A program made the translations under genes and the position numbers. Below, piece by piece: positions 1 through 64,000 of a stretch of DNA of 64,000 nt. Location of the stretch: NCBI GenBank assembly GCA_964016885.1, contig OZ024743.1, positions 162,998,001 to 163,062,000 on the forward strand, in the 5' to 3' direction. Within the stretch, counting starts at the first letter, position 1; every line of letters begins with the position of its first letter. Source of the DNA: Eledone cirrhosa. Its lineage: Eukaryota. The notes under the pieces are model-generated. The model did not search any database. It saw only the letters and a list, made by a program, of their open reading frames with translations, and had not been told where the DNA came from.

Positions 1-730
1 CTTTGAACATGGCTGCGACTGTGGCTCCTGAGACCAGATTTGCTCAAGCAAATTTTTCCACACTCAGGGCACTTCAATTCAATGGAGACACCGATCGTTT
101 CGAGAGATACACCAGGGCATTGCTTACGCACATCCCATTTGATCTTCTCGTGCTCTATGCGTCTGTCCTCAAAATTATGGACCCCATCATTCACCATTCC
201 ACGCCAAGTTTCTCTTTCAAGAGCTTCTATCTCCCAGTCAGCCATCATCAAACCAGTTTTTTTCAATGTGTCCTTTACGCAATCCTTGAATCGGAGCTTT
301 GGTTTGTGAGGTGGTCTCTTACCCCCACAAAGCTCGCCATACAAGAGTTGTTTTGGGATTCGATCATCCTCCATTCTTCCGAGGTGTCTGGTCCATCGCA
401 AACGCCGTTGATGGATGATACTCTCAATGCTCCGACACTCACTTCTCTCAAGGACCTCAAAATCACTCACATGCATCTGCCACTTGATTCCGAGCATCTT
501 TCTGAGACACTGCTGGTGAAACCGTTCCAGTCTGTGGATATGCTGTTTGTAGGCAACCCATGTCTCACATGCATACAACAAAGCTGACAGTACACATGCA
601 GCATACACTCTCACCTTGGTCCTCATTGTGATTCCTCGCCTGCACCAAAGACGGTTGTTGAGCCTTCCAAATGACTCACTTCCCCTACTAACACATAGAC
701 CAACATCTGCATCCAGAGAGCAGGTCACAC
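1..730 (-). mobile_element. RTE-clade LINE, 3' part of ORF2 (post-RT region plus C2H2 zinc finger), 5'-truncated, one frameshift
   Basis: Manual minus-strand translation gives TKVRVYAACVLS/LLYACETW...LERFHQQCLRKMLGIKW...RRLRWTRHLGRMEDDRIPKQLLYGEL...KLRFKDCVKDTLK...CPECGKICLSKSGLRSHSRSH, the typical RTE C-terminus; runs off the window start. Confidence 0.85.
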
Positions 731-794
731 TCAGAATACTCCCCAAATTATCAATTGAGATTGGGAGACGGTAGAAGGATAATAAAGAGAATGA

Positions 795-1636
795 GAGAGG
801 GATGTGTAGAAGTATGAAGTTGGAGGGTGAGATGTGATAGGGATCAGGAGCTGTAAGGTCTGAAACAGCTGCTGTATTTGGTTGGTGTTGCATTTTCGGC
901 CAATGCTGTGGAATGAGTGGAAGATACTAAGTAGGAATTGTTGAAATTGTGGAGTTGGGTAGTAAAAGGTAGTACAGCTGCTGTGATTGGTTAGTATAGC
1001 ATGGTCGGCTAATGCTATCTTTAAGTTGGTGGGGTGGGGGTGCTGAGGCTGCAGAGGGCCGATGGGCTGCCTCGGGGTGGGCGATGGGGGAAGGGAAAAA
1101 CGAGCGAGGAGGGGGATCGATGGTGGAAGGAAGTGATGGGAGGGGACGGGAGGAAGAGGAAAGCATGGGGGGGGGGGGGGGGGCAGGTACATCTGCCTAT
1201 GTAAGCTGAGGTTTCCCCTATCTTGTTCGGCAAGTGGGGTTTTTCAGCCCTTGTTTTCTTCTTCCCCCTGTCTCCTCCTTTCACTTCCTTCCACCGTCGA
1301 TCTTCTTCCTCGTTCGTTTTTTTTCCCCTTTCGCCTACCCCGAGGCGGCCCATCGGGCCTCTGTATCCTCGGTACCCCCACCCCAGTAGCTTGAAGATGG
1401 CATTGGCCGATTGCGCTAACTAATCATAGCAGCTGTGTTGGACCCCAGAGATTTTGTATTGCTTTTTGCTGCCCAATTCTACAATTTCAATAATTCTTGT
1501 TTGGTGTCTTCTATTCTCAACTCATTCTACAGGATTGGCCGAAGGAGCAGCACCGACTAGATGTAGCGGGTATTTTGGACTTTGTAGTTTTTGTTTTTTG
1601 TCACATCTCACTTTCCATGTTTTTGTGTATCTTTCT
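795..1636 (+). repeat. Long imperfect inverted repeat (arms ~795-1165 and ~1253-1636) predicted to fold as a G.U-rich RNA hairpin
   Basis: Arms align by hand over ~370 bp; nearly all differences are G.T pairs on the + strand; spacer has a G17 run and two small hairpins. Confidence 0.9.
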
Positions 1637-1669
1637 GTATGTACATAAATCTGTATACATACCCGCACA

Positions 1670-1789
<120 letters not shown>

Positions 1790-2078
1790 AGAAAGTAAGT
1801 CCATATAATCATTTGATAAAATATATACAGTATTTCTCCTCCCAATCAGCATAATCAACTACATAAAAAATCAATTAAACGGGGCTATAAGTTTAAAATG
1901 TACCTATGAAGAAATAATAGATAAATAAATGATAGCTATTTATCCACGATCAACAGCCACAGAAGATTTACCTAGTATTTCTAATAGCCCGTAGAAACTG
2001 ACTAGACACATAGCCAACCATACACAATTAGGTACAAAATCAAAGCTAGAAGAAAAAATGTACATAAACATACCAAAA
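1790..2078 (-). repeat. Diverged copy of the PLE terminal segment also present at 11706-11980
   Basis: Shared blocks gataaaatatatac, ctcccaatcagcataat, gtagaaactgacta, aaccatacacaattaggt, tagaagaaa..tgtacata; abuts (TA)n. Confidence 0.65.
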
Positions 2079-2079
2079 T

Positions 2080-2166
<87 letters not shown>

Positions 2167-2583
2167 GAATATATATATATATATATTCCTGGTTCTAAGC
2201 AGAACGAAAACCTGTTGATAAACTGAGTCCTCTGTTCAGTCACCAATACCACGATCTTGCCATTCAAGTAAGTCTGATATTTGATTTCGGATTCAGAGAA
2301 ACACTTTAAACGTATGCCCGTTTGATTTGTCCAGGTGTATTTTTCTCAACCTGATTAGTTCTATCGTTCCTTTGGTATATATTGTGTGTTAGTTTAGCCT
2401 ATCACAATGTTCGATTTATCAAGCTATTTAAACATATGTTATAACTCAGACCTATCTTATCGAGTGCTTTGCTAACTCATCACTTCATATAAGTAGGCCG
2501 AATTTACTTGCAAACCGCCAGAGATTCGATTTTACTGATTTCCAATTATATATATATATATATTCAAGAAGTTATATATATAT

Positions 2584-2703
2584 ATAGGAAAAAGTATGAC
2601 CCCGACGGCAGAGCTCAAGCCGTTTCGACGGCTATTTCTATGAGTCCAGAAATAGCCGTCGAAACGGTTTGAGCTCTGCCGTCGGGGTCATATTTTTTCC
2701 TAT
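2584..2703. repeat. 56-bp-arm hairpin containing the 3' half of a hammerhead motif
   Basis: Arms 2584-2639 and 2648-2703, 8-nt loop, 2 mismatches; right arm reads GAAA-cgg..ccg-TC-gggg. Confidence 0.85.
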
Positions 2704-3172
2704 TTCCCACTCTACTACCCTAAGTACTGAGTACTCTGGTGCGTTATGGTCCATCTGGTTCCTTACCACATTTCCTTTGATATGTATATATATATTTATA
2801 TATACATATATATATATATTATAGTTAAATATATATTCAGCGAGAATCGCATTTCGGCTGGTAGAAAAAGCGAAACGAAACGCAAAATCGTAGAAATGCT
2901 GGCAAGCGCTCCAATAGTTAAGAAAACTAGAGCTAAACAATATGTTAAAACGCCATACAAACTGAAAAGTGGTCAAGAAGGCATTAACCATCTAAGCCAA
3001 AAAACATCAAGCTAAACAGGTCAAACAAAATAAATGATATAAGTTATAAAAAAATATATATATATATATTTATATATATATATATATATATATTTATATC
3101 CAGGAAAAACTCGAACCGTTAAGTTCTTCTTTCCTGGTTATGTCAATATTTATAAAACAAACTTTGTATTGT

Positions 3173-3216
3173 ATTTTATCTGATGAGTGCGTGCCAAAGT
3201 TTTGGTACCCTTGAAA

Positions 3217-3222
<6 letters not shown>
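3173..3222 (+). ncRNA. Truncated type-I hammerhead motif running into (TA)n
   Basis: ttttat-CTGATGA-(gtgccaaa/tttggtac stem II)-GAAA-tata then microsatellite; 3' strand of stem I missing. Confidence 0.55.
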
Positions 3223-3278
<56 letters not shown>

Positions 3279-3699
3279 CATCCACACATACATATATCTA
3301 CTCAAGCACATACAAACATGTGTAAACATATATACGCACATCTACCTATGTACGCACGTATACACTGACGTACAAAAGTTCAGACACACGCACGCACACT
3401 TACGCTTAATCACACGTATAGGCATGATACTACAAGGTACATTGGGAGGTAGTAGGGGAACAGATATGAATAAATAAAATAAAATAAAAAACAAATATAA
3501 AAATATGAATAAAAGCATAAAGGGACGTGTTGACAACGAAAGGTGGGGTGGGGGGGGGGGGGGGGTAAATAACATTATAAAAAAATATATATATAAATAA
3601 ACATACGTAAAAATACACACACACACACACACACGCGCGCGCATAAAGGTATACATACAAACACACACATATAATATGTATATATATATGTCGTACGAG

Positions 3700-4179
3700 A
3701 ATAAATCCAGGATGCAGTTGCAGGAAGCCGGATGAATGCCCATTACAGGGCAAATGTAATACCAAATCCGTTGTATATGAGGCCAAAGTGACACCTTTGA
3801 TTAACAACCAGCCAGGAGTGAACGATATGTTGGCATGACTCAGGACAGGTTCAAAACCAGGTTTTATTCACATGTCGCCTTTTTAAAACACTCTGATAAA
3901 AGAACAGCAACGACTCTCGCAAATAAAGTGTGGGAATTCAAAGATAAAAACATCCCGTACTCTATCGATTGGTCTATCTTAGACCATTCGAGGGATTACA
4001 AAAGGGGCACAAAGAATTGTTCTTTGTGTACCACTGAAAAATTTAGAATTCTACAAAATTTTAAAGCCACTTCAACTTGCCTTAACTCCAAGACCGAGAT
4101 CTTCAGATGTTGTCCTCACCTGAAATCACATCTGCTCTGTAACTGGATTGACATTCCTACGATGACCCAACCACCTTGA
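3700..4179 (+). pseudogene. PLE GIY-YIG endonuclease fragment (5'-truncated, frameshifted)
   Basis: GCSCRKPDECPLQGKCNTKSVVYEAKV / YVGMTQDRFKTRF...CSLCTTEK...EIFRCCPH; homologous to the C-terminus of the ORFs at 21728 and 38654. Confidence 0.85.
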
Positions 4180-4407
4180 ACTTCTTCTTTGCTCTTTACG
4201 CCTTACATTCACTACGATTTTTATTACTCTCTGAACTCACTTTCTGTACCCTTATATTCTTTTTCTCCCTTATCTCCTCTTATATTTAAACTTTTTCCTA
4301 TGTTATTTATTTTTCTTATTGCCCCCTACTTTCTACCTTACCCTTTACATACCCAGCGCTATTTATTTCTGTGTGTATGTATGTATTTGTGTATATGTGT
4401 ATATATG

Positions 4408-4481
<74 letters not shown>

Positions 4482-4624
4482 ATTATATATATGCGTGTGT
4501 ATATATATGTATATATATGTGTGGGTATGTGTGTGTGTTTATATGTGTATATGTGTATTTTTATTTATGTGGTGATGTAACTTTTTGTATATATGTGTGT
4601 GTGTATATAAGTGTGTGTATATAC

Positions 4625-7226
4625 ATCTGGGGACATCTTGACACAGCAAACACATGATGGGAGAGAGAAAATCCTCAACGCTCACATGATGATGTGGACT
4701 GACATCCTAAAGCCAAGCAGACGCACTGCCAACAACTTCCAGGCGTCTAACAATGGCATACCACCCTTGTATGGGCTCCGCAAAGACCACAAGACAGTCG
4801 ACGACCCGACAACAGGACCACCAACTAGACCCGTATGCGGAGCTAATATAGCTAGCAACTACAGGATATCCTACTTCCTCTCAATGGTTATACGCCCCAT
4901 AATCAAGATGTCCCCAGATGTATGTGACAGTACAGAGGACCTCCTCAGCAGAATCAGTGAGTGCAACAAAAACAGGAACCTATCCAACTGCATAATAGGC
5001 AGTATGGATGTGGTATCACTGTACCCATCCATTAACATTGATTTTGCTGTGGAAAAATGTGTGGAGATGATCATTGAGAGTGAGGTGGAGTTCTGCGACG
5101 TCGACACAGACGAACTGGGCCTCCTACTTAGACTTACCTACGACACTGACTACCTAGACAGCCATGACCTTAGACGTTTCTGCCCTAGTAGACCCATAAG
5201 AGGTAGACTCCCCCACCATAACCTCAATGGCAAAAAAGACTCCCATGGGAAGATGGATTGGGTGGACCAAAGCTATACGGACCCCCCCCCAAAACAATGA
5301 TCAGGTAAGAAAAATGGTCGCACATGCAATAGGGGCTAGTATCAAAACTACCCTAAGGGCCACATATTCAAGTTCAACGAGAAGATCTACACCCAAAATG
5401 AGGGAGCAGCCATGGGCGTCAGCATAGCTGGTGATGTTGCCAACCTTTTTATGGTATGGTGGGAAAGGAGACTTAAAGATCTCCTTAATGAGAGCTCCAT
5501 AGACCTCATCATGTACTCTCGTTACGTAGACGATATCAATATAGTTATAAGAACATCCCCACTAGAGAGCACTAACAAGTTTGATTTAGAACGTAGCACA
5601 ATGGAAAGCATCCAGCAGATAGCTAATTCCATACACCAGAGTATAACTGTAACTATCGACTACCCTTCCAAACACCCTAACAATAGACTACCTATATTAG
5701 ACACGGAACTCTGGATTAACACTATAGACGAGAGAGCCCAAATTCTCCACTCACACTATGCTAAACCCATGGCCTCCAAATACCTGATACTCAAAAACTC
5801 AGCAATGTCCAGTAGTGCTAAGTTTAATATTCTGATCGCAGATTTGGTACGAGTGATGAAGAATGTGTCCCGCATGTGCGACCCAACAGCAATGGAAAGA
5901 CACATCCAACACTTCATCAACCGCATGCAGTTCTCTGGCTACAACCAAAGAGACAGAGTCAGAGTATACGAAGGAGCCATGGAGAAGTATAAGACCCTCA
6001 TAGAACTGGACACGAAAGGAATTTGCCCATTATACAGGAGCAAATCATGGAATAGCTTAGATAGGGCTAGACATAAGATAGGGAAAGCCACCTCATGGTA
6101 CGACAACCAGAGATACCAGAGTGTCATGTTTGTGGACGCTACCCCTGGAGGGAAATTAGCTAACCAGTGTAGAAAGGCCCTGAGAAAGACCCACTTAAAG
6201 ATTAAGGTGGTAGAAAAGCCAGGAACCACCATAAAATCCCTGATCAGCAAAGCCTACCCTTTTAAGAAAACCCACTGTACTAATAGGAAATGTATCATAT
6301 GTAAGGTAACCCTCCGGATAAACTGTAAAACTAGAAACGTAGTCTACAGCATAAGATGTACAGAGGGTACTTGCAGAAACATGACAACAACATACATAGG
6401 CGAGACAGCTCGTAGCATAGGTGAAAGGATAGACCAACACTGGGGGGAACTAAAAGGACGAAAAAACGGGTCAGTACTATACGAACATGCCAGACAACAA
6501 CACGACGGTAACATAGACAACATAGAAATTAGAATAATATCTAAACATAGAAATGACCCAGCAGATAGGCAAATCAGAGAGGCCAGTGAAATAGAACTTA
6601 GAAGGCCAAGACTAAACAGAAAGAATGAATGGAATAACAACAACACCCAAACAAACAACACTGACCTAAGAGAAGTATAAATAAATAAATAAATAGATAA
6701 ATAAATAAATAAATACATACACAAGCACAATAACAACAAACACATATAAACACACACTGGTAAACGTGGAATACATTAACCAATACACAGTCACCCAATC
6801 ACGAACACACATCAAACAAAACACTATACACACACGCAAACGCATGCGCAAAGAAGACAAAATAAAATAAACAACAAACAAATAAATAAATAAATATATA
6901 AACAGACTAAATAAAGATGGCGTAGACATACAATGTAACGGGAGGAAACAATAGCACCACTGACGATGTTGCAGATGTGCAACGAAAGAACTTTGATAAA
7001 CTATATATGTGTTTGTGTCCATATTGTATCTGTATTATTTTTGACCGTTGGTCAGTCAATGGCAACATTGAGGACCGAATAAATTAGATTACCGATATAA
7101 AAGACACGGAAACGAAAAGCGAAAACCAACCAAACAGTGAGTGTGTTCTGTTATTAATTCTGGCAATATTACACAAATATGACCCTCCCCAAGTATAACA
7201 ATATTTGTTTCGACACACGATTTCAT
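4625..7226 (+). mobile_element. PLE family A, 5'-truncated; RT + GIY-YIG pseudogene ~4630-6680 with frameshifts near 5213 and 5360; 3' UTR with HHR; ends in (TA)n
   Basis: PPLYGLRKDHK, TRPVCG, SMDVVSLYPSI, GAAMGVSIAG, YSRYVDD, LPILD, NVVYSIRC..C..YIGETARSIGERIDQH. Confidence 0.9.
6955..6996 (+). ncRNA. Minimal hammerhead-like motif of family A (copies 7492-7532 -, 12388-12428 - degenerate, 13250-13292 +)
   Basis: CTGACGA-t-gttgca(gatg)tgcaac-GAAA-gaac-TT; stems I and III weak. Confidence 0.6.
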
Positions 7227-7242
7227 ATAAAAAACCTCGTAA

Positions 7243-7296
<54 letters not shown>

Positions 7297-7302
<6 letters not shown>

Positions 7303-7835
7303 ATACTTGGGGAGGGTCATATTTGTGTAATAATATTGCCAGAATTAATAACAGAACACACTGTTTGGCTGGTTTTCGCTTCTGTGTCTTTTATATCGGT
7401 TAATTTAATTTATTCCTCAATGTTACCATTGACTGACCAACGGTCAAAAATACAGATACAATATAGACACAAACACATATATATAGTCTAACAAAGTTCT
7501 TTCGTTGCACATCTGCAACAGCGTCAGTGGTGCTATTATGTTTCCTCCTGTTGTATTGTATGCCTACGCCATCTTTATTTAGTCTGTTTATTTATTTATT
7601 TATTTATTTATTTAGTTTGTCTTCTCTGCGCATGCGTTTCCGTGTGTGTATAGTGTTTGATGTGTGTTCGTGTTTGGGTGATTGTGTATTGGTTATTGTA
7701 TTCTATCTTAGTTTACTAGTGTGTGTTTATAGGTGTTTGTTGTTATTGTGCTTGTATATGTATTTATTTATTTATTTATACTTATCTTAGGTCAGTATTG
7801 TTTGTTTGGGTGTTGTTGTTATTCCATTCATTTTT
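7297..7835 (-). mobile_element. PLE family A 3' end, inverted copy
   Basis: Reverse complement of ~6625-7205 with scattered substitutions; tail abuts (TA)n. Confidence 0.9.
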
Positions 7836-10800
7836 TCTGATCTAATCCGCCGTTACCACTCTCTGAACTTTCCCCCCACACCCTCCCCTCCTCCCTCACA
7901 CACCCAAACCCCACCACTTGTTGTCACCATACCCCCTGACCTCCCCCTCTCCGCACCTGAGCGTCCACTCATCAGTAGAGGCCTTCTCTTCATACCCCAC
8001 ACTCTGCACAGCGACGAGTTCCGCACCCGAACGGAAGTCGAGCGATTCGTGCGACGCACGAAGCTACAAGCATTTCGATCAAACGACACCGGCTCCGAAC
8101 GCCCCAGACCCGTTTCTCGCCCTAGGCCGACGACCATCGTCTTGGACGCCGGTCCCAGGGCAATTTAGCACCCTGGACGCGTTCGTCGATGCCTGCGGCA
8201 TAACATCTCATGGGGCGAACTCCTCGCTCTCCGCTCCCTCCGTAGCCGAGATGACATCGTCATCAAACCGGCGGACAAGGGAGGCGCTGTGGTGGTGTGG
8301 TGCGCTGACCTCTACACGGCTGAAGCCCTCAGGCAGCTCCGTAACCCCCTCTTCTACCAACAACAAGTTTCCTCCACCATCCAACACCTTGTCTCCTCCT
8401 CCCTCCTACCGCTTCCCACCTCATCGTCCGCACCGCCCGCACCCCCACTATCTACTTCCTCCCCAAACTCCACAAACCCGACAACCCCAGCCGCCCCATC
8501 GTCTCCGCTTGCAACTGCCCTACCGAACTCATCTCCGCCTTTCTTGACTCCATCCCCCCCGTCACCACCCTCCCCTCCCACATCTCCGACACCAACCACG
8601 CCCTTCGCCTTTTCGACTCTTTCACCTTCCCACCCGGCCCACAACCCTTCCTCTTGACCCTAGATATCAAGTCGCTCTATACTGTCATCCCCCACTCCGA
8701 CGGCCTACGTGCCCTCAAGCACTACCTCGACCTTCGCCCCTCCCCATCTTCATCCACCCCCACCCTCCTTCGCCTCGCCGAGCTGGTCCTCATCCTCAAC
8801 TGTTTCTCCTTCTCGGGTGAGTTTTTCCAACAGGTCACGGAGGTAGCCATGGGCACAAGAATGGGCCCAAACTATGCCAACCTTTTCGTTGGCCATGTTG
8901 AGGCCCAAATCTTTGCCCAGTACACCGGCCTCACGCCCGAGATGTACGGTCGTTACATCGACGACTGTATCGGAGCCACGACCCTCACCCGAGAACAGCT
9001 CGACTCCTTTCTCTCCTTCTTCTGATCCTTCCACCCCTCCCTCCACTTCATCACCTCTATCTCCACCACCCACGACCACTTCTTAGACATCTCCGTCGCC
9101 TTCGACCCCTCCCACCACTCCCTCGTCACCTCCGCCTTCTTCAAACCCACCGACTCCCACTCCTACCTCGACTTCACCTCCACCCACCCCACACACACTA
9201 AACACTCTATTCCCTACTCCCAACTCCTCAGGATCCGCCGCCTCTGCAGCCGAGATGCTGATTTTGCGTCCCAGGCCCTTTCCCTAGTCAGCCATTTCAT
9301 CCGCAGAGGTCCCCCCCCCTCGTCCACACCGCCCTCACTCGCGCCCGTGCTGTCCACCGCTCCACCACCCTCACCCCACGCCACCACACACCCACCCACT
9401 GTCTCCCCTTCCTCATCACCTACCACCCCTCCATCCTCCCCCTCTACCGCACCATCCTCCGCCTCTTCCGACGCCTCCAGCCAACCCCTCCACCTCACAC
9501 ATCTTCCCAGCCCCACCACTCCCCTCCTTCAAACGCGCACGCAATCTCCACACCCTCCTCGTCCGCAGCTCTCTACCCCCCAATCCACGCTCTCTTTCCC
9601 ACCCCGGTTCCCTTCCCTCTTCCAGGCCTCGTTGCAACACCTGTCACCACATCGCCAACACCACCACCTTCCAGGGTCCCAACGGCCACTCTCTCTCTGT
9701 CCGGCACGCCTTCCGCTGCACCTCCTCCAACCTAGACTATGGACTTCGCTGCACGGAGTGTAGCGCAACCTACGTCGGACAACCTACTGGACTTCGCCTG
9801 GCGGACCGTTTCACCGAACACCTCCGGGATATTCGTCTCGGCGGGAGTTGCCCCATCGCCCGCCACTTTGGCTCCCCTGGACATTCCGCGCACCACCTCA
9901 CAGTCTGTGGCCTACTCCAGTGGCCTACTCCAATGCCACGGAACACTCGCCACCCTCCTCAGGGTCGAACAACGCACCATCTTCACTCTACAGACCCACA
10001 CTCCCCACCCCTATTCCTTTAGTCCCCCCCTCGCCCCCCTCCACATATCCCCCACTAACACCACTAATACACTCCTCCTTTTCATCGCCCACCCCACAAC
10101 TAACAATACTAACATCCCCCCCTCCCCCTATCACGCACACACCCACCGGTACATATATATACACGAACTCACACTATCCACACACCCTACTACCACCACT
10201 AACCCTCACCCACACATCCACTCCCACCACCCCACAACTAATATCATTAACATCCCCCGAACCCACGCACACGAACACACACACCCACCCACGCCCACTT
10301 ACACCACCCACTCTACACACCCTACCACCACTGACCCCCACTAACACACCCGCATTCAACCCTTTCCCCACCACCAGTATACTAACACCCACTAACACCC
10401 CCTTCACCACACTACACTCCCTCCACCGTCCCCCACACCTTTCTCTCCCTCTCCTCGCTCCACACACACACACACATCCCACTAACACCTCTACTAATAC
10501 ACCCCCCGCACGACCCCCTCCCCACTCCACCTTTCACACCTACCCATCCTCTACCCTGGCCACCGCACCTCCGCACACACTGGCACACCGAATTTCCCCA
10601 CCTGCCATTCTCCTCTACTGCTGCTATGCCTTGACCCTCTAACCACCTCTCCGCACACATAGCCACACAGCCCTCTCCACCTGTCATTCACCTCTACCCT
10701 CCTTCTGCCTTGACCCTCTGACAACTTCCTGTTGCGCGCGCGCCCCACATCTCCTCTCTTCCGACCAACTCAACCACGGATTACACACATTGGACATCGC

Positions 10801-11186
10801 TCCCAACAATCAACTCCATCACAAGGAAAATATCCGGCAACTCACCACACCCTTTACGGAACTACCTTAGCAACTTACCCACGGACATACACTCACAACA
10901 TTGTTTTTCCCACACGGCACCTACATCCACAATACGTATAAACACCACACACACGTGCGTACCCCCACATATTTACACACTCAGCCTCCGGAATCCTCCC
11001 CCTCCCCCCCTTATTTTCTAGATATCTCTCCCCCACTCCCCGACACACCCTTGGAACTCTCTTCCCATACACTTTTCTCCTGAAGAAGGGCTTATGCCCG
11101 AAACGTCGCCCCCCCCCCACTCTCAAGAGCGTGAAACTAATAAACCTTTGTTCGTACTGCCTCTCTGTTTTGTTCCCGTTCCATTT

Positions 11187-11190
<4 letters not shown>
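7836..11190 (+). mobile_element. PLE family B (Neptune-like), C-rich; decayed RT + GIY-YIG pseudogene ~7840-10000, long C/A-rich 3' UTR, HHR, ends in (TA)n
   Basis: IKPADKGGAVVVW, YLLPKLHKP, LDIKSLYTVIPH, MGTRMGPNYANLF, RYIDD, FKPTDSHSYLDF, IPYSQLLRIRRLCS, CTECSATYVGQ, DRFTEHLRDI across several frames. Confidence 0.88.
11077..11109 (+). ncRNA. Minimal type-I hammerhead ribozyme (family B)
   Basis: CTGAAGA-a-gggc(ttat)gccc-GAAA-cg-TC; palindromic stem III acgt. Confidence 0.8.
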
Positions 11191-11231
<41 letters not shown>

Positions 11232-11574
11232 TTTATCTTGTGCATTTGCTTACCACGTGTGTTTGTTTATTTATTTTTATTTCTGCTTTTCTCCTCTTCT
11301 GTATCGCTGTCAACTCAATAATAATTTTTATTTCCTTAATTCTTATTTTTTATTTTTATATTTTTATTTGTATGTGACTGCCTAATTCAGTATATGTTTG
11401 TTCATTGATTTTTATTTATTCTTATAATTATATGTGTGTGCGTATGTAGGTATATATATATATATATATGTGTGCGTATGAATGTGTGTATATGTGTGTA
11501 TGTATGTGTGTGTATGTATGTGCGTATATATGTATATGTGCGTATATATGTATATGTGTCTATATATATATATA

Positions 11575-12150
<576 letters not shown>

Positions 12151-12182
12151 TATATACATACACACATATATATATATATATA

Positions 12183-13535
12183 TACTTGGTGAGGGTCATA
12201 TTTGTGTAATATTGCCAGAATTAATAACGGAACACACTCACTGTTTGGTTGGTTTTCGCTTTTCGCTTCTGTGTCTTTTATATCGGTAATCTAATTTATT
12301 CGGTCCTCAATGTTGCCATTGACTGACCGACGGTCAAAAATAATACAGATACAATATAGACACAAACACATATATATATATAGTTTATCAAAGTTCTTTC
12401 ATTGCACATCTGAAACATCGTCAGTCGTGGTATTGTTTCCTCCCGTTACATTGTCTACGCCATTTTTATTTAGTCTGTCTAAATATATAGACAGACTAAA
12501 TAAAAATGGTTGTTGTCTGGCATGTTCGTATAGTACTGACCTGTTATTTCGTCCTTTTAGTTCCTCACAGTGTTGGTCTATCCTTTCACCTATGCTTCGA
12601 GCTGTCTCGCCTATTTATGTTGTTGTCATGTTTCTGCAAGTACCCTCTGTACATCTTATGTTATAGACTACGTTTCTAGTTTTACAGTTTATCCGGGGGT
12701 TTACCTTACATATGATATCGTAGCATAGGTGAAAGGATAGACCAACACTGGGGGGAACTAAAAGGACGAAAAAGCGGGTCAGTACTATACAAACATGCCA
12801 GACAACAACACGACGGTAACATAGACAACATAGAAATTAGAATAATATCTAAACATAGAAATGACCCAGCAGATAGGCAAATCAGAGAAGCCAGTGAAAT
12901 AGAACTTAGAAGGCCAAGACTAAACAGAAAGAATGAATGGAATAACAACAACACCCAAACAAACAACACTGACCTAAGAGAAGCATAAATAAATAAATAA
13001 ATAGATAAATAAATAAATAAATACATACACAAGCACAATAACAACAAACACATATAAACACACACTAGTAAAGATAGAATACATAGAATACAATCACGAA
13101 CACACATCAAACAAAACACTATACACACACGCAAACGCATGCGCAAAGAAGACAAAATAAAATAAACAACAAACAAATAAATAAATAAATATATAAACAG
13201 ACTAAATAAAGATGGCGTAGACATACAATGTAACGGGAGGAAACAATAGCACCACTGACGATGTTGCAGATGTGCAACGAAAGAACTTTGATAAACTATA
13301 TGTGTTTGTGTCTATATTGTATCTGTATCATTTTTGACCGTCGGTCAGTCAATGGCAACATTGAGGACCGAATAAATTAGATTACCGATATAAAAGACAC
13401 AGAAGCGAAAAGCGAAAACCAACCAAACAGTGAGTGTGTTCTGTTATTAATTCTGGCAATATTACACAAATATGACCCTCCCCAAGTATAACAATATTTG
13501 TTTCGACACACGATTTCATATAAAAAACCTCGCAA

Positions 13536-13538
<3 letters not shown>
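12183..13538. mobile_element. PLE family A head-to-head fold-back: 12183-12716 (-) and 12717-13538 (+), with an internal hairpin at 12460-12508
   Basis: Both parts match 6300-7226; both outer ends abut (TA)n. Confidence 0.88.
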
Positions 13539-13583
<45 letters not shown>

Positions 13584-13621
13584 GTATATATATATGTATT
13601 TATGTGTATGTGTATGTATGG

Positions 13622-15770
<2,149 letters not shown>

Positions 15771-15924
15771 GTGTGTGTGCGTGTGTATGTGTGTGCGTGT
15801 GTGTTTATATACCTTTATATTTATTATTCTTTTTCTCTTTTTCTTCTTCTTCCTCCAGCCTCACTTTCATATTTATTATATTTTTGTTTTGCAAATCCAC
15901 TTTCAATAAATACGCCAGAATTTT

Positions 15925-15982
15925 TTCATTCTGATGACTGAAAGCAAATTTGTTTGCTTTCAAGAAAGCACTGGTAAATGAA
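15925..15982 (+). ncRNA. Type-I hammerhead, family D (copies 45216-45269 -, 46626-46679 + with inactive TG site, 47922-47975 -, 48185-48238 +)
   Basis: ttcatt-CTGATGA-ctgaaagcaaa(tttg)tttgctttcaa-GAAA-gcactgg-TA-aatgaa; other copies have CTGAGGA/CTGAAGA and cca(c/t)tgg. Confidence 0.85.
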
Positions 15983-16008
15983 ATAATTATCTTATGTTGT
16001 TTATTACA

Positions 16009-16099
<91 letters not shown>

Positions 16100-16101
<2 letters not shown>

Positions 16102-16660
16102 GTTATTCCGGGTTGAATCGGAGGTAACCACAGTAAGTAAGGTACTCAATACATAGCAGAGTATAAAAGTTTTAATACAGATGAGATTCTACAGGACTAG
16201 AACTGTTTCATTCATTAGAAATCATCAGGAATCTGGGTATCAAAAAATAAATATGGTATTTATAGGTCTCTACAAGTGGTAGGAGAGGGTGGGGAGTGGG
16301 ATGGGTGCAGGTCATTGGTTGATAGAAAATTCATTAAAAGCTAATTCTACAAAGCTATAGTTTATTTTTATTTATTTATGTTTTTAGAGTAACAAGGGCA
16401 GACAGAATTCTATAAACAGGTTCCGGATGGCATACCATTCCTTGTCATTAAGTTTCTCTTAAGCTAACAGATGTCTATAAAATCAGTGGGGGATCAGTCA
16501 TGGTCGATAGAATTAAAGAAAAGGGAGATTCTTTAAAAGCTAAAATCATTAAGGTTCTACTAAGTGACAAAGGTCTAGAGAATTCTGCAGACAGATTCAA
16601 AATACTGAGTGCATATCTTACTATTATCTTCGAACTTCTCTTAAACTAATCAACTATATG
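16100..16660 (-). mobile_element. PLE 3' terminal segment with hammerhead; abuts (TA)n
   Basis: HHR at 16185-16233; no coding sequence retained. Confidence 0.6.
16185..16233 (-). ncRNA. Type-I hammerhead (related pieces at 21289-21313 + and 24205-24250 - degenerate)
   Basis: gattc-CTGATGA-tttc(taat)gaat-GAAA-cag(ttctagtc)ctg-TA-gaatc. Confidence 0.82.
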
Positions 16661-16844
16661 CCAAAAATCAACAGACACATTCACAAAAAAACAAAAAAAC
16701 ACATACTCACTCACACACTTACGCGCAACCATAAACACACACACAAACACATATACACACATAAAAACACACACACATATATAAAAAAATATATTCATGT
16801 ACACACACATACATACACACATACACATACATACATACATATAT

Positions 16845-16923
<79 letters not shown>

Positions 16924-17015
16924 TATATACACATATATACACACACATATATATATATATATATATACACATACACACACACATACACATACATACACAC
17001 ACACACACATATATA

Positions 17016-17096
<81 letters not shown>

Positions 17097-17303
17097 CATA
17101 TATATATATATACACACATATATACACACACCCACACATATACATATATATATATATATATATACACACATACATACACACACATACACATATATATATG
17201 TGTGTATATACATATATATACACATACACACAAATATATACATATATATATAAAAATATACACACATATACATACATCCACACACACATATATACATATA
17301 TAT

Positions 17304-17360
<57 letters not shown>

Positions 17361-17626
17361 TATATATATATATACACATATATATATATATATATACACA
17401 TACATACACACATACAAACATACATATACACATACATACATATAAACATACATATACACACATATACACGTATGTACATACATATATACATATATATACA
17501 TATATATATATACACATATATATACATATATACACACATACATACATATATTTACACACACATATACATATTATATATACACACAAATACACACACATAC
17601 ACACACACATATATACACATACATAC

Positions 17627-17750
<124 letters not shown>

Positions 17751-17754
17751 CATA

Positions 17755-19119
17755 CATAATATAAGATCAAAAGATGGTTAAAGGAGTTCAATATATTTTA
17801 TTATGCGCATTTCAAAAACAAACATCATCAAACAATAATATTTGTGTTTTCATCAGATAAAACAGGAGAACATGATATGAAGGCTAAAAAAAACACTTGT
17901 TGATAGTGCAGTTTTAAATCAACATATGAAAAGTGGTTTTAGATTGATGTGTGATATTGGGAAAAATATTTTATTTAGAGAGGGGGGGGGAGAGAAAAGG
18001 ATGAAAAGGGAAGGAGATGAGAGGGAGAGATGGGTGATAGAGAGAAAGAGATAGTTTTTATAACAGAGAGGAGATATATTTTATATAGAGGGGTTGAAAA
18101 CCGTTGGAAGATACTGTATAAATTAAAAATTTTGAAAATTAACGAAGGGAGGATATGTGCGAGGAAAAAATATATTATATTTAGGGAGGGGTGGGGGTGG
18201 AAAGGATGAAAAAAAGGGGAGGAGATGAGAGTGAAGGTGGAAAGGGAGAGATGGGTGATAGAGAGAAAGAGATAGTTTTTATGACTGAGAAAAAGATATA
18301 ATGTTTTAATATAGAGAGGTTGGGAACCGTTGGAAGATAATGTATAAATTAAAGGAATTTGAAAATTAACGAAGGGAAATTATGTATGGAGATAGAGAGA
18401 AAAAAATAACGAAGGGAGATTATGTATGGAGATAGAGAGAAAAAAAAATAATAATTGTGGGTGAATATTCAAAAGGAGAAATGTAGGAATTTTAAAATTA
18501 GCAAAGAGAAAAAGTTTATGTATAGGATTTGAGAAAAATAATGTGAAGTTAGAGTTTTTATATTGAATTCATATGTATTAATAATATGTATTTCAAATAC
18601 AAACTTAAAAGAACTAACACTGCTCTCTCAGAACTCATATGGTCCTTAAAAGACAAAAACATTAAATATAACATCTTTTGGAAAAAGATTTCTTCTGCAT
18701 CCTCGTACTTGAACAGTTCTCTATCTAAAATCTGTAATCTCTGCCTAAATGAAAAATTTACCATTATCTCTAACCTAGAATCCATAATAAATAGACGCTC
18801 GGATTTGTTTTCCATCTGCCTGCATAAATTCCATAGAACTTTTCACAAAGTATACGGTTAATATTCAATTCTTTATCAATTTAGAATCTTTTCTCAAAGG
18901 CACATATACATACACCTCTTTAAAATATACCCATCTACCTTACTTTAAAGGGCATTATACACTCTATAGTACTCGTTTACTCATTTACCTCATCCTATCT
19001 TCTCGTAAAACAATAACATTTGTTTTTGACATTTTGAATATTCATCCGCAATCATTATTATTTTTTTTCCCTCTATCATAAATCTTTTTAATCTCAATTT
19101 CATCCTTAATTTATTATTA

Positions 19120-19159
<40 letters not shown>

Positions 19160-20225
19160 CTCATATATTCTTTAAAATATACCCATCTACCTTACTTTAA
19201 AGGGCATTATACACTCTATAATACCCGTTTACTCATCACCCTCATTATATCTCCTCGTAAAACAATAACATTTGTTTTTGACATTTTGAGTATTCATCCG
19301 CAATCATTATTATTTTTTCTCTCTATCATAAATCTTTTTAATCTCAATTTCATCCTTAATTCATTATTATTTTTTTCTCCCCATCAACGAACTCATTATT
19401 AATACATATGAATTCAATATAAAAACTCTAACTTCACATTATTTTTCTCAAATCCTATACATAAACTTTTTCTCTTTGCTAATTTTAAAATTCCTACATT
19501 TCTCCTTTTGAATATTCACCCACAATTATTATTTTTTTTTTTTTTTCTCTCTATCTCCATACATAATCTCCCTTCGTTATTTTTTTCTCTCTATCTCCAT
19601 ACATAATTTCCCTTCGTTAATTTTCAAATTCCTTTAATTTATACATTATCTTCCAACGGTTCCCAACCTCTCTATATTAAAACATTATATCTTTTTCTCA
19701 GTCATAAAAACTATCTCTTTCTCTCTATCACCCATCTCTCCCTTTCCACCTTCACTCTCATCTCCTCCCCTTTTTTTCATCCTTTCCACCCCCACCCCTC
19801 CCTAAATATAATATATTTTTTCCTCGCACATATCCTCCCTTCGTTAATTTTCAAAATTTTTAATTTATACAGTATCTTCCAACGGTTTTCAACCCCTCTA
19901 TATAAAATATATCTCCTCTCTGTTATAAAAACTATCTCTTTCTCTCTATCACCCATCTCTCCCTCTCATCTCCTTCCCTTTTCATCCTTTTCTCTCCCCC
20001 CCTCTCTAAATAAAATATTTTTCCCAATATCACACATCAATCTAAAACCACTTTTCATATGTTGATTTAAAACTGCACTATCAACAAGTGTTTTTTTTAG
20101 CCTTCATATCATGTTCTCCTGTTTTATCTGATGAAAACACAAATATTATTGTTTGATGATGTTTGTTTTTGAAATGCGCATAATAAAATATATTGAACTC
20201 CTTTAACCATCTTTTGATCTTATAT
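17755..20225. mobile_element. PLE family E fold-back insertion: left arm 17755-18583 (-) is an inverted copy of 19395-20225 (+); GIY-YIG tail 18586-18861 (+); internal tandem duplication ~18915-19375
   Basis: ~830-bp near-identical arms; TALSELIWSLKD...ICNLCLNEK...ICLHK. Confidence 0.9.
20122..20188 (+). ncRNA. Type-I hammerhead with 36-nt stem II, family E (inverted copy 17796-17862)
   Basis: ttttat-CTGATGA-(aaacacaaatattatt/gatgatgtttgttttt)-GAAA-tgcgca-TA-ataaaa. Confidence 0.85.
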
Positions 20226-20304
20226 TATGCATACTCCAGTCCCACAAACTGTAGAGTGCTTCTTATCCGATATCTGCATTGCTTTATTGTACTACAATAA
20301 AACT

Positions 20305-21725
<1,421 letters not shown>

Positions 21726-21727
21726 AC

Positions 21728-23270
21728 ACGTTCTGACATCGGCTCTATCAGTAAGAAGATCCTGGATAGAGTTCTACCATCATTGCGGGCAGCCTCACCA
21801 CTTCCACTCTGGAGTAGAACATCTGAGGCAATATCATGGTTCCAAGAATTACCCGATAAACACCACACTCGCTTCCTGCAACTCGACATAGAAAACTACT
21901 ATGCCTCTATCTCGGAGCCCCTCCTGAAGGACGCAATTAACTTTGCCAGGAATTTTACCACCATCACCGATGCTGAGCAAGTTATTATCCTCCACGCTCG
22001 TAAGACCTTTCTATACCACGATGGATCTTACTGGATCAACAAGAAATCTCAGACCCCATTTGACGTTAGCATGGGGGCGAGTGACTCGGCTGAAATTAGC
22101 GACCTTGTGGGCCTGTACATCCTACATAACCTGAAGAACCTCTTTACCGGCCTAACGGGAGGTTTATACCGAGACGACGGCCTCTTCGCCCTGCATAAGG
22201 TTAGCCCCAGAACCACCGATGGGTTTCGGAAAAACTTAAGCTCTTTCTTCTCTAATCTAGGATTTAGTATAACTATAGATTCTAATTTGACTAGGGCCAA
22301 CTTCTTAGATGTCACTCTCGACCTAGATACTTCCCTCTATTACCCGTACCACAAACCTAACGAGTCCCTTAAATATATTAATGTTAATTCAAACCACCCC
22401 CAAAACATCACTGATAACCTAGTAAAAAGCGTCTCTATTAGAATATCTGGCCTCTCCGCCAACAAAGATATTTTTAATGCATCTGCCTCCTACTACAATG
22501 ACGCCCTAGCCCGTAGCGGATTTAAAGATAAGATAACTTACCTAGAAACCACCGCAAGATTGCAGAGGAGGAATAGACATAGGCAGATTAGCTGGTACAA
22601 CCCTCCCTTCAATAGAGAGGTATCTACTCCGATAGCTAGGATCTTCTTCACTTTACTGAAATTACACTTCCCCATACAACATAGGTACTACACCATCTTT
22701 AATAAGAACACTATAAGACTGTCTTACTCCACCACACCTAACCTAGCTAGGAATATAGCCAACCACAATTCTAAACTAAATAAGCCAACCACCTCCGAAA
22801 CCAATCCCCGGACTGGGGCTCTATGTAATTGCCTAAATAAGGAAGCATGCACACTTGAAAACAAATGCCTCACAAATGACATCGTATACAAATGCGATGT
22901 CATCTCAGGCACCGAGGATTGCAAAAAAACTTACATCGGCATGACCTCCAACAACTTTAAGACCCGTTGGTATGCCCATACCCACTCCTTCAGAAGACCG
23001 GATAAATCAAATCAGACAACACTCGCCTCCTACGTTTGGGACCTCAAAAGGAACTCCACCTCCTTCACGCTTAATTGGAAAATACTCCAGAAAGCGCGCT
23101 CTTACAACGGAGGACACAAGGGCTGCGACCTTTGTATTTCAGAGAGCTACGAAATTTTATTCGCCAAGGGCCCGCTACTGAACAAACTCTCTGAACACTG
23201 CCCGAACTGCATGCACAAGAACTTTGCAACTTTCAAACACTTTAAGCCAGTGTTAAAGCCCGATGGCTAA
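21728..23270 (+). CDS. PLE family G polyprotein (YRDD RT + GIY-YIG), 5'-truncated but otherwise open; 3' UTR extends to ~24140
   Basis: [80 protein letters not shown]. Confidence 0.9.
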
Positions 23271-24861
23271 AAACGACCTCCCCCTATTGGCCCCTATACC
23301 TCCTCCCCACCCTACCCCCACCCCTCCTCAACCTGAAATACGGCCACTATGGTTATGTGAGTACCTCTTTCGTATCTACATTTTCTGCCTGTAGAGGTGT
23401 CTTTATGTGCCTGCGTATATGCGTATATTTATTGAGTACCTATTTATTTGTATGTGTATCTGTTAGAACACGAAAAGTGTGAAACAACAGAATGTTCACT
23501 TTTCGTGTTCTAACATATATGCCTAGCTTCTTTAAAAAATTTTCGGGGATAGCCGTGGTGGTGGTGATCGTATGTCATTGGCTAATTTTCAACCAATCAG
23601 AGTACCTCTCTCTATATCTCTTCCACTGTTACTTACGCCTGTTTCTCTCTATCTGTTCCGTCTCTATATATATCTCTTACTCTTTCGCTTTGCACTCCTC
23701 CCCTTCAATACCATCTCTCCCCCTCTCTATATATTTGTTACTCTATCGCTGCACGCTCCTCTCCTTCAATATATCAATTACACACGCTTTACACTCCTTT
23801 ATCCCCAGCGCCCCTATATATACACCCCCCTCTCCCGCATCTATATTTTAATGTACCGTTGCACCGTGAATATATGTGTCTATATATATATACATATATA
23901 TTGTATATACACATTCATGTATGTGTATACACACTCATGTATGTATATACACTGGTTTTATGTGTGTATTGTAAATTTGTACTGTTAAAACACGAAACTA
24001 ACATTCGATTGACACTTTGACTACCTGTACAGGCAATAGTTATTAGAATGCTGTTGAAGTGTGTATATATTTTTGGGGGACATCCTGTATATACACACAT
24101 TATATATAATACAATAAACAGATAAATACACACATATATATATGAGCTTATTTAATTATAAATATTGTGAATTTTTAACTCAGTTCAATTATATATATAA
24201 ATGGCTTCTACAGGACTAGAACTGTTTTATTCGAAAGAAATCATCATAATATTGAGAGGGGGGACTAGATAAAATATTTCAAATCAAATGTGTATAAGTT
24301 ATAAGTTAAAATGTATAAATAGAGACGATAGTGGAGGTATATCTGTTTAGTGGAACAGTAGACGATAGAATTAAATACAGACGATAATCTCCCTTTAATG
24401 AAACAGCAGACGATAGAATTAAGGCAATTTAAATTTTAAGCATTTGCATTTTTGCCTTTCATCGTTACGGGGTCGATAAAATAAAGTACCAGTAATACAC
24501 TGTCACTAGACGACTTTCAAATTGAATTGTTGGTTCCATTTCTTTAGTATTTTCAATTGTAGTTATCTACTTAAAAAGCGTTACACGGTTAGAGACATAA
24601 TTCGTAAGTTATATCTTCCCTATTAAACCATTGCATTATTTCGCCTACAATAGAACAAAAATGAAATGTTCTTTAAAGAAACAGGAATATAACTTTATAA
24701 AAAAAAAAGTTGCATCCGCTTCTTTTATCATTGATAATTTTTTCGTTTTAATATTAATTGTTTTTTGTAGTTGTTTATATTAAAAATCTTACTGTAATAT
24801 TTACTTAAACGAAGGCAAACATCTAAACTTATAGATAAATCTCTCTCTCTCTCTCTCTCCC

Positions 24862-24892
<31 letters not shown>

Positions 24893-25284
24893 AACGAAGA
24901 ATGATAAAATTTCAAGCAAAGAGTTTAATTAGGTATATTTTGTAATATTATTAACTAATTATTATAATTAACGCGCATATTTTGCTATCCTCAAACACGT
25001 TTACACATGGCATGAAATATAACTAATCCGAGATGGCTAGGTTTCATCTTCTAACTGGATATACGAAATCCATTGTCTTGACAACAACATGAGGTAACAT
25101 TATGTTATTCACAGACACACTTTGTACACTGTTCCATATCAGAATGTATTTCCTTCGTCACATTCACAAACAGTATTGAAAATATGTTCTTCGGCAAATA
25201 AAAATGTTTTGTTCATAATATTTCAAATAGCGATTGCTCTACTCCACGCACGACCACCATAAATTAATGACCAGCTCAACACAA

Positions 25285-25456
25285 GTATTGGTAGAGCGTC
25301 AGACACCATGCTTTGCAGTATTGTTATGGTCCTTTGCATTCTAAGTTCAAATCCTGCCGAGGTTAACTTCGACTTTCATACTTACTAATTCGATAAAATA
25401 AAGTACCAGTAATGGACTGCCGTAATGGATTTGTGCCGAAAAATAGAAACACTATT
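25285..25456 (+). mobile_element. tRNA-derived SINE, diverged (fragment also at ~24430-24510)
   Basis: B box gttcaaatcc and body gccgaggttaact...cgataaaataaagtaccagtaat shared with 48851-49011. Confidence 0.7.
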
Positions 25457-26007
25457 AATGTGCAATAAGAGCAAAATATAACGACATTGCTCAATTATTT
25501 TATCTAATGTTGTAATAACACAAGGAAATGTTGTTTGTGTATTTTTTTTTATATTTGCTCATAGGCTTTTACAATTTCGCTCAGCCAACAACTATTAAAA
25601 AGTGAGTTGCTTAAGATAACAATTTAATCACAAATTGTTGCTATCTTTTAATACACTCCAACAAGTCATCAAATTATGTACAATAAAAACAAATCTTATT
25701 AATTTGCTCAGGGAATATAAAGAAAATGTATATACACTGATAATTGCAATTGTATGTAAATATTTTGTTTTTGTATTGTATATTTTATGTTTTCTATTAT
25801 GTATAATATATTGATTTAATATTGATTGTTTTTTGTAGTTGTTTATATTAAAAGTCTGAAAATATTTTTATACATCTTACACTAATATTTATAAGATAAT
25901 TTATAATAACAATTACATAATCTAATTACATTACAACGATAATTTATTATTAATATATATCCTGTTTAACTAGAGTTATTACAAGCGTTGCCTTAAAAAA
26001 ATATTAA

Positions 26008-26964
26008 ACTAGACATGAAAAATGCGCAAGCTCAAAAGTGCCACAGAATGTTATAATAAACCTTCAAAAGTGTGGGACTAGAGTTGTTGCTAAAAAATAT
26101 TGTAATCATTATATATCGTACATTCTGTGGCATCCTTTATAAAAATAGCTTAAACCAACGAAGCCTTTATTTTTACGCTATTTCACTTAGTTAATTCTTA
26201 GAGTGTAACATATAAAAATAAATACATCTATGTTTAATGTAATAACAGCTATAAATAATTACGTAATATTATTATCATATACTCATAGTAACAAAATAAT
26301 TGTGTTGAAACTTAATATGATGCATATATGAACGATCACATCTATAATGATAATTTCTTAAATATACTAATAGTAAAATAATTTAGTTATCTATTGTTAC
26401 ATTTTCATAGAACTATAATATTAACAATCGTATTGCATTATCAAATTTTTATCACTACAAACTTTCATATTGGAATTACCTTAAGCCACTTATTATTACT
26501 TCGCTTTCGTACTTTTACAGCTGTAGATATTGCGCTGTATCTTATATCTAATATCAATATCTCGTGGTAATTTGCATGAAGTGTAAAATAGGTTTATTAA
26601 TAACTTTAATATGAAATGTATTATACAGGGCTGCGGAGTCGGCCAAAAATTGACTGGCTCCAACTCAGGATCCGATACTCCATTATTTCCTAAATTTCAG
26701 CTCCGCAGCTCTGTTATTATATTAATTAATTTATTTTATAGTTGTAAATCATATTTTTATATGTTACACTCTAAGAATTAACTAAGTGAAATAGCGTAAA
26801 AATAAAGGCTTCGTTGATTTAAGCTATTTTTATAAAGGATGCCACAGAATGTACGATATATAATGATTACAATATTTTTTAGCAACAACTCTAGTCCCAC
26901 ACTTTTGAAGGTTTATTATAACATTCTGTGGCACTTTTGAGCTTGCGCATTTTTCATGTCTAGT
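26008..26964. repeat. ~212-bp inverted repeat (26008-26220 / 26752-26964)
   Basis: Arms near-identical (one substitution seen); each arm holds an internal IR tgccacagaatgt/acattctgtggca. Confidence 0.9.
26626..26713. mobile_element. Short hAT-like MITE
   Basis: TIR cagggctgcggag / ctccgcagctctg; 8-bp flanks gtattata / ttattata (7/8 TSD). Confidence 0.7.
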
Positions 26965-26991
26965 ATATTTGTTTGTATGTGTGTATATGCA

Positions 26992-27069
<78 letters not shown>

Positions 27070-27349
27070 TGTGTGTATATGTGTTTTATGTGTGTATATT
27101 TATGTATGTATATGTATGTATATGTGTGTATATATATGTATATATATATATATATATATGTGTATATATGTGTATGTATGTATGTATGTATGTATGTATG
27201 TATGTATGTATGTATGTGTATGTATGTATGTATGTTTATGTATGTATGTGTGTATGTATATGTATGTGTATGTGTATGTATATATATATATATATATATG
27301 TATATGTATATATATATGTATGTGTATGTATATGTATATATATATATAT

Positions 27350-27417
<68 letters not shown>

Positions 27418-27555
27418 AGTGTAATTTTCTACACAAAACGAAGGTTATAGAGAAAATTGGGGTTGGTAATGGCACATGGAATATATAAGAGACAGAATAC
27501 TTTTTTGTGAAAAAACATAATTTTATAAGGTAAGGAAATAATAAAGGGTATAAAA

Positions 27556-27599
27556 AATGACCGGTTTCGATGGGTCTGCAAAAGCCATCTTTTCAAATG
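27556..27599 (-). ncRNA. Degenerate hammerhead in a short insertion (27413-27630)
   Basis: TTGAAAA-gatgg..ccatc-GAAA-ccgg-TC; first core box doubly mutated. Confidence 0.5.
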
Positions 27600-27697
27600 T
27601 TGATTAATATTAAGAAAAATTAATAATACGATATATATATATATATATGTGTATGTGTGTGTGTGTATGTATGTATGTGTGTGCGTGTGTGTGTGTG

Positions 27698-27758
<61 letters not shown>

Positions 27759-27813
27759 GTGTGGGCAGGTGTGTGTAGATATATATATATATGTTTGTGT
27801 GTGTGTGTATTTG

Positions 27814-27912
<99 letters not shown>

Positions 27913-27923
27913 ATGTGTGTATA

Positions 27924-27958
<35 letters not shown>

Positions 27959-28004
27959 GTCTGTGTATATGTATGTGTGTATATATGTATGTGTGTGTAT
28001 GTGT

Positions 28005-28089
<85 letters not shown>

Positions 28090-28213
28090 CGTGAGAGAGA
28101 GAGTGTGTATATATATTTGTGTGTGTGTGTGTGTATGTGTGTATGCGCGTGTGTGTGTATATATATATATATACACATGTCGTATCTATTTATTTATAAG
28201 ACTGTTTATATTG

Positions 28214-28279
28214 TATTTTGTCTGAAGAAGGCATAACATATTGTTAATATGATATCCCTGAAATATATATAACGAAATA
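28214..28279 (+). ncRNA. Type-I hammerhead of unit F (inverted copy 20734-20799)
   Basis: tattttgt-CTGAAGA-aggcataacatatt(gtt)aatatgatatccct-GAAA-tatata-TA-acgaaata. Confidence 0.85.
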
Positions 28280-28525
28280 AATATGGTTTTATAAATATAG
28301 TTTCCATTTATTTAATATCATAAATATACTCCAAATACTTGTTGAGTGCTTTTATATCAGTTATAAATATTTACTCGTTGTTAACCCAACAATTTAAATA
28401 TAACTTTCCATATATATATATATATATATATGTATATGTGTGTGTATTGATGCGTTATATGTCTTTATATATATGTGTATATTTATGTATAGGTCTGTGT
28501 ATGTATGTGTATGTTTGTATATGTA

Positions 28526-28564
<39 letters not shown>

Positions 28565-28675
28565 GTGTGTGTATAGATATTTATACATATGCATGTGTAT
28601 GTTTGTGTGTGTGTGTGTGTATATATATGTGTGTATATATTTGTGTGTGCGTGTATATATATGTGTGTGTATTTG

Positions 28676-28775
<100 letters not shown>

Positions 28776-29008
28776 TGTGTATGTATGTATGTGTATATAT
28801 GTGTGTGTGTATGTGTGTGTATTTGTGTGTATATATAATATGTATATGTGTGTGTAAATATATGTATGTATGTGTGTATATATATGTGTATATATATATA
28901 TATGTATATATATGTATATATGTATGTACATACGTGTATATATGTGTGTATATGTATGTTTATATGTATGTATGTGTATATGTATGTTTGTATGTGTGTA
29001 TGTATGTG

Positions 29009-29099
<91 letters not shown>

Positions 29100-29280
29100 A
29101 TATATATGTATATATGTGTGTGTGTATGTATGTATATGTGTGTATATTTTTATATATATATGTATATATTTGTGTGTATGTGTATATATATGTATATACA
29201 CACATATATATATGTGTATGTGTGTGTATGTATGTGTGTATATATATATATATGTATATGTGTGGGTGTGTGTATATATG

Positions 29281-29382
<102 letters not shown>

Positions 29383-30404
29383 TAAACAAATAATGAATAA
29401 ACAATTCCTTATATTAAACAAAAAAAGTTCATTATTTAACGATCGTTTCTAGGATATATATGTGTTAGAATTGGTATGCATATTCAACAGATCTATGTAC
29501 AAAATTATACAAAATTATACAAATTATCAAGATTAAATATACATACCAAACACATATATACGCCGTCTTCAGAAATAATGAAGTATATTTATTGATAATA
29601 ACAACAATTCAAAATTTCAGTTCAAAATTGACCAATGAAAACACAAAGGGTTAAATGCAGTTCGGTGTGTGTATATACATGTAAAACCCTTACACATATT
29701 TTACAAAAATGTATGTATAATTTGTATACGCATACTAAAAGGATGGATGCAAATACAAAATTTCAAGGTTAATGTCTCTGTAAGCTTACAATGCGCAGAT
29801 AAGATGCGCATTGATACTTATGAAATCAAGTATATAAATATATTTTTTCATACTCACACATATCAGTACAATCACACATACACGCGCGTATATGCATAAA
29901 TATACACATAACCACGAACATACAAACACACACACACCCCCACTCACATTTATATATGTGGATATAAAATCATAAGCACATGGATATTAATTCACTCACA
30001 TAAAACACTGGCACACACATTTTTAGATCAAGATACAGAAATTAGGTGGGAGGGGGGGGAAGGGTCAGTATTCAATTGTCTGAGCAGACTGCCTAATATA
30101 AATGTATCTATAAATTAAGAAAAATAAAAAATAAAAAAAATAAAACAATAAAATATAATAAATATAATATAATATACATACACATACAGATATATAGACA
30201 TACATACATGTACACACACATAGAAATATTTACGCATACACACATACCCACATACATATACAGTCATACACACACATACACTTACACGAACATACACATA
30301 CACATATATAAAGATATATATATACACACACACACACGCAACACATACACACATACACATATATATAAAAAATAAATAATAAAGATATATACCTATATAT
30401 ATAT

Positions 30405-30449
<45 letters not shown>

Positions 30450-30873
30450 CATACACATACATCTAAATATACATACACATACATACACACATACATGTAC
30501 ATACATGTACATACACATACGCACATCGATATACATATATATATATACACATATATATATATATATATACACACACATAGACATATAGATACATACACAC
30601 ACAACTTACATACACACATATATATATACATGTATATTCATACATAGAATTAGATATATAATCATACATATATATGCACTTACTTATACTCATATATACA
30701 AATACATACGCATCCATATATGCGTATATACATAAAAAACCACTACAACCTCACCTAACTCAGACATACAAATAAAAATAATAATAAAAAGGCATATGTA
30801 TATACATACACACACGCATTAATAGAGATATATATATACACACATACATACACATATATATATATATATATAT

Positions 30874-30916
<43 letters not shown>

Positions 30917-31177
30917 TACACTCATACATATATATATACACATATATACACATAGATATCCACACACTCATACCACCATAAATACGCATACAAACACCCA
31001 CATATACATATATATACACACGTACATATATATATATATATATACACACACATAAAAAACAGACATGCACATATATATATATATTTTTTTACACTTATAT
31101 ATACACATATTATATACACATACACAACCTCACTTATACACACATACACATAAGTTATATTATAATAATAAAGAATA

Positions 31178-31222
<45 letters not shown>

Positions 31223-31312
31223 CATACATACATACATATACATACATACATATAAACATATACATACATAAATACACACATACGAATAAAGACATATATT
31301 CACACATAGACA

Positions 31313-31383
<71 letters not shown>

Positions 31384-32507
31384 TTACATATACACAGACA
31401 CATATACACACTCACATATATATGTGTGTGTGTGCACACACACATATATACACACACACACACAAATACACATAAACACATACATATGCATACATGCACA
31501 CACACACACATATATATCACATAGATACGAAGATAAACATATAAATAGAGAGACATACATATATATACACAACACACATACACACACATACATACACACG
31601 CATATACATATACATATATATATATACATATATATATTCCTATATATACATGCATACACATACATACACATATATACACATACATACACATATACGTACA
31701 CACATTCACATACACATACATATATAATGCATATATACACATATATACATACATATACACACTCATATATACACACGCAATCTTACATTCATATTTGCAT
31801 GCGCATATATGTATTTTTATATTTAGATATAAATACCCAAACCTATATAGAAACCTACCTACATATATATTCATACATAGACGCTTACAAATACAGATGA
31901 TAATAGTATGGGGGAAAGGGGGGGTTTGGAGAAGGGGATCAAAGTAAATATATGTTTCAAGAAACTTAGAATATTTTCCGTATCTTTATCCAATGTATGT
32001 TCTTACATATTTTCAGTGTTAGGAAATACGACAAACAAGAACTAAGGCAAAATCTATGCATCTCAAAATAAATAAGTATACCATTAATCATATGTTAACT
32101 AAACCAAAGATAGTCAACATATTGATTTCTAAGGTGTAAATTAGTTAGGTTTATAATATTTGAAGCAGAATTTTGAAGTTAAACAGTAGTAGATTATTAA
32201 TTACAGTATAACTAAATTAAAGTTAATAACGTTATGGTATCAATATTAGGAAATGAATTTAGTAATAGGGAAAAAAAAACCCAAATAAAAATAAAATAAA
32301 GTATTACATCGGTAGTAGAATATAAATTATATGTTAACTAAATTAAAAATTATATATTTATTTCAATAGTATATGTTAATTAGGTATACAATACATAAAG
32401 CAGGTATTGTATTTCATCAATAGCATAATATAATTATATGCAAATAGAAATCAAAATTAATACGCATACATATACATATACATACACATACATATATACA
32501 TACATAT

Positions 32508-32552
<45 letters not shown>

Positions 32553-33075
32553 TACATACATACACATACACATACACACACACACATACACATACACATA
32601 TACATATACATATCTTTTTCAAAAAATTGCATAGAATATATTAACTAGGTATATATCCAAAACACATCCCATTCTATGATTACATGACATTCTGCAATTC
32701 GTCTGTATAAGGATACTAATTTTAAGCAAATTAAAATTAAAATTTTTAGGTTGATTAAAACTAAAACCAAATAATAAATATATTTCTAAAATGTATATTA
32801 ATTAGGTCTATAATACTAAAAATTATTTCTCTGTCATTGGATACACGATATTATTTTGTTATATTTTATCTGTAAAAGAGTTATAAAAAAAGGTTTAAAT
32901 AAATTAAAATTAATCTATAAATTAAATTACTAAGTATATATTAGTAATATTTAAAGGTTTTTCACAATTTATGATTACATAATATTTTATATTTTCATCT
33001 GTAATAAAATATTAATTAAATTAAATTTATAGGTTAACTAACATTTAAATTAAATTAATTTCTAAAATAATGTTA

Positions 33076-35137
33076 TTAATTAGGTTTATAATATTTAAAT
33101 GTTTTTTTTAGTTTATGATTACACGATATAATTAATTCCTGTCGTTTATTTAATAAGATATCCCTAGACTTCATTATTTCAAATAGTTCTTGGGAACATA
33201 ATCTACATTCATTTCTATTATTTTGATAAGGGGTGGCTCTTTTGAGCACACTCCAGGTCAAATCATATTTTATATTCTTATTTTTATAACTATTGATTTT
33301 TTCTGCTAGAGATGTTGTATTAGCCAGTGCGGCATTTTTAAAACTATGCTTGTGGGTATTAAACCTTGTCTTAAAATTGCTAGAGGTAGCTCCTATATAT
33401 GAGCAAATAGAATCTTTAGTTTTAACATTACATTTATAGACTATGTTGTTAACAAGACAATTCCCTTTTAATGGGCAGTTTGCTTTGTTTCTACAGTTAC
33501 ATCCTTTCGTTAATTCTGTATTTGAGGAGATATTATGGTTAATTTGATGTACTGGTGGTATATTTATGGTTTTCTTACATTTATATGCATTATATGCACT
33601 TATATTTTGTTTTATGTTATTTGTTGTAGAGTATGAGAATTTAACTGTAGACCTATTTAAGATTTGATGGTATTTGTGGTTTGGCGGGAAGTTTTTCTCA
33701 AGGATATAAAAAAATTTTTTAACAATATTATCCTTAACTTGTAAATTAAAAGGAGCATTATACCAAGTAACCCGTCTATTACGGTTTCTATGTTGTTTAT
33801 TATTTTTATTATTTTTATAGGTTGTATCGTGATTTTTACTAGGAGGATTAATGTTAATGATCTCACCACAACTATTTTTAGTTATATTTGTAGATTTAGG
33901 TGTTTTATCTTTTTTATTAGGAGTTTTATTATTAATATTTATTATAGTTGTATGATGAGTAGTTTTTTGAGAGTTACTATACTTTATATTAGAAGATTTA
34001 GTATTTTGGGGTATAGTGTGGGTGGCATTTAGGTGTGTACTTTTCATTTGGTGTTTGTTGGTAATATTATGTTGTATGCTTTCAGTATTTTTAGTAGAAG
34101 GTATATACTCTAATCTATTTTTGTGGCCACTTCTATCTAGAGCTTCGTTATAGAAGGTCGCATTTTTATCAAATACATCTTGGTTAGAAGAAAGGTTAGA
34201 AATTCTAAGTGATATATTATATGCAAGGTTTTTAAGGATAGATTTAGGGTGATTAGATTGTGAGTGTATGTAATGTAAGTTTTGGTTAGGTTTATGGTAA
34301 GGTTGGTAGATACCCGTAGCTAAATCTAAAGTTATATCTAGGAAATTTACTACTTTACTTGTTTTTTCAAAAGTAATATTAAGATTATAATAGTCTTTAA
34401 GGAAAGTTCTAATATGTTTTTTGTTTTTTTCGATTTCTGAAAGGCTAAGGTTGTTAGAAAGAAGAAGACAGTCATCACGATATAAACCACCTTTGAGGTG
34501 GGGAAAAGAGGCATTTATGTTGAAAAGGAGAAAGAGGCCCACAAGATCAGTAATTTGGGCGGAATCGCTTGAACCCATAGTAATATCAAAAAGATTACTG
34601 TATGTGTTTCTGGTCCAGTATTCATTCTGAAATTCAATAAGTGTTAGTCTAGCATGTGTAATAATGTTAATGTCATCCAAAGTTAAGTTAGATCTATTTT
34701 TAGCAAATATCAATGCTTTGTTCAGGAGTATAGGTGATATAGAAGAATAGTAATTATCTATATCAAATTGTAGGAAAGAAGCAGAAGATTTACACCTAAT
34801 ATTTTTAAACCAGTTAATTACCTGGGAGGTGTTTTCCCAGAGTGGTAAAATAACGTGTTTTCTTATTTGTGGGATGACTCTATCTAAAATTTTTTTGCTA
34901 ATTATTCCAATATCTGATTTGGAGGGACATATAAGTCTAATAGAAGGATTTGAGTTAAAGTTAGATTTGTGATCTTTCAGGTTGAAGTGTGGTCTTTTCA
35001 ATGCCAAAGGTTCAGTTCTATCTTCAATGTTTAGTTTTTTTACTATGTTGTGTGTTTTGTTGTTGATGTTGGTGAGTGACACATTATTAGATTTTTTATA
35101 ATTTTTTCTGAGTTCTTTATATATGAACTCGTTATAA

Positions 35138-35140
<3 letters not shown>
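33076..35140 (-). pseudogene. 5'-truncated inverted copy of the family H ORF
   Basis: Protein identical to the corresponding part of 38654-41095 except QITDL/QISDL and DNIVKK/DNIAKK. Confidence 0.95.
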
Positions 35141-35170
<30 letters not shown>

Positions 35171-35175
35171 ATGTA

Positions 35176-35224
<49 letters not shown>

Positions 35225-36350
35225 ATATGTATGTATATATGTATGTGTATGTATATGTATATGTATGCGTATTAATTTTGATTTCTATTTGCATATAATT
35301 ATATTATGCTATTGATGAAATACAATACCTGCTTTATGTATTGTATACCTAATTAACATATACTATTGAAATAAATATATAATTTTTAATTTAGTTAACA
35401 TATAATTTATATTCTACTACCGATGTAATACTTTATTTTATTTTTATTTGGGGTTTTTTTTCCCTATTACTAAATTCATTTCCTAATATTGATACCATAA
35501 CGTTATTAACTTTAATTTAGTTATACTGTAATTAATAATCTACTACTGTTTAACTTCAAAATTCTGCTTCAAATATTATAAACCTAACTAATTTACACCT
35601 TAGAAATCAATATGTTGACTATCTTTGGTTTAGTTAACATATGATTAATGGTATACTTATTTATTTTGAGATGCATAGATTTTGCCTTAGTTCTTGTTTG
35701 TCGTATTTCCTAACACTGAAAATATGTAAGAACATACATTGGATAAAGATACGGAAAATATTCTAAGTTTCTTGAAACATATATTTACTTTGATCCCCTT
35801 CTCCAAACCCCCCCTTTCCCCCATACTATTATCATCTGTATTTGTAAGCGTCTATGTATGAATATATATGTAGGTAGGTTTCTATATAGGTTTGGGTATT
35901 TATATCTAAATATAAAAATACATATATGCGCATGCAAATATGAATGTAAGATTGCGTGTGTATATATGAGTGTGTATATGTATGTATATATGTGTATATA
36001 TGCATTATATATGTATGTGTATGTGAATGTGTGTACGTATATGTGTATGTATGTGTATATATGTGTATGTATGTGTATGCATGTATATATAGGAATATAT
36101 ATATGTATATATATATATGTATATGTATATGCGTGTGTATGTATGTGTGTGTATGTGTGTTGTGTATATATATGTATGTCTCTCTATTTATATGTTTATC
36201 TTCGTATCTATGTGATATATATGTGTGTGTGTGTGCATGTATGCATATGTATGTGTTTATGTGTATTTGTGTGTGTGTGTGTATATATGTGTGTGTGCAC
36301 ACACACACATATATATATGTGAGTGTGTATATGTGTCTGTGTATATGTAA

Positions 36351-36433
<83 letters not shown>

Positions 36434-36523
36434 TGTCTATGTGTGAATATATGTCTTTATTCGTATGTGTGTATTTATGTATGTATATGTTTATATGTAT
36501 GTATGTATATGTATGTATGTATG

Positions 36524-36572
<49 letters not shown>

Positions 36573-36833
36573 TATTCTTTATTATTATAATATAACTTAT
36601 GTGTATGTGTGTATAAGTGAGGTTGTGTATGTGTATATAATATGTGTATATATAAGTGTAAAAAAATATATATATATATGTGCATGTCTGTTTTTTATGT
36701 GTGTGTATATATATATATATATATGTACGTGTGTATATATATGTATATGTGGGTGTTTGTATGCGTATTTATGGTGGTATGAGTGTGTGGATATCTATGT
36801 GTATATATGTGTATATATATATGTATGAGTGTA

Positions 36834-36864
<31 letters not shown>

Positions 36865-37290
36865 GTGTATATATATATATATATATATGTGTATGTATGT
36901 GTGTATATATATATCTCTATTAATGCGTGTGTGTATGTATATACATATGCCTTTTTATTATTATTTTTATTTGTATGTCTGAGTTAGGTGAGGTTGTAGT
37001 GGTTTTTTATGTATATACGCATATATGGATGCGTATGTATTTGTATATATGAGTATAAGTAAGTGCATATATATGTATGATTATATATCTAATTCTATGT
37101 ATGAATATACATGTATATATATATGTGTGTATGTAAGTTGTGTGTGTATGTATCTATATGTCTATGTGTGTGTATATATATATATATATGTGTATATATA
37201 TATATGTATATCGATGTGCGTATGTGTATGTACATGTATGTACATGTATGTGTGTATGTATGTGTATGTATATTTAGATGTATGTGTATG

Positions 37291-37333
<43 letters not shown>

Positions 37334-38155
37334 ATATATATATAGGTATATATCTTTATTATTTATTTTTTATATATATGTGTATGTGTGTATGTGTTGC
37401 GTGTGTGTGTGTGTATATATATATCTTTATATATGTGTATGTGTATGTTCGTGTAAGTGTATGTGTGTGTATGACTGTATATGTATGTGTGTATGTGTGT
37501 ATGCGTAAATATTTCTATGTGTGTGTACATGTATGTATGTCTATATATCTGTATGTGTATGTATATTATATTATATTTATTATATTTTATTGTTTTATTT
37601 TTTTTATTTTTTATTTTTCTTAATTTATAGATACATTTATATTAGGCAGTCTGCTCAGACAATTGAATACTGACCCTTCCCCCCCCTCCCACCTAATTTC
37701 TGTATCTTGATCTAAAAATGTGTGTGCCAGTGTTTTATGTGAGTGAATTAATATCCATGTGCTTATGATTTTATATCCACATATATAAATGTGAGTGGGG
37801 GTGTGTGTGTGTTTGTATGTTCGTGGTTATGTGTATATTTATGCATATACGCGCGTGTATGTGTGATTGTACTGATATGTGTGAGTATGAAAAAATATAT
37901 TTATATACTTGATTTCATAAGTATCAATGCGCATCTTATCTGCGCATTGTAAGCTTACAGAGACATTAACCTTGAAATTTTGTATTTGCATCCATCCTTT
38001 TAGTATGCGTATACAAATTATACATACATTTTTGTAAAATATGTGTAAGGGTTTTACATGTATATACACACACCGAACTGCATTTAACCCTTTGTGTTTT
38101 CATTGGTCAATTTTGAACTGAAATTTTGAATTGTTGTTATTATCAATAAATATAC

Positions 38156-38310
38156 TTCATTATTTCTGAAGACGGCGTATATATGTGTTTGGTATGTATA
38201 TTTAATCTTGATAATTTGTATAATTTTGTATAATTTTGTACATAGATCTGTTGAATATGCATACCAATTCTAACACATATATATCCTAGAAACGATCGTT
38301 AAATAATGAA
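38156..38310 (+). ncRNA. Type-I hammerhead with 116-nt stem II, family H (copies 44555-44709 +, 29428-29582 -)
   Basis: ttcattattt-CTGAAGA-[116 nt; tatatatgtgtt/aacacatatata and tggtatgtatatttaa/ttgaatatgcatacca pair]-GAAA-cgatcg-TT-aaataatgaa; 10-bp perfect stem I. Confidence 0.85.
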
Positions 38311-38653
38311 CTTTTTTTGTTTAATATAAGGAATTGTTTATTCATTATTTGTTTAATATTTTATCTTGACTCTGTATACCGTTTATCTTTCACCGAAAGT
38401 GGTTTTTCATTACATCTCTTCTTTCCATGATATCCGGAATACATTGAGTTCTTCATACGGATTGGACACTACCGTAAACTCTTGGTAGATTTATCTACAT
38501 AATTTTGCTCCTATTTTCACGGAAATATTTGTATTTTTGTACTGTATGTGTGTATTAATTTTATATTTATGTATAAACATATATATATGTATGATTTTGT
38601 AAACCCATATACATTTAGTTGAGCTCTTTCAATTGTCCATCATCCATATCACA

Positions 38654-41095
38654 ATGGAAAAACAATATTTAGGAACCTCCTTAAAAAACATACCAATACC
38701 TTCTAAGGACGACTTCTTACTCCTTATGATTCAGAAAACTAATAATTTTATCAGAAGGGTTAGATGGAGAGCCTACCACTTCGATAGAAAATCTAAACAA
38801 GCAGATCGGAAATATATGTATGATTTCAATACTTACAAGAATCCACCACACAACTTTTTACTTGAAGACTTCGAGAAAGACCTTTTTAATTTAATTAAAC
38901 ACCTCAATTTTAAAAAGTATAAATCCGTCTTTCAAAAGGACCTTGATTCTACCCTATTGGACCTAAAAAAGTCTAAAAAAATCCATGTCCACTCGGACAA
39001 AACTGGTAACTTGTATCATATGGATATTGAACATTATAACGAGTTCATATATAAAGAACTCAGAAAAAATTATAAAAAATCTAATAATGTGTCACTCACC
39101 AACATCAACAACAAAACACACAACATAGTAAAAAAACTAAACATTGAAGATAGAACTGAACCTTTGGCATTGAAAAGACCACACTTCAACCTGAAAGATC
39201 ACAAATCTAACTTTAACTCAAATCCTTCTATTAGACTTATATGTCCCTCCAAATCAGATATTGGAATAATTAGCAAAAAAATTTTAGATAGAGTCATCCC
39301 ACAAATAAGAAAACACGTTATTTTACCACTCTGGGAAAACACCTCCCAGGTAATTAACTGGTTTAAAAATATTAGGTGTAAATCTTCTGCTTCTTTCCTA
39401 CAATTTGATATAGATAATTACTATTCTTCTATATCACCTATACTCCTGAACAAAGCATTGATATTTGCTAAAAATAGATCTAACTTAACTTTGGATGACA
39501 TTAACATTATTACACATGCTAGACTAACACTTATTGAATTTCAGAATGAATACTGGACCAGAAACACATACAGTAATCTTTTTGATATTACTATGGGTTC
39601 AAGCGATTCCGCCCAAATTTCTGATCTTGTGGGCCTCTTTCTCCTTTTCAACATAAATGCCTCTTTTCCCCACCTCAAAGGTGGTTTATATCGTGATGAC
39701 TGTCTTCTTCTTTCTAACAACCTTAGCCTTTCAGAAATCGAAAAAAACAAAAAACATATTAGAACTTTCCTTAAAGACTATTATAATCTTAATATTACTT
39801 TTGAAAAAACAAGTAAAGTAGTAAATTTCCTAGATATAACTTTAGATTTAGCTACGGGTATCTACCAACCTTACCATAAACCTAACCAAAACTTACATTA
39901 CATACACTCACAATCTAATCACCCTAAATCTATCCTTAAAAACCTTGCATATAATATATCACTTAGAATTTCTAACCTTTCTTCTAACCAAGATGTATTT
40001 GATAAAAATGCGACCTTCTATAACGAAGCTCTAGATAGAAGTGGCCACAAAAATAGATTAGAGTATATACCTTCTACTAAAAATACTGAAAGCATACAAC
40101 ATAATATTACCAACAAACACCAAATGAAAAGTACACACCTAAATGCCACCCACACTATACCCCAAAATACTAAATCTTCTAATATAAAGTATAGTAACTC
40201 TCAAAAAACTACTCATCATACAACTATAATAAATATTAATAATAAAACTCCTAATAAAAAAGATAAAACACCTAAATCTACAAATATAACTAAAAATAGT
40301 TGTGGTGAGATCATTAACATTAATCCTCCTAGTAAAAATCACGATACAACCTATAAAAATAATAAAAATAATAAACAACATAGAAACCGTAATAGACGGG
40401 TTACTTGGTATAATGCTCCTTTTAATTTACAAGTTAAGGATAATATTGCTAAAAAATTTTTTTATATCCTTGAGAAAAACTTCCCGCCAAACCACAAATA
40501 CCATCAAATCTTAAATAGGTCTACAGTTAAATTCTCATACTCTACAACAAATAACATAAAACAAAATATAAGTGCATATAATGCATATAAATGTAAGAAA
40601 ACCATAAATATACCACCAGTACATCAAATTAACCATAATATCTCCTCAAATACAGAATTAACGAAAGGATGTAACTGTAGAAACAAAGCAAACTGCCCAT
40701 TAAAAGGGAATTGTCTTGTTAACAACATAGTCTATAAATGTAATGTTAAAACTAAAGATTCTATTTGCTCATATATAGGAGCTACCTCTAGCAATTTTAA
40801 GACAAGGTTTAATACCCACAAGCATAGTTTTAAAAATGCCGCACTGGCTAATACAACATCTCTAGCAGAAAAAATCAATAGTTATAAAAATAAGAATATA
40901 AAATATGATTTGACCTGGAGTGTGCTCAAAAGAGCCACCCCTTATCAAAATAATAGAAATGAATGTAGATTATGTTCCCAAGAACTATTTGAAATAATGA
41001 AGTCTAGGGATATCTTATTAAATAAACGACAGGAATTAATTATATCGTGTAATCATAAACTAAAAAAAACATTTAAATATTATAAACCTAATTAA
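38654..41095 (+). CDS. Intact PLE polyprotein, 813 aa: N-terminal domain, YRDD-type RT, Cys-rich linker, GIY-YIG endonuclease (probably Nematis-like)
   Basis: ATG at 38654; SLKNIPIPS..RRVRWRA, HSDKTGN, LKDHK, QFDIDNYY, MGSSDSA, GGLYRDD, NFLDITL, GCNCRNKANCPLKGNC, IVYKC, SYIG..FKTRF, CRLC, SCNHK. Confidence 0.95.
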   Translation: MEKQYLGTSLKNIPIPSKDDFLLLMIQKTNNFIRRVRWRAYHFDRKSKQADRKYMYDFNTYKNPPHNFLLEDFEKDLFNLIKHLNFKKYKSVFQKDLDSTLLDLKKSKKIHVHSDKTGNLYHMDIEHYNEFIYKELRKNYKKSNNVSLTNINNKTHNIVKKLNIEDRTEPLALKRPHFNLKDHKSNFNSNPSIRLICPSKSDIGIISKKILDRVIPQIRKHVILPLWENTSQVINWFKNIRCKSSASFLQFDIDNYYSSISPILLNKALIFAKNRSNLTLDDINIITHARLTLIEFQNEYWTRNTYSNLFDITMGSSDSAQISDLVGLFLLFNINASFPHLKGGLYRDDCLLLSNNLSLSEIEKNKKHIRTFLKDYYNLNITFEKTSKVVNFLDITLDLATGIYQPYHKPNQNLHYIHSQSNHPKSILKNLAYNISLRISNLSSNQDVFDKNATFYNEALDRSGHKNRLEYIPSTKNTESIQHNITNKHQMKSTHLNATHTIPQNTKSSNIKYSNSQKTTHHTTIININNKTPNKKDKTPKSTNITKNSCGEIININPPSKNHDTTYKNNKNNKQHRNRNRRVTWYNAPFNLQVKDNIAKKFFYILEKNFPPNHKYHQILNRSTVKFSYSTTNNIKQNISAYNAYKCKKTINIPPVHQINHNISSNTELTKGCNCRNKANCPLKGNCLVNNIVYKCNVKTKDSICSYIGATSSNFKTRFNTHKHSFKNAALANTTSLAEKINSYKNKNIKYDLTWSVLKRATPYQNNRNECRLCSQELFEIMKSRDILLNKRQELIISCNHKLKKTFKYYKPN

Positions 41096-41618
41096 TAACA
41101 TTATTTTAGAAATTAATTTAATTTAAATGTTAGTTAACCTATAAATTTAATTTAATTAATATTTTATTACAGATGAAAATATAAAATATTATGTAATCAT
41201 AAATTGTGAAAAACCTTTAAATATTACTAATATATACTTAGTAATTTAATTTATAGATTAATTTTAATTTATTTAAACCTTTTATTATAACTCTTTTACA
41301 GATAAAATATAACAAAATAATATCGTGTATCCAATGACAGAGAAATAATTTTTAGTATTATAGACCTAATTAATATACATTTTAGAAATATATTTATTAT
41401 TTGGTTTTAGTTTTAATCAACCTAAAAATTTTAATTTTAATTTGCTTAAAATTAGTATCCTTATACAGACGAATTGCAGAATGTCATGTAATCATAGAAT
41501 GGGATGTGTTTTGGATATATACCTAGTTAATATATTCTATGCAATTTTTTGAAAAAGATATGTATATGTATATGTGTATGTGTATGTGTGTGTGTGTATG
41601 TGTATGTGTATGTATGTA

Positions 41619-41665
<47 letters not shown>

Positions 41666-42791
41666 ATATGTATGTATATATGTATGTGTATGTATATGTA
41701 TATGTATGCGTATTAATTTTGATTTCTATTTGCATATAATTATATTATGCTATTGATGAAATACAATACCTGCTTTATGTATTGTATACCTAATTAACAT
41801 ATACTATTGAAATAAATATATAATTTTTAATTTAGTTAACATATAATTTATATTCTACTACCGATGTAATACTTTATTTTATTTTTATTTGGGTTTTTTT
41901 TTCCCTATTACTAAATTCATTTCCTAATATTGATACCATAACGTTATTAACTTTAATTTAGTTATACTGTAATTAATAATCTACTACTGTTTAACTTCAA
42001 AATTCTGCTTCAAATATTATAAACCTAACTAATTTACACCTTAGAAATCAATATGTTGACTATCTTTGGTTTAGTTAACATATGATTAATGGTATACTTA
42101 TTTATTTTGAGATGCATAGATTTTGCCTTAGTTCTTGTTTGTCGTATTTCCTAACACTGAAAATATGTAAGAACATACATTGGATAAAGATACGGAAAAT
42201 ATTCTAAGTTTCTTGAAACATATATTTACTTTGATCCCCTTCTCCAAACCCCCCCTTTCCCCCATACTATTATCATCTGTATTTGTAAGCGTCTATGTAT
42301 GAATATATATGTAGGTAGGTTTCTATATAGGTTTGGGTATTTATATCTAAATATAAAAATACATATATGCGCATGCAAATATGAATGTAAGATTGCGTGT
42401 GTATATATGAGTGTGTATATGTATGTATATATGTGTATATATGCATTATATATGTATGTGTATGTGAATGTGTGTACGTATATGTGTATGTATGTGTATA
42501 TATGTGTATGTATGTGTATGCATGTATATATAGGAATATATATATGTATATATATATATGTATATGTATATGCGTGTGTATGTATGTGTGTGTATGTGTG
42601 TTGTGTATATATATGTATGTCTCTCTATTTATATGTTTATCTTCGTATCTATGTGATATATATGTGTGTGTGTGTGCATGTATGCATATGTATGTGTTTA
42701 TGTGTATTTGTGTGTGTGTGTGTATATATGTGTGTGTGCACACACACACATATATATATGTGAGTGTGTATATGTGTCTGTGTATATGTAA

Positions 42792-42830
<39 letters not shown>

Positions 42831-42920
42831 TGTCTATGTGTGAATATATGTCTTTATTCGTATGTGTGTATTTATGTATGTATATGTTTATATGTATGTA
42901 TGTATATGTATGTATGTATG

Positions 42921-42958
<38 letters not shown>

Positions 42959-43224
42959 TATATTATTCTTTATTATTATAATATAACTTATGTGTATGTG
43001 TGTATAAGTGAGGTTGTGTATGTGTATATAATATGTGTATATATAAGTGTAAAAAAATATATATATATATGTGCATGTCTGTTTTTTATGTGTGTGTATA
43101 TATATATATATATATGTACGTGTGTATATATATGTATATGTGGGTGTTTGTATGCGTATTTATGGTGGTATGAGTGTGTGGATATCTATGTGTATATATG
43201 TGTATATATATATGTATGAGTGTA

Positions 43225-43255
<31 letters not shown>

Positions 43256-43681
43256 GTGTATATATATATATATATATATGTGTATGTATGTGTGTATATA
43301 TATATCTCTATTAATGCGTGTGTGTATGTATATACATATGCCTTTTTATTATTATTTTTATTTGTATGTCTGAGTTAGGTGAGGTTGTAGTGGTTTTTTA
43401 TGTATATACGCATATATGGATGCGTATGTATTTGTATATATGAGTATAAGTAAGTGCATATATATGTATGATTATATATCTAATTCTATGTATGAATATA
43501 CATGTATATATATATGTGTGTATGTAAGTTGTGTGTGTATGTATCTATATGTCTATGTGTGTGTATATATATATATATATGTGTATATATATATATGTAT
43601 ATCGATGTGCGTATGTGTATGTACATGTATGTACATGTATGTGTGTATGTATGTGTATGTATATTTAGATGTATGTGTATG

Positions 43682-43730
<49 letters not shown>

Positions 43731-44894
43731 ATATATATATAGGTATATATCTTTATTATTTATTTTTTATATATATGTGTATGTGTGTATGTGTTGCGTG
43801 TGTGTGTGTGTATATATATATCTTTATATATGTGTATGTGTATGTTCGTGTAAGTGTATGTGTGTGTATGACTGTATATGTATGTGTGTATGTGTGTATG
43901 CGTAAATATTTCTATGTGTGTGTACATGTATGTATGTCTATATATCTGTATGTGTATGTATATTATATTATATTTATTATATTTTATTGTTTTATTTTTT
44001 TTATTTTTTATTTTTCTTAATTTATAGATACATTTATATTAGGCAGTCTGCTCAGACAATTGAATACTGACCCTTCCCCCCCCCCTCCCACCTAATTTCT
44101 GTATCTTGATCTAAAAATGTGTGTGCCAGTGTTTTATGTGAGTGAATTAATATCCATGTGCTTATGATTTTATATCCACATATATAAATGTGAGTGGGGG
44201 TGTGTGTGTGTTTGTATGTTCGTGGTTATGTGTATATTTATGCATATACGCGCGTGTATGTGTGATTGTACTGATATGTGTGAGTATGAAAAAATATATT
44301 TATATACTTGATTTCATAAGTATCAATGCGCATCTTATCTGCGCATTGTAAGCTTACAGAGACATTAACCTTGAAATTTTGTATTTGCATCCATCCTTTT
44401 AGTATGCGTATACAAATTATACATACATTTTTGTAAAATATGTGTAAGGGTTTTACATGTATATACACACACCGAACTGCATTTAACCCTTTGTGTTTTC
44501 ATTGGTCAATTTTGAACTGAAATTTTGAATTGTTGTTATTATCAATAAATATACTTCATTATTTCTGAAGACGGCGTATATATGTGTTTGGTATGTATAT
44601 TTAATCTTGATAATTTGTATAATTTTGTATAATTTTGTACATAGATCTGTTGAATATGCATACCAATTCTAACACATATATATCCTAGAAACGATCGTTA
44701 AATAATGAACTTTTTTTGTTTAATATAAGGAATTGTTTATTCATTATTTGTTTAATATTTTATCTTGACTCTGTATACCGTTTATCTTTCACCGAAAGTG
44801 GTTTTTCATTACATCTCTTCTTTCCATGATATCCGGAATACATTGAGTTCTTCATACGGATTGGACACTACCGTAAACTCTTGGTAGATTTATC

Positions 44895-45011
<117 letters not shown>

Positions 45012-45056
45012 TTGTATGTATGGTGCTTTTTCCTTATATATGTGTATGTATGTGCA

Positions 45057-45104
<48 letters not shown>

Positions 45105-45110
<6 letters not shown>

Positions 45111-45479
45111 AATGAAGTAATTCCATCGGAAAAGTCCAGGAAAAAAGAGTGCTCTATGTAAGCAACAGAGCTTAATTATTATTATTATGTAATAAACAAC
45201 ATAAGGCAATTATTCCATTTACCAGTGGTTTCTTAAAAGCAAAAGGTTTTGCTTTCAATCCTCAGAATGAAAAATCCTGGTTTGTTTATTGAATATGGAT
45301 TCTAAAAACAAAAATGCAATCTATATGAAAGTGAGGCTGGAAAAGGGAGAAGGAAAGGAAAAATAAAATAAAATAAAACTACACATGCAAACACACACAA
45401 AAAAACACAAAAGCATACTTACACACACACACATATATACACATATAATTTGCACGCATACACATATACACATACACAC

Positions 45480-45549
<70 letters not shown>

Positions 45550-45608
45550 AGCGTACACCTACACACACATACACATATATACACACATATACACATACAT
45601 ATATTCAT

Positions 45609-45659
<51 letters not shown>

Positions 45660-45693
45660 TACACACACACATATATATACACATGTACATATC

Positions 45694-45735
<42 letters not shown>

Positions 45736-46466
45736 CATATACACATATATACACATATACATACACACACACACACACACACATGTGTGTGTACAAGCCT
45801 ACACATACACACACACATATATATACACACACATATACATACATTCACACAAACATACAACGTACATACATACACATACATGAATGCACTCCACTACATA
45901 TTAACACACACAAATAAATATAAGAAAAAAATATATAAATAATATTAACAAATATTTGACAGCGATACATGCCCCAGCTAACAGGACAGACACGCGTGGT
46001 AAGTAATACACACATAAGCACATATACATACGTTCGAAATAGTAAACACATACACACACTCTCACACATAAATATACATATACAAATACATAAACACGTA
46101 CATACACATACATACGCAAACACGTACACGTATACAATATAAACACACACATGTATATGTAATTATATACACACACACACACATATACATATATATATAT
46201 ATATATACATACAAAAATATAAAAATATAAACGCACACACACATATAAATACGTAAACACACATATACATACATAGCTAAACAATTATACACATGCAAAT
46301 ACGTATATATCAAAAGAACGCACAACCAAATACAAACACACACACATATATACACACACACACACACCCACACACAAACCCACACATACATAAAAATAAA
46401 TAAAAACACACGCAACATATACATACATACACATACATATACATATATACATATATATATATACAC

Positions 46467-46497
<31 letters not shown>

Positions 46498-46703
46498 CAC
46501 ACATACACGTACACATACACACATGCATACACATACACACACACATATACATGTGTGTATGTGTAAAGCTCAGTATTAGATAAGACAAATGAACCTTACA
46601 TTTTTTTTTTTTTTTTTTTTTTTTTCATTCTGAAGATTGAAGGAAACTTTTTTTGCTTTTAAGAAACCTCTGGTGAATGGATTAATTGCCTTGTATGGCT
46701 TTA
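45105..46703. mobile_element. Family D non-coding tail (-, 45105-46600) joined to a short + tail (46600-46703), each with an HHR
   Basis: HHRs at 45216-45269 (-) and 46626-46679 (+); 45105-45275 repeated at 47820-47980. Confidence 0.7.
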
Positions 46704-47743
46704 TTACTTTACTACTATATATACGTTTATGTAAGGTTCATTTGTCTTATCTAATACTGACAAGTTGTTGGAGAAGTTGTTTGCGATAGGAATAATAGGA
46801 GTAATAGTTTCTTGATTTAGAGTTGGATTATGAACATTTAGCGAAGTTGTGTTTGACGTTGCATTTGGGTTTACAGAAGTTAGCCTAGGGTTTACAATGA
46901 CGTCAGGAGTACTATTACTGTTATTATGAAATTCAATATTGGAAGGAAGAGATTTAGTATTTAATATTTTGTTGTTGTGTTTAGAGATGATGTTGGAAAT
47001 ATTGGAGGATGTAGAATACGAAAATTTGATGGTGTGTTTGTTAAATATTTTACTATAGATATGTGAGGGAGGGAAGCATTTATTTAAGGCACTAAAAAAT
47101 AATTTAGGAATATTGTTATTAATAGAGATGGAGAAAGGAGCATTATACCAGATTATGTTTTTGTATCTAGGTCTTTTATTAAAATTATTGGAATGGTTAT
47201 GATTAAATATTCTACTGTAAGTTTTCCTAGAATTTGTTTCTTTATTATATTTGATTTTATCTGGATAGCCGGCTTTAGAAAGTGCGTTATTATAGTAATT
47301 GGCGTTAGCATCAAAGATGTTTTTATTAGAAGATATGTTAGATATTCTATTTCCAATATTATTAACTATAGCATTCTTGATATTGGTAGGATGGTTAGAT
47401 TTAAAGTTAACATAATTAAGATTCTCATTGTTTTTATGGTAAGGGTAATATAGGCCAGTGTCAAGATTAAGAGATACATCCAAGAAATTAGCTAGTTTGA
47501 TACTATTATCAAATTCAATTTTTAGGTTATGTTGGTTAACATATCTTCTAATAAAAACATCTTTGATGCTAACGCCAATTACTATAATAACGCACTTTCT
47601 AAAGCCGGCTATCCAGATAAAATCAAATATAATAAAGAAACAAATTCTAGGAAAACTTACAGTAGAATATTTAATCATAACCATTCCAATAATTTTAATA
47701 AAAGACCTAGATACAAAAACATAATCTGGTATAATGCTCCTTT
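46704..47743 (-). pseudogene. Internal PLE fragment (RT thumb/linker, ~46730-47536) with a 207-bp fold-back (47134-47340 / 47537-47743)
   Basis: NFLDVSLNLDTGLYYPYHK, SNHP, IIWYNAPFS, IKFSYST. Confidence 0.85.
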
Positions 47744-47746
47744 ATT

Positions 47747-47825
<79 letters not shown>

Positions 47826-47887
47826 GAAGTAATTCCGTCGGAAAAGTCCAGGAAAAAAGAGTGCTCTATGTAGGTAACAGAGCTTAA

Positions 47888-48272
47888 TAGTTATGTAATA
47901 AACAACATAAGGCAATTATTCCATTTACCAGTGGTTTCTTAAAAGCAAAAAAATTTGCTTTCAATCCTCAGAATGAAAAAATCCTTTTTTCAGGTATAAT
48001 TCTATCAAGAATCCTTTTACAAAGTCTACCAAAATCGGACTTCGTAGGGTTAATAAGCCGAATAGAGGGGTTGTTCGGAAAATTGGATTTGTGATCCTTC
48101 AGGGTAAAGTGGGGATAAATAAGGTCCAGAGGTTCAGTCCGGTCCAGGATGTTGTGTGTGTGCGTGTGTAAAATCCTTTTTTTTCATTCTGAGGATTGAA
48201 AGCAAAATTTTTTGCTTTTAAGAAACCATTGGTAAATGGAATAATTGCCTTATGTTGTTTATTACATAACTA
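47888..48272. repeat. Inverted family-D hammerhead tails flanking a ~180-bp piece of PLE family C
   Basis: Arms 47888-47980 / 48178-48272; core 47988-48170 matches 15605-15787. Confidence 0.9.
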
Positions 48273-48850
48273 TATATATATACAAACATATACACATATA
48301 TATATACATCTATATATATATCCAAATGCAAGTTTACGATTCTGTGTGTCCGCCTAAAACTAGCAAACTACCGGACCAAACTCCTCAAAATTACATGTAC
48401 ATATTCACTATACACTCGGACAGGTAACGGTCGAAAAAGTTTTACTTTGCAAAGCAAGGAATTCATTTAAATTCAATTTATCTTATTTTCTAATGAATAT
48501 CAAAAGAGATCATCCATTTTGTTTTTTATGTTCTCCAGTCTATAGGTAAGAGAGTGAGGGATGGGAAGAGAGAGAGAGTAAGGGATGAAAGAGAAAGAGA
48601 GAGAGTGGCAGATGGGAGAGAGAGTAAGGGATGAGAGAGAAAGAGAGAGAGAGTGAGTGGATTGGAGAGAGAGAGAGTAAGGGGATGTGAGAGAGAAAGA
48701 AAGAGAGGGGAGATGGGCGAGAGAGAGAGTAAGAAGATGTGAGAGAGAAAGAAAGAGAGTAAGGGGATGAGAGAGAAAGACGATGAAAGAGAGAGAGGGA
48801 AAGTAATCAGCGTTCTTAACTTTTATTTATTTATTATTTTTACACACAAA

Positions 48851-49011
48851 GGGCGGTGGATTGGCAGTATCGGTAGAGGGTCGGGCGCCTTTATGATCTG
48901 AGTTCAAATCCCGCCGAGGTTAACTTTGCCTTTCATCCTTACGGGGTCGATAAAATAAAGTACCAGTAATGCACTGAGATAATTGCTGGCCTGGTGCCAA
49001 AAGTAGAAACA
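48851..49011 (+). mobile_element. tRNA-derived SINE with 15-bp target-site duplication
   Basis: A-box-like tggcagtatcgg, B box gttcaaatcc; TSD attatttttacacac at 48833-48847 and 49012-49026. Confidence 0.85.
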
Positions 49012-49288
49012 ATTATTTTTACACACTTTTTAACTCTCCCGCTTCCTTAACATTATTTATCTTTTCTTTATTTTTTGTTCTCTATTCCGTAGAGTGAGGA
49101 GGGGGGGTGAGAGAGAAAGAGAGAGAGAGAGTAATGGGATGGGAGAGAGAGAGAGTAATGGGATGGGAGAGAGAGAGAGGGAAAGTAGCAAGCGTTCATT
49201 GACTTTTATTTATTTATTATTTTTACACATTTCTTAACTCTCCCAATGTTATTTATCTTTTATTTTTTGTTTGCTATTGTATAGAGGA

Positions 49289-50235
49289 CTAGCAGTAAAG
49301 CCCGGCGTTGCTCGGGGTCGCTCAGTAGCTGTGTTAAAGTTACAATGTTAAGTTTCTTTCTTGGCTTAAAAACTGTAGTGTCTACTGTGCAGACTTGCAT
49401 GTGGTGTTTTTGATTAATATTCCCTCAACCAACAATATGCCTTATGAAGTTAAGAAAACATAACGATAACCCGAATGTTATAACAAAAGAGGATGCTGGG
49501 GATAGAAACTGCACTGGTTATTTATTAACAAAGATCGAAAATGTAAACACTGCAACACAGAGAAAAACATTAGCGTAACCAAATTATCAGTTATGTCTGT
49601 CTGCACGCCTATATCACCTCTCTGCACGACTGTCTGTTTGCACGCCTATATCACCTCTCTGCACGACTATCTGTCTGCACGCCTATATCACCTCTCTGCA
49701 CGACTGTCTGTCTGCACGCCTATATCACCTCTCTGCACGACTGTCTGTCTGCACGACTGTCTGTCTGCACGCCTAACGACGAAATATTTGCTTGTTTTAC
49801 GAAGTCTTTAAATAGACTTGTTTTCAAGTAAAAATATTGTTTTAAAATGCTTTTAAATGGAAATGAAGCAAAACGGAAGCTTAGTGTTCGAACTGATGAA
49901 TTTTGCAGGTCAATATTTTGCTGGCTCGACAACTGTTCGTGTATTGTGTTAATGTCATTTTAAACGCTGAAAAAGCCAGCGTAATTTTTTACGTAAGACG
50001 CTCAATGTAAACAGAACAAAGGGAAATAACTGATAACTTACGCTCAAAAATCGATACATTATATTCGATTTCGTCACATAGGGTGGGTCAATTTGAAATA
50101 TTTTTTTCCGATGTCTTCGCTAGGGCTCAATGTACAAGTATAGCAATTTCGGTGCAATTCCGTGAGAGATTCTAAGAGGAGATGTGTGCCAAAAATCGAT
50201 AGACAGACAGACAACCACAGTTTTATATATATAGA
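49289..50235 (-). mobile_element. Nested non-autonomous Helitron
   Basis: Minus strand A|TCtatatatataaaactgtggttgtctgtctgtc ... cccgagcaacgccggg-ctttactg-CTAG|T. Confidence 0.85.
49594..49775. repeat. Minisatellite, ~37-bp unit (tctgtctgcacgcctatatcacctctctgcacgactg), about 4.5 copies
   Basis: Direct reading; lies inside the nested Helitron. Confidence 0.9.
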
Positions 50236-50818
50236 TAGATGAGAGAGAAAGAAAGAGAGGAGATGAGAAAGAGAAAGGGAGTGAGGCGGATGGGGAGAAA
50301 GAGACAATAAGAAAAGAGAAAAGATGGAGAGAGAGAAAAAAGTAAAGAGGCAGGAGAGAGGGAGGGTGATTGGAGGGATTCTTTAACTAATGTGTGTCCG
50401 CGTTTATATATATATTTACACACACATGTGTTATGGGGGGGGGGGGCGTTCTTTAGCAGACGATATATGTTACCATCAAAGCTTATTTTCTACATATGTC
50501 TAAAGAAATCAGATGCTTTTATAGAAGTATATATGTATGTATTTAACAGACGGAAAAAAAAAAACGGTATTTTTAAAAGATATTATTTGAATATATTATT
50601 TTCCGCTGTTATTTGAATTAACACAGAAAATATTTTTTTTTTGTAGTGTTTGTCGTTTTTGGGGATATAATCTGAAATCCCAATATTTTCTACATATGTC
50701 TAAAATAAATTACACCTAATATACATTCATATAAAGAGATCATTTAAAACAACTTTACTGAGTGAACAATACATTCTATAGTTGTTTCTATTTCGGAAAG
50801 AGTGTGGTGTGTAATAAT

Positions 50819-50881
50819 TGTTTCTACTTTTGGCATAAGGCCAGCAATTAATCCAGTGCATTACTGGTACTTTATTTTATC
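50819..50881 (-). mobile_element. 5'-truncated SINE with 17-bp TSD
   Basis: Matches the SINE 3' part; gtgtggtgtgtaataat at 50802-50818 and 50882-50898. Confidence 0.85.
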
Positions 50882-50908
50882 GTGTGGTGTGTAATAATAT
50901 CACTTCAA

Positions 50909-53900
50909 ATGCCTAGAAAACGTTCCAGATCATTATATGAAGGTCATCTTCAGAGGCTAAGAGAAAGAAAACACAGCGATCTGAAGAAAGTGAAGAAGTT
51001 CGGCATGCCCCTCTAACTGCTAACAGAGACCAAACAGCTTTAGCACGAGCACACCGTTTGGATGAAAGGGAACAAAGGACTGCTGCTACACGAGAACAAC
51101 AAATTAAGGAACAGCAGCAAATCAGACGAAATGCTAATCAAGCACATCGTTCTACTGCCCGAGCAGGAGAACAAGCTGCAAGTAACATGAACTGGCTGAT
51201 GGGTGCTTTTTCTTATGACCCTCAAAAGGACTACAGCAGTGATCCACAAATCAACATTGGGAAAATGAACAAATGCTGCCAGTATTGTGGTGCCAAGAAG
51301 TGGGCAGCAGAAACACCAAGTCTATGCTGCTCAAAAGGCAAAGTGAGCCTTAAAACAATACAAGAACCTCCTGGATTTCTGAAGAATCTGCTCCTTCAGG
51401 ATACACCAGAAGCACGACACTTCAATAAATACATCATAAAATATAATTCTGCCTTTCAAATGACATCTTTTGGGGCTGACAGGAATGTCACTGACTTTAG
51501 ATTCTGTACAACTTATAAAATTCAGGGACAGTGTTACCATTTAATGGGTGGCCTTCTGCCACTTTCACAGGAACCTCACACATTTGTGCAGGTTTACTTC
51601 ATGGGTGGAAATGAAACACAAGCACAACAAAGATGTACCAATGTCCATGGTGGATTGCAGTTCTACATAGTCATAAAGTTACAAGAAGTGCTTCACCAAC
51701 ATCACATGTACGTCAGTATATTTAAATATGCACTGGAGCATATGAACAACACCAGAGATCGTAAAATCATCATTAGGGCAGACAAACGCCCAAATTCAGG
51801 ACATGAATGCAGATTCAATGCACCTGTCACTGATGAAGTTGCGATCATAATGGTTGATGAACAGCATGAACGACATGACATTGTTTTGTAAAAATGAAGT
51901 GGACATTTGGAGTGAATATGTGAAACTCATAGAGCTTATGATTCACTCCAATATCTGCTCATCTTTTGGAATGGTCAAGATGGATATCATTTTCAGCTAT
52001 GGCATATCAGCCCAGGAACAGGACAAGAAACTGGCCGATCAATCAGCTGCAAAGAATTCTATGATTATCATTTCATGGTACGTGACCACTTCAACCAAGT
52101 TCTGCGATTCAAAGAAGTAACCAGCCAGTTCATGGTGGACATGTATGCCAAAATTGAAACAGAAAGATTGTGTTTTCTGTGAAGGAATCAAACTAAGTTT
52201 AGGGCAGATAACTACATCCACCTTAGAGATGCCATCAATTCTGATGTTGACCCAAAAAATATTGGCCAGCCAGTCATATTACCATCAGACTTCACGGGAG
52301 GACCACGTTACATGCATGAACGTACGCAAGATGCAATGGCCTATGTCAGGAAATTTGGTCGGCAGGATCTCTTCATTACATTTACATGCAATTCAAATTG
52401 GTCAGAAATATCAAATGAATTATTTCAAAATAAAAAACCAAAGGATCGACATGACCTCATTGCTCGGGGTTTCCATGAAAAGCAAAAAAACTCATCTGGC
52501 TCCTAAAAGAAGGAAGAATCTTTGGTGAGCTTAGTGATTGGATGACCACTATTGAGTGGAAGAAGAGAGGTCTTCCTCACTCTCACACACTAATCTGATG
52601 CAAGGAGAAGATAAGACCAGATGATGTTGATAAGATCATTTCAGCAGAGTTGCCTGATAAAGGTGGTGATCCAGAGCTCTTTGAAATCATCAAGTCCAAA
52701 CTCATTCATGGTCCACGTGGAGTCATCAATCCAGCCTCTCCCTGCATGAAAAATAAAAAATGCAGCAAACATTATCCTAGAGCTTTTATTCGGGAAACTC
52801 GGACTGACAATAATGGATACCCCCTTTATCGTAGGCGTAGACCAGAACATGGAGGCAATACTGCAAGCCTAACAGTTCGAGGAGAGGAGCCGACCATAAA
52901 CAATCAGTGGGTCGTCCCACACAACAAATTTTTGTGTAAACTTTTAAAAGCTCATATCAACGTTGAGCTCCGTCAAGGCAATCCTATATGTCACAAAATA
53001 TATCAACAAGGGCAGAGACATGGCTACCTTTATTACTGACAAAGAACTCAATGATGGTGAGCTGGATGAGGTCAAACAGTATCAAACAGGTTGATACATC
53101 TCCAGCAATGAAGCTATCTGGCGAATCTTTGGATTTGATATCCACCAATGCCACCCAACAGTGGTCAACCTCGCAGTCCATCTGGAAAATGGTCAGAGAG
53201 TGTACTTCACAGAAATCACTGCTCATCAGTTGGCACAAGCATCACATGACACTACACTAACTGCTTTCTTTAAACTCTGCCAGAATGATAAATTTGCTCG
53301 ATCCCTCCTATATGCTGAAGTCCCAACATACTACATCTGGACCAATTGCAAGACCTGGAATCGAAGAAAGCAGGGTCATTTAGTGGAAGGTCATGAAGTC
53401 AAGTCAAGTGATGCTATTGGGCGTGTTTACAATGTCCATCCCAACAACAGAGAATGTTTTTATTTACGGCTACATCTGCATACTGTTCGAGGACCAACGT
53501 CATTTGAGGATCATAGATGCTTCAGAGGAAGGGAGTGCGCAACATACCAAGAAGCATGTAAACAACATGGACTCCTACAATACAATAGGCACTGGAAGAA
53601 GTGCCTAGAAGAAGCAGCAATCACTCAAGTAGCCAGTCAAATAAGACAATTATTTGCTATTATGCTCACAGCATGTGGAATTGATGAAGCTCATTTACTC
53701 TGGCAGGAGTACAAAAACAATATTTCGGACGACTATCTACACCTAGCCCGAAGACATCATGGCAATATGTATATGGAATATACCCCCAGGATTTACAATC
53801 AAGCTCTCTGTGAATAGCACATTAGCTAACTGCAGGATGCCAGAGCCAGATGAAGAAATGCAGGAAGCACAAGATATTTTTCAGGAGACAAACTACGATA

Positions 53901-55283
53901 TTCAAGCATTGCGTAAGTTTGTGGATGAAAATGAACTTCGATTGATATATGACCAGAAATACGCCTACCACAGCATCATCGAAAACATTCAAGATGACAG
54001 GGGAGGACTTTTCTTCATCGATGCTCCTGCTGGCACAGAAAAGACATTCCTCATAAACCTTCTGCTTGCAAAAGTTCTCCAAACGCAACATATTGCCCTT
54101 GCTGTGGCTTTAAGTGGCATTGCAGCAACACTTCTGGATGGAGGAAGAACTGCACACTCCATGTTTAAGCTGCCTATAGATCTCACATGGCATGAACAAT
54201 CTTTTTGCAACATCAAGAAGAACTCACCCAAGGGCAAGCTTCTGCAAACATGCTAGATGATAATTTGGGATGAAGCTACTATGAGCCATAAAGGAGCAAT
54301 TGAAGCTTTGGACCAGACGATAAGGGATCTGAGAGAAAATAGTTGCCAATGGCTCTAGCTGGTGATTTCAGACAAACTCTGCCTGTAATTCTTCGAGAGA
54401 CTCGAGCTGATTAGGTCAATGCCTGTCTGAAAACATCCTATCTCTGGCCCCACTTTCAGCTGCTGAGCCTTACAACCAACATGCGAGTGCACTTAACTGG
54501 TGACGAAGGTGTCAGTGAGTTTGCCATCCAACTATTTAAATTGGGAAATGGACTTCTTGAAAAGGACTCCAATGACCATATTCAGTTGTCATTTGGCCAT
54601 ACTATTGACACAGAACAAGAACTGATTGCCAGAGTGTTTCCAAACATTCAGACCAGGCAATGTGATCCGAAATGGCTCTGTGAACCTGCAATCTTAGCAC
54701 CTAAAAATGTTGCCGTGAAAGAAATCAACAGAAGCTGCTGGAGATGTTACCGGGAGAGAAAATATGCTACAAATCAGTTGACACAATCACTTCTCAAGAC
54801 CATATTGTAAACTATCCAACTGAATTTTTGATCAGTCTTGAACGAGCGGGAATTCCTCCACACGACCTGATACTGAAGCTTGGAGCATCGGTTATGCTAC
54901 TTCGCAATCTCGATCCTACAAAACTTTGTAATGACACAAGACTCATCATCAAAAATATGATGTCCAATGTTCTAGAAGTTGCAATCTTGTCAGGAAAATT
55001 TACTGGTGACAATTGTTTAATTCCCAGAATACCTCTGAAGCCTGCTGATTTGCCATTTGAATTTCAAAGACTTCAATTTCCAATCAGACTCAGTTTTGCC
55101 ATGACCATTAATACATCTCAAGGGCAATCATTGAAAGTCGTTGGGTTGAATCTGGCAGATCCTGTTTTTTCGCATGGTCAACTCTATGTTGGCACAACAA
55201 GGGTTGGGAACCCTGATTGTGTCTTCATTGTGGCACCACAAGGCAAAACCAAGAATATTGTTTATCCAGAGTCTTTGGAATGA
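50909..55283 (+). pseudogene. Helitron Rep/PIF1-helicase pseudogene with many stops and frameshifts
   Basis: CQYC..CCSKG, YNSAFQMTSFG, DLFITFTCN, IEWKKRGLPHSH (52551-52586), KYINKG, DAPAGTEKT, IIWDEATM, GDFRQTLPV, QFPIRLSFAMTINTSQGQSL, FSHGQLYV. Confidence 0.95.
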
Positions 55284-56240
55284 GCAATGTCGTAATTCCT
55301 CATTCAATGACAATACACACAGATCCTAATTCCTTAGTCATGTAGTTTGAAAGGTAATCTGAAGCCGCACATTTATTGCATGGTGTTACTTTGGAAGAAT
55401 ATGCAGGCATTCCCGGGAACCTCTGCTATATAAAGTCGTATAAGTGAGGACTTTGTTGGGTAGAAATAACAGCCAAATTTCCTTCAAATCCCACCTTACT
55501 TTCTCAGGTATGTATATATGTATGAAGCAAAAAGGAATGGTTCGATGTGATAACTCGATCTACTAGAAATATTAGCAAAATCCATTTCAAATCACAAACA
55601 ACTGTCTTACACACATACATGTGTGTGTATGTATCTATGTATGTCATGTGAGCCACTATAACTGTTGGTATAGCTAATAGAAATAGAAAACAAATCTCCC
55701 TCAAACAAGATCCTACAGCCATAGAGGCAAAGATTGGTGAAAGCTAGAGTGTACAAATGTAAATACACTTTCCCCGAATTACAGAAATGAGTAAGTAAAT
55801 GCTTCATTTAATCATAAACCAATGCTAAATTTATTTTCTTATTTTATTTATGGTTTTTAAAATAGTCTTTACATGTTGTTTGAATTTCAGAGTTTCAGAT
55901 TGAGCAAAAAAAAAAAAAGAAAAAAAAAAGAAAGAAAAGGATAAATGAAAAAAATCTAAATGTATTTTTTTGCTCATGCCCATTTAACTGACAACAGACG
56001 CAATGATTCATCTATGAGTAAAACATTATGTATGCTGACTGTAATAGGGAGCAGTATTCAAAAAATCACCACTGGAAAAAAACTAATATTTTTATCTAGA
56101 TGATTTACTTTGACCAAACGGCAATAAATATTCTGCTATAATTCCTACTTCATATTTGAATGGGCTCATATTTTGTAATGTGTGCCAAATATATTGTAAC
56201 TTTCATAAAATACCCGGGTATCACCGGGTAGCTCAGCTAG

Positions 56241-56800
56241 TCTACTATATAAGTCCCGTTCTGTCTGTGTGTGTAAAGTATTATAACTTGCGTATTGTTC
56301 GCCCGATCTCGCTAAAATTTTACACATTGCCAAAGGAGGATGCGAGACGTGTCAATAACAATTATTTATTGCATAATTGTTACTTTCAAAGTGATAATCG
56401 CAATTTTTCTAATCCTTGTGTGACTTTGCGTTAAAAAAATCTCCATTAGAACTGCCGTAAGCAGAAACGCGGTACATTGAGAAAGAGAAGGAAGTAGAAA
56501 GTGCAGAGTAGAAGAGAGAGAGGGACAGACAAAGAAAGAGAGAGAATGTCTATAGGAGGGAAACAGCGACAGAAAGAAAGAGACAAAGAACAAATGGGGA
56601 GAGAGAGAGAGAGAGGGAGAAGGCTGTGTGAGAGAAGGGACTGGCAAAAAGAGAGAGAAAGAAGAGGCTGTGTGAGAGGGGAAAAAGAGAGAGTGAGACA
56701 ATAAGTAACCACATGTTGTGAGAAGAGAAGCAGACGACAATATTAAACACGATATTAGAAAAATATTTTTGTAAATATGACAATATTTTATATATGCATG
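56241..56800 (+). mobile_element. 5' portion of a second Helitron-like element directly abutting the first
   Basis: Starts TCtactatataag..ctgtctgtgtgt right after CTAG, followed by a GA-rich tract like 48550-48800; no 3' end seen. Confidence 0.5.
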
Positions 56801-56904
56801 TATTCATAGATAAATACATACATATGTTTACAGGTATATATATATATATATATTTTTTTTTAATATATATATACATGCATAGATAAATACATACATATGT
56901 TTAC

Positions 56905-56956
<52 letters not shown>

Positions 56957-56960
<4 letters not shown>

Positions 56961-57693
56961 AATTAGTATATCTACCAACATATGTATACAGATGCATACC
57001 TATGTTAGCAAATATATAGGTTTAGTCTTAGTAACTTTGTAGTTCAATGCAAGGGGATGCAGAACAATTATATGAAAGACGTAAAATAAGAGAATTATGA
57101 AAATTGACTTACTTACTAAAATTTCACTCCAACTAATTAGTTTCTGTAAGGGAATAAATATGGTTACGTAACGTAATCATAGAGAAACCTTACGTCATCA
57201 GGGAGTCTGTTCTCAGCTAAGTTCCCAGGCAATGCGTGGACACAAGGAACTCATATAAAAATAATTCAATGGATGGAAAAAAGCGAGCGGGGACTAAATT
57301 CCAGGACATTGAAAAAATTCACTGCCTACTTGGTCAGTGGCAAATTCGAAAGAATCAATCACGTGACACTGAGGTTAATCAGTGAGGAGTGGGATGTTAT
57401 TAAGACAGGGGCCTGACCACTACCATGAACCATAGTAGTAATTTCGGCAAATTTTACTCATTTTACAAATTTTACTCATTTTACAAATTTTTCCATCCAT
57501 TGAATTATTTTTATATGAGTTCCTTGTGTCCACGCATTGCCTGGGAACTTAGCTGAGAACAGACTCCCTGATGACGTAAGGTTTCTCTATGATTACGTTA
57601 CGTAACCATATTTATTCCCTTACAGAAACTAATTAGTTGGAGTGAAATTTTAGTAAGTAAGTCAATTTTCATAATTCTCTTATTTTACGTCTT
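56957..57693. mobile_element. Non-coding PLE-tail fold-back; 204-bp arms 57077-57280 / 57488-57693
   Basis: Arms appear identical, each with an HHR; flanked by TA tracts. Confidence 0.85.
57563..57643 (+). ncRNA. Type-I hammerhead with 50-nt stem II domain (inverted copy 57126-57206)
   Basis: actcc-CTGATGA-cgtaagg...ccttaca-GAAA-ctaattag-TT-ggagt. Confidence 0.8.
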
Positions 57694-57704
57694 ATATATA
57701 TATA

Positions 57705-59291
57705 AATACATCATACATCGAAGCACCAAAACCGACAGACTTAAAATTACGCCCCATTATTGCTGGCCCAGCCTCAAGCACACAACGTCTAAGCAACCTA
57801 TTAGACATCATACTCAAACCCCTATGTAAAAAAGTTCCAAGCTACATCTGAGATGATATGGAATTCCTTAACTATATCCCCCAAAAAGTACACCAGGATA
57901 CAATCCTAGTCAGTTTTGATGTAATAAGCCTGTACACTAACATCCCACACGACCTAGGGATTGAAGCTGTGGACTTCTGGATTACAAAACACTCAAGTCA
58001 CATTTCAGAAAGATTCCCCAAAGAATTCATCTTGGAAGGACTTAAATTAGTATTGGAAAACAACCACTTCCTCTTTGACAACGAACTTTATCTACAAATA
58101 AAAGGAACAGCCATGGGTACCAAAGTGGCCCCTACATATGCAACGCTCGTTATGGGTCACTTAGAGGCAAAATTATATTCCCAACTACAGATAACATTCA
58201 GTCACGACTTCGCCTTCTACATTAATAAAAACTGGAAACGTTACCTAGATGACTGCTTCATCTTCTGGAACAGAAGCCAAACAGACCTACAAAAATTTTA
58301 TTCGATTTTAAACAGGCTTCATGAAGCTATACTATTCACTATGGAATGTAACGAAAAGGAACTGCCCTTTCTAGATATCCTCATCATTAAAGAAGGGGAA
58401 AATATCATAACGGACCTATTTTGCAAACCCACTGACACACACCAATACTTAAATTTCCGGTCAGCACACCCCTCACATACGAAAAGGAACATTCCCTTCA
58501 ACATGGCAAGGCGCATCTGCACTATAGCAACACACCCCGTACTACAAGAAAAAAGATTATGTGACCTGAAAAAATTCCTTAAAAAACAAGAATACCCGAT
58601 GAAACTCATCAACGCAGCCATCTCCAAGGCTAAGAACATCCCAATAACAACACTGAGAAAACCAAACCCACAACATAAAAAAGAAAACCCTGCTATCTCT
58701 TTTGTCATCACTCACAACCCAGGGAACATCAACATTGTGAAAACTGCTAAGCAGTATCTCCCGATTCTACAGCAATCTACCAAAATGAATGCACTCTTAA
58801 AAAACACACAGATAATTTATAGCAGACGCCAAGCACCCAACCTTAAAAAAACAATTACCAAGGCAAAATTTACGACCAACATGGAATCAATGCAAGTGAC
58901 GAAATGCGGGGACCATAGATGTGGAACCTGTAAACTCATCGAAGAGGGCAAACAGTTGTCCTTCAAAAACCATGATAATTTCAAGGTCAATGCAAACATG
59001 AACTGCAAAACGAAAAACCTAATATATTGCGCAACATGTCCACAGTGTAAAGAGTATTACATTGGGGAAACCGGAACGGGATTACATGATAGAGTCCGGG
59101 TACATAAACAACAGATTAAAGACCCCACAGTCAGAAATACCACATGTAGCGCACACTTTACATCATGCGGAAAGGGAAAATTCACAATCTTCCCTTTCTT
59201 CAAGATATGGTCGGATAACGAACATTTCCGCAGATATAAAGAAGAATTCTTCATTGAAAAATTTAAACCACTACTGAACACGAAAAAATGA
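57705..59291 (+). pseudogene. PLE family J (Neptune-like) RT + GIY-YIG, 5'-truncated, one in-frame stop at 57849; TG/TA-rich 3' UTR follows to ~60920
   Basis: LKLRPIIAGP, SFDVISLYTNIPH, GTAMGTKVAP, KRYLDD, LPFLDI, KPTDTHQYL, C..RC.TC, NLIYCATC..C.EYYIGET, HF..C. Confidence 0.92.
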
Positions 59292-59554
59292 ATTAACACT
59301 CGGAGGTAAAATTCCATTTCACTACCCCACCCTCTTCTTATGTGTACACATGAATATCTGAGTAAACGGTGAGACACACACATTTATGTGTGTAGGTATG
59401 TATGGATGTATTTACGTGGGGGTATATATGTATGTGGGTGTGTGTATGTGTGTGTATATATATGTATGGATGTGTGTATGTTTGTATGTGTGTGTGTATA
59501 TATATATATATATATGTGTGTATGTGTGTATATATATATATATGTGTGTATGTA

Positions 59555-59625
<71 letters not shown>

Positions 59626-59687
59626 ATGTATGTGTATATATGTATGTGTGTATGTATGTATTTGTATGTGTATGTGTATGTGTATGT

Positions 59688-59721
<34 letters not shown>

Positions 59722-59820
59722 ATATATATATAGATATATATATGTGTATATGTATGTATATGTGTGTATGTGTCTGTATGTGTTTATGTGTACATATATG
59801 TATATATATATGTGTGTATG

Positions 59821-59853
<33 letters not shown>

Positions 59854-59980
59854 GCCTCTCTCTCTCTATATATATATATATGTATATATATGTGTGTATG
59901 TGTGTGTGTATGCATGTATGTGTGAACGAAGGTAGATATACGGACACATGTATACGTGTGTGTATGTGTGTGAGTGTGTA

Positions 59981-60052
<72 letters not shown>

Positions 60053-60916
60053 CGTGTATGTGTATATATGTATATTTAGTTATGTATCTTTATGTGTGTA
60101 TATGTATGTATATGTATGTATGTATATATATATACCCATGTGGAGGTATGAGTACATATTCGTGTGTGTATGTATGTGTATATGTGTTTTTATATGTGTC
60201 TTTATATGTTTTTATGTATGTATGTGGATGTATATGTACATGGGTGTGTGATTGATGGTGTGTGCCTATATATTCCTACATATGCCCGTGTGTGTATGTA
60301 CGTATATACGCACATATGTGTGTGTTGAACAAAGGACTAATTTTGGGATGGACGTAGAAAAATTCTTCAGAAAAAAATAATTGTTTACAAACTTGGCATT
60401 CTCAACACAAAGGAATACTAAAAGCTTTTTCCCCTGAATAAAGGAATTTTTCGAGAATGACCGGGGCAGGCCGCACTTGCTACATTTCTCCCCACCCAAC
60501 CCTACTCACCGTCTCAACTCATTACTGCTATTAACACTTTTTCAACACACCTACACCCATACACTTATTAAAGGGGGAAAAAAACCAAAAAAAAAACCCC
60601 ACCACACCACAGACATGTTAAATCCCTATATATAGAACAACACACCACATAGACATCAGTTTGACAAGCGCACCTCAGCGTGAAAGGTCGTTCTAAAAAC
60701 GAAAATATACCTCCTACGTTAACCAAGAACTCCTAACCAACAACCAACAACTTAATTTATAAAAAAATTTTTTTTAAGAAAAAAATTTTTTATAATCCGG
60801 AAAAAAATTCTTTTTGGATTTTGTGAAGAAAATAAATTTGTTGAAAGCACAAGTGAAGCCATTTTTCTTCCCCCCTGTCTTAATATACCTAACTGTACCA
60901 AGGATTACACACATTT

Positions 60917-61001
<85 letters not shown>

Positions 61002-61044
61002 AAAGTAAAACAAAGAAGCCTTCAATACATCAAAAGTCTTTATT

Positions 61045-61084
61045 AGCCGACAATGTTTCGTCCTATTAAGGACTCATCAGGGCA
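61045..61084 (-). ncRNA. Canonical minimal type-I hammerhead ribozyme (family K)
   Basis: gcc-CTGATGA-gtcc(ttaata)ggac-GAAA-cattg-TC-ggc. Confidence 0.92.
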
Positions 61085-62639
61085 ATTAAAACAACAAGAA
61101 GTAATATCGGCAGATACAAGCCGGAAGCTCAGAAGAATATGGAGTGTACATACACTAAAGTATTGCAAGATTATGGGTAAAAATATATAATAAAAATAAT
61201 AAAAATATATAATAAAAATTACTAAGGATGTATATAACATTAAGAACCATATTACAAATATAGTCCAAAGCAAAAAAAACCTAGAGCTAAACAAAGGTGG
61301 TTATATAGAGCAGGAATTATATATAATACAATGTAATATAATATAATATACCTTTACCAACATTAAAATTACAATAAAAATCAAAAGGTACAATATGCAT
61401 ATGTATATATGTACGCACACGTACACACACATACACATACAACAAAACACATATCCATCTTCAACTGCACAAATTAAACCTTATTAAGAGTTTGAATATA
61501 AAAATAAGCATGATAGGAATGAAAATAATAATAATAATAATACTAATACATCTACCCAATATACATGAGGTAATAATATGATATAATTATAAGTAGCACA
61601 TATAATAAATAATAAACAATACAATTATATACTATATAATATAATATAATAGAATAGATAATCTCCGGTTAATTTACACAAACAATATAGATGTCACAAT
61701 AATACTATAATAATATTATACTAACATTTATAATATACAATATACTAACATTTATAATAAACAATATATAATGGTACTCAAGTTAACAAATCAATTCATA
61801 CTGGGTTACAGAGAAGGTGAGGAAAAATAAATTGTACAATACCCCCCAAAAATTATGATGGTACAAAAAATACAAACATCTTACATGATATATAAAGTTT
61901 AACATATCATAATGTTACATATAATTAACGGTAAGTAATAAGGATCAATATTACAATAAAAAATACAATATAATATAATATATTATATAAAATAAATTAA
62001 CATAATATAATATATAATTACTTATAATTACAAGGTTGGTGAACAGATATGCATGTGGATGAGTGAGTAAGGGCCAGACAGTAAATATAATGCACAGTAG
62101 TATTACAAATAAAATATAAAATATAAAATATAGAATAAAATAAATAAATAGAATCAACCGGAAATTAAAAAACAAAAACAAACGTATACATTTAGGTCTC
62201 ACATGCAGTTAAGTAAAAACTAAGGAAACAACCCCTGTAAATGACTCGAAAACCCTATTTGATAAATTAATATTAAAAATATTTAAACTATCCAATAAGG
62301 CAGTATAATATTAGCTATAGTTTAAGTAATTAAAGTTTATAAACGTTAATATTTCGTTACAAATGTTTACAAAAAGGAATGAATTTTTTTACTATCATAT
62401 ACATAACGATATCTAAAAAACTGACTTAAGCAGAATTAAGGTAGGCTAATAGGGACAGAAATGAAGAAATATATGGAGGATGCAAATGGGCATAAAATCA
62501 TAGTCAATATACTATATTAAATAATAGAAAGGAGCGTAAAAGAGGGGGGGGGGTAAATATAATCATAGTCAATTTGGAGGGGTTGACAATAGGTTTATGT
62601 GCGCATGGGGAGGAGGGGGGTTATCCAAAGAAGAATCCG

Positions 62640-62762
62640 AATAAAAATAAAAATAAAAATAAAAATAAAAATAAAAATAAAAATAAAAATAAAAATAAAA
62701 ATAAAAATAAAAATAAAAATAAAAATAAAAATAAAAATAAAAATAAAAATAAAAATAAAATA
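62640..62762. repeat. (ATAAAA)n hexanucleotide microsatellite
   Basis: Direct reading, about 20 units. Confidence 0.98.
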
Positions 62763-63850
62763 AATAGCGTAAAATATATAATCTTATATATATTCATAAG
62801 GTGTTAATAGTGAAAATTTAATGCGTAAGAAGATAGATATGGTACAGTAGCCAAAAGATTATGAGAGCTAGAATAAAGAGTCATCAAAAACCAATGATAA
62901 TAATGATGATAATAATAATGTTGGTAAACAAAAGAACCTAAACTAAAAAATAAGTAATGGAATATATCAGCTAATGGGTACAATTTGTACTACTAGAACA
63001 TTTAGGTTTATAATAAAAGTATGAATTAGAAATAGCGTGGGGGCAAGAAGAGAATATCTCAGACTTTCTATTAAGTAAGGATACGCTAGAGAAAATTATA
63101 GAGTGTGTCTCGAGGATACAGAGATTACAAAACTTAGTATGTGTAGAAAGGTGGTTAGAGCGTGCTACTAAACGCCAGTTAAGGCTATATGGTATATTAG
63201 CTCCCTTAAGATCCCAGATATAATGTGCTAAAGAAGTAGAATTCTTAAACTTAACATGTTTGAAATTAGAGATATGAGAGTTAAACCTAGTCTTAAAAGT
63301 GTTAGATGTAGAGCCTATATAAGTTCTATTAGAGGAATTAGTTATGACTTCGCAAGCATAGACAATGTTCTTAGAAAGGCAGTTACCGTTTAAAGGACAG
63401 TTAGCACTCACTCTACAATTGCACTTCCGGGTGTTATTGGTTGGCTCAAGTGGTGATGCATTACACGTAGGATTGCTATTAGATAAGGTCTGTTCTGGTG
63501 GTAATGCATTTCCAGATCTGTTCAGACTAGTAGTATGTAGAGAGGAGAATCCATCCCTAATTTTCCTATTATATATATATATATTCATTAGTTAAGCAAA
63601 ACAAGACCACAAATTTCACAAGGAAGACATTATTAAAAGATTGTCAACATATTTTAGTTTGATGTAAGGAATGTAGAGAATAATAATAATAATATTAATA
63701 ATAATAATGTCCGTTTACAATTGTTTCGCTACTCCATATTAAATTTCTGGATCAGATGACTATATATCATAATTGATCTGGTTCAGTTGAAAATAATTAA
63801 CATATTTAAAAAACAGAGCGGCTCATCGGAACTTCAAAGGAATATAAATT

Positions 63851-64000
63851 AAAATAATTGTTTCTACTTTAGGCACAAGGCCAGCAATTACCCAGTGCAT
63901 TGCTGGTACTTTATTTTATCGGCCCCGTAAGGATGAAAGGCAAAGTCAACCTCGGCGGGATTTGAACTCAGATCGTAAAGGGACGTAACTATGCTGGAAA
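63851..64000 (-). mobile_element. tRNA-derived SINE, same family as 48851-49011, runs off the window end
   Basis: Reverse complement contains tctgagttcaaatcccgccgaggttgactttgcctttcatccttacggggccgataaaataaagtaccag. Confidence 0.88.

What the first reader, a model, noticed from the sequence alone, without database searches (positions are those of the whole stretch)
795..1636. Long hairpin whose mismatches are almost all G.U with ADAR-like context: possible A-to-I hyper-edited RNA retro-inserted into the genome
Seen: the two ~370-bp arms differ at many sites. By hand count roughly 65-70 differences give G.U pairs in a + strand transcript, about 3 give A.C, and about 10 or fewer are transversions. 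One stretch (left-arm reverse complement tactaccttttactacccaactccac... vs right arm tattgctttttgctgcccaattctac...) is 14/14 G.U. The wobble Gs in both arms are nearly always preceded by T, A or C and almost never by an original G, while GA dinucleotides survive. Known: ADARs convert A to I (read as G) in long dsRNA, disfavour a 5' G, and are very active in coleoid cephalopods. Neutral DNA decay, CpG loss or RIP-like processes would give G.U and A.C about equally. Inference: either a perfect fold-back RNA was hyper-edited on both arms and then reverse-transcribed into a (TA)n site, or this is an hpRNA-like structural RNA selected to keep pairing. The other long fold-backs in the window are near-perfect, so this one has a different history.
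Basis: partly seen in the sequence, partly recalled or inferred. Interest (0 to 1): 0.88.

Follow-up and report, generated by a model that had tools for sequence, protein, structure and literature searches.

The report
ADAR-edited hairpin fossilised in genome
A folded-back piece of a Penelope-like retrotransposon carries 96 A-to-G changes on one strand in the sequence pattern of the RNA-editing enzyme ADAR, so it is likely a heavily edited double-stranded RNA that was copied back into the inherited genome, keeping the edits of a single RNA molecule.

Summary
Confirmed. The arms differ by 74 G.U, 3 A.C and 9 transversions. They are an inverted duplication of the 3' UTR of a Penelope-like retrotransposon (Hydra-clade motifs). 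Against the family, both arms changed A>G on the + strand: 96 of 272 As, versus 3 T>C. The 44 other copies examined show 1.3%. Edited share by 5' neighbour is T 52%, A 38%, C 19%, G 7%, the ADAR order. At 31 self-complementary TA/TA steps, exactly one strand is changed in 27 (p=4e-5), so the arms were likely edited while paired to each other. Best reading: an ADAR-hyperedited fold-back RNA, reverse-transcribed into germline DNA. No donor copy or target-site duplication was found, and reads cover only the left arm. A second, shorter hyperedited copy lies on another contig. The mechanism has precedent in retroviral proviruses and in L1-made pseudogenes in cell culture. This scan noted similar cases in two other genomes (unchecked). 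My ten literature searches found no inherited Penelope-like case and no report of the TA/TA exclusion. No function is implied.

The parts
751..1254 (-). Inverted copy of the Penelope-like 3' UTR (family columns 85-609); 69 A>G, 0 T>C, 5 G>A, 1 C>T on the + strand; 21-nt and 7-nt deletions
751..795 (-). Part of the left segment with no partner in today's right arm, yet edited (8 of 27 As; 9.3 expected at the paired rate): the duplex was likely longer when edited
796..1166 (-). Paired left arm; 49 of 137 As changed to G (3 of these are shared with the right arm and probably came from the source copy)
1167..1183 (+). G17 run in place of a 15-nt A/G tract of the family; 10 of 11 As changed against 3.1 expected, 3 nt longer; likely editing plus homopolymer slippage
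   Evidence: one more G in contigs X1, X2
1184..1251 (-). Loop: antisense of family columns 85-151; 2 of the 10 As after the tract changed (2 of 11 in columns 85-151, 4.4 expected, P=0.10)
1252..1254 (.). Head-to-head junction with 3-nt microhomology; the junction 22-mer is unique in the genome at up to 1 mismatch
1252..1636 (+). Right arm: sense copy of the 3' UTR (family columns 171-565); 27 A>G of 86 As, 3 T>C, 1 G>A, 2 C>T; 5-nt and 6-nt deletions; stops well short of the family's usual 3' end (columns 987/1064)
1637..1790 (.). Degenerate TA/CA-rich sequence running into (TA)n; 3' flank; full-length family 3' ends are also followed by (TA)n
1..748 (-). Left flank: broken LINE (RTE-like by recalled C-terminal motifs; Pfam gave only weak C2H2 hits); not A>G-shifted against reads of its family; its continuation is absent from the window

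Best explanation
The hairpin is an inverted duplication of a Penelope-like retrotransposon 3' UTR in which both arms carry A-to-G changes on the + strand, likely because a fold-back RNA was edited by ADAR to near saturation and then likely reverse-transcribed into germline DNA. Steps: (1) shown: both arms derive from one source copy (6 shared private changes) joined head-to-head. (2) inferred: this was transcribed on the + strand and formed a duplex of at least 395 bp, probably 440 or more. (3) strongly inferred: ADAR converted about a third of the As to inosine while the arms were paired; editing one A of a UA/UA step turns the partner's 5' pair into U.I and would block it. (4) inferred: a reverse transcriptase, likely the element's own acting in trans, copied I as G, starting inside the right arm next to TA-rich DNA and ending at column 609 of the left arm. 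The cDNA either landed at a new site (about 70% of this branch) or replaced its own locus (about 30%). (5) inferred: afterwards about 14 neutral substitutions, 4 deletions and G-run slippage accumulated. It is a dead fragment with no sign of function.
For: Polarity: 96 A>G, 3 T>C, 6 G>A, 3 C>T on the + strand; 44 other loci give A>G 137 of 10,894 As and T>C 274 of 15,170 Ts, highest single values 3.9% and 7.1%. 5' neighbour in the paired zone: T 37/71, A 27/72, C 6/32, G 3/43, Fisher p=1e-5; ADARs prefer 5' U and A over C and G and stop at 50-60% of As (PMC3113232). TA/TA steps: left only 14, right only 13, both 3, neither 1, p=3.9e-5; from the two arms alone 13/15/2/2, p=4.4e-5. A toy simulation with hand-set weights gave exactly-one at 51% of steps for independent editing (0 of 500 runs reached the observed 87%) and 79% for one duplex (63 of 500 did). 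Segments now deleted from one arm are edited in the other, so the deletions likely came later. Not CpG decay: under C>T polarity CpG sites are not favoured, 10 of 32. Deaminase plus dsRNA-binding exons lie together on C25 and, with a sub-cutoff dsrm hit, on C1. The edited left arm (706-1234) is in contigs of sample S1 with 0-1 differences, and one or two reads of sample S3 lie on 753-940 at 98% or more. A second copy, L057 1452-1575, has 11 T>C and 0 A>G with the same context. Precedent: 3 of 235 L1-made pseudogene insertions carried ADAR-type changes in inverted Alus (PMC11702581).
Against: No unedited donor: the junction and a private-variant motif occur only here, and none of 44 loci has the private changes together. 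No target-site duplication over 5 nt. The right arm lacks the family's usual 3' end, so priming must have been internal (shown in vitro for a different clade, PMC11167929) or the end was lost. The loop is not significantly less edited (P=0.10), so an intramolecular hairpin is not separated from a two-strand duplex. The G17 tract is over-edited for ADAR alone (P=2e-6). The 3' G preference is not significant (30/68 against 66/204, p=0.11). The junction and right arm were covered by no read or contig at 98%, and one X2 contig leaves the window sequence at 1238 for another family-like sequence, at a high-copy 31-mer where contigs branch.
Confidence: 0.78

Rival explanations
1. Sense and antisense transcripts of one locus annealed as two molecules, both were edited by ADAR, and the reverse transcriptase jumped from the sense to the antisense strand at the 3-nt microhomology. 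The inversion and the edits then arose in one event with no inverted donor.
For: Explains the unique junction, the TA/TA exclusion, editing of the overhang, and edits in the loop and purine tract (12 of 22 As in columns 85-170).
Against: Needs bidirectional transcription plus a jump onto a base-paired strand. The loop proper is, if anything, under-edited (2 of 11 against 4.4). 5' inversions without edits are common in this family (8 of 29 loci), so an ordinary inverted donor is easy to come by.
Confidence: 0.08
2. The edited duplex was the element's own replication intermediate: an antisense RNA folded back, primed cDNA synthesis on itself, and ADAR edited both the RNA arm and the DNA arm of that hybrid hairpin before it was copied and integrated.
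For: Geometry fits: the loop lies on the antisense arm, the right arm ends inside the span of the left, and the edited strand is the one that would be made first. Self-priming on an antisense template was proposed for head-to-head Penelope repeats (PMC3846280). ADAR2 edits both strands of hybrids in vitro (PMC5389660). No donor is needed.
Against: Hybrids reacted at least 20 times slower than RNA duplexes in that study (0.02 against 0.4 or more per min), yet both arms are edited to a similar extent (36% and 31%) with similar context. In L057 the extra segment lies on the other arm relative to the edited strand. The geometric match has a 50% chance prior.
Confidence: 0.07
3. A DNA-level process (adenine deamination on single-stranded DNA, an error-prone reverse transcriptase, or strand-biased mutation) made the A>G changes without ADAR.
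For: Six A>T changes against two T>A on the + strand could hint at misincorporation at A; nothing here shows inosine directly.
Against: Single-strand damage favours C>T (general knowledge), which is nearly absent (3). An error-prone polymerase or independent damage cannot make the two arms avoid each other at TA/TA steps. The flank and 44 sister copies are unaffected. ADAR2 gave no product on an all-DNA duplex (PMC5389660).
Confidence: 0.03
4. Assembly artefact: the junction or the right arm is mis-joined or mis-called.
For: No read or contig covered 1261-1660 at 98%; one contig diverges at 1238.
Against: The left arm is reproduced in S1 contigs and thinly in S3. The right arm shares 6 private changes with the left and its edits are anti-correlated with the left arm's, which base-calling error cannot produce. 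Contig depth was only 2-7 and the tool warns that holes prove nothing.
Confidence: 0.02
5. A functional hairpin RNA (hpRNA-like) under selection to stay paired, accumulating G.U pairs.
For: The + strand still folds into a long stable stem.
Against: Single copy. Only one of the two routes to G.U was used (96 A>G, 3 C>T). 5' context and TA/TA exclusion have no structural reason. No Rfam match reaches its gathering score. The sequence is a retrotransposon 3' UTR.
Confidence: 0.01

Closest known systems
ADAR-edited inverted Alus in L1-made processed pseudogene insertions (bioRxiv 2024, PMC11702581; passages read)
   Same: Edited inverted-repeat RNA copied into chromosomal DNA by a retrotransposon reverse transcriptase; rare (3 of 235 there).
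   Different: There: somatic, cultured human cells, host mRNA with Alus, L1 enzyme. Here: an inherited assembly copy seen thinly in a second individual, a Penelope-like 3' UTR, no poly(A) or target-site duplication. Their Fig. S8 was not seen.
A-to-G hypermutated avian retroviral proviruses (Hajjar and Linial 1995; Felder 1994), seen only as summarised in the review PMC12925331; the 1995 paper is not held
   Same: Near 50% of As changed to G in an inverted-repeat region and fixed in DNA by reverse transcription.
   Different: Exogenous retrovirus in culture; here an endogenous non-viral retroelement fragment with both arms kept side by side.
Hydra-clade Penelope-like elements (Craig et al. 2021, PMC8557442; section 11 and passages read)
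   Same: RT followed by a GIY-YIG-like domain, CxCX5C linker, (TA)n targets, inverted 5'-truncated copies.
   Different: No editing is mentioned in the passages read; this copy has no ORF and is cut at both ends; clade not tested by a tree.
APOBEC G-to-A editing fossils in genomic retroelements (PMC2873906, passages read; Carmi 2011 and Knisbacher 2016 recalled, not read)
   Same: A deaminase signature on a retroelement intermediate preserved in the genome.
   Different: APOBEC acts on single-stranded cDNA and gives G>A; here A>G on both arms of a duplex.

Membership tests
ADAR hyperediting record | A>G only, on one strand | tested here: met
   96 A>G, 3 T>C, 6 G>A, 3 C>T
ADAR hyperediting record | 5' neighbour U, A preferred over C, G | tested here: met
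   T 37/71, A 27/72, C 6/32, G 3/43; rule from PMC3113232
ADAR hyperediting record | 3' G preference (ADAR2) | tested here: inconclusive
   30/68 against 66/204, p=0.11
ADAR hyperediting record | Changes made in a duplex and confined to it | tested here: met
   TA/TA exclusion between arms; LINE flank not shifted. Exceptions: 751-795 and the G17 tract are edited but unpaired today
ADAR hyperediting record | Extent up to about 50-60% of As | tested here: met
   96 of 272, 35%
ADAR hyperediting record | Host encodes ADAR | tested here: met
   A_deamin plus dsrm exons on C25 (dsrm over cut-off) and C1 (dsrm under cut-off); three loci fetched in part
ADAR hyperediting record | Inosine seen in the RNA | not testable with these tools
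   The event is ancient and no RNA run was listed
Hydra-clade Penelope-like element (source family) | RT followed by C-terminal GIY-YIG | tested here: met
   L022 RT piece 44% identical to the 830-aa window ORF at 38603; L030 C-terminal piece 41% to the ORF at 21705, which has a sub-cutoff GIY-YIG hit; Atlas neighbours include an RT cluster. The family pieces have no Pfam hit of their own
Hydra-clade Penelope-like element (source family) | CxCX5C linker | tested here: met
   In translations of L006, L026 and others
Hydra-clade Penelope-like element (source family) | RWK-like and DKT motifs | tested here: inconclusive
   Similar motifs in the related ORF at 38603; N-terminus of this exact family not fetched
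Hydra-clade Penelope-like element (source family) | Insertion into (TA)n | tested here: met
   Family 3' ends run into (TA)n
Hydra-clade Penelope-like element (source family) | Canonical hammerhead ribozyme; placement on an RT tree | not tested
   No hammerhead among Rfam matches in 1-5000, which holds only UTR pieces; no tree built
Target-primed retro-insertion at a new site | Target-site duplication | tested here: not met
   No direct repeat over 5 nt at the two ends; often not discernible for microsatellite-targeting elements (PMC8557442)
Target-primed retro-insertion at a new site | Unedited donor elsewhere | tested here: not met
   a lost, diverged or unassembled donor is not excluded
Target-primed retro-insertion at a new site | Empty site in another haplotype or species | not testable with these tools
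   No relatives held; no such joint listed
Selected structural hairpin RNA | Conserved copies with compensatory changes and both routes to G.U | tested here: not met
   Single copy; A>G only

The most novel reading that the evidence does not exclude
ADAR attacks the double-stranded replication intermediate of Penelope-like elements (an antisense RNA that self-primes or pairs with sense RNA), and rare edited copies such as this one and L057 are strand-labelled snapshots of that intermediate. A genome-wide set would read out which strand templates Penelope retrotransposition, an open question, and give in vivo single-molecule maps of ADAR action on both strands of a duplex in the germline.
Probability: 0.15. 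Interest if true: 0.82.

Novelty: new variant of a known kind. Interest (0 to 1): 0.6.

Why it matters
It is sequence evidence that A-to-I editing can become heritable through reverse transcription, and that ADAR met retrotransposon duplex RNA in cells that feed the germline. Because both arms of one duplex are preserved, it shows how edits on opposite strands relate within one molecule: nearly every UA/UA step is edited on exactly one strand (27 of 31). That statistic is a cheap, consensus-free test for ADAR fossils in any genome. The events are rare here (1 of 45 copies of this UTR segment; 1 clear case from four two-site probes over a 3' tail with about 14,400 matches), so they are a record of a process, not a major mutational force.

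Tried and rejected
Donor search: junction 22-mer, private-variant motif and edited-arm motifs found only the window; 44 family loci held no donor. Rest of the left arm sought in 20 kb upstream and rest of the LINE in the window: not found. Rfam: 35 matches, none at gathering score. First inverted-repeat background was swamped by microsatellites and was redone with masking. Probes for more edited 3' tails: one search gave 2 hits, each with only the 2 forced changes in that tail. One search gave 17 hits: L057 again plus 16 judged not hyperedited, most from an older subfamily. One search gave 1 hit with 3 A>G, two of them forced. The denominator 14,404 was measured for the sense 27-mer only. No RNA holder listed. 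RAD runs X4 and X6 gave no usable cover of the edited arms. PDB sequence search of the RT piece: no match. AT/AT steps showed a weak positive association (6 both, 6 one, 12 neither, p=0.03), probably shared context; not used. CpG decay and RIP-like C>T rejected by polarity. Mitochondrial-type strand bias considered and dropped once the family was identified. The species was not identified.

Full report
Observation. The window lies at G000:C4:162998001-163062000 in a 3.0-Gb genome. Aligning the reverse complement of 796-1166 to 1252-1636 gives 271 identical columns, 74 differences that form G.U in a + strand transcript, 3 that form A.C, 9 transversions and 42 gap columns (p=1e-18). A first local alignment with ragged ends gave 68, 2 and 23. 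The + strand folds at -594 kcal/mol and the - strand at -382. Among 69 inverted-repeat alignments in about 280 kb after masking simple repeats, no other shows a skew within homologous sequence.

What the arms are. A genome search scored 40 of 2,724 candidates and found single-arm relatives at 80-85% to the right arm and 69-76% to the left. I fetched 29 of these, then the other 10 and 5 more, 44 in all. Upstream of the match many carry the end of an ORF with an RT core, a CxCX5C linker and a GIY-YIG-like domain. The pieces have no Pfam hit of their own but are 44% and 41% identical to longer ORFs of this type in the window, one with a sub-cutoff GIY-YIG hit. With (TA)n at the 3' ends this fits Hydra-clade Penelope-like elements as described in PMC8557442 (section 11); no tree was built. 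The hairpin is the 3' UTR twice: 751-1254 is the reverse complement of family columns 85-609, and 1252-1636 is columns 171-565, joined at a 3-nt microhomology. Inverted 5' pieces are common in the family (8 of the first 29 loci) and in Penelope-like elements generally. The left flank is a broken LINE, RTE-like by recalled motifs; the right flank is TA-rich microsatellite.

Polarity. Against the majority of 29 copies, the right arm has 27 A>G, 3 T>C, 1 G>A, 2 C>T, and the left segment, read on the + strand, 69 A>G, 0 T>C, 5 G>A, 1 C>T. That is 96 of 272 scored As. Three of them are shared by both arms and probably came from the source copy, together with three other shared private changes. The 44 other loci give A>G at 137 of 10,894 As and T>C at 274 of 15,170 Ts; none exceeds 3.9% or 7.1%.

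Context. In the paired zone the edited share by 5' neighbour is T 37/71, A 27/72, C 6/32, G 3/43 (G against the rest p=1e-5). ADARs prefer 5' U and A over C and G and stop at 50-60% of As in long duplexes (PMC3113232; abstract, first part of Results and passages). The 3' G preference is in the expected direction but not significant (p=0.11).

One duplex. At a TA step each strand offers an A with a 5' T. Of 31 such steps the left arm alone is changed at 14, the right alone at 13, both at 3 and neither at 1 (Fisher p=3.9e-5; independence predicts about 9 both and 7 neither). Using the two arms only, the table is 13, 15, 2, 2. A toy simulation with hand-set weights reached the observed share in 0 of 500 runs with independent arms and in 63 of 500 when a 5' U.I pair slows editing tenfold. 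I infer that the arms were edited while paired to each other and nearly to completion. Independent damage, polymerase error and sequencing error do not predict this.

What does not fit simply. Bases 751-795 have no partner today but are edited at the paired rate (8 of 27), so the duplex was longer or the partner was another strand. The loop is only weakly under-edited (2 of 11, 4.4 expected, P=0.10). The purine tract that became G17 is over-edited (10 of 11, 3.1 expected) and 3 nt longer, which needs slippage. No donor was found: the junction, a private-variant motif and two edited motifs occur only here. A donor 2-4% diverged could escape a 22-mer search, and the junction could have been altered during copying. 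There is no target-site duplication over 5 nt. The right arm ends at column 565, not at the usual 987 or 1064; internal initiation is shown in vitro for a Poseidon element (PMC11167929, first quarter of the text).

Reality of the DNA. Contigs of three runs of one sample carry the edited left arm with 0-1 differences (706-1238 in two, 893-1166 in the third); this sample may be the source of the assembly. One or two RAD reads of a second sample lie on 753-940 at 98% or more. The junction and right arm had no cover at 98%, and one contig leaves the window at 1238, at a high-copy 31-mer. The anti-correlation and shared private changes tie the right arm to the left regardless.

Enzyme and frequency. 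Deaminase domains occur at four places; on C25 a dsRNA-binding motif lies just upstream, and on C1 a sub-cutoff one. A 27-mer of the family's 3' tail has 14,404 exact matches. Four probes forcing G at two TA sites gave 2, 1, 17 and 1 hits. One is clearly hypermutated: L057 1452-1575 (G000:C1:170830204-170830327) has 11 T>C and 0 A>G in 124 nt. One of the 11 is a common variant and two were forced by the probe; 28 unselected tails have 0-3. Its antisense 5' context is T 6/10, A 3/11, C 1/7, G 1/13, the G being the common variant. Its 60-nt inverted arm is unedited and its duplex partner is unclear. The other hits were chance or an older subfamily.

Mechanism. Best: an inverted copy was transcribed, the fold-back RNA was hyperedited by ADAR, and a reverse transcriptase wrote it into germline DNA, at a new site or over its own locus (0.78). 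Two one-step rivals keep ADAR but need no donor: a sense-antisense RNA pair with a template jump (0.08), or a self-primed antisense RNA-cDNA hairpin (0.07). The latter was proposed for head-to-head Penelope repeats (PMC3846280, passages) and matches this copy's geometry. But hybrids were edited at least 20 times slower than RNA duplexes and all-DNA duplexes not at all (PMC5389660, abstract and passages), and L057 has the opposite geometry. Non-ADAR mutation, artefact and structural selection together get about 0.06.

Known and new. ADAR-type changes in inverted Alus were seen in 3 of 235 L1-made pseudogene insertions in cultured cells (PMC11702581, passages; its supplementary figure was not seen and may show both arms). 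Avian proviruses with near 50% A>G in an inverted repeat date from the 1990s (review PMC12925331, passages). Ten searches of the held library (listings, plus passages of PMC2873906 and PMC5974252) showed no inherited Penelope-like case and no report of UA/UA exclusion between strands; subscription papers are not searched, and I recall genome surveys of APOBEC fossils that may mention A>G clusters. Two unchecked notes of this scan describe similar fossils in other genomes; none matched this sequence or this genome. Verdict: real, a new variant of a known kind, without function but unusually informative. Interest 0.6.

Noticed in passing
L057 1393-1977 (G000:C1:170830145-170830729): Second ADAR-like hypermutated Penelope 3' tail (11 T>C, 0 A>G in 124 nt) with an unedited 60-nt inverted arm, and an older copy lying tail-to-tail across (TA)n that has 3 A>G in the matching stretch.
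   Followed up: partly
window 2584-2777; 14,404 matches genome-wide: Short fold-back unit made of the family's last 60-135 nt is far more abundant than the UTR segment studied (22 exact matches of a 24-mer); may be a non-autonomous element.
   Followed up: partly
window 29374-44763: Large near-perfect inverted structure holding two Hydra-like Penelope ORFs (33076-35271 minus, 731 aa; 38603-41095 plus, 830 aa) with microsatellite-rich arms; looks like a young inverted insertion.
   Followed up: no
window 4611-6680, 8345-10022, 14610-15368, 21705-23270, 46704-47741, 57852-59291, 62971-63591: Several further Penelope-like RT or GIY-YIG ORFs of different lineages within 64 kb.
   Followed up: no
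window 50941-55283: Helitron-like Rep/PIF1 helicase fragments (Pif1 2B domain, E 1e-14).
   Followed up: no
L054 6150-8249 (G000:C6:13644405-13646174): Adenosine-deaminase domain in only two large pieces, with no dsRNA-binding motif among the frames scanned; gene type not determined.
   Followed up: no
L060-L073: Older subfamily of the 3' tail, about 80% identical, with shared diagnostic changes.
   Followed up: no
L005 1088 and L044 2359: Family copies with internal inversions or template switches at other UTR positions, none with editing skew.
   Followed up: partly
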